Made by a program: the position numbers and the translations under genes. From Candidatus Magasanikiibacteriota bacterium (lineage in GTDB: Bacteria; Patescibacteriota; Patescibacteriia; Magasanikbacterales; UBA922), in contig JBAQFA010000009.1 in NCBI GenBank assembly GCA_049287025.1, positions 90,802 through 148,561 on the forward strand: a stretch of 57,760 nt of DNA. The letters are read 5' to 3'. Positions 1 to 57,760 of this stretch are shown piece by piece. The notes beneath the pieces were generated by a model, which worked only from the letters and a program-made list of their open reading frames with translations, made no database searches and had not been told where the DNA came from. The stretch's first letter is position 1. Each line of letters starts with the position of its first letter.

Positions 1-2
1 CC

Positions 3-167
3 CCAAGACGACAACTGGTGGTAGAAAGTCCATCATATAATAATGATCGTTTTGCTCGTCGGCCCTCAGGTAGAAATTTTTCTTCAGGCAGGAGTAATAA
101 TCAAACTAAACAAAATTCGTTTGGTTATGCAAAGAGAAAGAAAAATACTGGATATAGACATAAATAA
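3..167 (+). CDS. C-terminal fragment of a CDS entering from the left edge; basic R/S/G/N/K-rich tail
   Basis: Hand translation is open from nt 3 to TAA at 165-167 (...RRPSGRNFSSGRSNNQTKQNSFGYAKRKKNTGYRHK*). The tail composition resembles DEAD-box RNA helicase C-termini, but no catalytic motif lies inside the window. Confidence 0.3.
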   Translation, partial: PRRQLVVESPSYNNDRFARRPSGRNFSSGRSNNQTKQNSFGYAKRKKNTGYRHK

Positions 168-170
168 AAA

Positions 171-210
171 ATAATAGAGCCGTGGCAATGCTACGGCTCT
201 ATTATTTTAA
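171..210. terminator. Bidirectional hairpin terminator between convergent genes
   Basis: 13-bp stem ATAATAGAGCCGT / ACGGCTCTATTAT with an A-run before and a T-run after. Confidence 0.7.
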
Positions 211-271
211 TAGCATTTACTAAATTGAATATTTTGGAAAAAGTAAATACTCGGTAAAGTAATATACTTGT

Positions 272-1141
272 TTACCAACAAATTTCCACCTCTTCGCCGA
301 TTTTTTCTTTTAAATAATCCTTAACTTCAAATATTCCACCAATTTGATCAATCAGATCATTTTGTAAAGCCATTTCGCCTAGCATGGTAGAGCCATCGGC
401 TAATATTTCAACTTTTTCAATATCTATTTTTCTATTTTCTGCCACCATTTTGACAAAATTTTGGTGTATGATTTTTATGTCGCGCATCAAAAGATTTTTT
501 TCTTCCTGTGATAATGATTTGTTTGGATCGCCTGTATCTTTAAATTTTCCGGAACTAAGCGAAACGTAGTTTAGTCCTTCTTTAAGATTTTGTTGGGTGT
601 TATCCAAATATGACATGGTCACGCCAATACTACCGACAACTGAATTTTTTGAGGCAAAAATAATATCTGCTCCGCTGGCGGCCATATAGCCAGCTGATAC
701 CCCACCTTCTCTAATAAGGGCAATTGTTGGTTTCTTTGCATTTTTCAAAGCCGTTGCTACTTCTTCACCAGCCACAGGATAACCGCCATAAGAATCAACT
801 TCTAAAATTATGGCTTTTATACTCTCATCATTTTCTGCATCGTTAATGGCATAAACAATATTTTCTGAGGCTGTTGTATCATATGTATTTTCTTCAGTAT
901 CTGTGGGTGGAATATATGTAGTCAAATCGCCGTGTAATTCAACACCTAACACATTACAATCATTTTCTTCCGCCATTTCTTTAGCACTTTGTCCTTCTGT
1001 TAAATATTCTTCTTCAGAACTATCGTCCCAAAACACATCGTGGATATCCCAAGCCAGACTTATCAAACCGACTATGGCTAAAATAATTAATACTGTTTTT
1101 ATTATTTTCCAAGCGGAAATTTTAGCGGATAGGAAGTTCAT
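272..1141 (-). CDS. sppA: Signal peptide peptidase SppA (S49 family, 36K type)
   Basis: N-terminal TM segment followed by KAIILEVDSYGGYPVAGEEV...REGGVSAGYMAASGADIIFASKNSVVGSIGV, typical of the S49 ClpP/crotonase-like SppA core. Confidence 0.85.
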   Translation of the reverse strand: MNFLSAKISAWKIIKTVLIILAIVGLISLAWDIHDVFWDDSSEEEYLTEGQSAKEMAEENDCNVLGVELHGDLTTYIPPTDTEENTYDTTASENIVYAINDAENDESIKAIILEVDSYGGYPVAGEEVATALKNAKKPTIALIREGGVSAGYMAASGADIIFASKNSVVGSIGVTMSYLDNTQQNLKEGLNYVSLSSGKFKDTGDPNKSLSQEEKNLLMRDIKIIHQNFVKMVAENRKIDIEKVEILADGSTMLGEMALQNDLIDQIGGIFEVKDYLKEKIGEEVEICW

Positions 1142-1149
1142 ATTTTTTT

Positions 1150-1767
1150 TTATTGATTAAATAGAAAACCTAAAAGGAATATTGTAATTATAGAAATTGC
1201 AATTTTTAGAAAATCATTTACTTTTCTTATTTTTTCATAATGTCCATATAAATTTATATATGATATAACCATCTCAAAAAAGTCCCGTTCATCGATACGA
1301 TAATATTCATACTCGAATAATTCTTTTAACTCCATAAATGACATCCGGCCCTCTAATGTTTTGGGTAACCCAGATAAATTTTTACTATGTAATCTTAAAA
1401 AATAGATACATTCACGAAAAATGATTGGTTTTTGGTTTTTATTAAATTCTTCTATATTACTATCTAGTAAAGTTAGAAAATTTTCTTTATATTGGTTTTT
1501 ATCAAAATTTAAAATATCAAATCCGTTTTTTTTAGTAAGTTCTATAAAATTTGGTAATAATATTTCGTCGTATATTGCTAAACCATCTTCATCATATCCT
1601 GCCGTAACACTCCCAGTCACAGGTAATTCATTCGGCATTTTATTATAACTAAAAATATTTAAATTATCACTATAGTGATAATATCCTTTATTATCTAAAT
1701 AAAAATCATTTATTTCTTTAATAATTTTTTCACAGTACCCAGATAAATTTTCGGTTTGATTTTTCAT
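1150..1767 (-). CDS. Hypothetical protein with a C-terminal TM anchor
   Basis: 205-aa ORF packed tightly against sppA. Only the last ~25 aa are hydrophobic. No motif recognised. Confidence 0.5.
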   Translation of the reverse strand: MKNQTENLSGYCEKIIKEINDFYLDNKGYYHYSDNLNIFSYNKMPNELPVTGSVTAGYDEDGLAIYDEILLPNFIELTKKNGFDILNFDKNQYKENFLTLLDSNIEEFNKNQKPIIFRECIYFLRLHSKNLSGLPKTLEGRMSFMELKELFEYEYYRIDERDFFEMVISYINLYGHYEKIRKVNDFLKIAISIITIFLLGFLFNQ

Positions 1768-1772
1768 AATTT

Positions 1773-2126
1773 TTATTTATTAGGCAAATTTATTTTTACA
1801 ATGTTTTTCATTTTAAATATACTCACAAAAATTATTAGCGCTCCAATGATATTTAATACTGACCAAATTTCACGAGTGAGATAAAAAGGTGTTATTGGAT
1901 TAAATGTTATTGCTGTAATCGCCAAAATCCATAACCAAGTTTTTTCACTTTGTTTGTAGGCGAGATAAGCGGAATATCCAGCCACGCCAGCAGTTACCCA
2001 ACGCAGAATTTGATAGTAATAGTATGGATTATCAGCTAACGCCCACAGAAGCATTAGAATGACAATAATTTTTGCAATTGTGATTGGCTGGGTTTTGTTT
2101 TGCATAGAAATATATTTAGATACCAT
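1773..2126 (-). CDS. Small integral membrane protein (3-4 TM)
   Basis: 117-aa ORF with hydrophobic segments throughout. Same strand as, and 5 nt from, the next gene. Confidence 0.5.
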   Translation of the reverse strand: MVSKYISMQNKTQPITIAKIIVILMLLWALADNPYYYYQILRWVTAGVAGYSAYLAYKQSEKTWLWILAITAITFNPITPFYLTREIWSVLNIIGALIIFVSIFKMKNIVKINLPNK

Positions 2127-2142
2127 TTTTTATCTATCGTCA

Positions 2143-2748
2143 TTAGATACCATCAAACATAACATCAGATTTAAGGTCGTTACGACTATACAGCCCTAAG
2201 TTCATTTTTTCCGCAAATGATAGGGTACTATTATCAAGTGTATACCCGTATTGTTCTAGAAAGTCTACCCCTTTTGCTATTGCGGTCATTGCGTCACTTT
2301 CATGGATCATTTCTGATATAAATTCTGGATTGGTTTTGCCAGCATCTTTTTTAATAGTAATTATTGTTGTATGCCCAAGTTCTTTAATAATCATATATAC
2401 AAATTTTGCTTCATCAGGTAATTCCCATTCGATAGAATTTTTACCAGGTGCTTTGCTTTCAATACGTGGAAGAGATATTAATTTTTTATTATTTTTATAA
2501 AAAAATGGATGTTTGTGTTTTACAACATCACCATTTTCATATCTGATTATACAAATATCTCCATTAATAGAAATCATTCCTTTGCCTCTAGATATGCCAT
2601 TAATTTTCTCTCCTTGGTCAGTTATAAATCCGCCATGATTAAAAGTGTTTAATAATATTTTAGCATCATCATCTGAAATATTTTTGGTAATGTCATTCAT
2701 AAAATTATTGAGATTATAAATATTTATGTTTAATAGATTAGTAGCCAT
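2143..2748 (-). CDS. Hypothetical soluble protein
   Basis: 201-aa ORF overlapping the upstream membrane-protein gene by 19 nt (operon-like). No motif recognised. Confidence 0.5.
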   Translation of the reverse strand: MATNLLNINIYNLNNFMNDITKNISDDDAKILLNTFNHGGFITDQGEKINGISRGKGMISINGDICIIRYENGDVVKHKHPFFYKNNKKLISLPRIESKAPGKNSIEWELPDEAKFVYMIIKELGHTTIITIKKDAGKTNPEFISEMIHESDAMTAIAKGVDFLEQYGYTLDNSTLSFAEKMNLGLYSRNDLKSDVMFDGI

Positions 2749-3353
2749 TGTAAAGGTAATAAAAATGGTAATATAAAAAAGTTAATAACGTATGTCATCA
2801 ATAAAATAAGTCCGAGAATAACAAGAGAACGTCCAAATTTTATGATAAAATTGTTTTTTTCAATGTCAAGAAAATTAGAACCCCATCCATGATAATTAAA
2901 TAACCATGTGAATACACCAACGAACGTGGCAATACTAATACCTTTTTCAATGCCAAAAAATATAGAAATCAAATAAGTAGTAGCAAACCAAATAAGTATT
3001 ACACATAATAACTTATAAATTCTAATTACATTTTTATTATTTTTGCACCACAATATTATTTTGGTATTTTTGAATTTTTTTGATAAAAGTATTGGTGTGA
3101 CTACAAAAATACATAAGATAAATGGTAAAACAAAGAAAATAAATTCTATATTTCGTAACCATGGAAATAATATCCAAAATGTACGGCCAATAATTATCCA
3201 TAAAAAAATGATAATCAAATAAGATGAGATTTCATCAGCTGATTTTAAAATTTGTTTCATAAATTTTTGATTTAGATTAATCCGTCCCGCCCGAGTATAT
3301 GACTCCGTAATTGTTTGCTGGTAGGAATTTTGACCTGTTATTTTATATAACAT
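2730..3353 (-). CDS. Hypothetical polytopic membrane protein
   Basis: 207-aa ORF with about 5 hydrophobic segments. First gene of the same-strand block 3353->272. Confidence 0.5.
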   Translation of the reverse strand: MLYKITGQNSYQQTITESYTRAGRINLNQKFMKQILKSADEISSYLIIIFLWIIIGRTFWILFPWLRNIEFIFFVLPFILCIFVVTPILLSKKFKNTKIILWCKNNKNVIRIYKLLCVILIWFATTYLISIFFGIEKGISIATFVGVFTWLFNYHGWGSNFLDIEKNNFIIKFGRSLVILGLILLMTYVINFFILPFLLPLQWLLIY

Positions 3354-3467
3354 TTGTCTACGGATAATTCAATATACAGTATACTTGATTATTCTATTTT
3401 TATCAAAATATGCTTTATTTTGTTATTTTATAGTTTTTTGCTATAATCTTGATGTATCATATAACTT

Positions 3468-4700
3468 ATGTCCATATTTATCACAAAAAATTGTTCAGAC
3501 TGTGGCAGTGCGCCGACAAGTCACTGGTCAGAAAGAATGGAAGCAAGGATTTCATATTATATATTTCCATTTTTTAATGTATTTAATACTTGGGGACATT
3601 TTTTTGGCAAGATTTTTTTGCCTTTAACCAGAATAATCTTTCCTTATTTTATAAAATTATTAGTGGTGTTAAAAATAATCCAAATAAAAAATGAGCCAGA
3701 TGAGAAAAATAATTGGCGGAGTAAAGTTTTGTGGGAAGAAGCTGAAAAGAGAGGAATTAAAATGACTGAACTTAGGCCATTTGGTAAATATGTAGATAAT
3801 TTTTGGGCAGAGTATAAGGGAGAAAAGATTTTTTTTGATGGCTTACCTCGACCAAAGGATAAAGTTTATTCAGCTCTAGATTGGATTGATAATAAAACCG
3901 AAATGGCGAAACGATTTTTGGCACAAGGTTTTCCAGTAGCCAAAGGTGGAATCGTCACCAGCTTGAAACAAGCAAAAAAAGTTTTTCAAAAATTATCCAA
4001 ACCAGTTATTACCAAACCAAATGAAGGCTCACGCAGTCGTCATACTACAATTCACATTACCAATGAAGCTGAATTGAAAATTGGCTTTGATAAAGTAAAA
4101 CAATTGTCTCCTTGGGTAGCGATTCAAGAAGAACTAATTGGACCAGTTTATCGGGCGACAGTAATAAATAAAAAGTTAGTGGCGATTTTACGGCGTGATC
4201 CAGCCTGTGTGTATGGTGATGGAGAGAGTAATATAAAAGAATTGGTTATAAAAGAAAATAATAATCCACTACGGCATGGTCCATTATTTCATGAATTGGT
4301 TTTGGATAATGAAGCAATCTCAGAACTTAGTTATCAAAGTTTAATTTTAGATTCTATTCCTACTTTAGATCAAAGAGTGACCCTAGGTACCAAGACCAGT
4401 CGAGGTTCAGGTGGATCAATTGTGGATGTGACAGAAGAAACACACAATGATACAAAAAAATTATTTAATGATGTCGGTGAATTTTTAAATTATCCTTGTG
4501 TGGGAATTGATTTTATTATTTCGGATATAAAAAAATCTTGGGTAGAAACTCCAAGATGTGGAATAATTGAATGTAATAGTTTACCCTTTATTGATCTTCA
4601 TCATTTTCCTTTATTAGGCAAACCAATTAATGTGGCTGGCGCGATTTGGGATTTTATTTACCCCGTGTCATCGGGAAAATTATTTACTGATGTAAAATAA
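3468..4700 (+). CDS. ATP-grasp enzyme resembling the N-terminal ATP-grasp half of cyanophycin synthetase (no Mur-ligase half), with a hydrophobic N-terminus
   Basis: VITKPNEGSRSRHTTIHI..., LVAILRRDPACVYGDGESNIKELV, SRGSGGSIVDVTEETH and GIIECNSLPFIDLHH follow the CphA/RimK-type ATP-grasp pattern. The start is uncertain (alternative Met at 3537). Confidence 0.6.
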   Translation: MSIFITKNCSDCGSAPTSHWSERMEARISYYIFPFFNVFNTWGHFFGKIFLPLTRIIFPYFIKLLVVLKIIQIKNEPDEKNNWRSKVLWEEAEKRGIKMTELRPFGKYVDNFWAEYKGEKIFFDGLPRPKDKVYSALDWIDNKTEMAKRFLAQGFPVAKGGIVTSLKQAKKVFQKLSKPVITKPNEGSRSRHTTIHITNEAELKIGFDKVKQLSPWVAIQEELIGPVYRATVINKKLVAILRRDPACVYGDGESNIKELVIKENNNPLRHGPLFHELVLDNEAISELSYQSLILDSIPTLDQRVTLGTKTSRGSGGSIVDVTEETHNDTKKLFNDVGEFLNYPCVGIDFIISDIKKSWVETPRCGIIECNSLPFIDLHHFPLLGKPINVAGAIWDFIYPVSSGKLFTDVK

Positions 4701-4726
4701 GTGGATAATTTAACTTATAAAATTAT

Positions 4727-4805
4727 CTGTTCAAATCCGTTACAATCTGCTTAATCTGCTGTCTTCTCCAATTTAACAGCAGATTTGAACAAATTAAAGC
4801 AGATT
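4727..4805. repeat. Nested imperfect palindrome between convergent genes (probable bidirectional terminator / repeat element)
   Basis: AATCTGCTT + AATCTGCTGT (4744-4762) pair with ACAGCAGATT (4776-4785) and AAGCAGATT (4797-4805). An alternative outer pairing is CTGTTCAAATC / GATTTGAACAA. Confidence 0.55.
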
Positions 4806-4854
4806 AAAACAGAAAATTGATATAAAGTTTTAAGAGTTTATTTTACTAGGTTTG

Positions 4855-5274
4855 TTAGGATTCTTCAACTAGATAGTCACCTAAGAATTTTTTGAAATCT
4901 TCTATTTTTGGAATTGTGCCAACATCATGAAGATGACCGATCGGACTATATTCCGGACTCAGTTCATAATGTCCGCGAATTTCACTATCAGCAAAAAGAC
5001 GAATATGATATTGATGTTCAAAACCGTCCATTCGTCTTACACTCAGAATTTCTTCATCATCCACCCAAGCCACTTTATTAATTTTAAAATTGTGTTGTTT
5101 TAGATATTCTTCTAATTCTGTTTTATCCACACCAGCCCTAAGATAACCAAGATGAAAATTTTGGCGAGGTGGATAAGGATGGTAACCTAATTTTTTTGCC
5201 AGATCTCTACAAATCGGGAAAAAAGGGGAAATCAATATCCAGAAGATTTTTTTTGCAAAGTTTATAATATTCAT
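4855..5274 (-). CDS. Hypothetical protein
   Basis: 139-aa ORF with no recognised motif. Confidence 0.45.
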   Translation of the reverse strand: MNIINFAKKIFWILISPFFPICRDLAKKLGYHPYPPRQNFHLGYLRAGVDKTELEEYLKQHNFKINKVAWVDDEEILSVRRMDGFEHQYHIRLFADSEIRGHYELSPEYSPIGHLHDVGTIPKIEDFKKFLGDYLVEES

Positions 5275-5333
5275 AAAATTGTATATATTTTATCATTTAT
5301 TGTATGGGAATGGCAATGACATTGGTAAAAAGC

Positions 5334-5359
5334 AAAAAATCCCTTTTCGGGATTTTTTT
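5334..5359. terminator. Hairpin terminator downstream of the tRNA pair
   Basis: AAAAAATCCC-TTTTC-GGGATTTTTT. A/T runs on both sides make it usable in both directions. Confidence 0.7.
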
Positions 5360-5446
5360 GCCATACAGTTTTGGGCATCTTTAGATAACTAAATTTAACC
5401 CGTTGATATTATACACTATCCACAAAATTGTGTAAATAGTGTATAG

Positions 5447-5520
5447 AGCGGTAGACCAGATTCGAACTGGCGACCTTCTCCTTGGCAAGGAGACGTTCTA
5501 GCCAACTGAACTACTACCGC
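5447..5520 (-). tRNA. tRNA-Gly (anticodon GCC)
   Basis: Hand-folded cloverleaf: acceptor GCGGTAG/CTACCGC, anticodon arm TCTCC-TTGCCAA-GGAGA, T arm GCCAG-TTCGAAT-CTGGT, discriminator U. No encoded CCA. Confidence 0.9.
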
Positions 5521-5579
5521 ACTTGTTGGCTTTTTGTAAAAAAGATTATACCAGAAACTTTTTAGGCTTGCAAGCCTAG

Positions 5580-5652
5580 TTGCGGAGCCGGGACTCGAAC
5601 CCGGAACCTCCGGGTTATGGGCCCGGCGAGCTGCCAATTGCTCTACCCCGCG
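5580..5652 (-). tRNA. Initiator tRNA-fMet (anticodon CAT)
   Basis: C1 opposite A72 (mismatch). Three G:C pairs close the anticodon stem (CCGGG-CCCATAA-CCCGG). T arm CCGGG-TTCGAGT-CCCGG, discriminator A. No encoded CCA. Confidence 0.85.
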
Positions 5653-5673
5653 ATGATATAATTTGTGAAGACT

Positions 5674-5702
5674 ATTATATATGGTAATCTCAAAAAAATC
5701 AA
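5674..5702 (-). promoter_or_regulatory. Sigma70-type promoter for the tRNA-fMet/tRNA-Gly pair
   Basis: On the minus strand TTGATT-17 nt-TATAAT, about 20 nt upstream of the tRNA-fMet 5' end. Confidence 0.55.
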
Positions 5703-5766
5703 GTCTGTCCTGTGGGTATATAGTGCGGTGGTGTTTTTATTGACTTTTGTTTAATTTTAGGGCAAA

Positions 5767-6780
5767 ATGGTTTCTGTTATGACACACGTCTATCATATTG
5801 CGAAAAACAAAAAGAATTTAGAACTACGCTTCCAAATTATTAGATTAATTCGGGAATGGTTTTGGGCACAAAATTTTGTTGAGGTAGAATCACCTTTGAT
5901 TGTAAAATTGCCTGGTCAAGAACCAAACTTATCCCCAATGAGAGTTAATGTACATAATGAAAGACAAGAAGAGTTTGTTGGTTATCTCCATACTTCTCCA
6001 GAATATACTATGAAGAAAATGCTTTCGGCTGGTTTTGAAAATATTTTTTATTTGGGCAAGTGTTTTCGTGACAAAGAAAGTTTTGGGGGAACGCATAGCC
6101 TAGAATTTACGATGTTGGAATTTTATAGAGTGGATTCGGATATGTTTGATTTGATGAGAGATGTGGAAAGTCTTTATAATTTTGTAAGTGAAAGATTGAA
6201 GATTGAAGATTTAAGATCAGAAGAGCAGAAGATCAAATTTAAAAGAATTTCAATGAAAGATTTGTGGGAAGAATATGTTGGAGTAAACTTGGACGAATAT
6301 TTGGAAACGAATAAAATGTTAGAACTATGTAAACAGTTTGGCTATAACGTAAGTGACGATGAAACTTATGAAGAATTATTTTATCGGATATTTTTAAATA
6401 AAATTGAAGCCAATCTGACTGAACCGACAATTGTGTATAATTACCCGGCTCAAATGGCCGCTTTATCAAAAGTATCAGAAGACAATCCAGGTTATGCAGA
6501 AAGATTTGAAATATATATAAATGGAATTGAACTAGCCAATGCTTTTTCTGAGTTAACTGATCCACAAGAACAATTGAGACGATTAAAAGAAGAACAAATG
6601 GAACGAGGAAAATTAGGTTTGGATGTTTATGATATAGATATGGAATTTATTGAGGCTCTAAAAAATATGCCAAAATCAGCGGGGATAGCTCTGGGGGTGG
6701 ATAGATTGGTGATGGTAATGGGGGGTTGTCAGGAGATAAATAATGTGATAACATTACCGGCGTCAGAACTTTTTCAATAA
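5767..6780 (+). CDS. epmA: EF-P lysine-34 lysyltransferase (truncated class II LysRS paralogue, GenX/PoxA)
   Basis: Class II aaRS core without an anticodon-binding domain: FVEVESPLIV, YLHTSPEYTMKKML, FRDKE, EFTMLEFY, ELANAFSEL, GIALGVDRL. Sits directly upstream of efp. The start may be at 5779. Confidence 0.8.
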   Translation: MVSVMTHVYHIAKNKKNLELRFQIIRLIREWFWAQNFVEVESPLIVKLPGQEPNLSPMRVNVHNERQEEFVGYLHTSPEYTMKKMLSAGFENIFYLGKCFRDKESFGGTHSLEFTMLEFYRVDSDMFDLMRDVESLYNFVSERLKIEDLRSEEQKIKFKRISMKDLWEEYVGVNLDEYLETNKMLELCKQFGYNVSDDETYEELFYRIFLNKIEANLTEPTIVYNYPAQMAALSKVSEDNPGYAERFEIYINGIELANAFSELTDPQEQLRRLKEEQMERGKLGLDVYDIDMEFIEALKNMPKSAGIALGVDRLVMVMGGCQEINNVITLPASELFQ

Positions 6781-6854
6781 AGCAAGAAAGCAAAAAAACA
6801 CAAAACAAAGTTTGTTTTTATGTTTTATTGTTTTTATGTTTTAATGAATAAAAT

Positions 6855-7421
6855 ATGGGCGACACAACCGACATCAGAAAAGGGGCAGTCATTCGTCATA
6901 ATGGCGATTTGTTTGTTGTCACTTTTTGTCAATTTGTTAATCCAGGCAAAGGCGTGGCTTTTACCAAAACCAAGATGAAAGGTATTTCTTCTGGTAAAAC
7001 CATAGAAAATACTTATAAGAGTGGGGAATCAGTGGATACAGTCCAAGTAGATTATGTAAATATGCAGTATTTGTATCACAATGGCAGTATCTATTCTTTT
7101 ATGAACCAAACAAGCTACGAGACAGTAGAGGTTGATGGTGAATTATTGGGAGATGATGCAAAATATTTAAAAGAAGGTTTGGAGTTAGTTATGGCTACTT
7201 TTGAAGATCGAGTAGTGGCGATGCAATTGCCAAAAAAGATTCAATATAAAGTTTTGGAATCACCACCAGCTGTAAAAGGTGACACAGCGAGTGGTAATGT
7301 GACCAAAGAAATAAAATTGGATAATGGTTTGGATATTTATGCGCCAATTTTTATAAAAGAAGGTGAAGAGATTTTGGTTAATACTGAAACGGGTGATTAT
7401 GCAGGGAGAGTTAATGAATAA
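6855..7421 (+). CDS. efp: Translation elongation factor P
   Basis: 188 aa with the loop FVNPGKGVAFTKTKMK carrying the modifiable Lys in PGKG. Three-domain length typical of EF-P. Confidence 0.9.
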   Translation: MGDTTDIRKGAVIRHNGDLFVVTFCQFVNPGKGVAFTKTKMKGISSGKTIENTYKSGESVDTVQVDYVNMQYLYHNGSIYSFMNQTSYETVEVDGELLGDDAKYLKEGLELVMATFEDRVVAMQLPKKIQYKVLESPPAVKGDTASGNVTKEIKLDNGLDIYAPIFIKEGEEILVNTETGDYAGRVNE

Positions 7422-7498
7422 ACATTGACCCACCTGCAACGCTTGCACTAGCATTGCAGGCAGGTTTCACAGATTAAAATTTAGATTTCACTGATTAT
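7422..7498 (+). repeat. REP/MITE-like intergenic element, copy 1 of 4 (most diverged)
   Basis: The sequence is (TAA)ACATTGACCCACCTGCAA...TTGCAGGCAGG...CACAGATTAAAAT..GATTTCACTGAT. The same consensus occurs at 24897, 36658 and 39879. Confidence 0.7.
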
Positions 7499-7526
7499 AA
7501 AACCCGCTTGATGGCGGGTTTTGTTT
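7499..7526 (+). terminator. Intrinsic terminator of efp
   Basis: AACCCGC-TTGATG-GCGGGTT followed by TTGTTT. Confidence 0.75.
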
Positions 7527-7544
7527 ATGTATGGTTTATAGTTA

Positions 7545-7841
7545 TTACCGTATTAAAAAATATATCAATAAAATTTGTCCAGCAAGAATTAAAGCTAAAA
7601 CAGCTTGAAAAGAAATCTTTTTAGTTTTATGACGAAAAAAGTGCATACCAAGTAGGGCGCCGACTGAACCACCAACCAAACTAAGAATCCACAAAGTTTT
7701 TTCTGAAGTTCTACTCTTGCCTGGTATTTGTGATTTTATTTTATCTAATCCAAAATAAAAAAAAGTAATAATATTTATTACTAAAAAATAGATCAAAATT
7801 ATTTGCGTGAAAATATTCAAACTAATAAACCAAGCAATCAT
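7545..7841 (-). CDS. DUF1294-family small membrane protein
   Basis: GLDKIKSQ...RTSEKTLWILSLVGGSVGALLGMHFFRHKTKK matches the DUF1294 signature as I remember it. Confidence 0.65.
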   Translation of the reverse strand: MIAWFISLNIFTQIILIYFLVINIITFFYFGLDKIKSQIPGKSRTSEKTLWILSLVGGSVGALLGMHFFRHKTKKISFQAVLALILAGQILLIYFLIR

Positions 7842-7844
7842 ATT

Positions 7845-8459
7845 TTAGGTAGTTTGTCTGTGGTGTTTGGCATCTTCATCAGACAGGTGAATAAGAGCTT
7901 GGCGGACTTCATTGGGGTGAGGAATATTATAAAATACCATGTGAATATTATTGGAAGCCGTTTTTACAGTTAAATTGCCATAGTGAAGAATCGTCGCCCA
8001 AAAGCCACTGACATCTACGGTTACATCTTGAATTCTGAATAGATCAGCTTCTGACACTGACCGAGAAAATAAGCCAAACTGTTCTATATCAACAATTCTA
8101 TCATTGGTGACGATCCAAATATCTAGATAAAAATCAATAAATTGGGCATAGAAAAATAAAAATAAACTAAGATAATAAATACTAGCAAACAGAATTGACA
8201 ATGGATAAAAAATTTCTCCAGCTAACAAATGAGGGTAGAGATTATTAATTAAAAAATATATAACACCTGGTACCAAGATTAAAATTAAGAAAAGCAAAAC
8301 CGTAGGTACAAAGGTAATATAGTGTCGGCGGAGTAGATATTCTATCCGTTCGTAGGCTTTTTGTTTTATAAGGTGAGAAATTTGCATAGTATTAAAATAT
8401 TGGAGTGCTAATAAGCCAGTCAGAATTAAATAAAGTGACTGGTATGCGCCAATCGACAT
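7845..8459 (-). CDS. Membrane protein with a C-terminal bacterial PH (YdbS/YdbT-like) domain
   Basis: Two or three TM segments, then WIVTNDRIVDIEQFGLFSRSVSEADLFRIQDVTVDVSGFWATILHYGNLTV. The long start overlaps the upstream gene by 68 nt; an alternative start is at 8387. Confidence 0.5.
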   Translation of the reverse strand: MSIGAYQSLYLILTGLLALQYFNTMQISHLIKQKAYERIEYLLRRHYITFVPTVLLFLILILVPGVIYFLINNLYPHLLAGEIFYPLSILFASIYYLSLFLFFYAQFIDFYLDIWIVTNDRIVDIEQFGLFSRSVSEADLFRIQDVTVDVSGFWATILHYGNLTVKTASNNIHMVFYNIPHPNEVRQALIHLSDEDAKHHRQTT

Positions 8460-8652
8460 CTATTAACAAGTTCCAAGTAAAATACATAGTAAGCACAGTT
8501 AAAGCAAAGACAATAAAAGTCATGACAAAACTAACCAATGTAAAAGAAGCGGTGATGGTAATGTGATAAAAGTTCATGATAGAAAAAGCCGCAAAAATTG
8601 CCAAGAAAGCGAAATAGATGAATAAGAAAACGTAGAGAGGGATGGATAACAT
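8392..8652 (-). CDS. Small membrane protein (3 TM)
   Basis: 86-aa hydrophobic ORF, co-directional with 7845..8459. Confidence 0.4.
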   Translation of the reverse strand: MLSIPLYVFLFIYFAFLAIFAAFSIMNFYHITITASFTLVSFVMTFIVFALTVLTMYFTWNLLIDVDWRIPVTLFNSDWLISTPIF

Positions 8653-8665
8653 ATTTTTAAATTTA

Positions 8666-9049
8666 CTAATTTTCAGTTTTCAATTTACTTTTTGATGTTT
8701 TGATTATTTTGGCAAATATTAAATTGAGTTCATGAGCCTCTTGCCAGAGAATTCTAGAGCGCTCTCTAGCTGGTTCGTAAGCATTAGCAATCAATCTTAA
8801 CCATAATTTTGTTTCTTTGACTTCCTTTTTGCTAATATTTACTTTGTGTGTAAAATCTTTTGTTGATTCAGCTTCATTGGCTTCATAATAATTAGCCGCT
8901 TGACTGGTTCCAGATTTAATTATTTGTAAAATTAGATTTTTGGTTATTTCATTAATTGGTATAGTTTTGGCAAAATTTATTATATTTTCAGCAAATTTGG
9001 CAGTTCTTTCTTCTAGATCATATTGTTTTTTATTGTTGTCGCCCTCCAT
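8666..9049 (-). CDS. Four-helix-bundle protein (the family often annotated '23S rRNA intervening-sequence protein')
   Basis: 127 aa. The pattern YDLEERTAKFAENIINFAK...QIIKSGTSQAANYYEA...KEVKETKLWLRL matches that family. Free-standing here, with no rRNA nearby. Confidence 0.7.
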   Translation of the reverse strand: MEGDNNKKQYDLEERTAKFAENIINFAKTIPINEITKNLILQIIKSGTSQAANYYEANEAESTKDFTHKVNISKKEVKETKLWLRLIANAYEPARERSRILWQEAHELNLIFAKIIKTSKSKLKTEN

Positions 9050-9053
9050 ATTA

Positions 9054-9083
9054 GAAAATTGAAAATTATGAAAATTGAAAATT
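9054..9083. repeat. Tandem heptamer array (GAAAATT x4, one 2-nt interruption)
   Basis: GAAAATT GAAAATT at GAAAATT GAAAATT lies between the four-helix-bundle gene start and the ruvB stop. Degenerate copies (AAATTGA/AAACTGA/AAATTAG) lie on the other side at about 8655-8690. Confidence 0.8.
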
Positions 9084-10132
9084 TACAAAAGTTCATTTTG
9101 TGCTGTATATTTTTTCCCCAAATGTTCATACGCTAGTTTGGTAGCCTTACGACCACGGGGGGTGCGTTCAATCATACCAATCTGGAGTAAATATGGTTCA
9201 TAAATTGTTTCAATTGTATCCATTTCTTCCGCAATCGCAGCCGCCAAAGTATTTAGCCCGACTGGTCCGCCATTAAATTTATCAATAATAACTTCTAAGA
9301 TTTTTCTGTCCACCTCATCTAGTCCATGTTTATCAACATTCAACATGCTTAGAGCTTTTTCAGTAATATCCTTATCTATTTTACCATTATGTCGGACTTC
9401 AGCATAGTCCCGCACGCGTTTTAAAAGTCTGTTAGCGACTCGGGGTGTTCTTCTAGAACGTGTAGCAATAATTCCACTGGCTTCAGGATGAATATCTACT
9501 TCCAAAATTTTGGCATTACGGTTAACAATTTTGTTGATATCATCATGTTCATAAAAATTGAGATGAAAAACATGACCAAATCTATCTCGGAGTGGACCAG
9601 ATAACAAACTCATTTTGGTAGTCGCACCAATGAGAGTAAACTTTTCCAAAGGCATACGCATAGTTCTCGCGGCTGGACCCTTGCCAATAATAATATCAAT
9701 CACAAAATCTTCCATAGCAGAGTACAATACTTCTTCAATAGTTTTATTCATGCGGTGAATTTCATCAATAAACAAAACATCACCCTGACTTAGATTGGAA
9801 AGAATCGCTGCCAAATCACCAACGCGTTCCAAAGCTGGACCGGCAGTCACTTTTATATTCACACCCATTTCTTTAGCAATAATATTGGCCAGAGTAGTTT
9901 TTCCTAATCCAGGGTTGCCGTATAACAAAACATGTTCAATTGGTTCAGTCCGTTTTTTGGCGGCTTCAATCGAAATATTAAGAGGATCTTTGATGTGGTT
10001 TTGGCCAACAAATTCACCCAAGGTTTGTGGTCTTAGGGTAATTTCAATTATCGCTTCTTCATCTTGAACTTCGGGTTCCACGAGACGTGGTTCTAGGTTT
10101 TCATCTAATTTGTAGGTTTCCTCATTAATCAT
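9083..10132 (-). CDS. ruvB: Holliday junction branch-migration helicase RuvB
   Basis: Walker [20 protein letters not shown], sensor and winged-helix regions, and [16 protein letters not shown]. The start was moved to MINEETYK (10132) from the ORF-track 10171. Confidence 0.9.
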
Positions 10133-10204
10133 AGTTATTACATGATGCATGTGGCAGATAACAGATAACAATTGTCTTATGAATTCTGACGTCTATATTG
10201 TACA

Positions 10205-10945
10205 TTATTTTGTATTTTTATTCCACCAGCCATCCCAAATACTTTTCATAGACATAGCAATGGCGCGATCCTCAATAATAATAGCAGTGTAAGGTCGACG
10301 AAAACTCATTAATAATACTTTATTGTCGTAAATATTTATTTCTGTATCTAATTGTAGGTCTTTAAATAATTTGGTTTCGCGTAATTGTTTTTTGTCTTTG
10401 GCTTTTACTTTTTTGCCTTGTGAGCCGTCTTTAGCTACGCAATAAAAAAAGATATTTTTTTTCACGCGCGTTTCTGGTACATACCACAGCCAGTCCTCGG
10501 GGAATTGATTAAACATTTTTTCATAATCAGAAAAAGCATAAACTTTTGCACCGGCTGTTTGGGTTTCTAACAGATCATCCCAACCTTTGCGTAATCCCTC
10601 GGTGCCTTCGTAATAACGTACTTTTGGTTTATTGCCAGGGGTATTAAAGATCCCCATCAATTCTGGCAAAGCAGTTTTTATTTCTTGATAATTTTTTTCC
10701 GCGCGCTTTACCAACACATCAGGATTTTCTGGCACTAAAATTATTTTATCATCTTCTATTACTTCGCTAATAATGTTTTTTGTTTTTAGTGGACCAATGA
10801 AGTTGTAAATATTAGTCCGCTTCACTCCAGATTTTTTTGCCACTTCTTGCACTGTGCCAGAGCCTAATTCCAAAAGAGCCAAATAGATTTTAGCTTCTTT
10901 GTCGTCTAGACCTAGGTTTTGTAAAACGTTATTAATATTTGTCAT
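10205..10945 (-). CDS. TrmB-family transcriptional regulator
   Basis: N-terminal wHTH LGLDDKEAKIYLALLELGSGTVQEVAKKSGVKRTNIYNFI. The start was taken at MTNINN (10945); the upstream extension reads through a GC-rich palindrome. Confidence 0.7.
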   Translation of the reverse strand: MTNINNVLQNLGLDDKEAKIYLALLELGSGTVQEVAKKSGVKRTNIYNFIGPLKTKNIISEVIEDDKIILVPENPDVLVKRAEKNYQEIKTALPELMGIFNTPGNKPKVRYYEGTEGLRKGWDDLLETQTAGAKVYAFSDYEKMFNQFPEDWLWYVPETRVKKNIFFYCVAKDGSQGKKVKAKDKKQLRETKLFKDLQLDTEINIYDNKVLLMSFRRPYTAIIIEDRAIAMSMKSIWDGWWNKNTK

Positions 10946-11351
10946 ATTTTTTGTTCCCCTCCTCAGAGGAGGGGGGGTTAGGGGAGGTTGATAATTCGCT
11001 ACAAGCAATTTCTATTTCAGCTATTACTGTTTCTAAATTATTTAGAGTTTTATAAGCAGAAAATCTAATTATATTATAACCTTCATTTATTAAATAATCT
11101 TCTCGTTTTTTATCTCTGATTATATTTTTTGGTAATAAGTGTATTGGTCCATCTAATTCTACAATTAATTTTACTTCTGGACAATAAAAATCAACTATAT
11201 ACTGTCCTATTCCAAACTGTCTTCTGAATTTATAACCAATTTTTCTATTTCTTATTTTAGACCAGAGCAACATTTCTGGTTTAGTTTGATTTTTTCTAAG
11301 ACTTCTTCTAATGTTTTCTAACTTTTTAGTATTGTGGTGTTTTTGGGGCAT
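10932..11351 (-). CDS. DUF559 (Vsr/PD-(D/E)xK-like) endonuclease-domain protein
   Basis: LRKNQTKPEMLLWSKIRN...FRRQFGIGQYIVDFYCPEVKLIVELDGPIH...REDYLINEGYNIIRF. The C-terminal 20 aa are a read-through of the GC palindrome at 10956-10974. Confidence 0.75.
   Translation of the reverse strand: MPQKHHNTKKLENIRRSLRKNQTKPEMLLWSKIRNRKIGYKFRRQFGIGQYIVDFYCPEVKLIVELDGPIHLLPKNIIRDKKREDYLINEGYNIIRFSAYKTLNNLETVIAEIEIACSELSTSPNPPSSEEGNKKYDKY
10956..10974. repeat. GC-rich perfect palindrome at the 3' end of the DUF559 gene
   Basis: CCCCTCCTC-A-GAGGAGGGG. Confidence 0.8.
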
Positions 11352-11378
11352 AGTGGACAGATTTTCAACCTCACCTGT

Positions 11379-11400
11379 CCTCTCCTGCTCTCAGGAGAGG
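11379..11400. repeat. GC-rich perfect palindrome in the DUF559 5' UTR
   Basis: CCTCTCCTG-CTCT-CAGGAGAGG. Confidence 0.8.
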
Positions 11401-11434
11401 AACATAATAAGAGAATCTGTTGATAATTAATAGC

Positions 11435-11463
11435 ATTATATAGCCAAAATATTATCTTGTCAA
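11435..11463 (-). promoter_or_regulatory. Consensus sigma70 promoter driving the DUF559 gene
   Basis: Minus strand TTGACA-17 nt-TATAAT (perfect hexamers), about 85 nt upstream of the start at 11351. Confidence 0.7.
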
Positions 11464-11563
11464 GTTTTTTGACACAAAATATATATTAAAATAATCATAA
11501 ATTTGGCTAATTATAAATAAAAATTAAACAATTACAAATACTGTATATATTTAGTAAATAATA

Positions 11564-11592
11564 TTGACATTAACGTCAATTCGCAATAAACT
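11564..11592 (+). promoter_or_regulatory. Sigma70 promoter of the cassette array
   Basis: TTGACA-17 nt-TAAACT, about 70 nt upstream of the first cassette start. Divergent from the DUF559 promoter. Confidence 0.65.
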
Positions 11593-11607
11593 ACCCTGTT
11601 CCAACAT

Positions 11608-11661
11608 AGGTGTGTTGGATGGCTCTTTACAATGCATGCCCGAGAGGGCGAGGAGGCGGAG
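11608..11661 (+). repeat. Junction module J0 (3' half only: leader + hairpin C + SD)
   Basis: The sequence ..GGATGGCTCTTTACAATGCATGCCCGAGAGGGCGAGGAGGcggag aligns with 12139-12186 and 12525-12575. Hairpin C is GCCC-GAGA-GGGC at 11638-11649, and the SD is at 11650-11656. Confidence 0.75.
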
Positions 11662-12060
11662 ATGAGATTCGTTGATTGGGTCCTGAAGCAAATTCGAAAA
11701 ATAAATTTGGTAGCTATCCTTTCAGTTATCTTTTACGGAATATTCTTCGTGTTCGCGACAGTAGCGGTCATTTCGATGCTTTACCTTATTGTGTGTGGTA
11801 TCCATGCATCTACCGAAAGCACACCATGTGACAAGGCTATTATCGTTGCAGAAAAAAATTTACGTCTAATACCCGATCACATAAATAGTTGTAAGGGGGG
11901 AATGTGCTACAAAGGTGCAAAGTGGAAAGATATGCTGGAAGCATTGCAGTATACAAAAGAGCTGATTGACAGTGTCCCTGGTTGCTATAAGGCACATGGG
12001 TATCGTGACCGAGTTATAGAGCTCATTAACTATCTCAGTCTACCAACTCCTCACAGATAG
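11662..12060 (+). CDS. Cassette ORF 1: membrane-anchored protein with a Cys-containing C-terminal domain (132 aa)
   Basis: ATG lies 5 nt after GAGGAGG. The N-terminal 2-TM region is LVAILSVIFYGIFFVFATVAVISMLYLIVCGI, followed by a soluble ~80-aa part with 4 Cys. The ORF-track start 11632 lies inside the conserved leader. Confidence 0.6.
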   Translation: MRFVDWVLKQIRKINLVAILSVIFYGIFFVFATVAVISMLYLIVCGIHASTESTPCDKAIIVAEKNLRLIPDHINSCKGGMCYKGAKWKDMLEALQYTKELIDSVPGCYKAHGYRDRVIELINYLSLPTPHR

Positions 12061-12186
12061 CCGGTCTCCTCGGGCGCTACCGGTTCAATCAAAACGCGCC
12101 CACTCCATCTTTTTACATAAAATATTTGTGTACGAAGATGGAGGTGTTCTTTAACAACACATGCCCGGAAGGGCAAGGAGGAAGAA
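12061..12186 (+). repeat. Junction module J1 (short variant)
   Basis: Hairpin A1 is CCGGT(13)ACCGG at 12061-12083, and hairpin B1 is CTCCATCTT..AAGATGGAG at 12103-12143. Hairpin C1 is GCCC-GGAA-GGGC at 12163-12174, and the SD AAGGAGG is at 12175-12181. Confidence 0.8.
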
Positions 12187-12405
12187 GTGACTCATTTTTG
12201 GAATTGGGTGGCTGAGGGTATTGAATACTTTTTTATTTTTCTTATTTTTTATCCTTTGTTTGCAGGATGGATATTCTTGGGTCTGATTGTAATTCTGCCA
12301 ATGAATTTGGATTTTATGAAATTGTTGGTACCTGTGTGTAGTGGAATTATCGCAATTCCATTTGCGATAAAAATGACGCGCATTTTGAGAAAGAAAAATG
12401 AGTAA
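12187..12405 (+). CDS. Cassette ORF 2: small 2-3 TM membrane protein (72 aa)
   Basis: GTG start 5 nt after AGGAGG. Hydrophobic throughout, with a basic C-terminus RILRKKNE. Confidence 0.6.
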   Translation: MTHFWNWVAEGIEYFFIFLIFYPLFAGWIFLGLIVILPMNLDFMKLLVPVCSGIIAIPFAIKMTRILRKKNE

Positions 12406-12575
12406 AATTTCTAACCGTCCCCACCCGCTGGCGGTTAGAAAAATTCCACATACAACAAGGAGGTGTATGGTGGAGAACAAGCGGGACTCCATCTTTTTAC
12501 ATAAAAATATTTTGTGTATGAAGATGGAGGTGCTCTTTGAAACTTAGATGCCCTGAGAGGGCGAGGAGGATTGGA
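12406..12575 (+). repeat. Junction module J2 (full-length copy)
   Basis: Hairpin A2 is TCTAACCG(14)CGGTTAGA at 12410-12439. An SD-led mini-ORF runs 12467-12547, and hairpin B2 is at 12487-12529. Hairpin C2 is at 12550-12562, and the SD GAGGAGG is at 12563-12569. Confidence 0.85.
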
Positions 12576-12908
12576 ATGTACGTTTTTCTTCGAGTTTTGC
12601 TTCGCGTAGTTCAACTCGTTGGTGTTGTTAATGCTGTCATGATAGTAGTTTTTGCCGAAAAAAATAATCAGGAGGATTGGAGGATACTCGCTGGTTTAAT
12701 GGGTTTTATTACCTTATTTTGTATTCAGTTGTTTATGGGTGTTTGGTATGCATCTTCTAATACATCAACTGAGGCAGAGGAAGTCTCTTGTAGGGTTAAA
12801 GCCAAATTGTGCGTGGATTCGGCATTTCTATATTTTTGCTACAGCGTTTCTGTTATGTTACTAGGATGTGGTGTTATTATATGTAAAAATATATTGAACC
12901 ACATGTAG
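12576..12908 (+). CDS. Cassette ORF 3: 3-4 TM membrane protein (110 aa)
   Basis: ATG lies 6 nt after GAGGAGG. Hydrophobic segments include VVQLVGVVNAVMIVVF, ILAGLMGFITLFCIQLFMGVW and LYFCYSVSVMLLGCGVII. The ORF-track start 12537 lies in the conserved leader. Confidence 0.6.
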   Translation: MYVFLRVLLRVVQLVGVVNAVMIVVFAEKNNQEDWRILAGLMGFITLFCIQLFMGVWYASSNTSTEAEEVSCRVKAKLCVDSAFLYFCYSVSVMLLGCGVIICKNILNHM

Positions 12909-13036
12909 TAATTGCTTTTAGCCGTCTCCACCCACTGGCGGTTAGAAAATATTCCACTTGGCATGAGGAGGTGTCAGATGGAGAACAAGCGGGACTCCAT
13001 CTTTTTACATAATAAATATTTGTGTACGAAGATGGG
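12909..13036 (+). repeat. Junction module J3 (5' part only: hairpin A, mini-ORF, hairpin B)
   Basis: Nearly identical to 12410-12529: TTAGCCG..CGGTTAGA, then GAGGAGGTGTCAGATGGAGAACAAGCGGGACTCCATCTTTTTACATAA...GAAGATGG. Similarity stops at 13035/13036. Confidence 0.85.
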
Positions 13037-13042
13037 TATAGG

Positions 13043-13071
13043 TTGACAGCTTCATATTTTGTTGTTATAAT
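13043..13071 (+). promoter_or_regulatory. Perfect consensus sigma70 promoter of the Fic gene
   Basis: TTGACA-17 nt-TATAAT, 13 nt before the ATG at 13085. Confidence 0.7.
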
Positions 13072-13084
13072 AAGTAGGTAAATT

Positions 13085-14035
13085 ATGACCCTAACTTTTA
13101 TGTCACAAATATATAAGAAAATCATCAAAAATAAGCCATATTTTTACTTAAGTGAAAGAGTTTTAATAAATGGAAAATATAAAAAAATTCAGGTTTATTT
13201 AGGTAAAACTACCCCTAACAATTTAGTTGAATATAATAAGATTTTGGTTGAGAAAGAAAAGAAAGTGATTAAAGAAAATTTACCTAAAATTTTTAAATTT
13301 GAAAAGATTTTTGATGCTGAGCAAATATTAAAATTAGAAAATTTAAGACTGAACTGGAAGTACATATTTAATAATTTATCAGATTTTAAAAAAGAACAAT
13401 TATGGACACGTTATGCTGTACAATTTATTTTTGAATCCAATGCTATAGAAGGCAGTAAACTTAGCCAGCAAGAAGTTGGTGCAATTATAAAAAAACAATA
13501 TTTAAATAAATCAGTAGAAAAAAGAGAAATTAAAGAGGTGCGAAATTCTATCCTGGCTCTAAAAATAATTAGAGATAAAAAATTTGTTTTAAATCAACAC
13601 AGCATTATCAATCTGCATAAATTATTAGTTGATGGGTTGGACATAAACACTGGGTTTAAGAAAGTTGATATTGTTGTTAATAATAAACAGACAACGCCAG
13701 CAGGTCAAGTAAGAATGGAAATGAAAAAACTGTTGGATTGGTGGAAAAAAAATAAAAAAAGTAAACAACATCCTTTGGCTTTGGCAGCTGATTTTCATCA
13801 GCGTTTTGAGAGTATTCATCCTTTTGAAGATGGCAATGGTAGAATTGGGCGTTTATTGTTTAATTGGATTTTATTACAATATGGCTATCCACCAATTTTA
13901 TTTTTATACCAGAATAGAAAGTTGTATTTTAATGCCCTGAATCAAGCGGATGAAGGTAGAAAGAATAAGTGGCACTGGTTTTGTATTAGAGTATATAAAG
14001 ATAGTATTAAATGGTCACTTGAAAATATAAAATAG
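13085..14035 (+). CDS. Fic/DOC-family protein (class II, self-inhibited AMPylase type)
   Basis: Fic motif [12 protein letters not shown]. An N-terminal SNAIEG fits the (S/T)xxxE(G/N) inhibitory helix motif. Confidence 0.85.
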
Positions 14036-14061
14036 AAATTTTTAGCTAGTATTTAAAAAAC

Positions 14062-14091
14062 AAAAACTCACTAGAAATTGGTGAGTTTTTT
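14062..14091. terminator. Bidirectional terminator
   Basis: AAAAACTCAC-TAGAAATTG-GTGAGTTTTT. A near copy occurs at 16962-16990. Confidence 0.75.
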
Positions 14092-14106
14092 GTTTACAAA
14101 CTAAAA

Positions 14107-16281
14107 TTATTTATCAAATCTATAAATCATGATTTGATTATCAATATTCCAAAAACCATTTGATAGAGTTTGTGCCTGCTCCATACTGTTGGGATACATT
14201 GGCCAGTAGTCGGTGATTACTAGATAGGCTCGATTAATATTTATTTTTTCCATAGTATCTTTGACAAGGTCATATTTAAATTCTTCGCCATTCATTATTT
14301 GTTCATAGCGGATGTTTAGTTCGCTAGCCATTGGCACAGAATAATAATTTAACAATCCCCACGGACTATGATAATAAGGTCCGAAACCATAAGTCTTCAT
14401 AGCGCCCGCGCCTAATAATTGGTTCGCAAAAACTAAATAACCTTGTTTGCCTTTTTCAATATTATATATAGTTTCAATGGCTTTATAATCCACAGCGCGG
14501 ATATTATTTATATTTGGTCTAGAAATTTGATCAAAACGCGGGTAAGTAAGATACCAACTGATTAAACCCAAGCCAGATAACAAAAATATTAAAATAATTT
14601 TTTGCCAGATTGGTCTTTGCTTAATATTAATAAAAAAATTATTTAGAAATATTATTAGTAGTGGCCAGAGCAACCATTTACTATAATTCATTAAACGATA
14701 AGAATAATTAAAATGATCACCAAAAGTGAACTCGGCCACCTCTATAAGAGAGACAAATAACCAAGCTGAGATAAGAGCTGTGTCAAAGGCTAGAATGATT
14801 AATTTTTTTTCTGGTGAAGTTTTAAATTTTTTAAAAAAATAAATTAATAAGAATATAAAAATAATTAGAATATAAAATTTTTCATAACCATAAATAAGTT
14901 TTTGCCACCAAGAACCATAATTAGTAAAATACCAAATTGGGTCATTGAATAAACTAAAAAATTTATAAATATAAAATAGAGGATCGGCAATTGTAATATC
15001 TTTACCAATGAACCAATTATAAAAAGCAAAAGTAAATACCACAGCTATTGATGCTAGGATAAAAGTAATTATCGTTGTAGTTTTTTTAAATTGGCTTTTG
15101 TTATAAAACCAATTACTAATGGTTATTATCAAGATATGAAGTCCAATAAAAGGATGAACTAGGATTGAAGTAATGGAAGCGCCAAGAGCTAATAGCCAAT
15201 AATTATTTTGTTTTAATTTTATAAATAAATAATTATTAATTAGAGCTGTCAAAGCGAGTAGTATGGCAAAGGAATAAGGTGAAGTGGAAACAAATTGATT
15301 GGGGATGAGAAGTAAAATTGATAAAGGGATTATAATAATTTGGCTTTTTAATTTAAGTTTTTCAAAAAAATATTGTCCTAAATAGGTTAGAGAAATAATA
15401 GACAATAGAGGTAGGAAAAAACGTTCAATTGTGGTAAATGACCAATTGGTAAAATAATGAATTATAATTTCCAATACATACTGACCAATATAGAATGGTG
15501 TAAGTGGAGTGATACTGCCATTATTCGCAATATGATCGAGAGCAGCTTGGTGTAATAGAGTGTCATAGCCAAAGGACAAAGAATAGCGAGCTGTAATTAT
15601 ACCGAGAATAGAGGCTAGAGAAAAGAAAGTTGTTAATCTGGATATTTTTTGTTGATTAATTAAGCTCCAGATTATAATTACTAAGTTTATGAAAAATAAT
15701 AAGAAAATTAAAGGATGAATATTGATCCATGGCGATGGCAGGCCATTATAAATTGGTTTGGAGAAAAAATAGACAAGTAAAATAGTATTTATAAAAATTA
15801 TGGACAATTCAAATAAGTTTAGTTTATCTATTTTTGGTAGATTAATTATTAATGTTTTTTTATTTAATATACTTAACAGTAAGATTGTCATTATTAACCA
15901 TAGGGAAATTACTAATTTTGTGACACCAAAAATATAGTAGAGTCCAGTCAAAGAAATTATTGTATAAAAAAGTAAAATCCAATATTTATTATTAATTTTG
16001 TAAACCGGCCAAATTTGACTGATGAGTTGCCCTGCTAAAAATATTGAAAATAACAATGTGATCGCTCCGAGCCAATTGGATAGAAAATTAAAAATACACA
16101 ATATACTTAAAATTGTAGTAACGCTGGTAATAAAAAATATTTTTGTGCGATTGAGAGAAAGAATAGGAAGCATAAAATTTGTTAACTCTATGTTATCACA
16201 ATTAGCTTGATTATTAAATATTGACCCAATAAAAAACCCGAGTATTGACTCGGGTAATTTTGCAATGTTTTTATCTACCAC
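14107..16281 (-). CDS. Large polytopic membrane protein with a C-terminal extracytoplasmic domain (possible GT-C-type glycosyltransferase)
   Basis: 724 aa, with more than 15 hydrophobic segments and then a ~170-aa soluble tail. The functional guess rests on architecture only. Confidence 0.4.
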   Translation of the reverse strand: MVDKNIAKLPESILGFFIGSIFNNQANCDNIELTNFMLPILSLNRTKIFFITSVTTILSILCIFNFLSNWLGAITLLFSIFLAGQLISQIWPVYKINNKYWILLFYTIISLTGLYYIFGVTKLVISLWLIMTILLLSILNKKTLIINLPKIDKLNLFELSIIFINTILLVYFFSKPIYNGLPSPWINIHPLIFLLFFINLVIIIWSLINQQKISRLTTFFSLASILGIITARYSLSFGYDTLLHQAALDHIANNGSITPLTPFYIGQYVLEIIIHYFTNWSFTTIERFFLPLLSIISLTYLGQYFFEKLKLKSQIIIIPLSILLLIPNQFVSTSPYSFAILLALTALINNYLFIKLKQNNYWLLALGASITSILVHPFIGLHILIITISNWFYNKSQFKKTTTIITFILASIAVVFTFAFYNWFIGKDITIADPLFYIYKFFSLFNDPIWYFTNYGSWWQKLIYGYEKFYILIIFIFLLIYFFKKFKTSPEKKLIILAFDTALISAWLFVSLIEVAEFTFGDHFNYSYRLMNYSKWLLWPLLIIFLNNFFINIKQRPIWQKIILIFLLSGLGLISWYLTYPRFDQISRPNINNIRAVDYKAIETIYNIEKGKQGYLVFANQLLGAGAMKTYGFGPYYHSPWGLLNYYSVPMASELNIRYEQIMNGEEFKYDLVKDTMEKININRAYLVITDYWPMYPNSMEQAQTLSNGFWNIDNQIMIYRFDK

Positions 16282-16849
16282 GGATTGTTATTTTGTGGTA
16301 ATCAGCTGGAACAGTTTTGGTCATTTTTACTTTAAAGTAAGGATAGACGTAGGTATAAGGGTATGGTTGCATTCGGCAAGCGTTATTGGCACAGCCATAT
16401 TCACACCAAATACTTTTATTTTTTACCATGCCATTAATACCGCAGGTAGCTTCTGATAAAAGGGATTGACTAGTACATTTATCGTTTGTGATTTGATATA
16501 AACCATTAGTATTAACACTACTTACAGATCCTTTGGTAAAATAATCTTCTTTATCAGTATCGGTACAGGTTGGACATGGCCCCGTCCATTTTACTTGGTA
16601 TTTGTTATTAGCAGTGCAATTTAAGATATAAAAACGTTTACCATAACCAGCATCACGACAACCATTGGTTAATTCGTAGGTGCGTCCAAAATTTGTAATT
16701 TTAACACCGTTGACAGTATTGACACACTTGGTCACGGAGACAGTATTTTTGGTCCATTTTATTGAACCACCAGCACTAACAGCTGTAGCGCCGAGAATTA
16801 AGACGGAGAGACCTGATAGGATAACAATTTTTAGATTAGTGTTTTTCAT
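16271..16849 (-). CDS. Secreted cysteine-rich protein
   Basis: Signal-peptide-like N-terminus MKNTNLKIVILSGLSVLILGATAVSA. About 14 Cys in 165 mature residues. Confidence 0.55.
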   Translation of the reverse strand: MKNTNLKIVILSGLSVLILGATAVSAGGSIKWTKNTVSVTKCVNTVNGVKITNFGRTYELTNGCRDAGYGKRFYILNCTANNKYQVKWTGPCPTCTDTDKEDYFTKGSVSSVNTNGLYQITNDKCTSQSLLSEATCGINGMVKNKSIWCEYGCANNACRMQPYPYTYVYPYFKVKMTKTVPADYHKITIRGR

Positions 16850-16884
16850 AAGTAGATATGGTTATTTAAAATATATGTCCATAC

Positions 16885-16913
16885 ACCTTATCATATTTTG
16901 GGTTTTTTGTCAA
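16885..16913 (-). promoter_or_regulatory. Sigma70-type promoter for 16271..16849
   Basis: Minus strand TTGACA-17 nt-TAAGGT, about 35 nt upstream of the start. Confidence 0.55.
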
Positions 16914-17123
16914 GGTGGTGCGTTGTTTAAGTCTATCTTTTGGTTGGTATATTTGTAAATGAAAATTACTAGAAATTGGTGATTTTTTTGTTGGTGATGC
17001 TTGCACCGCATCGAACCGACTGTAAGGAGGTTCTGGTGCGGTGTGGATAACTAACTCATACTAACCAAGTACAATTTCAATTCTTAACTAAGTCTAGCCA
17101 AAATTTAAATTTTGGAGTCAGAT

Positions 17124-17152
17124 TTGGCGGGACTTTTTTAATATGCTATAAT
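17124..17152 (+). promoter_or_regulatory. Extended -10 promoter upstream of the NrdR boxes
   Basis: TTGGCG-17 nt (with TGc)-TATAAT. Confidence 0.55.
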
Positions 17153-17170
17153 TGTTAGTGCTTGTCATAA

Positions 17171-17219
17171 ACACAACCTATTGTGGTTTGAAACTAATTT
17201 GAAACACTATATATAGTAG
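17171..17219 (+). promoter_or_regulatory. Tandem NrdR boxes
   Basis: ACACAACCTATTGTGG (17171-17186) and ACACTATATATAGTAG (17204-17219), spaced 33 nt start to start. Both fit the 16-bp NrdR palindrome acaCwAtATaTwGtgt. Confidence 0.65.
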
Positions 17220-17272
17220 TTTAGTAGAAAGAACAAAAGACGCCATGCAAGCAATTAAGGGCGTTTTTTTAT

Positions 17273-17343
17273 CCCCCTTCGCCTTTCAGGCTTCGGGGGA
17301 CAGGTCCACCTTCGCCCGTTGGGCTACAGGGGACAAGTCCCCT
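17273..17343. repeat. Two tandem ~33-nt GC-rich hairpin-forming units
   Basis: CCTTCGCCTTTCAGGCTTCGGGGGACAGGTC / CCTTCGCCCGTTGGGCTACAGGGGACAAGTC. Confidence 0.7.
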
Positions 17344-17660
17344 TTATTCCTTTGTGTCTACGGGTAATAAATTCCCATTTTGTCTTCTGTTTATTGAAAA
17401 TATTTTAAATTTTGACATTTAAAATAGGGTATGGTAGACACATTTAACTGTTGATTAACTGAGGACAAATAATCTTTGCAGGTTTGGGAAAATAGTGATA
17501 AAATGGTAGCTCGTTTGTGGTTCGAAATACGGAAACTTTGAAAAATACGAAATCAATAATCAGATAATCAATTTACTTATTAATTATTATTTAATCGAGT
17601 AGATCGAAGCAGTGAAAAGGGATTCCTCGTTCGCTTCGCTCTCTCGGAATTTTTAAAAAT

Positions 17661-20600
17661 ATGGGACCAACTGATTCCAAATTGATCCAAGGTATCCACT
17701 TTGGACAAGAACTTGATGTAGAATTTAAATACAATCCAGAATTTGGTTTGCGTTTTAAACGGGTTTTTAGTAAAGATAACGAGAGCCCGTTTGATAGTGT
17801 GGTTTATGAAAAACGTCAATCAGTAATTCGTGAACCAGATGGTACGGTTGTTTTTGAAATGAAGGATATTGAAATTCCCGCTGGTTGGTCACAGGTAGCC
17901 ACAGATATTATTGCCCAAAAATATTTTCGTAAAACTGGCGTGCCACAATATGATAATAATGGTATGCCAAAGTTGAGCGCTGATGGGTCGCCCGTGCTTG
18001 GGCCTGAAACCAGCGTGAAACAAACCATGCATCGCTTGGCTGGTACTTGGCGTTATTGGGGAGAAAAGTATGGCTATTTTGCTAGCCAAGAAGATGCGCA
18101 AATTTTTTATGATGAGCTCGTGGTCATGCTTTTGAAACAAATGATGGCACCAAATTCTCCTCAGTGGTTTAACACAGGTTTGAATTGGGCCTATGGTATT
18201 AATAGCACTTCCCAGGGTCACTATTATGTAGATCCGGATACTGGCGTAATGACTAGATCAAAAGATGCCTATACTCATCCTCAACCACATGCTTGTTTTA
18301 TCCAATCTGTTTCTGATGATCTCGTAAATGAAGGTGGTATTATGGATCTCTGGGTACGAGAAGCTCGTCTTTTTAAATATGGTTCTGGGACTGGGACTAA
18401 TTTTTCTGGACTTCGAGGAAATGGTGAACCATTGTCTGGTGGCGGAAAATCTAGCGGTCTCATGAGCTGGCTTAGAATTGGCGACCGAGCGGCTGGTGCT
18501 ATCAAATCTGGTGGTACGACTCGACGCGCAGCCAAGATGGTAACATTGGATATTGATCACCCAGATATTGAACAATTTATAAATTGGAAAGTAAATGAAG
18601 AAAAGAAAGTAGCCGCTTTGATTGCGGCTGGCTATTCAGCTGATTATGAAGGTGAAGCCTATGGTACTGTATCCGGACAAAATTCTAACAATTCTGTACG
18701 GGTGCCACACAAATTTATGGAGGCAGTAAAGAATGATAGCTCTTGGAATTTGACTTGGCGGGTAGATGGTAGTACTTGCAAGACTTTGAAAGCGCGCGCT
18801 CTGTGGGATCAAATTGCTTTTGCGGCTTGGGCTTGTGCTGATCCAGGGTTACAATATGATGGAACAATCAATGATTGGCATACTTGTCCAGAATCTGGTC
18901 GAATCAACGCTTCCAATCCTTGCAGTGAATACATGTTTATTGATAACACGGCTTGCAACCTAGCTTCATTTAACTTGGTAAAATTTTTTAATACTGATAC
19001 TAAAGAATTTTTAGTGGCTGATTTTAAACACGCCACCAGAGTAGTGACTACAGTTTTGGAAATTAGCATTCTAATGGCTCAATTTCCAAGCAAAGAAATT
19101 GCTCAGGGTAGTTATGATTTTCGTACGCTTGGTTTAGGCTATGCCAATGTGGGTTCAGTCTTAATGATGAGTGGTATTCCTTATGAATCAGAAGATGCTT
19201 ATGCTTTTACTGCTTCTGTTACCGCTCTCATGACAGCCGAGAGTTATAAGACTAGCGCAGAATTGGCCAAGCTTTTAGGACCTTTCCCAAAATTTGAATT
19301 CAATCGATCTGATATGTTGCGCGTAATTCGTAATCATCGTCGAGCTGCTTTTAATGCCGATGACAGTGATTATGAAAAATTAACTGTCAAGCCAAAAAGT
19401 ATTAATCCAGAATTTGCTCCAGCCTATTTAGTATCAGCGGCCAGAGAAAGCTGGAATGAAGCCTTGGCCATGGGAGAAAAATATGGTTATAGAAATGCTC
19501 AGACTACTCTTCTCGCCCCAACTGGTACGATTGGATTACTTATGGATTGTGCAACTACAGGCGTAGAACCAGATTTTGCTTTGGTGAAATTTAAAAAATT
19601 GGCTGGTGGAGGTTATTTCCGGATTGCCAATGAAGCTGTGCCATTAGCTCTAAAAAATCTGGGTCATAATGAACAAGAAGTAATTGATGTTATCAATTAC
19701 ATGCGTGGAACTGCTGATATAAAAAATGCACCTCATGTTAATGAAAATAGTTTAAAAGCCAAAGGTTTTAATGATGAAGATATTGAAGCGGTTAATAAAG
19801 CTCTCAAAGGCGCATTTGAAATTAAATTTGCTTTTAATGTTTGGACACTTGGTGAAGATTGTATGAAGCGAGTCGGCTTTGCGCCTAGCCAATACAATGA
19901 TCCAAATTTTAGTATGCTCATTGCCCTTGGTTTTTCTGAAAGTGAAATTGAAGAAGCCAATCAATATGTGTGTGGTACCATGACCATTGAAGGCGCGCCA
20001 CATTTGAAAGTAGAAGATTATCCAGTATTTGATACGGCTAATAAAAATGGTAAAAAAGGCAAACGTTATATTCATTATATGGGTCATGTAAAAATGATGT
20101 CGGCTGTGCAACCATTTTTGTCTGGCGCGATTTCCAAAACTATCAACATGCCTAATGATGCCACCCTAGAAGATGTAAAATTTGCTTATGAAGAATCTTG
20201 GCGTCTGGGTCTAAAAGCGGTCGCTCTATATCGCGATGGTTCCAAATTGAGTCAACCATTATCAACTAGTTCAAAAAATAAAGGTGACAAAAAGTCCTCC
20301 TCTGCTGAAGCTACGGAGGATGAAGAAGTGGAAGTGAAAGTAATGGCTGAAGATAGAAAACCAGTCATTACTGAAGAAGAAGTAATGCAAGTCGCCAAAA
20401 TGATTAATACTGATAATGTAGAAGACGCGGTAAGACAAGCAAGCGAAATTCTTTCCAATCATGTTGGTATTCATACTCCAATGGAATCATACACTCGTGA
20501 TGGTCAAATAGCTGAACGTCGCGTTTATCTTCATGGTGAAAAGAGAAAACTTCCAGCCAAGCGTAGTGGTATTACAGTCGCAGCCAAAGTTGGTAATCAA

Positions 20601-21218
20601 CAAATCTGGCTTCGCACTGGAGAATATCCAGATGGAAAAGTCGCTGAGATCTTTATTGATATGTATAAGGAAGGCGCAACCGTTAGATCACTCCTCAACA
20701 TGTTTGCGATTTCAGTTTCTATGGGTTTGCAATATGGGGTGCCGTTAGAAAAATATGTAGAAAATTTCTTGTTTACCAATTTTGCTCCAGCTGGTTTTAC
20801 TGACCACCCCAATATCAAGTCTTGCAATTCTATTATTGATTTTGTTTTTCGTGTATTAGGTATGGAATATCTTGGCCGAACTGATTTTGTTCAAGTACCA
20901 CCAAAAGGAATTCAAAAAAATAAATTTGAAAATCTAGCCAAGCTAGCTGAAAATAGTTCCGCTCAAGAAACTATGACCCTAGAAACTAAAGTAGAAGTTG
21001 AGACTAGAGTAGAGATGGAAGATGGTGAAGAAATAATGCTCGCAGAAAAACAAGAAGTCTTGCCAAGCCTAGGGAATAAACCACTCAATGCCTCAGATGA
21101 AGCTTTGAAAAATATGATGGGGGATGCGCCGGCTTGTCCTACTTGTGGACATGTGACAGTTAGAAACGGGGCGTGTTATAAGTGCTTGAATTGTGGGGAA
21201 TCGCTTGGTTGCAGTTAA
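17661..21218 (+). CDS. nrdJ: Adenosylcobalamin-dependent (class II) ribonucleotide reductase
   Basis: 1185 aa. Motifs: GSGTGTNFSGLRG, SGGTTRRAAKM, active-site NPCSEYMFIDNTACNLAS, ALYRDGSK, and a C-terminal CPTCG...CYKCLNCG zinc ribbon. Confidence 0.9.
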   Translation: MGPTDSKLIQGIHFGQELDVEFKYNPEFGLRFKRVFSKDNESPFDSVVYEKRQSVIREPDGTVVFEMKDIEIPAGWSQVATDIIAQKYFRKTGVPQYDNNGMPKLSADGSPVLGPETSVKQTMHRLAGTWRYWGEKYGYFASQEDAQIFYDELVVMLLKQMMAPNSPQWFNTGLNWAYGINSTSQGHYYVDPDTGVMTRSKDAYTHPQPHACFIQSVSDDLVNEGGIMDLWVREARLFKYGSGTGTNFSGLRGNGEPLSGGGKSSGLMSWLRIGDRAAGAIKSGGTTRRAAKMVTLDIDHPDIEQFINWKVNEEKKVAALIAAGYSADYEGEAYGTVSGQNSNNSVRVPHKFMEAVKNDSSWNLTWRVDGSTCKTLKARALWDQIAFAAWACADPGLQYDGTINDWHTCPESGRINASNPCSEYMFIDNTACNLASFNLVKFFNTDTKEFLVADFKHATRVVTTVLEISILMAQFPSKEIAQGSYDFRTLGLGYANVGSVLMMSGIPYESEDAYAFTASVTALMTAESYKTSAELAKLLGPFPKFEFNRSDMLRVIRNHRRAAFNADDSDYEKLTVKPKSINPEFAPAYLVSAARESWNEALAMGEKYGYRNAQTTLLAPTGTIGLLMDCATTGVEPDFALVKFKKLAGGGYFRIANEAVPLALKNLGHNEQEVIDVINYMRGTADIKNAPHVNENSLKAKGFNDEDIEAVNKALKGAFEIKFAFNVWTLGEDCMKRVGFAPSQYNDPNFSMLIALGFSESEIEEANQYVCGTMTIEGAPHLKVEDYPVFDTANKNGKKGKRYIHYMGHVKMMSAVQPFLSGAISKTINMPNDATLEDVKFAYEESWRLGLKAVALYRDGSKLSQPLSTSSKNKGDKKSSSAEATEDEEVEVKVMAEDRKPVITEEEVMQVAKMINTDNVEDAVRQASEILSNHVGIHTPMESYTRDGQIAERRVYLHGEKRKLPAKRSGITVAAKVGNQQIWLRTGEYPDGKVAEIFIDMYKEGATVRSLLNMFAISVSMGLQYGVPLEKYVENFLFTNFAPAGFTDHPNIKSCNSIIDFVFRVLGMEYLGRTDFVQVPPKGIQKNKFENLAKLAENSSAQETMTLETKVEVETRVEMEDGEEIMLAEKQEVLPSLGNKPLNASDEALKNMMGDAPACPTCGHVTVRNGACYKCLNCGESLGCS

Positions 21219-21222
21219 ATAA

Positions 21223-21252
21223 TAAAGGCGTCTTCGTAGACGCCTTTATGTT
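21223..21252 (+). terminator. Intrinsic terminator of nrdJ
   Basis: AAAGGCGTC-TTCGTA-GACGCCTTT followed by ATGTTCTTTT. Confidence 0.7.
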
Positions 21253-21300
21253 CTTTTAAAAGTAACTGTGAGATATACTATTTGATAGGAGGTGATAATT

Positions 21301-21417
21301 ATGGTTGTTAAGTTTAAAGTTGGTAGAAGTGCAAAGACAGGTAAATTTATTAAAGTTAAGGATGCACAGAAAAATAAAAATCATACAGTGATTGAAACAA
21401 TCAAGAGAAAAAAATAA
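21301..21417 (+). CDS. Small basic protein (38 aa), not in the ORF track
   Basis: A strong SD TAGGAGGTG lies 7 nt before the ATG. Sequence: MVVKFKVGRSAKTGKFIKVKDAQKNKNHTVIETIKRKK*. Enclosed by a 13-bp perfect inverted repeat. Confidence 0.45.
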   Translation: MVVKFKVGRSAKTGKFIKVKDAQKNKNHTVIETIKRKK

Positions 21418-21519
21418 AGAGAGGTACTAACTCTCTCTAAATATCCAAGTCCTCACAGTTACTTCTATAAGAACTTTATTATAATAACATTATTTTAGTT
21501 TAATTAAAAGTGGATAAAT

Positions 21520-22005
21520 ATGTTAGCTGAACAAATGCAAAATTTAAGTCAAATCGCCATTTTGGTTGGTGTGGTAATTTCTGGCCTAGGTGGTTATGGA
21601 CATTTTTATTATGGTAAGATGATTAATAATTCAAAAAATATGATAGAAAATAACTATTTAGTAACAAATAATGGTAATAACTACGGATTAATGGCTGGGC
21701 AGATAAATATTGGACAACAGGATCGTAAGTTGAGCCCTCAATTTATAGAAAAAGTTCAAACTGTTTTGCCTGAGGACAAAAATAAATATATTTATATAAT
21801 AAGAATAGTGCAAGATGGTGAAAGTCTTCAATTAGCTGAACAAGTAAAAGAACATTTGTTGTCACTTGGTTATGTAAATACATCAATACCTCAAAATACA
21901 AGAACGTATAATGATGATTTTTTAAATAGGCTTAAAAATGATCTAAATATTACAGTTGATGTTGATGGAAAATTAAAAGAGATTATAATTGCACCAAGAA
22001 TGTAA
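21520..22005 (+). CDS. Hypothetical protein with an N-terminal TM anchor
   Basis: 161-aa ORF. No motif recognised. Confidence 0.45.
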   Translation: MLAEQMQNLSQIAILVGVVISGLGGYGHFYYGKMINNSKNMIENNYLVTNNGNNYGLMAGQINIGQQDRKLSPQFIEKVQTVLPEDKNKYIYIIRIVQDGESLQLAEQVKEHLLSLGYVNTSIPQNTRTYNDDFLNRLKNDLNITVDVDGKLKEIIIAPRM

Positions 22006-22010
22006 AAATA

Positions 22011-22037
22011 GAAAATCGCCTTCTGGCGATTTTTTTG
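22011..22037 (+). terminator. Intrinsic terminator
   Basis: GAAAATCGCC-TTCT-GGCGATTTTTTT. Confidence 0.8.
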
Positions 22038-22462
22038 TATAGTGATTTTGTCCTTACTCTTTTATAACTAAAAGAGTAACAGAAAAGTTTCGGGGCGGCA
22101 GAACTCACCTTTCTTATATATTTTTATTTACCAAGCGTAGATTGTTCGGACAGCTGTCGCCCCGAACCCCTAAGGTGATTCTAAATATTTATTTATAATG
22201 TTTTTAAATAAATTATAACCTTGCGTTTGTAGGCGCGCATTGGTGGTTGGTTTGTCGAGCTCCTCCCCTGTAAGGGGAGGGTAGGGAGGGGTCTTTTATA
22301 TAAAAAAATTTTGTGATGTAGAATGACCCCCTCTGTCACTTCGTGTCAGCTCCCCCTCATAGGGGGAGAGCTATGTAATTGAAACAAATTTTTCTATTGA
22401 AATCCATGCCATTTTGTTATATGATATATGTTACGTGATATGTGATTCATGATTCATGTTAT

Positions 22463-23047
22463 ATGATTAAGATTTACACCAAAACCGGCGACAAAGGACA
22501 AACCAGTATGCTAGGCGGGAAACGAGTTTCCAAGTCATGTTTAGAAATGGAAGCAATTGGTGAAGTGGATGAACTAAATGTTTTCTTGGGAATTTTGATT
22601 GAGGAAGTAGAAGAAGATTTTAAAGTCGAAAAAAAGAAATTGATTAATATTCAAAATGATTTATTTATAGTTGGAGCAAACTTGGCTAGTCTACAAACCA
22701 ATTTAAAAACCATTCCAAAATTATCAAAATCCAAAATTACTAAATTGGAAAAATGGATTGATAAAATGGAAAAAGACTTACCAAAACTGACTAATTTTAT
22801 TTTACCCGGTGGAAGTGAAGAAGCGAGTAAGAGTTTTTATGCCCGGGCGATTTGCCGACGAGCCGAAAGACAGGTGATTGCTTTGAGTTTGAAATATAAA
22901 GCTTTGCCCCACAGTGAAAGAAGTTCTACTGTCGGGGTTGATCAGAACATAATGAAATATTTAAATCGGTTGAGTGATTTGTTGTTTGTTTTGGGTAGGT
23001 GGTTTAATTTAAAAAATGGAATAGAGGAAGTGAAGTGGAAGCACTAA
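22463..23047 (+). CDS. PduO-type ATP:cob(I)alamin adenosyltransferase
   Basis: MIKIYTKTGDKGQTSMLGGKRVSK..., LPGGSEEAS..ARAICRRAER. The start was moved to the ATG at 22463; the upstream extension reads through a heptamer array. Confidence 0.85.
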   Translation: MIKIYTKTGDKGQTSMLGGKRVSKSCLEMEAIGEVDELNVFLGILIEEVEEDFKVEKKKLINIQNDLFIVGANLASLQTNLKTIPKLSKSKITKLEKWIDKMEKDLPKLTNFILPGGSEEASKSFYARAICRRAERQVIALSLKYKALPHSERSSTVGVDQNIMKYLNRLSDLLFVLGRWFNLKNGIEEVKWKH

Positions 23048-23080
23048 TTTTAACACTAATCGGCACTAATCTACATGAAT

Positions 23081-23108
23081 AAAAAATCAGCAAAAGCTGA
23101 TTTTTTAT
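23081..23108 (+). terminator. Intrinsic terminator
   Basis: AAAAAATCAGC-AAAA-GCTGATTTTTT. Confidence 0.75.
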
Positions 23109-23192
23109 TCTTAATTATCTTTTAATGGTTTTTGTGGTAGAATACCTGTCACTAGGTGTAGATTAAATTTTGAAATAACCCGATGGTCAAAT

Positions 23193-24008
23193 ATGATAGA
23201 AGCCACTAACCTGACAAAAAAATTTCCAGCCCGAGGCTGGTCCGCCTCTGGAGGAAAAGATTTTACTGCTGTAGACGATATTTCTTTTTCTATTAAAAAA
23301 GGTGAGATTTTTGCATTCCTCGGACCTAATGGCGCGGGCAAGAGCACGACAATAAAAATGCTTACCACTTTATTAAAACCAACCAGTGGTAAAATTATGA
23401 TCAATGGTGTAGATCCAACAGTCGAGCAGGACAAAGCCCGGCATTCTTTTGGAATTGTTTTTCAGGATCAAAGTCTAGATGATGAATTGACGACTTGGGA
23501 AAATATGGAATTTCATGGTGTATTATATGGCTTAGAAAAAAAAGCCCGGCGAATAAAAATTGAAGAAATGTTGAATTTTGTGGAACTGTGGGACAGACGA
23601 GATGATTTGGTAAGTAAATTTTCTGGTGGAATGAAAAGACGATTGGAAATTGCGCGCGGACTTTTGCACGAGCCAGAAATTATTTTTCTTGATGAACCCA
23701 CTATTGGTCTTGACCCACAGACTAGAAATCATATGTGGAATTATTTACGTGATTTGAATGAAAAAAAACAAATTACAATTTTTTTTACCACTCACTATAT
23801 GGAAGAAGCCGAAAAAATGGCGCAGAGAATCGCGATTATTGATCATGGTAAAATCGTTGCCAGTGGTACACCAGAAGAATTGAAACAACAAACCAATAAA
23901 GCCTCTTTGGAAGAAGCTTTTTTAGATTTAACGGGTAAAGTAATTCGCGAGGAAGAGGCTGGTAGCGCCGAGGTAATGCGCCAGCACCGTAAGATGTGGC
24001 GACGGTGA
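23193..24008 (+). CDS. ABC transporter ATP-binding protein (ABC-2/DrrA-like exporter type)
   Basis: Walker A GPNGAGKST, signature SGGMKRRLEIA, Walker B IIFLDEPTIGLD. Confidence 0.9.
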   Translation: MIEATNLTKKFPARGWSASGGKDFTAVDDISFSIKKGEIFAFLGPNGAGKSTTIKMLTTLLKPTSGKIMINGVDPTVEQDKARHSFGIVFQDQSLDDELTTWENMEFHGVLYGLEKKARRIKIEEMLNFVELWDRRDDLVSKFSGGMKRRLEIARGLLHEPEIIFLDEPTIGLDPQTRNHMWNYLRDLNEKKQITIFFTTHYMEEAEKMAQRIAIIDHGKIVASGTPEELKQQTNKASLEEAFLDLTGKVIREEEAGSAEVMRQHRKMWRR

Positions 24009-24149
24009 TTCGTTCATTCTGACCCTGAGCGAAGTCGAAGGGGAAGAATCTTTTTTACTTCGGACATTTTTAAAATCAATAGCTAACGATTCAAAAAATT
24101 TTATTTTAGGAAAGATCCCTCGCCTGTTGGCTCGGGATGAATATACAGT

Positions 24150-24896
24150 ATGAAAACTATTTACATTCTTTGGTTAAGACAAATTAAACGTTATATGCGT
24201 TCTCGAGCTAGAATTATTGGTTCTTTAGGTCAGCCTTTATTGTTTTTGATTGCTCTGGGTTTTGGTTTTGGTCCGGTGTATCAAAAGGCCGGCGGTGGAA
24301 ACTATTTAGCATTTTTAGTACCAGGCATTGTGGCGATGAGTGTAATTTTTACAGCGATTTTTTCTGGTATTGAAATTATTTGGGACAAACAATTTGGATT
24401 TTTAAAAGAAACTTTGGTCGCGCCAGTTTCTAGACTCAACATTATGATTGGTCGAACTTTTGGTGGAGCGACTGTGGCAACTATGCAGGGTTTAGTTGTT
24501 TTACTTATTTCTTTTTTACTTGGTTTTAGAATAGATAATTGGTTGTTATTTCCTTTGGCTTTATTATTTATGATTTTAATTGCTTTGCTTTTTACAGCCA
24601 TGGGGACAGCCCTGGCTTCAGTTTTAAGTGATATGCAGGGTTTTCAATTGATTATAAACTTTTTGGTCATGCCTTTATTTTTTCTCTCTGGCGCTTTGTT
24701 TCCATTGGATAATTTACCCACTGCTATTAAAATCGCCACGAGGATTGACCCACTTACCTATGGTGTAGATGGACTACGTGGAGCCTTGATTTCTTCTGCT
24801 CATATTGGTATGACGATAGATTTATTGGTTTTGTCTCTAATAACTGTTTTTTTCGTGGTTTTAGGTAGTTATTTGTTTAAACGGATTGAAATTTAA
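24150..24896 (+). CDS. ABC-2 type transporter permease
   Basis: 248 aa with 6 TM segments. Partner of the preceding ATPase. Confidence 0.8.
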   Translation: MKTIYILWLRQIKRYMRSRARIIGSLGQPLLFLIALGFGFGPVYQKAGGGNYLAFLVPGIVAMSVIFTAIFSGIEIIWDKQFGFLKETLVAPVSRLNIMIGRTFGGATVATMQGLVVLLISFLLGFRIDNWLLFPLALLFMILIALLFTAMGTALASVLSDMQGFQLIINFLVMPLFFLSGALFPLDNLPTAIKIATRIDPLTYGVDGLRGALISSAHIGMTIDLLVLSLITVFFVVLGSYLFKRIEI

Positions 24897-24953
24897 ACAT
24901 TGATTTCCTGCCTGCGCAGGCAGGCACAGATTAATAATTGATTACACTGATAT
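24897..24953 (+). repeat. REP/MITE-like element, copy 2 of 4
   Basis: (TAA)ACATTGATTTCCTGCCTGCGCAGGCAGGCACAGATTAATAATTGATTACACTGATAT. Contains the perfect 18-bp palindrome CCTGCCTGC|GCAGGCAGG. Confidence 0.85.
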
Positions 24954-24982
24954 AAAAAAATCTCCAAATTGGAGATTTTTTT
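24954..24982. terminator. Bidirectional terminator shared by the permease gene and tRNA-Leu
   Basis: AAAAAAATCTCC-AAATT-GGAGATTTTTTT. Confidence 0.8.
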
Positions 24983-25068
24983 GGTGCCCGAGGCGGGAAT
25001 CGAACCCGCACTCTATTGCTAGAACAGGATTTTAAGTCCTGCGCGTCTACCAATTTCGCCACCCGGGC
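24982..25068 (-). tRNA. tRNA-Leu (anticodon TAA), CCA encoded
   Basis: Acceptor GCCCGGG/CTCGGGC, anticodon arm CAGGA-CTTAAAA-TCCTG, long variable arm, T arm GCGGG-TTCGATT-CCCGC, 3' ACCA. Confidence 0.9.
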
Positions 25069-25198
25069 TAAATTAACGAACACAATATATCATATTTAAT
25101 TATTTTTAGCAAGAGCATTTCTTGGTAGTCTTTTTTAGAATCTTTGAATTTTTTATAATAGTTTGATATGATACTCTCATAATTTATATAAATATTTT

Positions 25199-25867
25199 AT
25201 GTCAGAAACAGAAAAATTAGCTGCTGACAAAAAAGTTGGCAAATGGTTCTTTTTAAAATTAGAAAAAAAATGGATCAATTGGGCTGTGCCACGTTTACCT
25301 AAATGGTTAGAAACACAGCATCTTACTCTTACAACGATATTGTGGTGTGCTTTAATAATTGGTTTTAGTTATTTGGCCCAATATAATCCCCATTGGATGT
25401 GGTTAGTTTCACTCTCAATTATTGGTCAATATATTACTGACGCTCTAGATGGTGCTTTGGGGAGATATCGTAATTCTGGCTTATTACGGTGGGGGCATTA
25501 TATGGATCATTTTTTGGATTACATGTTTTTGTGCGCTGTCTTAATTGGTTATTCTTTTTTGTTTAATGACAAATTTAATTCTCTATTTTTTATCTTAGTA
25601 GTTTTTAGCGCTTATTTGGTAAATTCTTATTTGTATTTTTCGGCCACTAACAAATTTAAAATTTCTTATTTAAGTATTGGTCCGACAGAAATTCGTTTGC
25701 TATTTGTAATAATAAATACTTTATTTATTATTTTCCACAAAACATATTTAGCACAATTTTTACCCTATGTTTTGGTATTTTCTTTCTTAGGTTTGTGCTG
25801 GGTAGTTTATGATGCGCAAAAAGAAATTTGGGAAATTGATCAGAGAAATAAATTAAAGCAAGAATAA
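25199..25867 (+). CDS. CDP-alcohol phosphatidyltransferase family protein
   Basis: DALDGALGRYRNSGLLRWGHYMDHFLDY fits D(x)2DG(x)2AR...G(x)3D(x)3D. Multi-TM. Confidence 0.75.
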   Translation: MSETEKLAADKKVGKWFFLKLEKKWINWAVPRLPKWLETQHLTLTTILWCALIIGFSYLAQYNPHWMWLVSLSIIGQYITDALDGALGRYRNSGLLRWGHYMDHFLDYMFLCAVLIGYSFLFNDKFNSLFFILVVFSAYLVNSYLYFSATNKFKISYLSIGPTEIRLLFVIINTLFIIFHKTYLAQFLPYVLVFSFLGLCWVVYDAQKEIWEIDQRNKLKQE

Positions 25868-25871
25868 TTTT

Positions 25872-26345
25872 ATGTCATTTGAATCAGAAAAATCTGACGT
25901 ACGTCGGTCAAGAGAAAGTCGAGAATATGGGGCTGAACGAAAGGAAAGTAGAGAAGGTGAAGTGAATAAAGAATTGCAAGCGGCCGCAGCCATGGAGCGC
26001 GCGGATGTTATGATTCGTGAAGTAAAGAGTAGTAAAAAACAAATGCAAAATATTGTTCGCCATATGCAAGAAGTACAGACAGCGATTAGACAGCTTCGAG
26101 CCCAGCTTCAACTGGCACAGACTGATGATGATGTTTCGTCTCTAAAACAAGATAGGAAAAAGGTGGAAGAATTAAAAAAGAAAATTGGGGGTTATATAGA
26201 AGAATTAGAAAAGATGCGTGGTGATCTAATTCGAGAACAGATGGAAGAATTAAAAAATGGCATTGGAGTTGGAATGACGAGTGCACAGTTGCAGAAAAAA
26301 GCCGAGGAGATGGTGGAGGATTTGATTAATAGCGTAAAAGAATAA
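25872..26345 (+). CDS. Coiled-coil protein, charged (hypothetical)
   Basis: 157 aa, K/E/R/Q-rich with a heptad-like pattern. Sits 4 nt after the previous gene. Confidence 0.5.
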   Translation: MSFESEKSDVRRSRESREYGAERKESREGEVNKELQAAAAMERADVMIREVKSSKKQMQNIVRHMQEVQTAIRQLRAQLQLAQTDDDVSSLKQDRKKVEELKKKIGGYIEELEKMRGDLIREQMEELKNGIGVGMTSAQLQKKAEEMVEDLINSVKE

Positions 26346-26350
26346 TTTCT

Positions 26351-27796
26351 ATGAAAGCACCAAAACCAGAATTTGAAAGTCAATTACCACACGAAGGCAA
26401 TCTAGATGGTTTATTAGACACATTGGAGAATAGGGGGATAGTTGACGAAGAGATTGCTTATGATTTACAAGCGGGTCATGTCGACAAAGGTGTAGTACAA
26501 AGTTTTCTTGGTAGATTAAAAGATTTGGGAATTAAATTACCAAATCAATTTTTAACTTTATTAAAAGAAAGACCCAGTTTTGCTGTTTTATTAACTGTAT
26601 TAGAAATGTTGGCAGTGTCTCCAGCAATGGCTTTGGCTGAGGATGTTGAAGAAAAAAGTTTTTCTGAACCAGCTATATTTGTTAGTCCTGAAAAATTGAA
26701 AAATATTCAGCGTGATGCTCCAAGAGGGTATTTAAAATCAAATTTGGAAAAGCCACAAGATTTGGCTAGTATTGGAAAAATGTTGGTTGAACCAGCGACA
26801 GTGATGATTTCTCTCCCGACTAATGATGGCATTACTAGAGAAATAGCCAAAGTAGTTTTGGGGAAAAAATATGAAGACGGTTCAGTTGAAACTACTATTG
26901 ATTTTACTGTACCTTATCAATACGCTAGTGATTTTGCTTCTTCTGACCCAGTAGATAAAGAAAAAATGAAAGATGATTTACGGCAAACAGTCGTAGCTTT
27001 ATTAGAAAAATTAACTCCAATGATTTTTGGTGGTTCTTTTTATGAAGAAGATTTTTCTGGTGTAGCCAAAACAGAATCACAAAAAGTAAATCTGAAAAGA
27101 ATAGAAGTGACAGGGTTTGCTTCGCCTGAGGATCCTTTTCCATATGATTTTAGTCACAAAGACCCAAGAAATGAAAAGTTGGCAAAGATGAGAGCAGAAA
27201 ATGCTGCTAATGCTTTGACAGAATTACTAAGAGATAAAGGTGTGGATGTGCAGGATATTATTACTCATAAGGGCAATGGCGAAGTTCAATTTGATGACGA
27301 TGAAAAAAATAAACTTCAAGAATTGAGTGAAAAAGTTAAAATAAAATTACCCAAAGGAATAGATAATTTAGGTGATGCAAAATTAATTGAATTGGTGCAC
27401 AAATATAATCGAGGGGAATTGAGTGATGAAGAAGCCAATGTTGAATTGGCAAAAATGTTAGGTTCAAAAAGAAAAGTAGAAATAAAAGTGACAATTGAAA
27501 ATCATAGAGTAGAATTAATTTTACCAGTACCATATATACTGATTGCTATTGGTATTCTAATGTCCATTCCATGGACTAGAAGGCAAAGAGAAGACAGGCG
27601 TGAAAGAAGATGGCGACGAGCACAAAGATATATGGATTTAGAAATGAGAAAACCTTTGCCATACAATCCTCCGCCAGAACCGCTTGTGGGTTCTCATGAT
27701 CGTTATATTCCGCCACCCCCAGCAGCAATAAATCCCAATTTACCACCTCCAGTTCGTGGTCAATCTGGCCGTAGGCCACACAATAATCATCCATAA
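26351..27796 (+). CDS. Hypothetical protein with an OmpA-like segment, a late TM helix and a Pro/Arg-rich tail
   Basis: VTGFASPED...NEKLAKMRAENAANALTELLRDKGV resembles the OmpA_C core. TM segment LILPVPYILIAIGILMSIPW, then RRQREDRRERRWRR and a PPP-rich end. Confidence 0.45.
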   Translation: MKAPKPEFESQLPHEGNLDGLLDTLENRGIVDEEIAYDLQAGHVDKGVVQSFLGRLKDLGIKLPNQFLTLLKERPSFAVLLTVLEMLAVSPAMALAEDVEEKSFSEPAIFVSPEKLKNIQRDAPRGYLKSNLEKPQDLASIGKMLVEPATVMISLPTNDGITREIAKVVLGKKYEDGSVETTIDFTVPYQYASDFASSDPVDKEKMKDDLRQTVVALLEKLTPMIFGGSFYEEDFSGVAKTESQKVNLKRIEVTGFASPEDPFPYDFSHKDPRNEKLAKMRAENAANALTELLRDKGVDVQDIITHKGNGEVQFDDDEKNKLQELSEKVKIKLPKGIDNLGDAKLIELVHKYNRGELSDEEANVELAKMLGSKRKVEIKVTIENHRVELILPVPYILIAIGILMSIPWTRRQREDRRERRWRRAQRYMDLEMRKPLPYNPPPEPLVGSHDRYIPPPPAAINPNLPPPVRGQSGRRPHNNHP

Positions 27797-27801
27797 TAAA
27801 T

Positions 27802-27834
27802 AAAATCTTCAACTAAGTGTTGAAGATTTTTTTA
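27802..27834. terminator. Bidirectional terminator between convergent genes
   Basis: AAAATCTTCAAC-TAAGT-GTTGAAGATTTT. Confidence 0.8.
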
Positions 27835-27868
27835 TGTTACGTGATACGTGTCTCGTGGTGTGTGTCAA

Positions 27869-28933
27869 TTAGTTTTCACTCAACTCACTATTATAATGAT
27901 GTTCGTAAATACTCATAACGGCTAGAAATAGTGAAGCTAAGACTGGTCCAATAATAAAACCAGAAATACCAAAGATTATAATTCCACCCAAAGTAGAAAA
28001 TAGAGCCAGCATAGGATGCATCTGAGTATCCCGACCAACAAAAACTGGGCGAAGGAAATTGTCAATTAAACTAATTACGAGTGAACCAAAAAGTAAAATT
28101 ACTATACCTTGCCAAATATTACCCATAGCCAGCATGATGATACCGGCTGGAAACCAAATCAATGAAGATCCCACAGCCGGGATCACAGACAAAGCAATCA
28201 TAATTGCACACCAGACCAGGGCACCTTCTACTCCTGTGACCCAAAATAATATACCACCCAAAGCTCCTTGGATACCACCGACTAACAAAGTACTTTTTAA
28301 AGTGGCTCTAGTGGTAGAAGAAAATTTTTCGTATAGCATGGTTTCATACTTGTCACCCAGAGGAGATAAATGCATCAAACCTTTTAACATCCTTGGTCCA
28401 TCTTTTAAAAAGAAAAATAAAGCATAGAGCATTAAGAAAAATCTTAATAAAAACCAAAGTGAATTCTGAGTAACGCTTTTTATATTATCAAATAAAAATA
28501 TACTAATTGTTTTTGTAAAATTAGTGGCATATTGTGCCCAACTATTTTGGATAGTTTTTATATAAGGAGCTAATAATTGATTGTGACTTAACCAATTACT
28601 GACATTGTCTACAGTGTTTGTTATTCCAGTATTTGTGACTTTTTGATATAGGTTGATTGATTCATTGACTAATAATGTAGACAAACCAGCTAAAGGTAAA
28701 AATATTATGGCCACGACTAAGACAATAGTAATTATTGAACTTAGGGTAGCTGATCTAAAAAATTTTAGTAGTTTTTTGTAAGTTGGATAAGCTAAGACTG
28801 CTATTACGGCTGCCCAAAAGATTGGATAAATAAATGGGCTAATAACGTATAGTAGGGCAATCCCTAAAATTACAATTAAGCTAAAAAAGAAAACTGTTCT
28901 TATTCTAGCAAAGTTGGCTGATGTTTTTGGCAT
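27869..28933 (-). CDS. AI-2E (PerM/UPF0118) family transporter
   Basis: 354 aa with about 8 TM segments. The C-terminal half FSTLGGIIIFGISGFIIGPVLASLF is typical of the family. Confidence 0.7.
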   Translation of the reverse strand: MPKTSANFARIRTVFFFSLIVILGIALLYVISPFIYPIFWAAVIAVLAYPTYKKLLKFFRSATLSSIITIVLVVAIIFLPLAGLSTLLVNESINLYQKVTNTGITNTVDNVSNWLSHNQLLAPYIKTIQNSWAQYATNFTKTISIFLFDNIKSVTQNSLWFLLRFFLMLYALFFFLKDGPRMLKGLMHLSPLGDKYETMLYEKFSSTTRATLKSTLLVGGIQGALGGILFWVTGVEGALVWCAIMIALSVIPAVGSSLIWFPAGIIMLAMGNIWQGIVILLFGSLVISLIDNFLRPVFVGRDTQMHPMLALFSTLGGIIIFGISGFIIGPVLASLFLAVMSIYEHHYNSELSEN

Positions 28934-29043
28934 AGAGTTAAATATTGAATTATTGAAGTGTCTGTATTATAGCAGAATTTATGAGGAAATGCCATTAGAA
29001 CATATAATACACACATATTATTAACTTGCTATTAACTCGCTAT

Positions 29044-29072
29044 TGACAAAGTTGGCTAAATTCGGTATTATT
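29044..29072 (+). promoter_or_regulatory. Sigma70 promoter of rpsB-tsf
   Basis: TTGACA-17 nt-TATTAT, about 90 nt upstream of rpsB. Confidence 0.65.
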
Positions 29073-29162
29073 ATGGCACTTTATTAATCCCTCACCTTTT
29101 GCATTTTTTCCTCTCTACAATCACTTGTTAGAGTCGCAATTGGGAGGACAAAGGAAAAAACT

Positions 29163-29879
29163 ATGAAAATTCCTAGTATCATGGAAATGTTGAAGGCCGG
29201 TGTTCACTTTGGCCATCAGATTTCCCGCTGGCACCCAAAGATGAAGCAGTACATTTTTGGTCAAAGAAATGGCATTCATGTCATTGATTTGGAAAAAACC
29301 CAAGAAATATTGAAGACTACTTTGGAGTCAGTAAAAAATCTTGCTAAAGATGGCAAGGTTATTTTGTTTGTGACTACTAAGCCACAAGCCAGAGAAATAA
29401 TTAAATCTGCGGCTTTGAGCTGTGAGATGCCATTTTTGGTAGATCGTTGGATTGGTGGTTTATTGACCAACTTTGTAGAAATCAAACGTTTGATCAAAAA
29501 ATATAATCGTCTTAAAGAAGAACAGGCGACTGGTGAATTGGAAAAATATACCAAAAAAGAACAATTGGATATTGCCAGAGAGTTGGAAAAAATGGATAAA
29601 TCTTTGGCTGGTTTGGCCAAATTAGAAAAGAAGCCAGATGTTTTGTTTATTCCTGCTTTGCAAAAAGAAAAAACTGCCATGCTTGAAGCAAAGAGAATGG
29701 GAATTGAAATAATCGGCGTTTGTGATACCAATGCCAATCCAGACAATGCTGACTATATTATTCCTGCCAATGATGATGCGGTTAATTCTATAACTATGAT
29801 TACTAATTTGGTAGCTGAAGCAGTCAAAGAAGGTTTGGCAGAAAAAGCTAAAATTGCTGGACAAGAAGTTACAAAATAA
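29163..29879 (+). CDS. rpsB: 30S ribosomal protein S2
   Basis: MLKAGVHFGHQISRWHPKMKQYIFGQRNGIHVIDL... is a canonical S2 N-terminus. Confidence 0.95.
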   Translation: MKIPSIMEMLKAGVHFGHQISRWHPKMKQYIFGQRNGIHVIDLEKTQEILKTTLESVKNLAKDGKVILFVTTKPQAREIIKSAALSCEMPFLVDRWIGGLLTNFVEIKRLIKKYNRLKEEQATGELEKYTKKEQLDIARELEKMDKSLAGLAKLEKKPDVLFIPALQKEKTAMLEAKRMGIEIIGVCDTNANPDNADYIIPANDDAVNSITMITNLVAEAVKEGLAEKAKIAGQEVTK

Positions 29880-29916
29880 TAAAAATAGTTAATAATATAC
29901 TTTCTAAAACAAAAAT

Positions 29917-30564
29917 ATGGAAATAAATGCTAAAATGATTGCTGAGCTCCGAGCCCAAACAGGAGCAGGGATGCTTGATTGTAAAAATGCTTTAGTTGAG
30001 GCTGACGGTAATAGCGAAAAAGCGGGAGAAATTTTACGAACCAAAGGGATTGCTAAAGCAGCTAAACGTGCTGGCAAGATTGCGGCTGAAGGTTTGGTTT
30101 ACTCATATATTCATGGTGAAGGTAAAATCGGTGTGCTTTTGGAATTAAATTGCGAAACTGACTTTGTGGCCAAGACTGATGGTTTCAAAGCTTTGGCTCA
30201 TGATATTGCTATGCATATTGCTGCAGCCAATCCAAAATATTTATCTCGAGAAGAAGTCAAAGCAGAAGACATGGAAAAAGAGAAAAATATTTATCGTGAA
30301 CAATTGAAAAATGAAGGTAAGCCAGTGGAAATGATTGAAAAAATTCTTGAAGGCAAGATGGGGCGTTATTATAGTGAAGTGTGTCTTCTGGAACAGCCTT
30401 TTATCAAAGATGAAGACAAAACTATTGAACAACTGCTTACTCAAAAGACTGGTGAAATGGGAGAAAAGACTACTTTACGTCGGTTTACTCGTTATGAATT
30501 AGGAGAGGGAATTGAAAAGAAAGTGTCTGATTTTGCTGCTGAAGTGGCAGAACAATTGGCATAA
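29917..30564 (+). CDS. tsf: Translation elongation factor Ts (short form)
   Basis: IAELRAQTGAGMLDCKNALVEADGNSEKAGEILRTKG (UBA-like N-terminus), then LELNCETDFVAKTDGF. Confidence 0.95.
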   Translation: MEINAKMIAELRAQTGAGMLDCKNALVEADGNSEKAGEILRTKGIAKAAKRAGKIAAEGLVYSYIHGEGKIGVLLELNCETDFVAKTDGFKALAHDIAMHIAAANPKYLSREEVKAEDMEKEKNIYREQLKNEGKPVEMIEKILEGKMGRYYSEVCLLEQPFIKDEDKTIEQLLTQKTGEMGEKTTLRRFTRYELGEGIEKKVSDFAAEVAEQLA

Positions 30565-30586
30565 TATCATAAAAACATTAAACATA

Positions 30587-30627
30587 AAAACAACTGTCTT
30601 TGTGGATGGTTGTTTTGTTTTTTTGGT
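30587..30627 (+). terminator. Intrinsic terminator of tsf
   Basis: AAAACAAC...GTTGTTTT followed by GTTTTTTT. Confidence 0.7.
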
Positions 30628-30638
30628 GGTATTTAGTC

Positions 30639-30667
30639 TTGAAAGTATAAGTGTTTTCTGCTATAAT
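30639..30667 (+). promoter_or_regulatory. Sigma70 promoter giving a near-leaderless mRNA
   Basis: TTGAAA-17 nt-TATAAT. The -10 box ends 10 nt before the ATG at 30678. Confidence 0.6.
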
Positions 30668-30677
30668 TAAATTCACT

Positions 30678-31427
30678 ATGAAAGATATTCGTTTACAAAA
30701 ATATATAGCTGATCAAGGAATTTGCTCCAGACGCAAGGCTGAAGTTTTGATTGCTGAAGGAAAAGTAAAAGTAAATGGTGAAATAGTAAAAGAAATGGGA
30801 ATTAAGATAGATGATGAAAAAGATAAAGTTGAGGTTGAAACTTCTAGTGGCGAAAATATAGAGAAAAAAAAATCTTCTCAAGACAAGATTTATATTGCCA
30901 TGAATAAACCGGTAGATTATATTTGCAGTGCTGATAATGAACAAGGTCAGACGGTGTTAGATTTATTGACGCCAGTCAATTTTTGGAAAAATGATAAACA
31001 AGAAATTCAGACACGGGTATACCCAGTGGGTCGGCTAGACAAAGATTCTGAAGGTTTAATTTTATTAACTAATGATGGCGAATTGACTAATAAATTGACT
31101 CACCCTAAGTTTGAACATGAAAAAGAATATGAAGTAATGATTGATAAACCTTTATCACGGGATGCAAAAAAAGTTTTAGCTGGTGGAATGGATATTGACG
31201 ATGGGGAATGGGTAAAAGGAATTAAAATTATAAAGGAATTAAATTTGGGTAGGCGGGTCGTAGTGACAGTAATTTTGGAAGAAGGAAAAAATCGACAAAT
31301 TAGAAAAATGTTTGGTAATCTTGGTTATCATATTATTAGTCTAAAAAGAATGAGAATTGGGAGATTATCACTGGGGACTTTACCAGTAGGTAGATGGCGA
31401 TTTGTAAGAAAAGAATCCATTGTTTAG
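30678..31427 (+). CDS. Pseudouridine synthase, RsuA/RluB family (S4 domain + catalytic domain)
   Basis: RLQKYIADQGICSRRKAEVLIAEGKVKVNG (S4 domain) and the catalytic motif GRLDKDSEGLILLTNDG. The start was chosen downstream of the promoter. Confidence 0.85.
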   Translation: MKDIRLQKYIADQGICSRRKAEVLIAEGKVKVNGEIVKEMGIKIDDEKDKVEVETSSGENIEKKKSSQDKIYIAMNKPVDYICSADNEQGQTVLDLLTPVNFWKNDKQEIQTRVYPVGRLDKDSEGLILLTNDGELTNKLTHPKFEHEKEYEVMIDKPLSRDAKKVLAGGMDIDDGEWVKGIKIIKELNLGRRVVVTVILEEGKNRQIRKMFGNLGYHIISLKRMRIGRLSLGTLPVGRWRFVRKESIV

Positions 31428-31499
31428 CTGTCTACAAAAGACTGTTGACAAATCTTAAAATATGGTATACTATTTGTGTTTAGTATTATACTTTTAATT

Positions 31500-32279
31500 A
31501 TGGAACCAATAAATTCTTCAGACTATATTCAATTAAAAAAACCATGGTATAAAACAGTTGGAGGAATATTTTTTTTGGTTATTATTGGTCTGATTGTGGT
31601 GGGGGTTGTTGGTTTTATGGCACTTTTTAGTTACTATAGTGTGCAGATTAAATATGGTGGTTTGGAAACTAAAGATAAATTGGATAAACAGTTTGGCTAT
31701 AATTTTACAGTGGATACTTCTCGTGCTAATGGGGCGCAAGGTAAAAATATAGTGACAGATTATGCAAAGTATACACGAGAGCATGATCCAGTATTTGGTA
31801 GTAATGAAGCTAAGGTGACAGTTCTAGCTTTTATAGATTTTGAATGTCAATATAGTCGGCAAGCTTACTTTGATTTTAAAAAGATGATGAATAAATATGA
31901 ACCTGTAATTAAAGTAATACATAAGGATTTTCCTCTTATAACTTTGAATCCAAATGCTTTATTAGCGGCTGAGGCAGGCAGATGTGCACATGGGCAAGGA
32001 GTTTTTTGGCCGTATCATGATTTGGTTTTTCAATCAACTGAATTAAATAAAAATGTATTTTTATCTTTAGCCAAAAATTTGCAATTAGACGAAAGTATTT
32101 TTTCCACTTGTTTAGATTCGGGAAAATATATAATTAATATTGACGAAGATATCTCTGATGCTACTATTTTGGGGGTGAGAGGCACTCCAACTTATTTTGT
32201 AAATGGGGTTAGATTTGAGGGGGTTTTGAGTTTAGAAGATTGGGATAAAATAATTTTATCTTTTTTAAATAATAAATAG
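31500..32279 (+). CDS. DsbA-family thioredoxin-fold protein with a CxxS active site, N-terminal TM anchor
   Basis: VLAFIDFECQYSRQAY (C-Q-Y-S where DsbA has CxxC), GRCAHGQGVFWPYHD, GVRGTPTYFVNG (cis-Pro loop). Confidence 0.7.
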   Translation: MEPINSSDYIQLKKPWYKTVGGIFFLVIIGLIVVGVVGFMALFSYYSVQIKYGGLETKDKLDKQFGYNFTVDTSRANGAQGKNIVTDYAKYTREHDPVFGSNEAKVTVLAFIDFECQYSRQAYFDFKKMMNKYEPVIKVIHKDFPLITLNPNALLAAEAGRCAHGQGVFWPYHDLVFQSTELNKNVFLSLAKNLQLDESIFSTCLDSGKYIINIDEDISDATILGVRGTPTYFVNGVRFEGVLSLEDWDKIILSFLNNK

Positions 32280-32285
32280 TTTTTT

Positions 32286-33815
32286 ATGCGTCCTATTTTG
32301 AATAAAATACTTCTATTTAGTTTCTTATTGTCTTTATTGTTTGTTAAACCAGTGTTTGCCCAGCTTGATCAAAGATGTTGGACTGAAAAGGAATGTACAG
32401 GTAGAAGGGCTGAAATGGAAATTAGTGCAACTGCCAAAGAAATAAAAGAAGGTTTTATTGCTAATACGGAAACAATTGAAGCTTGTGGTGATGAAGACCT
32501 GCAAGGTAACAAGTTGGGGTTTTGTCTGCCAGCTGGTCAAGCTCATACAGCTATATCTTTTAATAATCAAAATACTTTTACTAATATTGGTGATTTTATA
32601 CAAAAGATGTATGTTTATATAATTTATATTGCCAGTGGTTTGGCGGTAGTAATTTTAATTGTATCTGGGTTTACTTGGATGGCTTCTGGTGGAAATCAGG
32701 AAAAAATAGGTAGTAGTCAAAAGAGAATTGCTGGAGCTTTGATGGGTCTTTTTTTGGCTATTATGGCTTATTCTATTTTGGATTACATAAATCCCTATTT
32801 ATTAAATTTACGTTTACCCCAGACTTGGTTGATAAATGGTTCTGGTTTGGCTCCAACTTTTTGTGATCAATTAGAACCAAGTGCAGAAGTGGCACTTTAT
32901 AAAAATAAACCAATTATTAATCCAAGCATGACCGAGTCAGAAAAATTGGCAGCAAGTAAAAAACAGATTTCTGAATTTAATAAATTGACTGGTGGTGACT
33001 ATACTGTAAAATCTGAAACACCAACTTTGTGTGGTCAAGAATATTTTGTAAAAGATACTCCAGCCTTGGCTTGTAAAGGTACTGTTTGTGCAAAAAAAGG
33101 TGAGATGTGTCTACCATTTAGTGTAGACGGTGAAGGAAATAAATCTGATGTAGGAGTGTGTCGCAAGGCTGATCTGGTTTTGCATTATAAAATATCATCT
33201 TTTTTACAGAGTATTTTAGAAAATATGAGTTTTGCTGGTTTAGTAACACTTAAAGCAGAAACAGATTGGCTGGATGATGATATTTTTGAAATTTATGGAA
33301 TTTGTCAGCAAGAGAAAGGTACTGATTATAAAATTAGTACTTACACAGTATTGAACTGGGATGACAATACAAAATGTTACAAAATTCCAAAGGAAAATGA
33401 CCTGAGTGAATATTTGTGTGTTTTAACCGGGTTTGATACTATTTTAAATAGTAGTCATTTTCAAGATACCGAAGAAAAAAAGAGTGGTTGGTGGGCCTGT
33501 CAGGAAGGTTATAAGAGAGTAGGACTTTTATTAAAAAATGAATTAGGTGAAGACTGGGCATGGACTGATATTAATTTTGTTGTGGGTATGTTGGATGGTT
33601 CACAATATGCAGCTGTAGGTCCATTTGGTCAAGGTGTGGATTATAATAATTTTATTCCGTTCGAAGAATTATCAAAAGGAGTTTATCTAGATGTAATTTT
33701 GTCTGATAAAACTTTGTTAAATGTTTCTAATTATAAAAGCACTAGTCCTGGCAACTATAGTTTTTCAGAAGATCAAAAAGCAGATTTTATGAATTCAGTT
33801 GATCCTATTATATAA
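32286..33815 (+). CDS. Secreted/membrane Cys-rich protein: N-terminal two-TM 'pilin-like' (TrbC/VirB2-like) module plus a ~330-aa Cys-rich extension
   Basis: Signal peptide, CWTEKEC, CLPAGQ, then TM-GFTWMASGGNQEKIGSSQKRIAGALMGLFLAIMAYSILDYINPYL. This resembles small pilin-annotated CPR proteins as I recall them. 20+ Cys overall. Confidence 0.4.
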   Translation: MRPILNKILLFSFLLSLLFVKPVFAQLDQRCWTEKECTGRRAEMEISATAKEIKEGFIANTETIEACGDEDLQGNKLGFCLPAGQAHTAISFNNQNTFTNIGDFIQKMYVYIIYIASGLAVVILIVSGFTWMASGGNQEKIGSSQKRIAGALMGLFLAIMAYSILDYINPYLLNLRLPQTWLINGSGLAPTFCDQLEPSAEVALYKNKPIINPSMTESEKLAASKKQISEFNKLTGGDYTVKSETPTLCGQEYFVKDTPALACKGTVCAKKGEMCLPFSVDGEGNKSDVGVCRKADLVLHYKISSFLQSILENMSFAGLVTLKAETDWLDDDIFEIYGICQQEKGTDYKISTYTVLNWDDNTKCYKIPKENDLSEYLCVLTGFDTILNSSHFQDTEEKKSGWWACQEGYKRVGLLLKNELGEDWAWTDINFVVGMLDGSQYAAVGPFGQGVDYNNFIPFEELSKGVYLDVILSDKTLLNVSNYKSTSPGNYSFSEDQKADFMNSVDPII

Positions 33816-33822
33816 AATTTTT

Positions 33823-36657
33823 ATGAAAAATGATTCAATAATTATCAAGAACGCCAAGGTTCATAATTTGAAAGGCGTTTCTCTAGAAATACCAAAAAAT
33901 AAATTAACAGTGATTACAGGACTTTCCGGCTCAGGGAAGTCCTCTTTGGCATTTGATACTATCTATGCCGAAGGCCAAAGGCGTTATGCCGAGAGTTTAT
34001 CATCTTATGCTCGGCAATTTATGGATGTGCAAGACAGACCAAATGTGGATGAAATAAGGGGTTTATCGCCGACAATAGCGATTGATCAAAAAAGTGTTTC
34101 CCAAAATCCCCGTTCCACTGTGGGAACAGTGACTGAAATTTATGATCATTTACGTCTTCTTTTTTCTCGCATGGGTGTACAGTATTGTCCAGATTGCAAT
34201 TTACCAGTAAAAAGTTTTTCCATTGGAGAAATTTCTGAAGCAGTAAGAAGTTTGGCCCGTAAGAGTTCGGAATTAATTATTTTGGCTCCAGTCGTAAAAG
34301 GTAAAACTGTCAAAGCCAAAGATTTGCTGTCTCACTTGGAACAAACTGGTTATGAAAGTGTGCGTTTGAATGGTATAATTATGAAAATGTTGGAATTGGC
34401 CAAATATAAATTTGATGTGGAAAAAAATTATACTGTAGAATTATTAATTGGAAAAATAACTGATATTAAAAAACAAGATGTGGTGGTATTGGTTGATAAA
34501 GCAATTGATTTGTCAAATGGTGAGATCGTGGTTTTGGATGAAGATAGTGGGGAAGAATATTATTATTCTACAGAGCCGGTTTGTCGAGGGTGTAATCGCC
34601 AGTTTAATCCAGTCGAGCCACGGAGTTTTAGTTTTAATAGTCCATATGGTGCTTGTCCCCGTTGTACTGGTTTAGGTCGGACATTAGACGTTGATCCAGA
34701 ATTAGTTATTCCTAATCCTCGCCTGACTTTGGCCGAAGGTGCGATTCAACCCTGGACGAGAATTGTGGGTAATCAAACTTTTTATCAAAAATTATTAGTA
34801 GAAGTGGCCAAGACCCAGGGTTTTTCGATTGATACTCCTGTTAAAGATTTGCCAAAAGAAGTAATGGATATTTTATTTTTTGGGACCGATGGTACAGTTT
34901 ATACTGTTGATAATAAAAAAATTAATTTTGAAGGCATAGTGCCCAATCTTACCCAGCGTCATGCTGAGACAGATTCTGATTACATTAGAAAAGAAATTGA
35001 ACAGTACATGAAAGAAAAAGTTTGTCCGTCTTGTAATGGAAAAAGATTAAAAAATGAATCTTTGTTTGTAAAGGTTGGTGATCATTCTATTGCCGACATG
35101 GTGGAGATGAGTGTAGAAGAGGCTGGTGAATTTTTTAAAGAATTGCAAAATGTTAAAAGTAAAATGCAAAGTCAGTTTTCTAAGACGGATTTGCTGATTG
35201 CTTTACCAATTGCCAAAGAAATCAGCAAGAGACTAGAAGATTTATTAAGAGTAGGTTTGTATTATCTTACTTTAGATCGGTCAGTTAGTACTCTGTCTGG
35301 TGGTGAAGGTCAGCGTGTGCGTTTGTCTACCCAGCTTTCTACTGGTTTGACTGGAGTAATTTATATTTTGGATGAACCATCAATCGGTTTGCATCCTAGA
35401 GATAATGATAAATTAATTACCACTCTAAAAACTTTGCGCGATCAGGGTAATACAGTCATCGTTGTTGAACATGACAGCGCGATGATGGAAGCCGCGGATT
35501 TTGTGGTGGATGTTGGTCCAGGCGCTGGTGAATACGGTGGAGAAATTATGGCGACTGGTACAGCGGCACAAATAAAAAAGAGTCCAAAATCTTTGACTGG
35601 AAGATACTTGACTGGTAAAGAAAAAATTGATATTCCAAAAAAATTACATAAGGGCAATGGCAAGAGTATAGAAATTATTGGTGCCAAAGCTTTTAATTTG
35701 AAAAATATTGATGTTAAGATTCCTTTAGGACAATTGCTCTGTGTAACAGGTGTGTCTGGTTCTGGTAAGTCAACTCTGATTACAGAAATTCTAGGAAAAG
35801 CTTTGAATCAACATTTTTATCGGGCCAAGGCCGAGCCAGCCGAGCACAAAAAAATAAAAGGTTTATCTAATATTGATAAGGTGATTGTGATTGATCAAAC
35901 ACCGATTGGTAGAACACCTCGTTCCAATCCAGCCACTTATACTGGTGTGTTTAGTGCCATTAGAGATTTGTTTACGGCTGTGCCAGAAGCCAAGATGCGT
36001 GGTTATGATGCGGGTAAATTTAGTTTCAATGTCAAAGGTGGCGGTAGATGTGAAGCGTGTGCAGGCGAGGGTTATGTTCGGATCCCAATGCAATTTTTAT
36101 CAGACGTATTTGTAGAGTGTCCCGAATGCAAAGGCAAGAGATATAATCAAGAAGCTTTGGAAATTCATTACCGGGGTAAAGATATTGCAGATGTGTTAGA
36201 TATGACAGTAGAAGAATCATATAGATTTTTTCGCGACACTCCAGCCATTGCCGACAAATTGCAAATCTTGCGTGATGTCGGTCTTAGTTATGTTCATCTG
36301 GGTCAGCCAGCGACAACATTGTCTGGTGGTGAGGCCCAACGGGTAAAATTAGCTACCGAATTAGCGCGTCGGGCTACTGGCAAAACATTGTATATTTTGG
36401 ATGAACCAACGACCGGTTTACATTTTGAAGATATTAAAAAATTATTACACGTCTTGAATCAGTTGGTAGAAAAAGGTAATTCAGTTTTAATTATTGAACA
36501 TAATTTGGATGTGATCAAATGTGCGGATTGGATTATTGATTTGGGACCAGAGGGTGGTAAAAAAGGGGGAGAAGTCGTGGCTCAGGGTACACCAAAGGAT
36601 GTAGTAAAGGTGAAAAAAAGTTTGACTGGGTTTTATCTTAAGAAAGTTTTGAAGTAA
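33823..36657 (+). CDS. uvrA: Excinuclease ABC subunit A
   Basis: Two ABC modules (GLSGSGKSSLAFDTIYAEGQRRY; GVSGSGKSTL; LSGGE.QRVKLA), Zn modules (CPDC, CRGC...CPRC, CEAC...CPEC). Confidence 0.95.
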   Translation: MKNDSIIIKNAKVHNLKGVSLEIPKNKLTVITGLSGSGKSSLAFDTIYAEGQRRYAESLSSYARQFMDVQDRPNVDEIRGLSPTIAIDQKSVSQNPRSTVGTVTEIYDHLRLLFSRMGVQYCPDCNLPVKSFSIGEISEAVRSLARKSSELIILAPVVKGKTVKAKDLLSHLEQTGYESVRLNGIIMKMLELAKYKFDVEKNYTVELLIGKITDIKKQDVVVLVDKAIDLSNGEIVVLDEDSGEEYYYSTEPVCRGCNRQFNPVEPRSFSFNSPYGACPRCTGLGRTLDVDPELVIPNPRLTLAEGAIQPWTRIVGNQTFYQKLLVEVAKTQGFSIDTPVKDLPKEVMDILFFGTDGTVYTVDNKKINFEGIVPNLTQRHAETDSDYIRKEIEQYMKEKVCPSCNGKRLKNESLFVKVGDHSIADMVEMSVEEAGEFFKELQNVKSKMQSQFSKTDLLIALPIAKEISKRLEDLLRVGLYYLTLDRSVSTLSGGEGQRVRLSTQLSTGLTGVIYILDEPSIGLHPRDNDKLITTLKTLRDQGNTVIVVEHDSAMMEAADFVVDVGPGAGEYGGEIMATGTAAQIKKSPKSLTGRYLTGKEKIDIPKKLHKGNGKSIEIIGAKAFNLKNIDVKIPLGQLLCVTGVSGSGKSTLITEILGKALNQHFYRAKAEPAEHKKIKGLSNIDKVIVIDQTPIGRTPRSNPATYTGVFSAIRDLFTAVPEAKMRGYDAGKFSFNVKGGGRCEACAGEGYVRIPMQFLSDVFVECPECKGKRYNQEALEIHYRGKDIADVLDMTVEESYRFFRDTPAIADKLQILRDVGLSYVHLGQPATTLSGGEAQRVKLATELARRATGKTLYILDEPTTGLHFEDIKKLLHVLNQLVEKGNSVLIIEHNLDVIKCADWIIDLGPEGGKKGGEVVAQGTPKDVVKVKKSLTGFYLKKVLK

Positions 36658-36733
36658 AGCATTGATTTCACCCGCCTGCTATAGCTTAGCATTGCGGGCA
36701 GGCTGGTTTACTAAAAGATTACACTGATAAGAA
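36658..36733 (+). repeat. REP/MITE-like element, copy 3 of 4
   Basis: (TAA)AGCATTGATTTCACCCGCCTGC...GCGGGCAGGCTGG...AAAGATTACACTGATAAG. Confidence 0.75.
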
Positions 36734-36762
36734 ATAATATTTGTTTAATTCTATAATTTTTT

Positions 36763-37185
36763 ATGAATGAAATATTGCTTACAGTAGATTCTGTAGTGAT
36801 AATTAATAATGAAAAAATATTATTAATCAAACGTGCCAAAGAACCGTTCATGGAAAAGTATGCTTTTCCTGGTGGTCATGTTGATTTAGATGATATTGAT
36901 ACTAAATCTGCTTGTGCGCGTGAACTACAAGAAGAAACAGGCTTGAAAGTTAATCCAGAAGATTTGGAGTTTTTAATTATTTTAGATGAATTAAATCGTG
37001 ATCCACGTCCAGGGAGAAGAATTTCTATTGTTTACAAAATTAATTTACCATCAGAAGATTTGTTAAAGGATTGTAAAGCCGACAGTGATGCCAAAGAGTT
37101 AATTATAAAGAATATTGATGAATTGAAACCAGATGATATGGCGTTTGATCATTGGAAAGTGATTGAGATATTAAAAAACCGCTAG
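36763..37185 (+). CDS. NUDIX hydrolase
   Basis: Nudix box [25 protein letters not shown]. Confidence 0.85.
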
Positions 37186-37197
37186 TCAGCGGTTTTT
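37174..37197. terminator. Bidirectional terminator containing both convergent stop codons
   Basis: AAAAACCGC-TAGTCA-GCGGTTTTT. The NUDIX TAG (37183-85) and the hisIE stop (complement of 37182-84) overlap in CTAG. Confidence 0.75.
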
Positions 37198-37751
37198 CTT
37201 TTTTCAATCTCTTTAAAAACATCTTCCAACTTAATATTTTTTTTATTCAGCAAAACAAAGAGGTGATAAATCAAATCCACAGTTTCTTCAATTAAACGTT
37301 TTTTGGTTTCACGAATTGAAGCGTTTATTACCTCAGTAGTTTCTTCCATTATTTTACCAATAATTTTATTTATACCACCTTTAAATAAACTAGTAGTGTA
37401 AGAATTTTTGGGTAGATTATTTTTTCTATTTTCTATGGTAGTAAATAATTCAATTAAGGGATTGATTACAGGTTTTTCTTTAAAACATGAATAACTGCCA
37501 GTGTGGCAGGTTGGGCCAGCTGGTTTTACTTTTATAAGAATGGCATCTTTATCACAATCAAAGTTTAAACTTTTTACTAATAAATAATTTTTACTAGTTT
37601 CACCTTTTTGCCAGAGACGTTTTTTGGAACGACTATAAAACCAAACTTTGTTTGTTTTCTTAGTTTTTTTTAAAGCTTCATTATTCATGTAGCCTAACAT
37701 TAGTACTGTGTTGGTACTTTCGTCTTGGATAATGGCAGGAATTAGTTTCAT
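37182..37751 (-). CDS. hisIE: Bifunctional phosphoribosyl-AMP cyclohydrolase / phosphoribosyl-ATP pyrophosphatase
   Basis: HisI part: [20 protein letters not shown]......FYSRSK.RLW.KGETS...DCD.DAIL..V...GP.CHTG..SCF. HisE part: the C-terminal ~90 aa (EETTEV..A...). Confidence 0.85.
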
Positions 37752-37820
37752 ATTCGGACATTAATATTATTTTTGTTTAATTAATTTTTGTAGCATTGAT
37801 TAAAACAGATTTAAATTGAT

Positions 37821-39296
37821 TTATAAACGTATGTTAGTTGTGTTTTTTGCTAGATATTTTTTTAAATCTTTAATTTTCAATCTTCCACTATGAAATAAAC
37901 TGGCAGCTAAGACGGCGTCAGCTCGACCATTAATAAAAACATTTCTAAAATCACTTAATTTTCCGGCTCCACCAGAGGCAATAACAGGAATATTTATTGT
38001 TGCTGTAATCTGCCTTAGAAGATTATTATCAAAGCCAGTCTTGGTGCCATCACGATCAATGGCAGTTAATAGTATTTCCCCGGCGCCAAGCTTTTCTACT
38101 TGTTGTACCCAATCTAGAACTTTTAATTTGGTTTTTGTGTTTCCACTATTAATATAGACATAATAGTCATTACCAATTTTTTTAGCATCAATCGCCACGA
38201 CAATACACTGAGACCCAAATTTTTTACTAGCTTCCCTAATCAATTTAGGATTTAAAACTCCGGCTGTATTAATCGCAATTTTGTCAGCGCCGGCTTTTAA
38301 TACCGCTTTAATATCTTTGATTGATTTAATGCCCCCACCCACAGTAAAAGGAATAAAGATATTTTTAGCAATTTTTTCCACCATTGAACATAGAGTTTTT
38401 CTTTTTTCTAAGGTAGCAGTGATATCTAAGAATACTAATTCATCCGCGCCAGCATTAGCATATTTTTTTGCCAATTCAACAGGGTCACCAGCAAAAGTAA
38501 GATTTTTAAATTTTATGCCTTTTACTACTTGATCATTTTTTACATCTAAACAGGGAATAATCCGTTTGGCTAGATTATTGGCTACTTTAGTTAATTTAAG
38601 TGCTTTAATTAAGTTGATTTTATTTTCATACAAGGCTTTGCCAATAATACAACCATAGAATTTTTGGGTTTGTAATTTTTTGATTGTATTTATATTGGAC
38701 ACCCCGCCAGAGATTATCACATTGAAACCTAGGGCTTGGAGTTTTTTGATTGGTTCTAGGTTTGGACTTGAAAGCATACCATCACGAGAAATGTCAGTGC
38801 AAATTATTTCTCTAATTCCAAGTTTTTTTAATTTTTTAGCTAGTGATAAATAATTTTGTTTGTTAGTTATTTGCCAGCCGTTAGTAGCAATTTTATTTTT
38901 ATTTAGATCCAGACTAATAATTATTCGTTGACTTCCGTATTCATTAACAAGTTTTTTTATTAATTCTAAATTTTGGATTAGACTGGTACCGAGAATAATT
39001 TTATCAACCCCAAAATCTAAATAGGCTTTAACGGTTTTTAGATTTCTTATGCCACCACCAACTTCAAGAATAACTTGGGTAGCTTGTCGGATTTTTTTAA
39101 TAATAGTGAAATTTATTGGTTTGCCAGTTTTAGCACCATCTAGATCTACAAGGTGTAATCTGGTGGCGCCAGCTTGGGTAAACTGTTTGGCAATTTTTAT
39201 TGGATCAATGGAATATTTTTTGACTAAATTAAAATTGCCCTGAGTCAAGCGGACACATTTACCATTCATAATGTCAATTGCTGGGATGATTAACAT
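37821..39296 (-). CDS. hisA/hisF: Fused HisA (ProFAR isomerase) - HisF (IGP synthase cyclase subunit)
   Basis: Residues 1-~237 carry IIPAIDIMNGKCVRLTQG, LHLVDLDGA, VGGGIR, TDISRDGML and SGGV (HisA). Residues ~245-491 carry RIIPCLDVKNDQVVKG, GADELVFLDITA, FTVGGGI, GADKIAINTA, GSQCIVVAID, GAGEILLTAIDRDGT and VIASGGAG (HisF). It is one uninterrupted 491-aa ORF. Confidence 0.85.
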   Translation of the reverse strand: MLIIPAIDIMNGKCVRLTQGNFNLVKKYSIDPIKIAKQFTQAGATRLHLVDLDGAKTGKPINFTIIKKIRQATQVILEVGGGIRNLKTVKAYLDFGVDKIILGTSLIQNLELIKKLVNEYGSQRIIISLDLNKNKIATNGWQITNKQNYLSLAKKLKKLGIREIICTDISRDGMLSSPNLEPIKKLQALGFNVIISGGVSNINTIKKLQTQKFYGCIIGKALYENKINLIKALKLTKVANNLAKRIIPCLDVKNDQVVKGIKFKNLTFAGDPVELAKKYANAGADELVFLDITATLEKRKTLCSMVEKIAKNIFIPFTVGGGIKSIKDIKAVLKAGADKIAINTAGVLNPKLIREASKKFGSQCIVVAIDAKKIGNDYYVYINSGNTKTKLKVLDWVQQVEKLGAGEILLTAIDRDGTKTGFDNNLLRQITATINIPVIASGGAGKLSDFRNVFINGRADAVLAASLFHSGRLKIKDLKKYLAKNTTNIRL

Positions 39297-39877
39297 AATT
39301 TACAAAAATTATTTAATAATTTTAAACCAACGTCACCAGATTTTTCAGGGTGAAATTGCGTGGCATAAAAATTGTTTTTATTTATAATTGTTGGGTATTC
39401 AATATCATAGCTGGTTGTTCCAATAACATATTTGTTTTCAGCCTTGAAATAATAAGAGTGGACAAAATAAAAATAACTATTATTTTGTATGCCTTGCGTT
39501 AGGAGTGATGATTTAGTTAGTTTTACTTTATTCCAACCAATTTGTGGAGTCTTAACTTCTTCGGAAAATTTTATTACTGTGCCCGGGATAATATTTAAGC
39601 ATTTTGTATTATCTTCTTCAGAAGATGTGGCCAATATTTGCAATCCCAGACAAATTCCCAGAAAGGGGACTGAAGTGTTTTTAATTACATCAATCAGCCC
39701 CGCTTTCTTTAATTCATTCATGGCTTGGCCAGCTCGACCTTGCCCAGGAAAAATAATTTTATCAGCTTGTTTTATTACATTTTTGTCAGAAGTAATTACA
39801 TAATCTATGCCTAATTGGTTTAGGGCATTGGCAACTGAGGTGATGTTTCCAGCTTGGTAATTAATAATAGCGATCAT
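39290..39877 (-). CDS. hisH: IGP synthase glutamine amidotransferase subunit
   Basis: IAIINYQAGNITSV, FPGQGRAG, catalytic GICLGLQIL, HSYY, QFHPEKS. The start was taken at 39877; the longer ORF reads into REP copy 4. Confidence 0.85.
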   Translation of the reverse strand: MIAIINYQAGNITSVANALNQLGIDYVITSDKNVIKQADKIIFPGQGRAGQAMNELKKAGLIDVIKNTSVPFLGICLGLQILATSSEEDNTKCLNIIPGTVIKFSEEVKTPQIGWNKVKLTKSSLLTQGIQNNSYFYFVHSYYFKAENKYVIGTTSYDIEYPTIINKNNFYATQFHPEKSGDVGLKLLNNFCKLC

Positions 39878-39878
39878 A

Positions 39879-39945
39879 AACATTGATTTCCTGCCTGCGC
39901 AGGCAGGCACTGATTAATTAATGGATTTCACAGATAATAATTGTG
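39879..39945 (+). repeat. REP/MITE-like element, copy 4 of 4, inside the his operon
   Basis: AAACATTGATTTCCTGCCTGCGCAGGCAGGCACTGATTAATTAATGGATTTCACAGATAAT. Its first 31 nt are identical to the corresponding stretch of copy 2. Confidence 0.85.
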
Positions 39946-39959
39946 ATATATTAAATGAA

Positions 39960-41006
39960 TTATAGATTTCCTTTTGTACTGGGTATCTGATTTTTTATGC
40001 GTGGATCAATTTCAACGGCTTGACGTAGGGCTCTACCAAAACATTTAAAAATCGCTTCTGCCATGTGGTGTTCATTCCGGCCGTAACGAAGATTGATGTG
40101 GATGGTGGCTTGTAGACTATTGGCAAAAGCGCGGAAAAAATCTTCAAATAATTCGGTCGGCATGTCCCCAATTTTTTCTCTTTTAAATTTTGCATTCCAA
40201 ACTAGAAATGGACGCCCGCTCAAATCAATGGCTACTTCTGCCAATGCTTCATCCATGGGTAATAAAAATCCATAACGATTTATACCTTTTTTGTCCGTCA
40301 GAGCTTTGTTTATAATAGTTCCTAAAACTAAACCAACATCTTCTACTGTGTGGTGTTCATCAACAGGTAAATCTCCAATACATTTTATAGTTAGATCAAT
40401 TAAAGAATTTTTGGCAATTTGTTCTAGCATGTGGTCAAAGAATTTTATGCCAGTTTGGATATCATAATTATCTTGTCCGTCTAGATTAATTTGAACTGTT
40501 ATTTTTGTTTCTGTAGTTATTCGTTCCAATTGGGTCAGGCGAGGAAAACTACTATTAGTTTTGGCTTGATAGAATTTTATGCCAAGGTTTTCAGCAAATT
40601 GTTTGTCAGAATCTCTATCGCCAATCATAAAAGATCTTTCAATATTCATTGGTTTAGCCAATAAAAATTCTTTAATCAGGCCAATTTTTGGTTTTCGGCA
40701 AGAGCAATTGTCATTTGGTAAGTGTGGACAAATAAATATTCTATAAAATTTTATCTTTTCTTTTTTAAGTTTATCTAATAATCTATTTTGGACTAAATCA
40801 AAATCAGCGCGCGGGAAACTGGTTGTGCCCAAACCATCTTGGTTGGAGATCATGATTAATTTATAGTTGTTAGTTATTAGTTGTTTTAGACCGGTGAGGA
40901 CATTATCAAGAATTTTTAGTTTATCTAAAGAGTCAATTTGCTTTGTATCTGGCGGTTCATAAATCATAGTGCCATCGCGGTCTATAAAAGCGTATTTGTT
41001 CAACAT
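39960..41006 (-). CDS. hisB: Bifunctional histidinol-phosphatase / imidazoleglycerol-phosphate dehydratase
   Basis: N-terminal HAD-like FIDRDGT...ISNQDG...C.C.RKP. C-terminal IGPD motifs HHTVEDVGLVLG and GRNEHHMAEAIFK. Confidence 0.85.
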   Translation of the reverse strand: MLNKYAFIDRDGTMIYEPPDTKQIDSLDKLKILDNVLTGLKQLITNNYKLIMISNQDGLGTTSFPRADFDLVQNRLLDKLKKEKIKFYRIFICPHLPNDNCSCRKPKIGLIKEFLLAKPMNIERSFMIGDRDSDKQFAENLGIKFYQAKTNSSFPRLTQLERITTETKITVQINLDGQDNYDIQTGIKFFDHMLEQIAKNSLIDLTIKCIGDLPVDEHHTVEDVGLVLGTIINKALTDKKGINRYGFLLPMDEALAEVAIDLSGRPFLVWNAKFKREKIGDMPTELFEDFFRAFANSLQATIHINLRYGRNEHHMAEAIFKCFGRALRQAVEIDPRIKNQIPSTKGNL

Positions 41007-42064
41007 ATGGTTAATTTGTCTAATAGTTTAATAAGTTTTTTTGTTTGAGTTAGTGTACCAAGTGTGATTCTAATGGTCCCATCAATATTAGACCCAGTGC
41101 GTGGTCGAGTGAGAATATTATTAGTTTTGAGATGATTGAAAACTTTTTTTGGATTTGTTGGCTTGATCAAAATAAAATTAGCATTACTGTTGTAGTATTT
41201 GATATTTTTTTGTTTTAAATAATTTTCTAGCATTGGTTTGGATTTGGTCATGGTTTCACTCACATAATTGTTTAAGCCGGTTAAATTTTTTAATACATAT
41301 TCAACTGCTTTGATACCTAAAGTATTAATATCATAAGGTCCACGAACTTTTTGCATTTCTTTTATCAGTTTTTTGTTGGCAATAATATAACCAATTCGTA
41401 GTGAAGCCAGACCAAAGGCTTTGGAAAAAGTTCGGCTGATAACCAAGTTAGAGTATTTTTTTAGTAGTGGTACAGTTGTTATGCCAGCAAATTCAAAATA
41501 AGCTTCGTCAATATAGACAAGAGAATTTTTGGCTTTTTTTAGAATTTGTTCAATTTCTGTTAGGGAGAGACTGGTGCCAGTTGGATTGTTTGGATTGCAA
41601 ATGATTATTAGTTTAATTTTGTTAGAAAAACTTTTAAGAACTTCTTTTAGTGGAAAAGAAAGATCATCCTTATTGTATTGTGGTGTGATGATAATATTAT
41701 TACTTATGTTTGCATTTTGATAAAATCTAGCAAAGCTGGGTGATGGAATAATAACAAGATCATTTTCTTTGGTAAAAGATTTAAAAATTATTTCAATGGC
41801 CTGACCAGAGCCATTGGTAATTAAAATATTATCTTTTTTAACGCCAGCATATTTGGCAATTTTTTGGGTAATATTTTGGTACGCTGGATAAATGTTTAAT
41901 TGGTTTTTGTCTAAATATTTTTTTAAATATTTATTTATATTTTTGTCATAAGGTTCGGTTCGTTCATTAAAATCTAATAATAGATACCCCAAACCCGCCC
42001 GGCCTTCAAGGGGCGGGTTGTAGGGTTTCATTTTTAGTATATTGTCATTAACTAAGTTTTTCAT
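41000..42064 (-). CDS. hisC: Histidinol-phosphate aminotransferase
   Basis: Class II aminotransferase pattern: NPNNPTG, YIDEAYFEF, RTFSKAFGLASLRIGY (PLP Lys). Confidence 0.85.
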   Translation of the reverse strand: MKNLVNDNILKMKPYNPPLEGRAGLGYLLLDFNERTEPYDKNINKYLKKYLDKNQLNIYPAYQNITQKIAKYAGVKKDNILITNGSGQAIEIIFKSFTKENDLVIIPSPSFARFYQNANISNNIIITPQYNKDDLSFPLKEVLKSFSNKIKLIIICNPNNPTGTSLSLTEIEQILKKAKNSLVYIDEAYFEFAGITTVPLLKKYSNLVISRTFSKAFGLASLRIGYIIANKKLIKEMQKVRGPYDINTLGIKAVEYVLKNLTGLNNYVSETMTKSKPMLENYLKQKNIKYYNSNANFILIKPTNPKKVFNHLKTNNILTRPRTGSNIDGTIRITLGTLTQTKKLIKLLDKLTIC

Positions 42065-42065
42065 A

Positions 42066-43361
42066 TTATTTGAATCTGACTGAACAAGAATATTGGTGGG
42101 CTGGTAAATTTTCTACTTCAGCAAAGGTTTCAATGGTTTGTCTAATATTTTTTAGGCCAGTTTTGGTACAGCTTTGGTATTCCACCAGACGAACAAAGTC
42201 CATGACTGATAACCCAGAAAACATTTTGGCTGAGCCACCAGTTGGTAAGACGTGGTTTGCACCAGTGGCATAGTCGCCAGCCGATTTGCAAGTATATTTT
42301 CCAATAAAAATTGATCCAGCATTGGTGATTTGTTTTGCTATGGCTTTAGAGTTTCTTGTTATAATTTGAATGTGCTCTGGAGCATAGTCATTGGCAAAGT
42401 TAATACAATCTCTGATAGAATTGGCAATTATAATTTGGCTGTATTTTTTTATTGATTGTTTGATATAATTTTTGGTACTGAATGTATTGATTTGCGTCTT
42501 TATCAATTGCTGTACTTCTTTAGCTAATTTATTTGAGGTGGTAATAAGAATGGTGGCTGAATCTTCACCATGTTCAATATCACACATTAGATCAGCGGTA
42601 ACAAAATTTGGATTCGCAGTATCATCAGCAATAATTAAATTTTCTGATGGTCCAGCCGGTGAATCAATAGCAATTTTACCGCTCATAAGGCCAATCATTT
42701 TTGCCACGGTCACATAAGCATTGCCTGGACCAACAATTTTATCTACTTTGGATATGCTTTTGGTTCCATATGTGAGAGCACCAATAGCCTGTGTGCCACC
42801 AATCTTATAAATATTTTTTATACCAATCATGTCAGCGGCGACTAATATTTCTGGGGCAATTGTTCCATCCTTTCTCGGTGGAGTAGTAATAAAAATATTT
42901 TTACAGCCAGCGATTTTGGCAGGAATGCCATTCATTAGAACGGAAGAAGGATAAAGGGCTTTTCCACCTGGGACATACAGACCTACCCGTTCAATTGGTT
43001 GCCATTTTTTCCAGACCCCTATTCCTTTGCTTGGTTTAATTTTTTTTTCACCTGATAACGGAAGTTGATTTTTGTGTACAGCTGTAATATTATTTACGGC
43101 TTGTGTTAAAGCAGTTAAATATTTTTTACTGATTTTTTTGTAAGCAGTTTTGATTTCATTTGGGCTGACTTTTGGTTTATCAATAACTACCCCATCAAAT
43201 TTTTTGGTGTATTTTTTTATAGCGGTATCACCATTGGTTTCAATATCAAGCATAATTTTTTTTACCATAGGAAAAAGAATATCATAGTTTTGGCAACTGC
43301 GTTTCATTATAATTTGATAACGTTTGGTGGTTTTAAATTGATCTAATTTAACTATTTGCAT
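42066..43361 (-). CDS. hisD: Histidinol dehydrogenase
   Basis: YVPGGKALYPSSVLM, GPGNAYV, DIEHGEDS, APEHIQI, GDYATGANHVLPT. Confidence 0.9.
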   Translation of the reverse strand: MQIVKLDQFKTTKRYQIIMKRSCQNYDILFPMVKKIMLDIETNGDTAIKKYTKKFDGVVIDKPKVSPNEIKTAYKKISKKYLTALTQAVNNITAVHKNQLPLSGEKKIKPSKGIGVWKKWQPIERVGLYVPGGKALYPSSVLMNGIPAKIAGCKNIFITTPPRKDGTIAPEILVAADMIGIKNIYKIGGTQAIGALTYGTKSISKVDKIVGPGNAYVTVAKMIGLMSGKIAIDSPAGPSENLIIADDTANPNFVTADLMCDIEHGEDSATILITTSNKLAKEVQQLIKTQINTFSTKNYIKQSIKKYSQIIIANSIRDCINFANDYAPEHIQIITRNSKAIAKQITNAGSIFIGKYTCKSAGDYATGANHVLPTGGSAKMFSGLSVMDFVRLVEYQSCTKTGLKNIRQTIETFAEVENLPAHQYSCSVRFK

Positions 43362-43959
43362 ATTGTTTTATAAGGTCTAAAAAATTTTGTTTTTCTTGAT
43401 TTTTTGATTGACTTTGAATTAAGACAGCTTCTGATTTGAAAACGGTCGCGAATTGTTTTAAGCCACATTCTCGTAGAGTATTACCAGTTTGGGTAAGATC
43501 GCAAACTGCATCAGACAAGTTTAATCGTGGGGCTACCTCTACTGATCCGGAGACAGTTATTATGGTGCTTTGGATTTTGTTTTGTTTAAGAAATTTTTTT
43601 AGGATATTAGGATAAGAAGTAGCAATGGTTTTATTTTGTAAATTATTAATATTTTTTATTTTACTATCTTTTGGACTAGCCATGACTAGTTGGCATTTGC
43701 TAAAACCAAGTTTTTTCACTACTTTAGTCTGGTTGTTATTTTCACTAATTACATCTTCGCCAATAATACCAAAATCAATTAGATTATTATTTACATAATT
43801 GGGAATATCATCATCGCGGAGAAAGACTATCTCTATATTTGTCTTAGGGCATTTGGTTATTAATTGATTTTTGTTTTGTAAACAAGTTATACCTAAAGAA
43901 TTTAGAAATAAAATGCTTTCATCTCGCAGATGTCCCTTTTTTTGAATGGCGATTTTCAT
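43348..43959 (-). CDS. hisG: ATP phosphoribosyltransferase, short form (about 203 aa)
   Basis: MKIAIQKKGHL..., LRDDDIP.YV, DFGIIGED, DLTQTGNTLRE. No C-terminal regulatory domain. The start was taken at 43959. Confidence 0.8.
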   Translation of the reverse strand: MKIAIQKKGHLRDESILFLNSLGITCLQNKNQLITKCPKTNIEIVFLRDDDIPNYVNNNLIDFGIIGEDVISENNNQTKVVKKLGFSKCQLVMASPKDSKIKNINNLQNKTIATSYPNILKKFLKQNKIQSTIITVSGSVEVAPRLNLSDAVCDLTQTGNTLRECGLKQFATVFKSEAVLIQSQSKNQEKQNFLDLIKQYANS

Positions 43960-44094
43960 AATATAAGGAATAAAGAGTAAAGAGTAAGCCTGTCCGCAAT
44001 GCAAGTCCCGATAAAATCGGGATTGCAGGCGGGGAATAAGTTTTTGTAAAATACCGACTTGAGTTTATCCTGAGCGGAGCCAAAGAGTTCGGGG

Positions 44095-44124
44095 TAAACA
44101 AAAAATCGCCTGATTTAGCGATTT
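44095..44124 (-). terminator. Intrinsic-terminator-like hairpin inside the his leader (possible attenuator)
   Basis: Minus strand AAATCGC-TAAATCAG-GCGATTT followed by TTTGTTTA. Lies between the his promoter and hisG. Confidence 0.5.
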
Positions 44125-44224
44125 GTATGACCTCAAAATAAAACCTGTCTTTGGTTTTACCAGAGGCCTATTTTGTGATGGCTTAAATTTTGCTTGAATT
44201 TATTGTTCATATTCTTGTATTAAC

Positions 44225-44253
44225 ATATTAATACAAATAAAATGATTTGTCAA
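44225..44253 (-). promoter_or_regulatory. Sigma70 promoter of the his operon
   Basis: Minus strand TTGACA-17 nt-TAATAT, about 265 nt upstream of hisG. Confidence 0.6.
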
Positions 44254-44296
44254 ATATGGGGTGTGGATAACCACTAATTTTTACACTAATTTGCAC

Positions 44297-44328
44297 TAAT
44301 AAAAAACTGGCTTATTTGGCCAGTTTTT
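44297..44328 (-). terminator. Intrinsic terminator of the TrpR/YerC-like gene (stop codon in the loop)
   Basis: Minus strand AAAAACTGGC-CAAATAA-GCCAGTTTTT followed by TATT. Confidence 0.7.
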
Positions 44329-44596
44329 CTAAAGTCTTTTTATAACCACCTTCACCATGTTTTAACCAACGGGCGATACGAGTGACAGTCGCGGTACTCA
44401 TACCAGTTTTGGCGGCGATTTCTCTATAAGTTTTTTTATTATTTATCATCTGAACAGCTTCCCAGCGATGGGATATTTCGGTTAACTCTTCCAGAGTGCA
44501 AAGATCACGAAGAAAGTTGGCGATATCTTTTTCATTGTCTAGTGTAGCTAAGGCTTTGGATAAGTTTTTAAGTTGGGGGGTTTTCCAGGTTAACAT
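44312..44596 (-). CDS. TrpR-fold YerC/YecD-family DNA-binding protein
   Basis: 94 aa. LCTLEELTEISHRWEAVQMINNKKTYREIAAKTGMSTATVTRIARWLKHGEGGY matches the YerC/YecD pattern. Confidence 0.75.
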   Translation of the reverse strand: MLTWKTPQLKNLSKALATLDNEKDIANFLRDLCTLEELTEISHRWEAVQMINNKKTYREIAAKTGMSTATVTRIARWLKHGEGGYKKTLEKLAK

Positions 44597-44624
44597 ATAA
44601 CACGGATTAAAAGGAATTAAAGGA

Positions 44625-45941
44625 TTATACGGAATGTTTTGATTGGTCGTCTGTAATTATTAGTAAGGCTGGTAATAACCAAAATAAGACTGAGAGATCG
44701 TTTTTGATATAAGGAGAGTCAACTAGACCTGTAATAATTATTGTTGTCAAAGAAGCAATTAGAAAGAATCGTATGTTGGGCATTTTTATGTGTTTTTTGA
44801 ATAAGGAATAAGGAATAAGGAATAAGGAAATTAAAATTCCAGTAAAACTTACTAGACCTAATAAACCTAGATTAACCCACATGGTTAAAAATATATTATG
44901 GGGATGATGAAAAATTTCTATGCCTTCACCATTGACTGTGGTGTGGTAAGATTTGATTTTTTCAGAATAAGAAGCCAGACCAGCACCAGAGATTGGGTTA
45001 TCTTTGAGAAATTGCCAAGTTTCATTCCAGATAGATAGGCGAATTTGACCAGAGCGATCTCGGAGGAGAACTTCATTCTTCAGGCCTGAGAGGCTTGAAA
45101 GGCTAAAAAGGCTTAAAATGCCAATTATGCCGACTACTACAGTAATCCAACGAGTTTTTTTATAGAATAAAAGTAAGAGACCGATGCCAGAAATTAATCC
45201 GATTAAAGGACCGGTGCCTTTGGAATAAATTATGGCCATCAGATAGCAAATAGCAAATAGCAAATAGCAAATTAATAATAACCAATTTTTTTGTTTTATT
45301 TTGTTCCATTCATGGATGATTAAAAATAGTATTAATGGAATTAAGGGCGCTAAAAATAGTCCAACAGCATTGGGGAAACCATACCAAGCGGTGACACGGA
45401 AGGTATTTTGATTTTGCCAAAAGGCATAAGGAACTAGCCAACCGGTGAGGTGTTGGTAGATGGCGAGAAGCGATGTTAAAAAACCGGAAAGAATTAAAGC
45501 AAAAATAATATTGTTTACAAAATTTTCTTTTTTTGTAATTAGTAATTGGTAATTAGTAATTAGGATAATAAATAATAGTGTAGGTTCAATATAGAACGCT
45601 TTCCATTCTCCAAGGGCTGAGCGTGTGTCTGTGGAAATGAATATAGATATAGTAGAAGCAAGAATAAAAAATGCCACACCAATAAACAGTAGCCAGTGAT
45701 CAGTGATCAGTGATTTGATTTTTGGAATTATATTTTTATTAAATTTTACAAACCAAATGACAATAATAATCCAAAGCATTACTTCCAGTAGAGTCGTGGG
45801 AAGTGGGCCGATGTTAAATCTAATTAAATAAGTTGGTAAAAGGAAAAAGAAAAGATAAAGACCCCAGGAAAAATTTTTCCAGGTAAAATAAGTAAACAGT
45901 AAGCAGTAAACAGTAGGCAATATTATATTAGTTATGAGCAT
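44625..45941 (-). CDS. O-antigen ligase / Wzy_C-like polytopic membrane protein
   Basis: About 11 TM segments, with a periplasmic loop NETWQFLKDNPISGAGLASY...HPHNIFLTMWVNLGLLGL typical of Wzy_C. Contains five heptamer arrays in frame. Confidence 0.65.
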   Translation of the reverse strand: MLITNIILPTVYCLLFTYFTWKNFSWGLYLFFFLLPTYLIRFNIGPLPTTLLEVMLWIIIVIWFVKFNKNIIPKIKSLITDHWLLFIGVAFFILASTISIFISTDTRSALGEWKAFYIEPTLLFIILITNYQLLITKKENFVNNIIFALILSGFLTSLLAIYQHLTGWLVPYAFWQNQNTFRVTAWYGFPNAVGLFLAPLIPLILFLIIHEWNKIKQKNWLLLICYLLFAICYLMAIIYSKGTGPLIGLISGIGLLLLFYKKTRWITVVVGIIGILSLFSLSSLSGLKNEVLLRDRSGQIRLSIWNETWQFLKDNPISGAGLASYSEKIKSYHTTVNGEGIEIFHHPHNIFLTMWVNLGLLGLVSFTGILISLFLIPYSLFKKHIKMPNIRFFLIASLTTIIITGLVDSPYIKNDLSVLFWLLPALLIITDDQSKHSV

Positions 45942-46836
45942 ATCTGGTTAATTTTGGATCAACGGATTTTCTTTTTATAGTAAAATAAACCCCTATGGCC
46001 ATAAATATTATACCTATCCATTTATAAAGACTAATTTCTTCTTTTAAAATAAATATCAAAATAAACAAACTAGAGATTGGGAAAGTCATAATTAGGGAAA
46101 TAGTTTTTGAGATATCAAGTCGTTTTAAACCCTCATAGAATAATATACTAGATATTGCCATTATGGCAGAGCCACTTATAAATATTATTAGTAAATTATC
46201 AGTAAGAGTTTTTTTAATGTCTAAATCAGGTGATATAAAATGTGATATCGTTAGCAGTATTAGGCCACCTATTAAAAAACGAAAGAATAAAATTACTGAT
46301 GGAGCAACCAAATTGAGAGCTTTTTTTGCATAAAAATTTCCAAAAGGATAACATAGAGTGCTTAATACTATAAGTAGATCCCCAGCATTTAATTTTAGGC
46401 TACCATTGTACATTATAAATAGAGCACCAAAAAAAATTCCACTCGCACCAAATATTTTGTATAGACTTGTGCGTTCACCAAAGAAAGGAGTTATAATCAT
46501 TGTAAAAATTATCTCCGATAAAAGTAAAAGTGAAGTGTTTAATCCGGATGTTTTACTAGCACCAATGAAAAAGAGATAGTAAGGAATAACTATGATTAAT
46601 AGAGTTACTAGTAAAATATAAAAATAACTTTTTGTATCTAATAAACTTTTAGTATTTTTAGTTAATATAACATAGATAAGGCAAGTTAGGCTGGCAAAAA
46701 TAGATGAAATCCCTGCATAAAAAATAGGATCAATATGTTTTGTTCCACTATTTATTACTATTGCAAATGCTCCCCAGAGTATTGATTGAGTTAGTAAGAA
46801 AAACACCCCAGTTGTTTCTGGTTTTAATTTAAACAT
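45928..46836 (-). CDS. EamA/DMT-family transporter
   Basis: 302 aa with 10 TM segments in two repeated halves. Confidence 0.65.
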   Translation of the reverse strand: MFKLKPETTGVFFLLTQSILWGAFAIVINSGTKHIDPIFYAGISSIFASLTCLIYVILTKNTKSLLDTKSYFYILLVTLLIIVIPYYLFFIGASKTSGLNTSLLLLSEIIFTMIITPFFGERTSLYKIFGASGIFFGALFIMYNGSLKLNAGDLLIVLSTLCYPFGNFYAKKALNLVAPSVILFFRFLIGGLILLTISHFISPDLDIKKTLTDNLLIIFISGSAIMAISSILFYEGLKRLDISKTISLIMTFPISSLFILIFILKEEISLYKWIGIIFMAIGVYFTIKRKSVDPKLTRYAHN

Positions 46837-48256
46837 CTTTTTTAATAGAAATGATTTCTGAAATCGTCTGTTTAGAAATTCCTTTGGTCAATATTAATAT
46901 TAAACCATAGACGACAATACCAATTATGGCTAACACAATAATATTTAATTGTTTTAAATATAAAAGTGTGATTCCCATCACTAGACTGGCAAAAATAATC
47001 TTTCCAAAAGTATTTAATTTTAATTTTTCTTTGGTATGTTTTTTTATTACAAACCATAATAAAATTCCCGCATAAAGTTCAGAAAAAACTGTCATCCAGG
47101 CACCGCCATACATACCATAGAGGGGAATAAATATTAAATAACCAACTAAAGTAATAATAGAATCTGAAATATATATCCACATGGTTTGTTTTTGTTTATT
47201 AATGGCTACGGCTGTATGACCAAAGACCGCACCAAGATAAAGGCCAAAAACTGCCAAAGATAAAATTTGTAAAATTGGAGTGGCATCTATAAAATTTACT
47301 CCGCCGACTAACAAAATAATTTTATCGGCCAGAATTATGGAAGCCACTAAAATTGGCACAGCCAAGAGCATAAGAGTATCAAAAGACATTTGGTAATATT
47401 TTTTGAAATGATCTTTGATATCACGTGACCAATGGTAAGCCATGAGCGGGAGCATGACGCCCATAATCATCATAGCGGTCTGAGAAAAAATATCTATTAC
47501 GCGATAAGCCGCGCCATACAGACCAACTTCGGTTTGAGTTTTGAATATAGACAAAAGAATAGTATCACCTTTGAGATAAATGACATTGAAAATAATAGAA
47601 ATGGCAATGGGCCACATTTTTATAATAATACTTTTCCAAATTGTTAGATCAAACCCAAAAGAGATGGGCGTATATTTTTTGGCGGATAACAAAAGAAAAG
47701 CGGTGTAGGCCACGCTGTTCAAAACCACAACCCACATAACAGAAATAAAATCCATTTGTTGTTTTATCAACAACCAAAGTCCGACCACCAAAACGATTCT
47801 GCCAATGTTTTCACCAATCGCTTGAATATGCATTTTTAATCTGGTTTGAAAAAAACCAAGTAAGACTTGGTTCATGGCTACTGACAAGAAAGTAATAGTA
47901 CTGATAGCAATGGCGATTTTTATTTCTGTATTATAAGGAAAAAATAACGCAATGGCTGGAGCTAAAGCTAAAAATATTAAAGCGGTCACAAATCTAAAAC
48001 CAAGTAAATTTTTGAATAGTTTAGCTTTGTCATGCTCAGGCTCACTTAACATTTGGGCACTAACAGGGATTAGACCAAAATCAATCATAATGCCAATAAA
48101 TTGCAAAAAAGCCATGGTCGTAATATACCAGCCAAATTTTTCTTGACCTAAGTATCTAGTCATCAACCCTAAGGCCAAAAGACCTAAAGCAGTAGAGAAT
48201 ATTTTGCCAATTATTTGATAAATTGTGTTGTGGGCGATTGTCCTCGTTGTTGTCAT
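46829..48256 (-). CDS. Wzx-like polysaccharide/oligosaccharide flippase (MOP superfamily)
   Basis: 475 aa with about 12-14 TM segments. The N-terminus TIAHNTIYQIIGKIFSTALGLLALGLMTRYLGQEKFG is typical of the family. Confidence 0.65.
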   Translation of the reverse strand: MTTTRTIAHNTIYQIIGKIFSTALGLLALGLMTRYLGQEKFGWYITTMAFLQFIGIMIDFGLIPVSAQMLSEPEHDKAKLFKNLLGFRFVTALIFLALAPAIALFFPYNTEIKIAIAISTITFLSVAMNQVLLGFFQTRLKMHIQAIGENIGRIVLVVGLWLLIKQQMDFISVMWVVVLNSVAYTAFLLLSAKKYTPISFGFDLTIWKSIIIKMWPIAISIIFNVIYLKGDTILLSIFKTQTEVGLYGAAYRVIDIFSQTAMMIMGVMLPLMAYHWSRDIKDHFKKYYQMSFDTLMLLAVPILVASIILADKIILLVGGVNFIDATPILQILSLAVFGLYLGAVFGHTAVAINKQKQTMWIYISDSIITLVGYLIFIPLYGMYGGAWMTVFSELYAGILLWFVIKKHTKEKLKLNTFGKIIFASLVMGITLLYLKQLNIIVLAIIGIVVYGLILILTKGISKQTISEIISIKKDV

Positions 48257-48356
48257 ATATTAGTTATTTAAAGTAATCTTATCATTTTTTCTCTAAAATT
48301 ACAACAATATTTGTTAATATTTAAAAAAAGTTTTGGATATGTTATAATATTCATCT

Positions 48357-50168
48357 ATGAATAAAAAAACCATATTTTTCGCTATAATATTTAGTCTATT
48401 TTTATCCAATTCAGTTAAAGCCGTTGAACCAGAGGTAGTAGTAAAAGATGAGGCCTATACTGCCAAATATGTCTCTCAGTCAGTGTCTGATCCAATTGAA
48501 ATTGAGGCTGGGAGTACAAAGACTGTGGTAATAAAATTTAAAAATACCGGTACGGCTATTTGGAATTCTTCGGGTAGTCGTTTTATTTCTGCCTATACTA
48601 TGGAGCCAAGAGATCGTGTGTCTGTTTTTAAAGGTAAAAATTGGACTAGTGGCAAACAAACTGGAAAAATATCAGCCCAAGTAAAACCGGGTGGAGTGGT
48701 CGAACTCTCAATTGATCTTCAAGCGCCAGAAAAAACGGGTGAATATATAGAAAAATTTTATTTAGCTGCCGAAAATTATTCTTGGGTAAAGAATGGTTAT
48801 TTTTATTTCAAAATAAAAGTTGTGCCAAAAAAGATAGTAGAAACACCAGTAGAAAATGAAATAATTCCGAGTGTAAATGATTCTAGTTATGTTGCCAAAA
48901 GATTAATTTTGAGTAAGAAGTCGGTGACAGCTCCTGGGGGAGAACAGACCAAGATTGTTATTGGTTATCAAAATAATGGCAAGAACACTTGGAATAAATA
49001 TAAATTGACTAATGAAGATAAAAATTATTTTGATAGCACTTGGGGTAGTAGTGGAAAAGTATTGGAAAAAGCCGAAGAAATTTTACCAACTAAGTTTTTA
49101 AGGGAAACTTTTTATTTTCGTATCCCAGCCAAAAAAGGTGATTATATTGCTAAGTTTAAATTAGAGATTGATGAAGGAAAATTTATTGATGAAATTAATA
49201 TCCCAATCACAGTGACAGCTGACGCTCCAGATGATTATCAAGTGTCAGAATTAGAAACAGAAGTAGAAGATAATGGTGTAATAAATAATATTCGTTTGGA
49301 AAATGAACCAAGAGTAAGAGTGGGAATAACGGCACCAGAAACAAATTTTATTCAATTTCGGTCTTATGATGATGATTACAATGTTTTTGATGGTAATAAA
49401 TTACAGGGCGTTTTGGCAAAACGAAAGTTTGCGGTTATTAAATATAATGATGGCGAATATAATTTTAAAGGTGGAGATTTAGATTTTGATAGTGATAATT
49501 TTATCCGTCTGGAACCAATTACTAATTCTCATGCGATTTTTCATATTCCAAATTTAAATACCCGGGTAGCCAAGTGGGTGGATCCAAATAAACTATTTAA
49601 TAAATATCGCGGAGCTGTAGAGTATCGTCAAGGTACAGTTGATAAAAAAATGTATATAGTGAATGATGTCTTACTTGAGGATTATGTAAAAGGTATGGCT
49701 GAGGTGGGGAGAGCAGATCCAATTGAATTTATAAAAGCGAATCTGGTAGCAGCGCGTAATTATGCCTATATTGCCAAAAATAAATATCCATTTTTTGATG
49801 TAGTGGCTAATACTTATGACCAACTTTATTTAGGGTTTGAAGCGGAAGAAGTTTTGCCAATGGTAGTAGAGGCACAAGAGGCGACACGGGGAATGTTTGT
49901 TACTTATAATAATGAAGTAGTGACTACACCATATTTTGGCAATAGCAATGGCAAGACTAAGAGTTTTTCTAGTGTTTGGGGTGGGGCCAATAAGCCTTGG
50001 TTAGTGTCAGTGGTGGCTGATTATGATAAAGGAAAAAAGCTGTTTGGTCATGGGGTGGGTATGAGTCAGCGCGATGCCAATTTACGCGCAAAAAATGAGG
50101 GATTAAATTTTGTGGGATTATTAAAACATTATTATACAGGGGTGAAGGTGGAGAAGTTGTATGAATAA
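48357..50168 (+). CDS. SpoIID/LytB-domain protein with N-terminal Ig-like repeat domains
   Basis: Signal peptide, followed by two similar ~130-aa modules (…KNTGTAIWNS… / …QNNGKNTWNK…). The C-terminal SpoIID-like region carries LEDYVKGMAEV, ANLVAARNYAYI, TYDQLYLG and YFGNSNGKT. Confidence 0.7.
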   Translation: MNKKTIFFAIIFSLFLSNSVKAVEPEVVVKDEAYTAKYVSQSVSDPIEIEAGSTKTVVIKFKNTGTAIWNSSGSRFISAYTMEPRDRVSVFKGKNWTSGKQTGKISAQVKPGGVVELSIDLQAPEKTGEYIEKFYLAAENYSWVKNGYFYFKIKVVPKKIVETPVENEIIPSVNDSSYVAKRLILSKKSVTAPGGEQTKIVIGYQNNGKNTWNKYKLTNEDKNYFDSTWGSSGKVLEKAEEILPTKFLRETFYFRIPAKKGDYIAKFKLEIDEGKFIDEINIPITVTADAPDDYQVSELETEVEDNGVINNIRLENEPRVRVGITAPETNFIQFRSYDDDYNVFDGNKLQGVLAKRKFAVIKYNDGEYNFKGGDLDFDSDNFIRLEPITNSHAIFHIPNLNTRVAKWVDPNKLFNKYRGAVEYRQGTVDKKMYIVNDVLLEDYVKGMAEVGRADPIEFIKANLVAARNYAYIAKNKYPFFDVVANTYDQLYLGFEAEEVLPMVVEAQEATRGMFVTYNNEVVTTPYFGNSNGKTKSFSSVWGGANKPWLVSVVADYDKGKKLFGHGVGMSQRDANLRAKNEGLNFVGLLKHYYTGVKVEKLYE

Positions 50169-50232
50169 CACATATCACATACAACATATCACGTAACACA
50201 AATCATATATTTTTCGGTTTGGTTTGTAAATT

Positions 50233-50262
50233 AAAAAATCCTGATTAAAATCAGGTTTTTTT
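50233..50262. terminator. Bidirectional terminator overlapping the stop of 50251..51342
   Basis: AAAAAATCCTGA-TTAAAA-TCAGGTTTTTTT. Confidence 0.7.
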
Positions 50263-51342
50263 AAATCTATAAATTGTCCGGCCAACATGTTGTTTGGGTC
50301 TGTGGTACAAAAGTGATTCTTCTTTGTCAAATGGCATAATGGCAAAACCCGATTTTAAAATAGTTTTTATACAATCTATTTTTATCCATTCGTCTTGGTG
50401 TCTAAATTGAGGAATTACAATCACAACTGTGCCATTGTCTTTGAGAATTTTGTAAAAAGATTTGAAACTTTCTATATATAATTTTGCTAGTTCATTGGCT
50501 TGTTTTTGTAAAGTGATTTTATTTTCATTCCCGCGCAATGGTTTACCCAAATATGGCTCGGTTACGATAGTACTGATAGAATTGGGAATTATAATCTGAT
50601 GAAGTTGTGTTGCGTCGCATTCATGAAGTTTGTATTTTAAATCTATTACTTGATAAGTATCTTTTATCCAAAGTATATTTTTTTCTGTATCATCAACAGC
50701 TTTGGGAGAGATATCAGAACCAAGCAGATATTTATAACCCATGACCATGGCTTCGGTCAAAACAGTTCCAGAACCGCAAAAGGGATCTAGAATGGTTTTT
50801 GTTTTATCTACCAAAGACAAGTTTATCATTATTTTGGCTAATTTTGGTGGCAACATCCCAGACTTATCATCACTACCAGGGCGATCAAAATCGCGTTCAC
50901 CCATTGCTTCAAAAGGCTGAATTGCTGAAGTATAAAAAAGTTTTTTGTCTACTACTGTTAAATCAGTTTGTCTTTTTACTAGATTGTTGTGGAGAATTGT
51001 GGCCGTGTTTTTGGGTTCTACATAGCGAGCCGATAGACCAGCTGATTTCAATTCTTTTTTAGTGTTAATACCAAGGTTTTGATCATTAATAGAAAAAATA
51101 ATTTTTCCATATTTGGTTTTTAGATAATCAACCAAGCTTAATTCCACTTCTTCACCAATCTTTATAATACCACCCAATTGATTAATTAATTCATCAGTAT
51201 CCAGCTTTTTTTTAATTTCCAAAATTAAATATTCATTATTTTTAAATATTTCTTTATAAGAAATTTTTCTTTGCGAAAACACTGCCTCAAGTTCGGCAGT
51301 GGAGATGTGAGGTTGGTGTCCAAGTTGAAAAAGATATAGCAT
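50251..51342 (-). CDS. Class I SAM-dependent methyltransferase (Trm11/UPF0020-like)
   Basis: SAM motif I ILDPFCGSGTVLTEA. Motif IV-like TEPYLGKP. The substrate is not inferable. Confidence 0.6.
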   Translation of the reverse strand: MLYLFQLGHQPHISTAELEAVFSQRKISYKEIFKNNEYLILEIKKKLDTDELINQLGGIIKIGEEVELSLVDYLKTKYGKIIFSINDQNLGINTKKELKSAGLSARYVEPKNTATILHNNLVKRQTDLTVVDKKLFYTSAIQPFEAMGERDFDRPGSDDKSGMLPPKLAKIMINLSLVDKTKTILDPFCGSGTVLTEAMVMGYKYLLGSDISPKAVDDTEKNILWIKDTYQVIDLKYKLHECDATQLHQIIIPNSISTIVTEPYLGKPLRGNENKITLQKQANELAKLYIESFKSFYKILKDNGTVVIVIPQFRHQDEWIKIDCIKTILKSGFAIMPFDKEESLLYHRPKQHVGRTIYRFKKT

Positions 51343-51346
51343 AAAA

Positions 51347-51703
51347 TTATTCTGGTTTTTTTTCTTCTACTATCACCTGGGGAACATTAAAAGGATCTTT
51401 GGTAAGATTTATTGGTGTACTATCATTTTTTTCTTCCCAAGCTTTTTTGGTGGTTTCATATTTATTAAAATCAATTATTTCTACCATGGGGCTATTTTTG
51501 GCCATAATAATCATCTCAGCTTGGGTAATGGTATCAAAAATATTTTTATAAATAAAAATAATACTAACAGTGGAGCCAATTAATAACAAACCAATAAAAA
51601 TTAAGCTAACAATACGTAATTGTATGAATTGGCCGTATTCTTTGGATTGGTAAGCATCTTTTTTTTGAGTTTTATTTATTGTCCACATAGATAATGGCGT
51701 CAA
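51347..51703 (-). CDS. Small single-TM protein at the end of the pilMNO block (possible PilP-like accessory)
   Basis: 118 aa with one TM. Overlaps pilO by about 30 nt. The functional guess rests on position only. Confidence 0.35.
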   Translation of the reverse strand: MTPLSMWTINKTQKKDAYQSKEYGQFIQLRIVSLIFIGLLLIGSTVSIIFIYKNIFDTITQAEMIIMAKNSPMVEIIDFNKYETTKKAWEEKNDSTPINLTKDPFNVPQVIVEEKKPE

Positions 51704-52262
51704 AACGAAGAGTAATTTTATTTAGTTGTTTTTCATCATTATTTCTTTTTTCAAAATTCAATTTGTCTATTATCATATAGTATGGTAGCTTCTCTAGAGT
51801 TTGCAAGTATTTTATGTGATCAGAAAAATAACCATTATTTAAAAAAGAAAATTTGTAATATTGAGGCAAGGATTTTTCTACACTGTCTTTTTTTGCGGTC
51901 GTATTTGTAGGTTTGTCTTTTTTAGTATCAACAAAAACCAAATCAGTATTTTGTTCAATATTATTTTCTAGAGCAATTTTTTCTAATTCAGTAATAACAT
52001 TTAATTCTTCGCCTGGTTTGATAGTAATGGCAGAAAATTTGTCTGTCTCTGATTTTATGTCTGGTAGTTCTTGAATAGATAGTTTTAATGATTGAATTTT
52101 TTCATAACGTGATTCCAATTCTCCCTCAATATTATTAATATCATTGCGCAAAGATAATATTTTGGCTACTGTAGGCGTGATAATAAAACCACCGACAATA
52201 ATTACCACTACAGAGATAGCGAGAATGTAAATTAAAAGTTTTTGTTTTAGAGACATGTTCAT
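51672..52262 (-). CDS. pilO: Type IV pilus assembly protein PilO-like
   Basis: N-terminal TM, then a coiled coil (LRNDINNIEGELESRYEKIQSLKLSIQEL). Positioned after pilN. Confidence 0.55.
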   Translation of the reverse strand: MNMSLKQKLLIYILAISVVVIIVGGFIITPTVAKILSLRNDINNIEGELESRYEKIQSLKLSIQELPDIKSETDKFSAITIKPGEELNVITELEKIALENNIEQNTDLVFVDTKKDKPTNTTAKKDSVEKSLPQYYKFSFLNNGYFSDHIKYLQTLEKLPYYMIIDKLNFEKRNNDEKQLNKITLRFDAIIYVDNK

Positions 52263-52263
52263 A

Positions 52264-52791
52264 CTATTTCATGAGTGGGGTAATAGAAAATTGAATTTTA
52301 TTTTTTTGGATTAGTTGATCAGGAGGGACTTCGACTGAATTTATCCATTGTATACTTTCTAAATTTTGTTTAAACAAAAGCAAATCATTGCGACTGACGG
52401 CTTCACCAGTGATATTTATTTTTTTATTATTTTTGTCAAATGACAACCCCGTTAGAGTAATTCCGTCAGGGATAATATTGGTCAGCTCGGCAATTTTTGT
52501 GGTCCAGACCGTGTATTCATTTTGAATTTTTTCGGTTTGAATTAAAGTTCTGTTTATATTTTTTATTTCTTGATTTTTGTCAGCGTATTTATTATTGACC
52601 GAGTTAATTTGGCCGGTAATAGCATAAAAATGATCTTGCAATACCCATTGTCCGCCGAGGAGGGCAATCCCAAATATGCTCAAGAAAAATAAAATCATTT
52701 CTAATAAACTTTTTAAAAATTGGAAATTAACCATTCTTTTTAGTAGGTTTCTTTTGTCTGGTGATAATAAATTTAAGCGGTGGGGGATCAT
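52264..52791 (-). CDS. pilN: Type IV pilus assembly protein PilN
   Basis: LNLLSPDKR...single TM...coiled coil. A 4-nt overlap with pilM. Confidence 0.6.
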   Translation of the reverse strand: MIPHRLNLLSPDKRNLLKRMVNFQFLKSLLEMILFFLSIFGIALLGGQWVLQDHFYAITGQINSVNNKYADKNQEIKNINRTLIQTEKIQNEYTVWTTKIAELTNIIPDGITLTGLSFDKNNKKINITGEAVSRNDLLLFKQNLESIQWINSVEVPPDQLIQKNKIQFSITPLMK

Positions 52792-53882
52792 AAAGCGTCG
52801 TAAGTAAAAAATGGATTATCCGCCGCCCTTAGGGCTAGGCCGATAGCAGTAGAATAGCCAATTGATTCTTCTTCGGACATGGGGATGGACTTATTTGAGG
52901 AAAGATTTTTCCAAGGGTGTCCCGGTCGAGTCGTGATTTTTAATTTGGTAGATAATATTTTATCTAATTTTTTTATATTAGCGGTACCGCCACACATAGT
53001 AATTCTCGTTATTCTATTTGGATTAGAAAAATGAGAATAATAAAATTCAATGGCTTCTTGTATATTTTTGACTAAGTCATCAATTATTTTGTTGTTTACT
53101 CGCCACACTTTATTACCTTTATTATATTCCAAACCTTGCTTTATTTTTATAGATTCGGCTTCCTCATGGCTAATGTGCAGTTGTTGGGATAGAGCCGTGG
53201 TAATAATTTCTCCAGAAAAAGGAATACTGGTGCTAAATTGAACAATGTCATGATCATAGACAATAAAGCTTGATCGCGCTGCCCCAAGGTCTAATAGCGC
53301 CCTGGCTTCGTTTTCATATTCTTTGCTCGCTGTGATCATAGACCGAGCAATCGGCAGGGCTTCAATTTCTAGAGCCACTACACCTAAGCCCAGGCTTTCT
53401 AATAAATAAGTATAACTATCGGCAATAGTTTTTGGTACAGCCCCAATTAGGATTCTATTTTTATCACCAACTTTTGGCATAATTTGCCACTCAATATAAT
53501 AACTGCCATCATCATCATAAGGTATGTGTTTTTTGGCCAATTCTTTTATATCTTCATCTAGTAGATCTTCAATATTTTGTTCAGTGTCAATTAATTTTAT
53601 AAAACTTTGCATTTCTGGTAAGACTGATACAACCCAGGGGTCAGTAATTGGTTTTTGATTTTTATTGCCTTTTAGTAAACGTTGAATCCGTAGTCTGACC
53701 TCTTCTGGTTTTTGCAATTCACCATTAACAATTAAACCGGGTGGTAAATTGATAGAACGAAAATTAACTAGTTGATAAGTTGGCTTCCTACGAATTAAGG
53801 AAACATTTCTAAGTTGAACAAGTTTTATGGATAGATCACCCAAGTCTAAACCAAAGGCGTTGGGGAAAGGGTTGTTGAACAT
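52788..53882 (-). CDS. pilM: Type IV pilus assembly ATPase-fold protein PilM
   Basis: Actin/FtsA-like fold: GLDLGDLSIKLVQL..., LLDLGAARSSFIV, MCGGTANI. The start was taken at MFNNPF (53882); the upstream 22 codons read through a repeat array. Confidence 0.75.
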   Translation of the reverse strand: MFNNPFPNAFGLDLGDLSIKLVQLRNVSLIRRKPTYQLVNFRSINLPPGLIVNGELQKPEEVRLRIQRLLKGNKNQKPITDPWVVSVLPEMQSFIKLIDTEQNIEDLLDEDIKELAKKHIPYDDDGSYYIEWQIMPKVGDKNRILIGAVPKTIADSYTYLLESLGLGVVALEIEALPIARSMITASKEYENEARALLDLGAARSSFIVYDHDIVQFSTSIPFSGEIITTALSQQLHISHEEAESIKIKQGLEYNKGNKVWRVNNKIIDDLVKNIQEAIEFYYSHFSNPNRITRITMCGGTANIKKLDKILSTKLKITTRPGHPWKNLSSNKSIPMSEEESIGYSTAIGLALRAADNPFFTYDAL

Positions 53883-54109
53883 AACACAAGGCTTACAAGG
53901 CCCACAAGGCAGTAAAGGCTCACAAAGCATTGTAAGCCTTGTTAGCATTTATAGCTTTGTAAGCTTTGTTTATAATTATATCACAAAAACTCCTTTGTGG
54001 GGAGTTGTTTAACAAAAAAACATTTAAACATGGAAACATACAAACATCTAAATGAACTGTTGTTTAAATGTTTAGGCCATAAGGCCGTGTGTTGTGGTGT
54101 TTAATTGTA

Positions 54110-55222
54110 TTAAAAATTCTGCACCAATGTGTACATCGGTGTGATCACAGCGACTGCCATAATTGCAACCGCTATACCCAAGACAAGAATGATAATCGGT
54201 TCTATTACCTGAGTAAAATTTTTCATGGTTTTGTCTACCTCACTACTATAAAATTTTGCCAGTTCCTCTAACAAATGATCAATTTCACCTGAGCGTTCGC
54301 CGACCATAATCATTTCTGTCACCATGGGAGGAAAAAGTTTAGGATAATCAGCCAAGATTTCTGATAATGGTGTACCAGTCTTTATCCTTTCGGCGGCTTC
54401 GTGCAAAGCATTTTTATATAATACATTGCCACAAGTCTCGGCCGTAATATCAGTGGCGTCCACAATTGGAATGGTACTTTTCAAAAGTGAAGAGAGAGTA
54501 AGAGAAAAACGGGCTAGGTTTATTTTTTTTACTACCATGCCAACGATAGGCAGGTGGAGATTTAATTTATGAATAAATTTTTTGAATTCAGGGATTCTTT
54601 TTAAAGACATAACAAAAGCCGTGATTAAGGCCGTAATAACCAAAACCATTATTATCATATTTAGGGGTTTGCTCATAAAGCCAGTGACCGCCATCAACAT
54701 TCTAGTGGCCAGAGGTAATTCAGTATCAAATTCTTCAAACAAAGTCATTAATTTTGGCAAGACTACGGTCACCATCATAATTCCAATTCCACCCATAGCG
54801 ACCAGGATAACGGCTGGATAAATCATGGCACCGCGGATACTAGAGTTTAGTTCTTGAGTTTTTTGCATTTGTTCTACGATTTGAGTCAGAGATTCTTCTA
54901 ATTTGCCAGACACTTCGCCCGATTCAACCATTTTTACATAAATTGGTGGAAAAGCTTGGGGATATTTTGCTAATACTTCACTTAGCTGATTACCTTTTTC
55001 TATACCAATTTTTATTTCGGCAATAATGCCTTTTAATTTTTTGTTTTCAATTTCTTTGCTCAGAGTATCTAGTGATTCAGTAATAGACAGTCCCGCATGA
55101 ATCATGGTTTTTAAGTGGTCAATAAAAAACATTTTTTGGATAAAAGGAATTCTGGTTAGATATTTGGTCACCCAGGCGTTTAGTTTTATTTCTAGGGAGG
55201 ATAATTCGCGTGGTTTTTTCAT
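54110..55222 (-). CDS. pilC: Type IV pilus platform protein PilC (GspF family)
   Basis: Two GspF repeats (…LSEVLAKYPQAFPPIYVKMVESGEVSG… / …LSEILADYPKLFPPMVTEMIMVGERSG…). Confidence 0.9.
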   Translation of the reverse strand: MKKPRELSSLEIKLNAWVTKYLTRIPFIQKMFFIDHLKTMIHAGLSITESLDTLSKEIENKKLKGIIAEIKIGIEKGNQLSEVLAKYPQAFPPIYVKMVESGEVSGKLEESLTQIVEQMQKTQELNSSIRGAMIYPAVILVAMGGIGIMMVTVVLPKLMTLFEEFDTELPLATRMLMAVTGFMSKPLNMIIMVLVITALITAFVMSLKRIPEFKKFIHKLNLHLPIVGMVVKKINLARFSLTLSSLLKSTIPIVDATDITAETCGNVLYKNALHEAAERIKTGTPLSEILADYPKLFPPMVTEMIMVGERSGEIDHLLEELAKFYSSEVDKTMKNFTQVIEPIIILVLGIAVAIMAVAVITPMYTLVQNF

Positions 55223-55270
55223 AGTGATTTTTGTGATGTGAGATTTTTGTTTTTAGTTAATATTATGAAA

Positions 55271-55398
55271 TGTAATTAGTAATTGGTAAAATAGTAATTT
55301 TGCTACAAGCTTAGTAAGAATATACTTAAAATAGAAATTTACTACTCGTGTATCATAATTACTAATTACTATTTACTAATTACTATTTACTAATTACT
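55271..55398. repeat. Inverted pair of heptamer arrays in the pilB-pilC spacer
   Basis: The left array at 55271-55299 is TGTAATT AGTAATT GGTAAAAT AGTAATT. The right array at 55357-55398 is six units of A(A/T)TTACT. AGTAATT and AATTACT are reverse complements. Confidence 0.85.
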
Positions 55399-55438
55399 TT
55401 TATTAGCAATTAAATATTTAGGTGAATTTGGTCTTTTG

Positions 55439-57166
55439 TTAATCTTTGCTAACGCGCAATATTTCTTCAATCGTCGTAATTCCTTGCTTAGCTTTTACAA
55501 TTCCGTCTTCCATAATTGTGGTCATACCTTTTTCTCTGGCAAATTCTTTTATTACATCAGCGGTAGCGCGTTCATTAATTTTTTTGGCCATATCTTTATC
55601 AATATCCAAAACTTCATAAATACCAACTCTACCTTTATAGCCCGTGTTATTGCAACGACGACAACCTTCACCGCGATAAAATAACAAAGTACCAACATCT
55701 TTTTCTTTTTCGGCTAATTTTATTTTTTGTTTATTAAATAGTCCTTTTATTTTTTTGATATCAGTAGATTTTTCCAATTCAGAAATTTCGGTTTTGTCTA
55801 GATAATATTCTTTTTTACAATGTTCACAAATTTTTCTCACCAATCTTTGCGCCACAATAATATTGGCAGTAAAAGCCACTAGAAAAGGCGGAATATCCAT
55901 ATCTAATAGACGAGGCAGAGTAGTCGGAGCATCATTGGTGTGGAGAGTGGATAGTACCAAGTGTCCAGTCATAGCCGCATGAACAGCAATTTGGGCAGTT
56001 TCATTGTCACGAATTTCTCCGACCATAATAATGTCTGGATCTTGCCGTAAGAAAGCTCGGAGACCAATAGCAAAAGTAAAACCAACTTGCGCATTTGTTT
56101 GGCTTTGATTGATGCCTTTGACATGATATTCAATTGGATCTTCAATCGTAGAAATATTTACATCAGGCTGATTCAAAATTCCGAGTAAAGAATAGAGCGT
56201 GGTAGTTTTTCCAGAACCAGTTGGTCCAGTCACTAGGATCATACCATGAGGTTTTTTGATGGCTTCTTCCACTAATTTTCTGGCTTCGGGCAAAAATCCA
56301 AGCTGATCTAAGTTTAGTGGTTTTTGACCTTCGTGTAAAAGACGCATCACGATTTTTTCTCCGTCATAGACCGGCATAATAGAAACACGGAAAGATAATT
56401 TTTCATCTTGAATTTGAATTTTGAACCGACCGTCTTGAGGCTTCATATGTTCATCAATTTTTAAATTTGATAGCACCTTGATACGAGCCACAATTCCACT
56501 CCGCACAGTTTTTGGTAGGTTCATCACATTTTTCAAAATGCCATCCACCCGATAGCGCACGACAATTTCTTTTTCAGTTGGTTCGATGTGAATATCAGAG
56601 GCGCCTTCATAAACTGCGTGTTCCAAAATACTATTTACAATGTTTATAATCGGTAATTCTTCAGCGGCTTTTTTCAAATCTTTTTCACTCGCGACTTCGC
56701 CATCAGACAATTGTTTGATAGAAACATCGCTTTCTAGATCAGCATGATAACGGTGGAGAGCTTCTTTGATATCACTCGGGGTAGTAAAATATACTTTAGG
56801 AATGAGACCAATTTTTCTATGCAAAAATTCAATGGTTTGGATATCCATTGGGTCAAGCATGGCCAATTTTACTTCTTGTTTATCTTTATCAAAAGCGACT
56901 ACATTGTGAGTTTGGGCCAATGGTGGTGGAACTAAATTCAAAATCTCTTTTTTAATTTCTGTACCTTTGAGAGTGATAAAGGGGGCTTCATAACGATGGG
57001 AAGCTTTGGTATAGAGTTCAACTTCATCAACAATATTTTCATCAAATAAGTATTGTTCCAAAGGTTTATTTAGTTTTTTGGCTTGAATTTCGTATTTTTT
57101 ATAATCTTCGGTTTTGATATTAAAATCATTCTTTAGAATTGTGTGCAGAGTTTCGTTTGGTAACAT
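55439..57166 (-). CDS. pilB: Type IV pilus assembly ATPase PilB (GspE family)
   Basis: N-terminal GspII_E domain, Walker A GPTGSGKTTT, Asp box, Walker B IIMVGEIRD, His box, and the tetracysteine CEHC...CRRC. Confidence 0.9.
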   Translation of the reverse strand: MLPNETLHTILKNDFNIKTEDYKKYEIQAKKLNKPLEQYLFDENIVDEVELYTKASHRYEAPFITLKGTEIKKEILNLVPPPLAQTHNVVAFDKDKQEVKLAMLDPMDIQTIEFLHRKIGLIPKVYFTTPSDIKEALHRYHADLESDVSIKQLSDGEVASEKDLKKAAEELPIINIVNSILEHAVYEGASDIHIEPTEKEIVVRYRVDGILKNVMNLPKTVRSGIVARIKVLSNLKIDEHMKPQDGRFKIQIQDEKLSFRVSIMPVYDGEKIVMRLLHEGQKPLNLDQLGFLPEARKLVEEAIKKPHGMILVTGPTGSGKTTTLYSLLGILNQPDVNISTIEDPIEYHVKGINQSQTNAQVGFTFAIGLRAFLRQDPDIIMVGEIRDNETAQIAVHAAMTGHLVLSTLHTNDAPTTLPRLLDMDIPPFLVAFTANIIVAQRLVRKICEHCKKEYYLDKTEISELEKSTDIKKIKGLFNKQKIKLAEKEKDVGTLLFYRGEGCRRCNNTGYKGRVGIYEVLDIDKDMAKKINERATADVIKEFAREKGMTTIMEDGIVKAKQGITTIEEILRVSKD

Positions 57167-57391
57167 AGAATTGAGTTGAAAGTTTGTAAAGTTTTAAAGT
57201 ATAAAGTATTTATATTATAGCACAGTTGGTTGTGATAAGGAATAATATATAAGGAGTAAGGAATAAGGATTAAGGAGTAAGAGGCGAGAATGTTTATTTA
57301 TTCTCGTCCCCTATCCAATCTTTTATTCCCTCCCTATGAATTTATTTAGATTTAGACAAAATATAAATTATTTTGTGTGTGGTGGTATAAT

Positions 57392-57420
57392 TTGACAATT
57401 TTCTTACATTCTGGTATATT
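57392..57420 (+). promoter_or_regulatory. Sigma70 promoter of rpsF
   Basis: TTGACA-17 nt-TATATT. Confidence 0.65.
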
Positions 57421-57427
57421 GTTTTCA

Positions 57428-57498
57428 TTATATCAGCGCTTACTTTGCATGCCCCGAGGTCGAAAGGGGTAGGAAGGATGCAGAGATTAATGATATAA
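57428..57498 (+). promoter_or_regulatory. Structured rpsF 5' leader (candidate S6:S18 autoregulatory element)
   Basis: Outer stem TTATATCA/TGATATAA with inner pairs TGCAT/ATGCA and CCCC/GGGG. It ends 4 nt before the ATG. Assignment to the known rpsF-leader class is not verified. Confidence 0.4.
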
Positions 57499-57502
57499 AA
57501 TT

Positions 57503-57760
57503 ATGCAAAATTACGAGTTAATGTTTATTTTGCCCGGTACTCTCTCAGAAGACGAAGTGCCTGCTTTGGTTTCCAAAGTAAAGACAATCGTTGAAGAGAA
57601 TGGTGGAGCAAAATTGACAATGAATGATATGGGCAAGAGCCGTTTGGCCTACCCAATCAAACATATCCGTTATGGCTATTTTCATCTTGCTCATTTTGAA
57701 GCAGAAAATAATGCAATTGCGGATATCAATGCTAAATTACGTTTGATGTCAGAGTTGTTG
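57503..57760 (+). CDS. rpsF: 30S ribosomal protein S6 (N-terminal 86 codons; runs off the right edge)
   Basis: MQNYELMFILPGTLSEDEV......MNDMGKSRLAYPIKHIRYGYFHL is a canonical S6 N-terminus. Confidence 0.9.
   Translation, partial: MQNYELMFILPGTLSEDEVPALVSKVKTIVEENGGAKLTMNDMGKSRLAYPIKHIRYGYFHLAHFEAENNAIADINAKLRLMSELL

Follow-up and report, generated by a model that had tools for sequence, protein, structure and literature searches.

Transcribed intergenic palindromic repeats that affect mRNA stability, such as the REP, ERIC and Correia elements, are known, and the early and late polycistronic mRNAs of phage T7 carry intercistronic RNase III hairpins, in which related long stem-loops recur and the mRNA ends are protected by hairpins. 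A comparable arrangement of repeated stem-loops and small genes is found in the hyperplastic regions of T4-type phages, which contain promoter-early stem-loop (PeSL) cassettes (Arbiol et al. 2010, PMC2839356; PMC4122927). The PeSL is a conserved regulatory motif of ~100 bp between genes that includes a stem-loop with G-T pairs and ends in the Shine-Dalgarno (SD) sequence and start codon of the next gene (PMC2839356; PMC4122927). Copies of it flank small ORFans, and recombination between copies was proposed to delete, insert or replace ORFs without a dedicated recombinase (PMC2839356; PMC4122927).

We have analysed a 57,760-nucleotide stretch of DNA from a Candidatus Magasanikiibacteriota bacterium (the window), in which positions 11564-13071 hold one promoter followed by three unrelated small membrane-protein ORFs, with a repeated junction of 125-170 nt between the ORFs. 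A preliminary description, made from the sequence alone, had reported the promoter and the ORFs and had proposed a cassette-type array; all of these elements were recovered, with products of 132, 72 and 110 aa. Five arrays were compared, all from metagenomes: that of the window and those of the loci L004, L132, L138 and L002. The features of the window array are the following.

11457..11475, no strand: palindrome TTGTCAA-N5-TTGACAC, between the divergent TrmB-side promoter and the array
11564..11592, + strand: array promoter TTGACA-17-TAAACT (promoter scan, 10/12 consensus matches), the sole promoter of the array
11593..11661, + strand: leader J0, with a 5' hairpin at 11600-11619 and CTCTTT at 11623-11628
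11638-11649, + strand: hairpin C of J0, GCCC-GAGA-GGGC, then SD GAGGAGG at 11650-11656
11662..12060, + strand: cassette 1 ORF, 132 aa from its SD-proximal start, an N-terminal transmembrane helix and a Cys-containing helical domain
12061..12186, + strand: junction J1, with hairpin A of type I (CCGGT 12061-12065 / ACCGG 12079-12083)
12072-12077 with 12096-12101, + strand: possible pseudoknot of J1, GGGCGC with GCGCCC
12103-12143, + strand: hairpin B of J1; TTCTTT at 12147-12152
12163-12174, + strand: hairpin C of J1, GCCC-GGAA-GGGC; SD AAGGAGG at 12175-12181
12187..12405, + strand: cassette 2 ORF, 72 aa, GTG start, two hydrophobic segments
12406..12575, + strand: junction J2, with hairpin A of type II at 12410-12439
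12424-12429 with 12480-12485, + strand: possible pseudoknot of J2, CCCGCT with AGCGGG
about 12445-12475, + strand: hairpin P1.1 of J2, with AAGGAGGTG in the loop
12467-12547, + strand: short upstream ORF of J2
12487-12529, + strand: hairpin B of J2; CTCTTT at 12533-12538
12550-12562, + strand: hairpin C of J2; SD GAGGAGG at 12563-12569
12576..12908, + strand: cassette 3 ORF, 110 aa, three hydrophobic segments
12909..13042, + strand: terminal junction J3, with hairpin A at 12917-12946, P1.1, short upstream ORF, and hairpin B at 12995-13036
13043-13071: Fic promoter, its -35 box abutted by J3

The array promoter region is kept in L004 and L138 (177-197 nt, 82-83% identity), and the leader J0 is common to the window and these two loci. 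No promoter-like or terminator-like site was detected when J1 and J2 were scanned; the sole other promoter-like site of the array is a weak antisense match (12977-12948, 9/12) in the terminal junction J3, which has no counterpart in J2. Upstream of the array lies a gene for a TrmB-family regulator, and in the window DUF559 as well. The palindrome at 11457-11475 corresponds, from its sequence and the promoter scan, to two back-to-back -35 boxes; it is kept in L004, L132 and L138 and also in the empty-site locus L139, and, judged by its sequence, it is probably a TrmB operator.

The DNA between the ORFs, earlier described as conserved, is repeated far beyond chance. The segment ACTCCATCTTTTTACATAA occurs 3 times in the 57-kb window where 0.05 copies are expected, the motifs of hairpin C/SD and of hairpin A have two copies each (0.00 expected), and every copy of the three is confined to 11564-13071; a junction HMM run over the whole window detected no further copy outside the array. 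Some details of the preliminary description needed correction. The blocks of J2 and J3, described as almost identical, share 86% identity over 121 nt, and CTCTTT, said to precede every ORF, is present in J0 and J2 but reads TTCTTT in J1. The block noted behind ORF2 and ORF3 is indeed there, but ORF1 is also trailed by a variant of it, which keeps hairpin B, differs in hairpin A and is missing the AGGAGGTGT segment. The stretch GAGAACAAGCGGGACTCCATC...GAAGATGG corresponds to the 3' strand of the possible pseudoknot followed by the 20-bp hairpin. J3 is without the CTCTTT/hairpin C/SD part, and the same ending is seen in every array with flanks (window, L004, L132, L138).

J2 and J3 contain a short ORF starting MENKRDSIF..., and the possibility that it encodes a conserved peptide was rejected: L004-J1 has a frameshift in it, in L004-J2 and L138-J1 it is broken up by hairpin insertions that differ from each other, and type I and type III junctions lack it. 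Type II junctions always hold a short ORF preceded by an SD sequence, the sequence of which is variable.

The consensus fold of the junction consists of three hairpins, with three or four separate hairpins in the individual junctions, and folding z-scores of -5.95 for J1 and -5.10 for J2. The sense RNA is more stable than the antisense RNA in 17/17 junctions, by a mean of 8.2 kcal/mol, and in 12/12 copies hairpin B contains 2-5 G.U pairs on the sense strand versus 0-1 on the antisense strand. Hairpin B has 18-20 bp with one mismatch in 12/12 copies, a length held through three upper-stem variants with compensatory and wobble changes; L004-J2 and L138-J1 have the stem extended to about 35 bp. 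The lowest 9 bp of hairpin B, CUCCAUCUU/AAGAUGGAG, are nearly invariant in the 12 copies, and its apical loop has received different extra hairpins in L004 and L138. In its predicted fold hairpin B thus has the near-continuous double-stranded stem of ~20 bp or more that characterizes RNase III-type sites. In the minimum-free-energy fold of J0, CUCUUU is paired with GAGGAG around hairpin C. When covariation was formally counted in a MAFFT alignment of seven type II junctions, 2/43 pairs were changed on both sides, a level that was reached in 47/500 shuffles and is not significant, and the covariation score equalled the shuffled mean; this weak formal support is due to the junction sequences being too similar. 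The possible pseudoknot is indicated by one type switch (CCCGCT/AGCGGG versus GGGCGC/GCGCCC), and it is broken in J3 of the window. An Rfam search over the window returned tRNAs alone above the gathering threshold, with chance-level miRNA and snoRNA matches (E 0.4-4) in the array region. Most economically, these predicted folds suggest that the junction acts as an mRNA structure. The preliminary description had missed this reading.

The preliminary description also held that the three window proteins are of membrane type and unrelated to each other. This agrees with our analysis: each has 2-3 hydrophobic segments, and no similarity among them was detected by BLASTP or hhalign, so that the alternative of diverged paralogues was not borne out. 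For cassette 1 one homologue was retrieved in searches of 5.8 billion and 1.84 billion proteins (P0001, 64% aa identity), and exact look-ups of its sequence gave no record. Its dN/dS of 0.23 implies that cassette 1 is a real gene. An AlphaFold2 model of it (pLDDT 76) gave, in a Foldseek search, generic helical bundles alone (E > 0.2) and no informative fold match. Cassette 2 has no Pfam or PADLOC match, and its exact sequence is absent from a 15-billion-protein collection; cassette 3 has only sub-threshold Pfam matches and forms a singleton cluster. Considering all arrays, the cassette ORFs encode 37-181 aa and the majority of these small proteins are membrane-anchored. All 15 are database orphans, 13/15 are without a match in the general profile sets Pfam and PADLOC, and 1/15 is common to two arrays. 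The GC3 values of the cassettes span 0.32-0.68, versus 0.23-0.39 for the flanking genes.

Comparison with relatives shows that a small group of Candidatus Magasanikbacteria carries, at one chromosomal site, a single-promoter row of unrelated tiny genes, the content of which differs from genome to genome. L004, from Ca. Magasanikbacteria UBA11710, is syntenic with the window (EF-P, bPH, RuvB, TrmB / array / 724-aa membrane protein) and has the same promoter and leader, followed by three different cassettes. L132 holds four other cassettes, none of them shared with the window, and L138 a single cassette and the terminal junction; in L139 and L140 the site is empty, and the next gene is driven by the same promoter region. 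The four arrays with flanks (window, L004, L132 and L138) thus contain 11 cassettes and none in common. In L002, cassette 1, which occupies the first position in the window, is internal in the array and is followed by different genes. The boundaries of the arrays are discrete, on the left inside the promoter spacer and on the right directly after hairpin B. L132-L137 are one identical sequence, and hence offer no within-population variation; TrmB homologues at 71-78% identity (L144-L149) are not accompanied by an array. These differences bear out the proposed cassette-type array, since relatives share leader, junctions and site but carry different ORFs (3, 4 or 1) and one site is empty; cassette turnover is seen among these loci. 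They do not agree with a local duplication of a UTR in a fixed operon, since the relatives carry different ORFs and the common cassette has a different array position.

The junctions are conserved to an extreme degree. Flanking genes are saturated at synonymous sites between the genomes (pS 0.47-0.77), whereas junction blocks between the same genomes are 86-97% identical, and junction identity is higher between genomes than within one array. J2 of the window and the terminal junction of L138 share 96-97% identity over 95 nt (12411-12505), J3 and the terminal junction of L004 92-94%, and the segment of J1 from hairpin A to the pseudoknot is identical to that of L002-J1 at 51/52 positions, next to a gene with pS 0.42. 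Furthermore, the junctions are mosaics of segments, with free combination of hairpin A types (I, II and III) and hairpin B types (a, b and c), and L138-J1 is a hybrid in which a type III part meets a type II part inside CTRACCG.

Scanning of 185,579 GTDB species genomes with junction patterns gave 6 matches, of which L004 alone was genuine. In JGI metagenome contigs a specific 21-mer gave 0 matches, and a loose SD-hairpin pattern at least 120, none of the fetched loci having any other motif of the module. Exact and degenerate junction patterns had no genuine match in viral contigs, BLASTN of J2 against phage and plasmid collections gave no match, and neither did a chimeric six-frame junction-peptide query against the 5.8-billion-protein set, aimed at spurious gene calls across junctions. 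The earlier statement that the module is no described element is in line with the empty Rfam, Pfam and phage/plasmid BLAST searches.

As reported earlier, there is no recombinase in the window: comparison of its ORFs of at least 110 aa with Pfam gave no recombinase or transposase, PF00589-type included, about a dozen of the ORFs being without any Pfam match. None was seen beside L004, L132 or L138 among called genes and long ORFs (for L004, ORFs outside the Pfam search), and no IntI or XerD-like gene adjoins the four arrays with flanks. The window contains type IV pilus genes, and L132 contains RecA. The suggested membership in the integron or rAID type is not supported, in view of this absence, the separate hairpins and the better folding of the sense strand; the accompanying remark that the junction does not fit the attC R''-L''-L'-R' layout was correct, three separate hairpins taking the place of one.

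We consider it about an even chance that the locus is a lineage-restricted operon of ORFan cassettes with a portable mRNA module that also serves as homology for cassette exchange. One sigma-70-type promoter would transcribe the whole row of unrelated small ORFs, and the divergent TrmB-family regulator would probably control it. Behind each stop codon the transcript is predicted to fold into hairpin A, to which a possible H-type pseudoknot belongs, a further hairpin that is optional and exposes an SD-like loop, together with the short upstream ORF, and the ~20-bp hairpin B; before the next start codon CUCUUU would pair with the SD across the GNRA-capped hairpin C. Hairpin B could be a double-strand-specific (RNase III-type) processing site or a protein-binding site by which the cistrons would be separated, with hairpins A and C left as protective 3' and 5' transcript ends, and the CUCUUU/SD pairing would gate translation. 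With such processing and gating, any ORF placed between two modules would be expressed. As the same 80-170 nt flank every ORF in all arrays and in several lineages, the module offers homology for RecA-type recombination, which, after DNA uptake or between direct repeats, might bring about gain, loss and replacement of cassettes without a dedicated integrase. We infer RNase III-type cleavage, SD gating, TrmB control and exchange by homologous recombination. Against this explanation it may be said that the nearly invariant 9-bp stem base would fit a sequence-specific protein, perhaps a recombinase, as well as an RNase, and that homologous recombination explains the shuffling of existing units but not how a new ORF first acquired its junctions. 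Direct repeats of this length should also delete readily, so that persistence of the arrays requires selection.

An alternative that is possible though on the unlikely side is a true site-specific cassette system, with the junction as the attachment site of a recombinase whose gene lies elsewhere in the genome (Xer-like tyrosine recombinase, HUH or new enzyme). This enzyme would act on the nearly invariant inverted repeat CTCCATCTT...AAGATGGAG or on hairpin A, some copies of which have the form RYYYAAC...GTTRRRY, and the array would represent, in function, a new type of CALIN-like or integron-like element. Cassette turnover and the empty site would follow, as would the discrete boundaries at the promoter spacer and after hairpin B, the near-invariant stem base of the 12 hairpin B copies despite saturated flanks, and the finding that different genomes have one junction variant (96% identity) attached to ORFs that are unrelated. 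In L132-J3 the sequence of hairpin A is exactly GCCTAAC-N13-GTTAGGC, and CALINs without a nearby intI are common in bacteria (PMC4889954). On the other hand, no such enzyme was detected among the ORFs of at least 110 aa in the 57 kb or next to L004, L132 or L138, the AAC/GTT triplets vary (GAC/GTC in L132-J4, CCGGT/ACCGG in J1), hairpin A has 27-35 nt and no L boxes, and the arms of the inverted repeat are separated by 23-60 nt, which differs from the core sites of tyrosine recombinases. The asymmetry in wobble pairs speaks for the sense strand or RNA, and the several different mosaic breakpoints fit homology-driven exchange. More speculative, and in our view doubtful, is the idea that CPR bacteria have a previously unknown machinery for cassette capture, with the integron principle invented independently, and that this machinery recognizes the junction. 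In this rather unlikely reading the structured element would be both mRNA adaptor (processing/translation) and recombination site, and a trans-encoded non-IntI enzyme, or an RNA-mediated step, would use it to install foreign ORFs behind the resident promoter.

An ordinary vertical operon, in which a long ancestral array or duplicated UTRs were trimmed lineage by lineage and junctions were kept as expression signals, is improbable. The genomes are distant enough (pS 0.47-0.77) to have left ample time for gene loss, the terminal junctions (92-94% identity) could be positional orthologues, and identical copies occur across samples, but the 11 disjoint cassettes of four arrays would demand an ancestor with more than 11 and a fully disjoint survival. 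Nor does this account for cassette 1 being first in the window and internal in L002, a cassette GC3 that is heterogeneous and above that of host genes, the 96% identity of an internal window junction with the terminal junction of a different genome, or the hybrid junctions, and unrelated ORFs of 37-181 aa could not come to lie between the copies through duplication of a UTR. Hardly credible is a selfish small repeat (MITE-, REP- or ERIC-like) inserted between pre-existing genes: hairpin B is a 43-nt near-palindrome, as such an element might be, but all copies in the 57 kb and in all fetched loci lie within arrays, 185,579 species genomes gave a single genuine match and none came from JGI metagenome contigs (specific 21-mer), viral contigs, or the phage and plasmid collections, the module always has the same orientation and includes the SD of the next ORF, and the genes between copies differ among relatives.

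If the portable-module interpretation is correct, gene-cassette arrays are not bound to integron integrases or phages, and a CPR bacterium with a reduced genome keeps a plug-and-play expression site with a structured mRNA module as the standard connector. The array would be a concrete and testable case of ORFan gene acquisition and expression in Patescibacteria, and the junction is a new candidate structured RNA motif without an Rfam match that could serve as a search handle for more such genes. Candidate functions of the small membrane-anchored, lineage-specific cassette proteins in episymbionts are at the surface, in host interaction or in immunity.

Compared with known systems, the array shares with integrons and CALINs the promoterless, co-oriented cassettes of mostly unknown function behind one promoter, a content that varies between genomes, a repeated element of 80-130 nt after each ORF and, as in CALINs, the lack of a nearby integrase. 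In contrast to these, it has no attC, i.e. an imperfect hairpin of 57-141 nt with R'' RYYYAAC / R' GTTRRRY, L boxes and extrahelical bases; only hairpin A is similar to an R''/R' pair, and L132-J4 and the J1 type no longer have the AAC/GTT triplet in it. Here the strand that folds is the sense strand, whereas in integrons it is the bottom one; conservation extends to the 5' UTR of each cassette, and junctions of different genomes resemble each other more than those of a single array do, the reverse of what holds for attC sites (PMC4889954). The defining feature of the rAID-1 arrays of Bacteroidales (Ross et al., bioRxiv 10.1101/471110) is a 5' XerD-like recombinase, which is absent here; rAID-1 genes are recognisable homologues of immunity families whereas 13/15 of the present cassette proteins had no match in the general Pfam and PADLOC sets, and the GC skew is of opposite sign. 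Like the RNase III sites of T7, the junctions place long, related stem-loops, here as a predicted fold, between the cistrons of one transcript, but the T7 sites are not known to be associated with cassette turnover and have no sequence relationship to the module. With PeSL the array has in common the ORFan cassettes, hybrid junctions (L138-J1) and presence/absence differences among relatives; each PeSL, however, carries a strong sigma-70 promoter and a terminator, whereas here there is one promoter per array and none in J1 or J2. Unlike the PeSL of phage genomes, the module described here is a multi-hairpin mRNA element without terminators on a bacterial chromosome, and the array would, if the portable-module interpretation holds, be a bacterial-chromosome counterpart of PeSL-mediated shuffling.

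The region 11564-13071 was read together with counts of repeats and motifs. The promoter, the three same-strand ORFs and the conserved junctions claimed in the preliminary description were borne out:

11564-11592, same strand as the ORFs: array promoter TTGACA-17-TAAACT, 10 of 12 consensus matches
11662-12060, same strand as ORF2 and ORF3: cassette ORF1, 132 aa, SD-proximal start
12187-12405: cassette ORF2, 72 aa, GTG start, SD-proximal
12576-12908: cassette ORF3, 110 aa, SD-proximal start
13043-13071: Fic gene promoter, perfect consensus, after the last junction

The junction families were recovered by direct-repeat analysis. The top three conserved junction motifs are present in 3, 2 and 2 copies, against 0.05, 0.00 and 0.00 expected in 57,760 bases. 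All these copies lie inside the array region, and an HMM built from the junction copies found no further ones in the window. The G+C content is 0.40-0.45 in the array, compared with 0.21-0.31 in sequence windows just outside. A conserved block indeed follows ORF2 (junction J2) and ORF3 (terminal junction J3), albeit with 86% identity over 121 nt rather than "almost identical", and it was overlooked that ORF1 is also trailed by a variant of the block (J1). Nor does CTCTTT precede every ORF, since J1 has TTCTTT instead. The three proteins are hydrophobic and, as claimed, unrelated, with no mutual similarity in BLASTP or hhalign.

The junction module, which spans the interval between a stop codon and the start codon that comes next, has five elements. 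Hairpin A begins 0-8 nt past the stop codon and has a sequence of one of three types: I (CCGGT..ACCGG), II (CTAACCG..CGGTTAG) or III (GCCTRAC..GTYAGGC, seen in the related array L132). Six bases of its loop complement the six that immediately precede hairpin B (type II, CCCGCT/AGCGGG; type I, GGGCGC/GCGCCC). Loop lengths are compatible with a possible H-type pseudoknot, which is supported by a single type switch and whose pairing is broken in window J3. Type II junctions only have an extra hairpin, P1.1, with two alternative stem sequences and a loop of conserved AGGAGGTG followed by ATG. In every type II copy this SD in the loop precedes a short ORF, 11-29 codons long (12467-12547 and 12978-13044 in the window; also in the related arrays L002, L004 and L138) that spans the pseudoknot strand and hairpin B. 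Its presence is conserved but its peptide is not (frameshifts, insertions). Hairpin B has 18-20 bp with one mismatch, and two copies carry different extra hairpins in the apical loop (L004, ~2445-2400, minus strand; L138, ~2872-2835, minus strand), extending the stem to ~35 bp. The fifth element is CTCTTT, then hairpin C (4 bp, GNRA-type loop GAGA, GGAA, GGGA or GAAA), then GAGGAGG 5-6 nt before the start codon, and CUCUU-AGGAG pairing is present in minimum-free-energy folds. In the leader, J0, the CTCTTT/hairpin C/SD element comes after a separate 5' hairpin. Terminal junctions end directly after hairpin B, also in L138; in the window, L004 and L132 they adjoin the -35 box of the promoter that serves the next gene.

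The window is identical to NCBI GCA_049304355.1 contig JBAQOB010000085.1. Only one homologue of ORF1, P0001 (64% aa identity), turned up among 5.8 billion proteins and when 1.84 billion representatives were searched exhaustively by profile. The Logan assembly carrying it, L002, contains these junction modules too. Its cassette 1 occupies an internal position, and next come ORFs for a 181-aa soluble protein and a 112-aa membrane protein and then a fourth ORF, instead of the window's ORF2 and ORF3. A junction pattern scan of 185,579 species (one genome each) gave six matches, only one of which has the other module motifs: L004, from Ca. Magasanikbacteria UBA11710. It is syntenic with the window (EF-P, bPH, RuvB and TrmB on one side, the 724-aa membrane protein on the other) and has promoter and leader as in the window, followed by three different cassettes (156, 88 and 117 aa). 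Contigs with close homologues of the adjacent TrmB regulator yielded L132, whose four cassettes (63, 37-52, 78 and 121 aa) are again different and whose junctions are of type III; L138, with one 141-aa cassette and a terminal junction; and L139/L140, an empty site that lacks the module and at which the next gene is driven directly from the same promoter region. Compared with L139/L140, L138 has ~690 nt extra between the promoter spacer and TAAAGGTCG. The array is absent from more distant TrmB contexts, and no true junction copies were found among the matches retrieved from JGI metagenome contigs, or in viral contigs or the phage and plasmid collections. From this occurrence across related loci and the collections searched, the junction module is real, rare and lineage-restricted.

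Other features of the window are:

2143-4700, 14107-16849 (minus strand) and 25872-27796: large ORFs without Pfam match
8666-9049, minus: PF05635 '23S rRNA intervening sequence' four-helix-bundle protein, adjoining RuvB
10932-11351, minus: DUF559/Vsr-like endonuclease gene between the TrmB gene and its promoter, overlapping the TrmB start by 14 nt
11463..11435, minus: TrmB promoter, perfect consensus
11457-11475: palindrome TTGTCAA-N5-TTGACAC, two back-to-back -35 boxes
13043-14035, plus: Fic/DOC-family gene, TTGACA-17-TATAAT promoter with TG extension, fused directly to the array end
17661-21218, plus: class II ribonucleotide reductase, 1185 aa, barrel-domain match in two stretches
37182-44004, minus: apparently complete histidine biosynthesis operon (hisG, D, C, B, H, A/F, IE)

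The DUF559/Vsr-like gene looks like a recent insertion, because it is absent from the syntenic L004, L132, L138 and L139. The palindrome is conserved in all relatives, the empty-site locus included, and is probably a TrmB operator controlling both divergent promoters. On the Fic side, L138 has a periplasmic-binding-protein gene between array and Fic, and in L004 and L132 a 325-aa HTH protein occupies that place; the whole array-Fic interval is a variable island. The split reductase match may reflect an intein or other insertion. Such a histidine operon is unusual in a CPR genome.

Between the host genomes TrmB and RuvB have pS values of 0.47-0.77, i.e. saturated, and the genomes are not close. 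Yet the junction blocks share 86-97% identity from genome to genome (window J2 vs L138 J1, 96-97%; window J3 vs L004 J3, 92-94%). Window J1 and L002 J1 agree at 51 of 52 positions from hairpin A to the start of hairpin B, with a neighbouring gene pS of 0.42. Identity between genomes exceeds that within an array (82% for window J2 vs J3, 75% for L004 J1 vs J2). The cassettes turn over and the junctions are mosaic: hairpin A types I and III each combine with hairpin B types B-a and B-b, L138 J1 is a hybrid of types III and II with the join inside CTRACCG, and one junction variant is joined to unrelated ORFs in different genomes. Together, the junction identity, the free mixing of segments and the variants shared by unrelated ORFs indicate very strong constraint, junction recombination and transfer from lineage to lineage of ORFs bounded by junctions.

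The folds of J1 and J2 are far more stable than those of shuffled sequences (z -5.95 and -5.10), and sense-strand RNA is more stable than antisense in 17 of 17 junctions (mean difference 8.2 kcal/mol). All 12 hairpin B copies have 2-5 G.U pairs in the sense and 0-1 in the antisense strand. The stem is kept across three upper-stem sequence variants, with compensatory changes (A-U to U-A, C-G to U-A, U.G to A-U) plus wobble changes, and the 9 bp at its base, CUCCAUCUU/AAGAUGGAG, hardly vary. Exchanges in hairpin A are CCG/CGG to CCA/UGG and A-U to G-C. In a MAFFT alignment of seven type II junctions 92% of cells pair, compared with 42-47% with partners slid; both partners vary in only 2 of the 43 pairs, and the covariation score is the same as the mean of the shuffles, the type II copies being too similar for covariation to be tested statistically. 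No promoter-like or terminator-like sites were found inside J1 and J2. Judged from predicted folds, the junction features are those of mRNA structure, the opposite of an attC site.

Among 15 cassette proteins from five arrays, cassette 1 of the window and of L002 form the only related pair (BLASTP, hhalign). Their dN/dS of 0.23 at a dS of 0.63 argues that cassette 1, at least, is a genuine gene under purifying selection. Its AlphaFold2 model (pLDDT 76) has a long transmembrane helix and a helical bundle, with no informative PDB neighbour. N-terminal or multiple hydrophobic segments are found in 12 of the 15, and the cassette proteins scanned gave no Pfam or PADLOC match above threshold. Exact look-up retrieved eight of ten queried proteins, in clusters of one or two sequences; the other two, window ORF2 included, are absent from that collection. 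Cassette GC3 is heterogeneous (0.32-0.68) and generally above that of flanking host genes (0.23-0.39).

In the best-supported model, the junction acts at the mRNA level as a portable expression adaptor between cistrons. Hairpin B, with its 20 bp, would be a plausible RNase III-type processing or protein-binding site, with the resulting 3' and 5' ends capped by hairpins A and C, and initiation would be gated by CUCUUU/SD pairing. The type II short ORF could be a translational coupling device, the exposed SD-like loop and the variable ORF coupling translation through the structure. Homologous recombination between adaptor copies, presumably RecA-dependent, could bring about deletion, excised-circle insertion, and replacement after DNA uptake, and would suffice for such changes, since each ORF has an adaptor copy on either side. 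The window contains type IV pilus genes, and L132 contains recA.

Cassettes might instead be moved by a site-specific recombinase encoded in trans, with the nearly invariant inverted repeat or hairpin A as its target (hairpin A in L132 is exactly GCCTAAC-N13-GTTAGGC); we regard this as possible, if rather unlikely. No recombinase was recognised within the 57 kb or beside the other arrays, although unknown enzymes are possible because several large ORFs lack a Pfam match. The 724-aa polytopic membrane protein beside the array is one such ORF. The window yielded no reverse transcriptase. A large ancestral array trimmed by differential loss is improbable in view of the disjoint cassette sets, the differing cassette positions and the heterogeneous GC3. 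A dispersed selfish repeat as the origin of the junction was rejected as very improbable.

In an integron attC site the bottom strand is the folding one, whereas in the junctions it is the sense strand, and attC geometry is missing from them. The proposal of an integron-like cassette array holds in part: the locus is a cassette array but no integron. In how it works, the array resembles integron/CALIN arrays and rAID-1 arrays of Bacteroidales (bioRxiv 10.1101/471110), but the IntI or XerD-like gene, a defining feature of integrons or rAID-1, is missing from the window and from beside the other arrays. attC sites are reported to be more alike within an array than between genomes (PMC4889954), opposite to the junctions. 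Closest in logic are the PeSLs, stem-loop regulatory cassettes of T4-type phages, for which the same recombination between repeated elements was proposed (PMC2839356), although the junction is without the PeSL promoter and terminator and the array resides in a bacterial chromosome. No Rfam family matches the junction. We classify the array with the known cassette arrays with conserved junctions, and regard its junction as a new candidate RNA motif.

Follow-up and report, generated by a model that had tools for sequence, protein, structure and literature searches.

The window, that is, the whole stretch of DNA analysed here (57,760 nucleotides, 57.8 kb), contains a chromosomal gene-cassette array in which a single promoter, oriented divergently from the gene of a TrmB-like regulator, precedes a string of small promoterless ORFs that all share one orientation. 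The repeat unit of the array is a junction of 125 to 175 nt. Our main finding is that this junction module is a conserved set of folded hairpins, situated between unrelated genes at one chromosomal spot of a narrow lineage of Magasanikbacteria, ultra-small bacteria of the CPR. Its elements follow one another in the order hairpin A, with a likely pairing from the A loop to the bases just 5' of hairpin B, hairpin M, the bipartite hairpin B, a CUCUUU motif and hairpin C, capped by a GNRA loop. All features are located in Table 1.

Table 1. Features of the cassette array and its flanks (positions in the window)
Feature	Positions	Strand	Details
Palindrome between TrmB-like gene and array	11457-11474	.	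TTGTCAAgttttTTGACA; two overlapping divergent -35 boxes
Array promoter (by sequence)	11564-11592	+	TTGACA, 17-nt spacer, TAAACT
Leader hairpin	11599-11620	+	TCCAACAT-AGGT-GTGTTGGA; near predicted transcript 5' end (~+1)
5'-UTR unit, cassette 1	11623-11661	+	Anti-SD CTCTTT 11623-11628; hairpin C GCCC-GAGA-GGGC 11638-11649; SD GAGGAGG 11650-11656
Cassette ORF1	11662-12060	+	132 aa; TM helix and Cys-containing helical domain; no Pfam match
Junction J1	12061-12186	+	Hairpin A type 3, 12061-12083: CCGGT (12061-12065), 13-nt loop, ACCGG (12079-12083)
J1 pseudoknot arms (putative)	12072-12077 / 12096-12101		GGGCGC / GCGCCC
J1, other elements			Hairpin B 12103-12143; anti-SD TTCTTT 12147-12152; hairpin C 12163-12174; SD 12175-12181
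Cassette ORF2	12187-12405	+	72 aa; membrane protein; absent from protein collection
Junction J2	12406-12575	+	Hairpin A 12409-12440: TTCTAACCG (12409-12417), 14-nt loop, CGGTTAGAA (12432-12440)
J2 pseudoknot arms (putative)	12424-12429 / 12480-12485		CCCGCT / AGCGGG
J2 hairpin M	12446-12473	+	Arms CCACATACA / TGTATGGTGG, loop ACAAGGAGG
J2 mini-ORF	12467-12547	+	ATG at 12467, GTG at 12470
J2, other elements			Hairpin B 12487-12529; anti-SD CTCTTT 12533-12538; hairpin C 12550-12562; SD 12563-12569
Cassette ORF3	12576-12908	+	110 aa; membrane protein; only match P0121 (L041), 97% identical, self-like
Terminal junction J3	12909-13037	+	Hairpin A 12916-12947: TTTTAGCCG...CGGTTAGAA, G.U pairs on + strand; hairpin M 12954-12981; hairpin B 12995-13037
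J3 mini-ORF	12978-13046	+
Fic gene promoter	13043-13071	+	TTGACA, 17 nt, TATAAT; abuts array end, outside module

Most cassette ORFs encode membrane proteins, and their set changes from one genome to the next. The three ORFs of the window, the only ones scanned, belong to no Pfam or PADLOC family; exact look-ups of ORF1 and ORF3 returned no record, and the cassette ORFs that were looked up are singletons among 15 billion proteins. For ORF1, a structure was predicted with a pLDDT of 76, and a PDB fold search gave generic three-helix-bundle matches only (E > 0.2). A concatenate of 10 cassette proteins, omitting the 52-aa ORF of L017, had no match at E <= 0.01, and the junction translation, compared with a protein database, yielded no candidate spurious ORF calls. 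No mutual similarity was detected among 11 cassette ORFs of four arrays, the six ORFs of L040 and L042 being outside this all-against-all comparison. Among the approximately 17 ORFs that modules separate across six arrays, one homologous pair is known: the sole homologue of window ORF1 is P0122 in array L040 (64% identity). One member of the pair heads its array and the other has an internal place, and the L040 member precedes the same hairpin A type and spacer as those of J1 in the window.

Six independent arrays were compared, namely that of the window (which is also L041) and those of L001, L017 (equivalent to L018-L022), L026, L040 and L042. Their hosts are Magasanikbacteria-type genomes or close relatives, and different ORFs lie between the modules. 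Four of the five further arrays share the locus of the window, divergent from the TrmB-like gene; L040 is a short contig without flanks, on which the array is cut by the contig end, and the TrmB-like regulator is the adjoining gene in all five arrays with visible flanks. A close relative, L023, offers an empty site, where the same promoter directly drives the next gene and there is no array; at the corresponding point, L026 has an inserted leader, ORF and A-M-B segment. More distant loci that neighbour TrmB (69-77% identity; L027-L039 and L043-L045) contain no array. The upstream block TTAGTAAA..ATTGAC is common to all array loci and to the empty-site locus, and the palindrome between the TrmB-like gene and the array, a probable operator, is kept in L001, L017, L026, L023 and L042. 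The stem of the leader hairpin is retained with changes in L017 (TTCAACAT/ATGTTGGA) and L026 (CCCAACA/TGTTGGG), and a different 10-bp hairpin occupies its position in L042.

All five arrays that reach their 3' end within the contig stop in hairpin B or shortly past it, and never after hairpin C or the SD; the leader has only the post-B part of the module, (G)GCTCTTT...C...SD. The last junction of each array retains A, M and B though no array cistron comes next, and the terminal junctions have no common sequence 3' of them; in J3, hairpin B is 2 nt short and CUCUUU, hairpin C and SD are absent. All module copies point the same way and keep the same order with respect to stop and start codons, and it is the module that provides the SD. 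The G+C content of the junctions is 0.43-0.48, against 0.337 for the window, and that of the cassette region is raised. The cassette-array nature of the module, with different genes in each genome, lay beyond the reach of the first-pass annotation, which had been made from the sequence of this stretch.

That annotation described a module of three hairpins. The hairpins are where it placed them and they exceed chance: the J2 junction (12406-12575) folds at -61.3 kcal/mol (z = -4.9, with none of 200 shuffles as good), the 5' arm of B has 5 matches in the window against 0.09 expected, and hairpin C with its SD has 3 against 0.02. Their number was set too low, at least four being present, and hairpin M was overlooked. 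The further proposal that the junction is a conserved, functional structure with compensatory changes, to be judged by whether additional copies keep their stems, is borne out by the five other arrays, in which substitutions preserve pairing. Helices A, M, B and C persist there despite double substitutions, shifts of register and stems of entirely different sequence; the independent substitution events are few, since there are only six arrays and much of their similarity is shared ancestry. RNAalifold, applied to a MAFFT alignment, exposed the pairing between the A loop and the bases preceding B; it also misaligned hairpin A and the apical inserts, so that its pair table understates covariation. 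Similarly, column-wise counts cover hairpin M and the L017-type hairpin B and understate both, because the helix is kept in a shifted register.

Hairpin A, whose stems in J1, J2 and J3 had been correctly located, exists in four sequence types, with double changes of G-C to A-T and of A-T to G-C. Six nucleotides of its loop are complementary to the 6 nt just 5' of B, in a geometry that is identical in two unrelated hairpin A types, and a pseudoknot between these segments is likely. The copy in L026-J1 is a mosaic, consisting of a type-2 5' arm and a type-1 3' half. The three window copies of hairpin B, and the compensated A/T insertion in that of J2, also agree with the original description. 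Hairpin B is made of two helices (18-20 bp with an internal mismatch) separated by a 1x1 or 2x2 spacer, and its variable apex goes from 3 nt to 41-nt hairpins; the apical hairpin inserts, of 26-41 nt, are found at one fixed point and have TAAA on both sides. In the comparison of copies, 92% of cells are paired and 4 pairs are double-changed, a result reached by 1 of 500 shuffles and by none of the slid controls. The helix of the L017 and L040 variants is rebuilt in a new register, and a covariance model trained without L042 recovers the L042 copy at E = 4e-5. The window J1 and L040-J1 have the same hairpin A, spacer and TTTAACAAC, but different inner B stems.

The window copies of hairpin C are again as first described. 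Across the arrays, hairpin C has stems GCCC/GGGC, GCCT/AGGC and CCCGA/TCGGG and loops GAGA, GGAA, GGGA and GAAA, which follow the GNRA pattern on the + strand only. In MFE structures, the conserved CUCUUU is paired with the downstream SD around hairpin C at 10 of 12 junctions, among them the leaders and the divergent L042; this pairing is permissive, as a pyrimidine run pairs with nearly any purine run. In Rfam 15, only tRNAs reach the gathering threshold, and at E <= 1 the sole match in 11400-13200 is a chance miRNA (22 bits, compared with a gathering score of 100). No match to the module was present in the literature searched.

Folding of both strands, the check suggested by the first-pass annotation, designates the + strand as the better-folding one. 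Hairpin B is steadier on it in 10 of 10 copies (by 1.2-9.5 kcal/mol overall, and by 5-9 kcal/mol in 8 of them) and contains 2-3 G.U pairs, against 0-1 on the other strand, and for whole junctions the difference between strands exceeds that of composition-matched shuffles in 11 of 11 cases, with p <= 0.04 in 7. The original deduction of + strand folding from hairpin A alone does not hold, however: A has no strand bias across copies, and it is B that carries the signal. A G:T asymmetry marks the recombined strand of attC sites too; it therefore shows which strand folds, not whether the folded molecule is RNA or DNA.

An SD-led mini-ORF had also been read in J2 and J3. The sequence is indeed there, but a conserved coding unit is not supported, as the supposed SD is the loop of hairpin M and the start codon is in its 3' arm, and hairpin M has three different covarying stems. 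Preservation of the frame in other copies had been named as the deciding point, and neither frame nor stop position is conserved. Of 16 junctions that follow an ORF, 9 lack the segment, although an ORF comes after them too, as with the window J1, L017-J3 and L040-J1; in L001-J1, a +1 A frameshift reduces the peptide to 11 aa, with a stop inside the 5' arm of B. The predicted peptides have between 11 and 29 aa, and their stop codons are variously located within B, within an apical insert (L001-J2) or past B. If the mini-ORF were a real leader peptide, its translation would melt B and the anti-SD and thereby be coupled to the next cassette ORF, and several features agree with this: AGGAGG with ATG or GTG in 7 junctions, a recurring N-terminus ME(N/Y)KRDSIFLH, and frames in the window J2 and L040-J3 that cross B and CTCTTT/TTCTTT and stop just 5' of C or the SD. 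We nonetheless find it improbable, considering that the segment also occurs in terminal junctions without a downstream cassette and that its few substitutions (one nonsynonymous, one frameshift, one synonymous) are not coding-like. Moreover, each conserved base of the first ~12 codons is explained by hairpin M, the pseudoknot arm or the 5' arm of B.

We propose that the module is an intercistronic adaptor, folded in the mRNA, and that it provides homology for the exchange of cassettes as well; we give this reading a probability of roughly 55% and favour it because the stems covary and the sense strand folds better. The module would work chiefly in the transcript of the sense strand, as an adaptor for the expression of neighbouring cistrons. 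Hairpin A and its pseudoknot would close the 3' end of the upstream cistron, and hairpins M and long bipartite B, placed between cistrons, may offer a site for double-strand-specific processing or a structure that protects the 5' end. The CUCUUU motif, GNRA-capped hairpin C and GAGGAGG could together form an SD-sequestering stem, which would confer the same gated translation start on any cassette. As for exchange, the conserved sequence that flanks every ORF may be a portable homology through which cassettes are shuffled, replaced or lost; mosaic modules (L026-J1 for hairpin A, the window J1 and L040-J1 for hairpin B) point to gene conversion or homologous recombination. GNRA loops, an SD in the module for each cistron, CUCUUU:SD pairing, the pseudoknot and a leader hairpin at about +1 are, judged by sequence, features of an RNA type. 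An RNA role leaves unexplained the precise framing of unrelated ORFs by the module. The place of B between cistrons matches that of the leader hairpin in the primary transcript. The roles listed in the first-pass annotation (processing or stability, translational coupling, recombination substrate) formed a reasonable list, from which no choice was made there.

It is conceivable that the junction, chiefly B and possibly A, is instead folded single-stranded DNA, an attC-like recombination site for a recombinase encoded elsewhere, in which case cassettes of the form CUCUUU-C-SD-ORF-A-M-B would be inserted and excised at the 3' foot of the hairpin, with the leader hairpin as attI. We consider this rather unlikely, in spite of a layout that recalls an integron (a single promoter, unrelated ORFs that have no promoters of their own and all point the same way, and uniform structured repeats), of the empty site in L023, of the arrays ending in or just after B in 5 of 5 cases with a leader limited to the post-B part, and of the raised G+C content of the cassette region. 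The terminal A, M and B elements and the apical inserts of B fit a DNA site equally well, and the two helices, unpaired spacer and variable apex of B resemble the R box, UCS, L box and VTS of attC. Yet a search for tyrosine or serine recombinases and HUH enzymes found none among the ORFs of at least 100 aa in the window (Pfam), nor beside any array. An attC site is one imperfect hairpin, ~57-141 nt long, whose two outer ends hold an inverse core RYYYAAC and a core GTTRRRY with a conserved AAC/GTT triplet; it comprises an R box, an unpaired central spacer, an L box that includes extrahelical bases, and a terminal structure that varies. Some copies of hairpin A do have integron-like cores (GCCTAAC/GTTAGGC, TCTAAC/GTTAGA), but a strict RYYYAAC/GTTRRRY scan of both strands of the six arrays returned one junction pair, GCCTAAC/GTTAGGC in L017-J3 (27 nt end to end), and two other core pairs in L026 (78 and 115 nt) that lie inside a cassette ORF; other hairpin A copies have GAC/GTC, AGC/GTT or AAC/GCT instead of AAC/GTT. 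Hairpin A (TCTAAC...GTTAGA), attractive as an attC at first sight, was rejected on account of its length (27-33 nt), the lack of an L box, of extrahelical bases and of a conserved GTT, and the strand, and hairpin B has neither extrahelical bases nor AAC/GTT. In attC, the bottom (antisense) strand folds better, has more G:T pairs and is the recombined strand (PMC5027507), whereas the sense, or top, strand is favoured here. GNRA loops, SD and anti-SD are RNA-level signals, the module boundaries are mosaic rather than fixed, and terminal junctions share no following sequence. Both functions could also be combined, the locus being an integrase-less or unknown-recombinase cassette capture platform of CPR, a functional integron analogue, whose junction would serve as top-strand recombination site (B and/or A) and as expression adaptor; we hold this view tentatively and with low confidence.

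The module might also be a selfish repeat, dispersed among intergenic regions like MITE, REP/BIME, BOX or Correia elements, that came to lie between these genes by chance and is devoid of any array-specific role. Its mosaic make-up, optional sub-elements, stable hairpins and intergenic sites speak for this, as does the TAAA that flanks the apical inserts of B. The distribution of copies makes it very doubtful. In the window they are confined to 11.6-13.04 kb, the covariance model found none outside arrays over ~170 kb of related loci, and a scan of a genome collection, in which genomes are only partly visible, detected one locus in one genome, the other four of its five matches being due to chance. 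The single orientation, fixed order and supplied SD also argue against a dispersed repeat, as do the lack of matches of J1-ORF2-J2 to plasmids and phages (blastn). A scan of viral contigs gave no match. A metagenome scan with CAAGCGGGACTCCATYTTT returned 11 loci, all of them chance matches in unrelated high-GC genes. Finally, B is a near-perfect inverted repeat and the regulator gene is always adjacent, so the palindromes might be double-stranded operators for a dimeric regulator, such as the divergent TrmB-like protein. We find this scarcely credible: half-site spacing varies (through compensated indels and the 26-41-nt inserts), registers shift and G.U covariation is on one strand, all of which indicates a folded strand, and the separate conserved palindrome at 11457-11474 is a better operator candidate.

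CPR genomes are tiny, and little is known of how strain-specific genes are acquired and expressed in them; the present locus is a hot spot where small unrelated membrane and secreted proteins, all behind one promoter, are swapped among close relatives. Were the mRNA adaptor reading true, the module would add a new family to the structured RNAs, a natural and reusable intercistronic 'insulator' that provides arbitrary ORFs with the same mRNA ends and translation gate, of interest to RNA biology and to the design of synthetic operons. Were the DNA reading true, structure-specific cassette recombination would extend beyond integrons to a lineage without IntI nearby, with a bearing on the unsolved question of how repeats frame cassettes precisely.

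Among known systems, integron arrays (sedentary chromosomal ones, such as the VCR arrays of Vibrio) are alike in their single promoter and same-orientation, unrelated, promoterless ORFs. In both, a structured repeat fills nearly all the intergenic space (125-175 nt here), structure is kept over sequence, the apex varies, and close relatives do not have the same cassettes; G:T or G.U pairs make one strand fold better, the sense strand here and the bottom strand in integrons. Integrons, however, have intI beside attI and Pc, whereas no IntI or other recombinase was found beside the array or among the ORFs of at least 100 aa in the 57.8-kb window. An attC is one long hairpin with R and L boxes, where the module strings together four or five local hairpins in which attC cores are not conserved and extrahelical bases are absent, and the supply of SD and anti-SD by the repeat is unlike integrons. 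The rAID-1 (recombinase-associated acquired interbacterial defence) clusters of Bacteroidales (bioRxiv 10.1101/471110) are defined by a conserved gene of the XerD recombinase family and by homology of their ORFs to immunity genes. Repetitive intergenic sequences and a skewed G+C content are found in both systems; in contrast, the XerD-family recombinase at the head of the rAID-1 array has no counterpart here (Pfam scans of window ORFs of at least 100 aa), and rAID-1 ORFs resemble toxin-immunity genes whereas the three window ORFs have no Pfam or PADLOC family.

The REP/BIME elements of E. coli and the BOX elements of pneumococci are transcribed intergenic repeats that fold in mRNA. Similarly, the Correia elements of Neisseria are transcribed, and are bound or cleaved by RNase III (PMC2649163). 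The module resembles them as a modular mosaic repeat, presumably co-transcribed with flanking genes, whose stable hairpins could protect or process mRNA; but these elements exist in tens to hundreds of copies genome-wide, in either orientation, while the module is limited to one array, one orientation and a fixed register, and carries an SD. RNA thermometers of the fourU and ROSE types are SD-sequestering stems, and, as in these, a U/C-rich strand (CUCUUU) is predicted to pair with the SD by A-U and G.U pairs. Unlike in them, the stem here contains an intervening GNRA-capped hairpin, recurs ahead of each cistron and has no Rfam match. The early and late mRNAs of phage T7 contain intercistronic hairpins processed by RNase III. 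Those hairpins separate phage genes and have no sequence similarity to the module, which lies between chromosomal cassettes and is, by the geometry of hairpin B (18-20 bp with an internal mismatch), a candidate for such cleavage; in both cases, hairpins of ~20 bp with an internal loop stand between cistrons, and cleavage would leave a hairpin at the upstream 3' end and a defined downstream 5' end.

J1, J2 and J3 are related sequences lying between and after three small ORFs of the window, none of which (0/3) has a Pfam or PADLOC family. The same module in other genomes shows that this locus is a cassette array. The hairpin features of the window are not due to chance: the 5' arm of hairpin B occurs 5 times against 0.09 expected, and hairpin C with its Shine-Dalgarno sequence (SD) 3 times against 0.02. 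J2 folds at -61.3 kcal/mol on the sense strand (z = -4.9) and at -53.3 kcal/mol on the minus strand, and G+C is highest in the junctions (0.43-0.48 versus 0.337 for the window). The three hairpins (A, B and C) described in the first-pass annotation are all in place, as is the compensated A/T insertion it reported in hairpin B of J2. Open frames of 49 aa (+) and 59 aa (-) span this junction; such long frames on both strands are by-products of the conserved repeat, and the protein collection contains neither.

Among species-representative genomes, an exact scan gave one true match, in Candidatus Magasanikbacteria UBA11710 (L001). This locus is syntenic with the window (RuvB, a TrmB-like regulator, 42 nt of identical leader sequence, and the same 724-aa membrane-protein gene downstream) and carries three ORFs between junction modules, all different from those of the window. 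Loci L017 and L026 were reached via contigs encoding close homologues of the TrmB-like protein; the L017 array is identical in L018-L022 (six samples). P0122 is 64% identical to ORF1 and was the one homologue that 1.8 billion representatives contained for any of the window cassette proteins; it led to a fifth array, L040. The sixth and more divergent array, L042, was reached through a TrmB homologue of 70% identity; L041 is nearly identical to the window locus. Six independent arrays from partial genomes thus underlie all comparisons. Other TrmB homologues of 69-77% identity, and one at 87%, had no array at their loci. In L023, the 87% relative just mentioned, the site is empty and the same promoter block directly drives the next gene; at this position L026 has a leader hairpin, an ORF and hairpins A, M and B. 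No mutual similarity was detectable among 11 cassette ORFs from four arrays; L040 and L042 contribute about six more. The cassette ORFs looked up are singletons in a collection of 15 billion proteins. The ORF1 family occupies the first cassette position in the window and an internal one in L040, so cassettes vary in position as well as content.

Features of the array, its junction modules and its neighbourhood (window coordinates unless another locus is named)
Feature	Coordinates	Sequence or arms
Array: promoter, leader and three small ORFs with junctions	between 11.56 and 13.04 kb	
Cassette ORF1	11662-12060	
Junction J1	12061-12186	
Cassette ORF2	12187-12405	
Junction J2	12406-12575	
Cassette ORF3	12576-12908	
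Junction J3	12909-13037	
Cross-junction frame, 49 aa	12398-12547 (+)	
Cross-junction frame, 59 aa	12435-12614 (-)	
Hairpin A, type 1		YCTAACCG - 14-nt loop - CGGTTAGR
Hairpin A, type 2		GCCTRAC - 13-nt loop - GTYAGGC
Hairpin A, type 3		CCGGT - 13-nt loop - ACCGG
Hairpin A of L042		GCCTG...CAGGC, 12-13-bp stem
Putative pseudoknot pairs		CCCGCT/AGCGGG (type 1); GGGCGC/GCGCCC (type 3)
Hairpin M stems		CCACATACA/TGTATGGTGG; CCACTTGGCA/TGYCAGATGG; CCGTTTGGTA/TACCAGATGG
Apical extra hairpins in B	L001-J2, 2437-2401 (-); L026-J1, 2862-2837 (-)	TCCAGCAC...GTGCTGGA and TCCCATCACCAT...ATGGTGAGGGA
Hairpin C stems		GCCC/GGGC; GCCT/AGGC; GCCU.GGGC; CCCT/AGGG; CCCGA/TCGGG (L042)
Palindrome, probable operator	11457-11474	TTGTCAAgttttTTGACA
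DUF559 endonuclease gene	10932-11351 (-)	
Fic/DOC gene	13043-14035	
Gene downstream of array in L001 and L017	L001, 1780-820 (-); L017, 4825-3848 (-)	
GC-rich palindromes of L042	L042, 1-130 and 1000-1200 (-)	for example CCCTCTCCCTCGTAGGGAGAG, CCCCGACTCGAGTCGGGG, GGCTCCGACGTCACAGTCGGAG
PF05635 gene	8666-9049 (-)	
509-aa protein gene	32286-33815 (+)	
Histidine operon	37182-44004 (-)	

Hairpin A lies 0-45 nt 3' of the stop codon and falls into four sequence types, within which double compensatory changes occur (AACCG/CGGTT to AACCA/TGGTT; TAAC/GTTA to TGAC/GTCA). Its type goes with the upstream ORF; in the window J1 (W-J1) and L040-J1, the type 3 hairpin and spacer are near-identical base for base, while their ORFs are only 64% identical. 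Six nucleotides of the A loop are exactly complementary to six ending 1 nt 5' of B, with a geometry common to two unrelated A types (the loop segment is at offset 6 relative to the start of the loop and 1-2 nt short of the 3' arm), and it is likely that the two segments form a pseudoknot.

Hairpin B has a helix of 9-10 bp and, past a small mismatch, a second one of 8-9 bp with an A/T apex. In its alignment, pairing holds in 92% of cells and 4 base pairs are changed on both sides, a result equalled by 1 of 500 shuffles, and slid registers all give none. The L042 copy, with its three double compensatory changes, is recovered by a covariance model trained without it (E = 4e-5); in 170 kb, no model copies were found outside arrays. 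In the L017 and L040-J1 variants, the helix is uninterrupted and rebuilt in another register. L001-J2 and L026-J1 each carry an extra hairpin, of 37 and 26 nt respectively, at the identical apical point. The two are related and mutually covarying, have TAAA on both sides, and could represent either an ancestral, long version of B or a very small insertion element.

A conserved CUCUUU/UUCUUU (anti-SD) is located 3-4 nt 3' of B, and also 3' of the leader hairpin. Hairpin C has GAGA, GGAA, GGGA or GAAA loops (plus one AGAA and one ambiguous) and is immediately adjoined by GAGGAGG; pairing of CUCUUU with the SD around C is present in the minimum free energy structure of 10 of 12 junctions. Modules are optional and mosaic: L040-J2 has just C and the SD, with the stop codon within the C loop, L040-J3 lacks C, L017-J1 retains a decayed B as its sole remnant, and L017-J2 is devoid of any module. 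Where the contig includes the 3' end of the array, as it does in five cases (L040 is truncated), the final junction always ends within B or directly after it.

The structured and functional junction proposed in the first-pass annotation is thus supported; the conserved mini-ORF that it included is not. Its SD is the loop of hairpin M, a 10-11-bp stem found only in junctions with a type 1 A and closed by an invariable (A)AGGAG(G/A), and its start codon lies in the M 3' arm. Of 16 post-ORF junctions, 7 contain the segment, with peptides of 26-27, 22, 11, 21, 14, 29 and 22 aa, and the frame is not kept across copies, an outcome that the annotation had itself named as refuting. An additional A in L001-J1 shifts the frame, with a stop inside the B 5' arm, and the L001-J2 frame stops inside the apical insert of B. 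Three of the seven copies are in terminal junctions, with nothing downstream to couple to, and W-J1, L017-J3 and L040-J1 precede ORFs without having the segment. Between them, hairpin M, the pseudoknot arm and the B 5' arm explain each nucleotide behind the conserved N-terminus. Occasional translation may occur; in W-J2 and L040-J3 it would pass through the anti-SD.

Hairpin B is more stable on the sense strand in 10/10 copies, by 5-9 kcal/mol in eight, with 2-3 G.U pairs there and 0-1 on the antisense strand. When junctions are folded whole, the energy difference between sense and antisense (sense minus antisense) is below the mean of dinucleotide-preserving shuffles in 11/11 (p <= 0.04 in seven). 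Single substitutions in B mostly yield U.G on the sense strand (L001-J2, L040-J3, L040-J1); one, in the terminal L026 copy, favours the other. Hairpin A has no strand bias across copies, so the earlier strand argument from its A-to-G change in J3 does not generalise. In attC sites, G:T asymmetry marks the recombined strand, there the bottom one (PMC5027507); the asymmetry therefore identifies the sense, or top, strand, not RNA versus DNA. What tilts us towards RNA is the sense-only GNRA-type loops of hairpin C, the module-borne SD of every cistron, the anti-SD pairing, the H-type pseudoknot geometry, and a leader hairpin at the predicted transcript start.

The best-supported reading is that the junction serves as a structured intercistronic mRNA adaptor for arbitrary cassette ORFs. 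It would standardise the 3' end structure of the upstream cistron, give uniform inter-cistron processing or protection, and gate translation initiation of the next cassette ORF; the conserved DNA flanking every ORF would provide homology for cassette exchange and loss. Mosaic junctions (the hybrid hairpin A of L026-J1; W-J1 compared with L040-J1) are the product expected of gene conversion or homologous recombination between repeats, and the type IV pilus genes of the window (PilM, PilN, T2SSF, T2SSE) would permit DNA uptake. In the main rival reading, the junction would be a recombination site folded from the top strand, for an enzyme encoded elsewhere, as the integron-like layout, the existence of an empty site, the ending of arrays at B and the variable B apex might suggest; however, the scanned window ORFs of at least 100 aa contain no recombinase or transposase domain, and the junctions do not conform to attC sites. 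The exact framing of unrelated ORFs, from immediately after the SD to immediately after the stop, is explained by neither the recombination site nor the mRNA adaptor.

In the interval from the TrmB-like gene to the array, a palindrome overlaps two divergent -35 boxes; it also occurs in L001, L017, L026, L023 and L042, being kept even in the 70%-identity relative and the empty-site locus. It is probably the regulator's operator, and the array may thus be under TrmB-like control. Between the same gene and the array, only the window and L041 have a DUF559/very-short-patch-repair-like endonuclease gene, which overlaps the TrmB ORF at its annotated 5' end; the absence of this endonuclease gene from L001, L017 and L026 indicates a lineage-specific insertion beside the array. 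Directly downstream of the window array, a Fic/DOC gene has a perfect consensus promoter and PADLOC matches to PDC-S04 and SoFic. The gene at this place in L001 and L017 has as its only recorded Pfam match a weak HTH_24 (L017), and L026 has a periplasmic-binding-protein gene, then Fic, so variability extends beyond the array itself. In the AT-rich genome of L042, GC-rich perfect palindromes flank both the TrmB gene and the end of the array, and look like a separate REP-like repeat family. Elsewhere in the window, which contains no rRNA gene, a 23S rRNA intervening-sequence protein family gene (PF05635) adjoins RuvB, and a 509-aa protein encoded upstream of UvrA has weak TrbC/VirB2-type T4SS pilin matches, just under Pfam cut-offs. 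An apparently complete histidine biosynthesis operon (HisG, HisD, HisC-like aminotransferase, HisB, HisH, fused HisA/F-type protein, HisIE) is unusual, since amino-acid biosynthesis is normally absent from CPR genomes.

The junction module had no match in Rfam, plasmids or phages, and the full-text literature on integrons or cassettes in Patescibacteria/CPR yielded resistome surveys only. At the array level, the closest analogues are sedentary chromosomal integrons and rAID-1 clusters, each of which is defined by a neighbouring tyrosine recombinase that is absent here. At the RNA level, they are transcribed intergenic repeats, Correia elements (PMC2649163) among them, T7 RNase III sites and SD-sequestering stems. 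We file the locus as a cassette array with a multi-hairpin, sense-strand, SD-bearing repeat.
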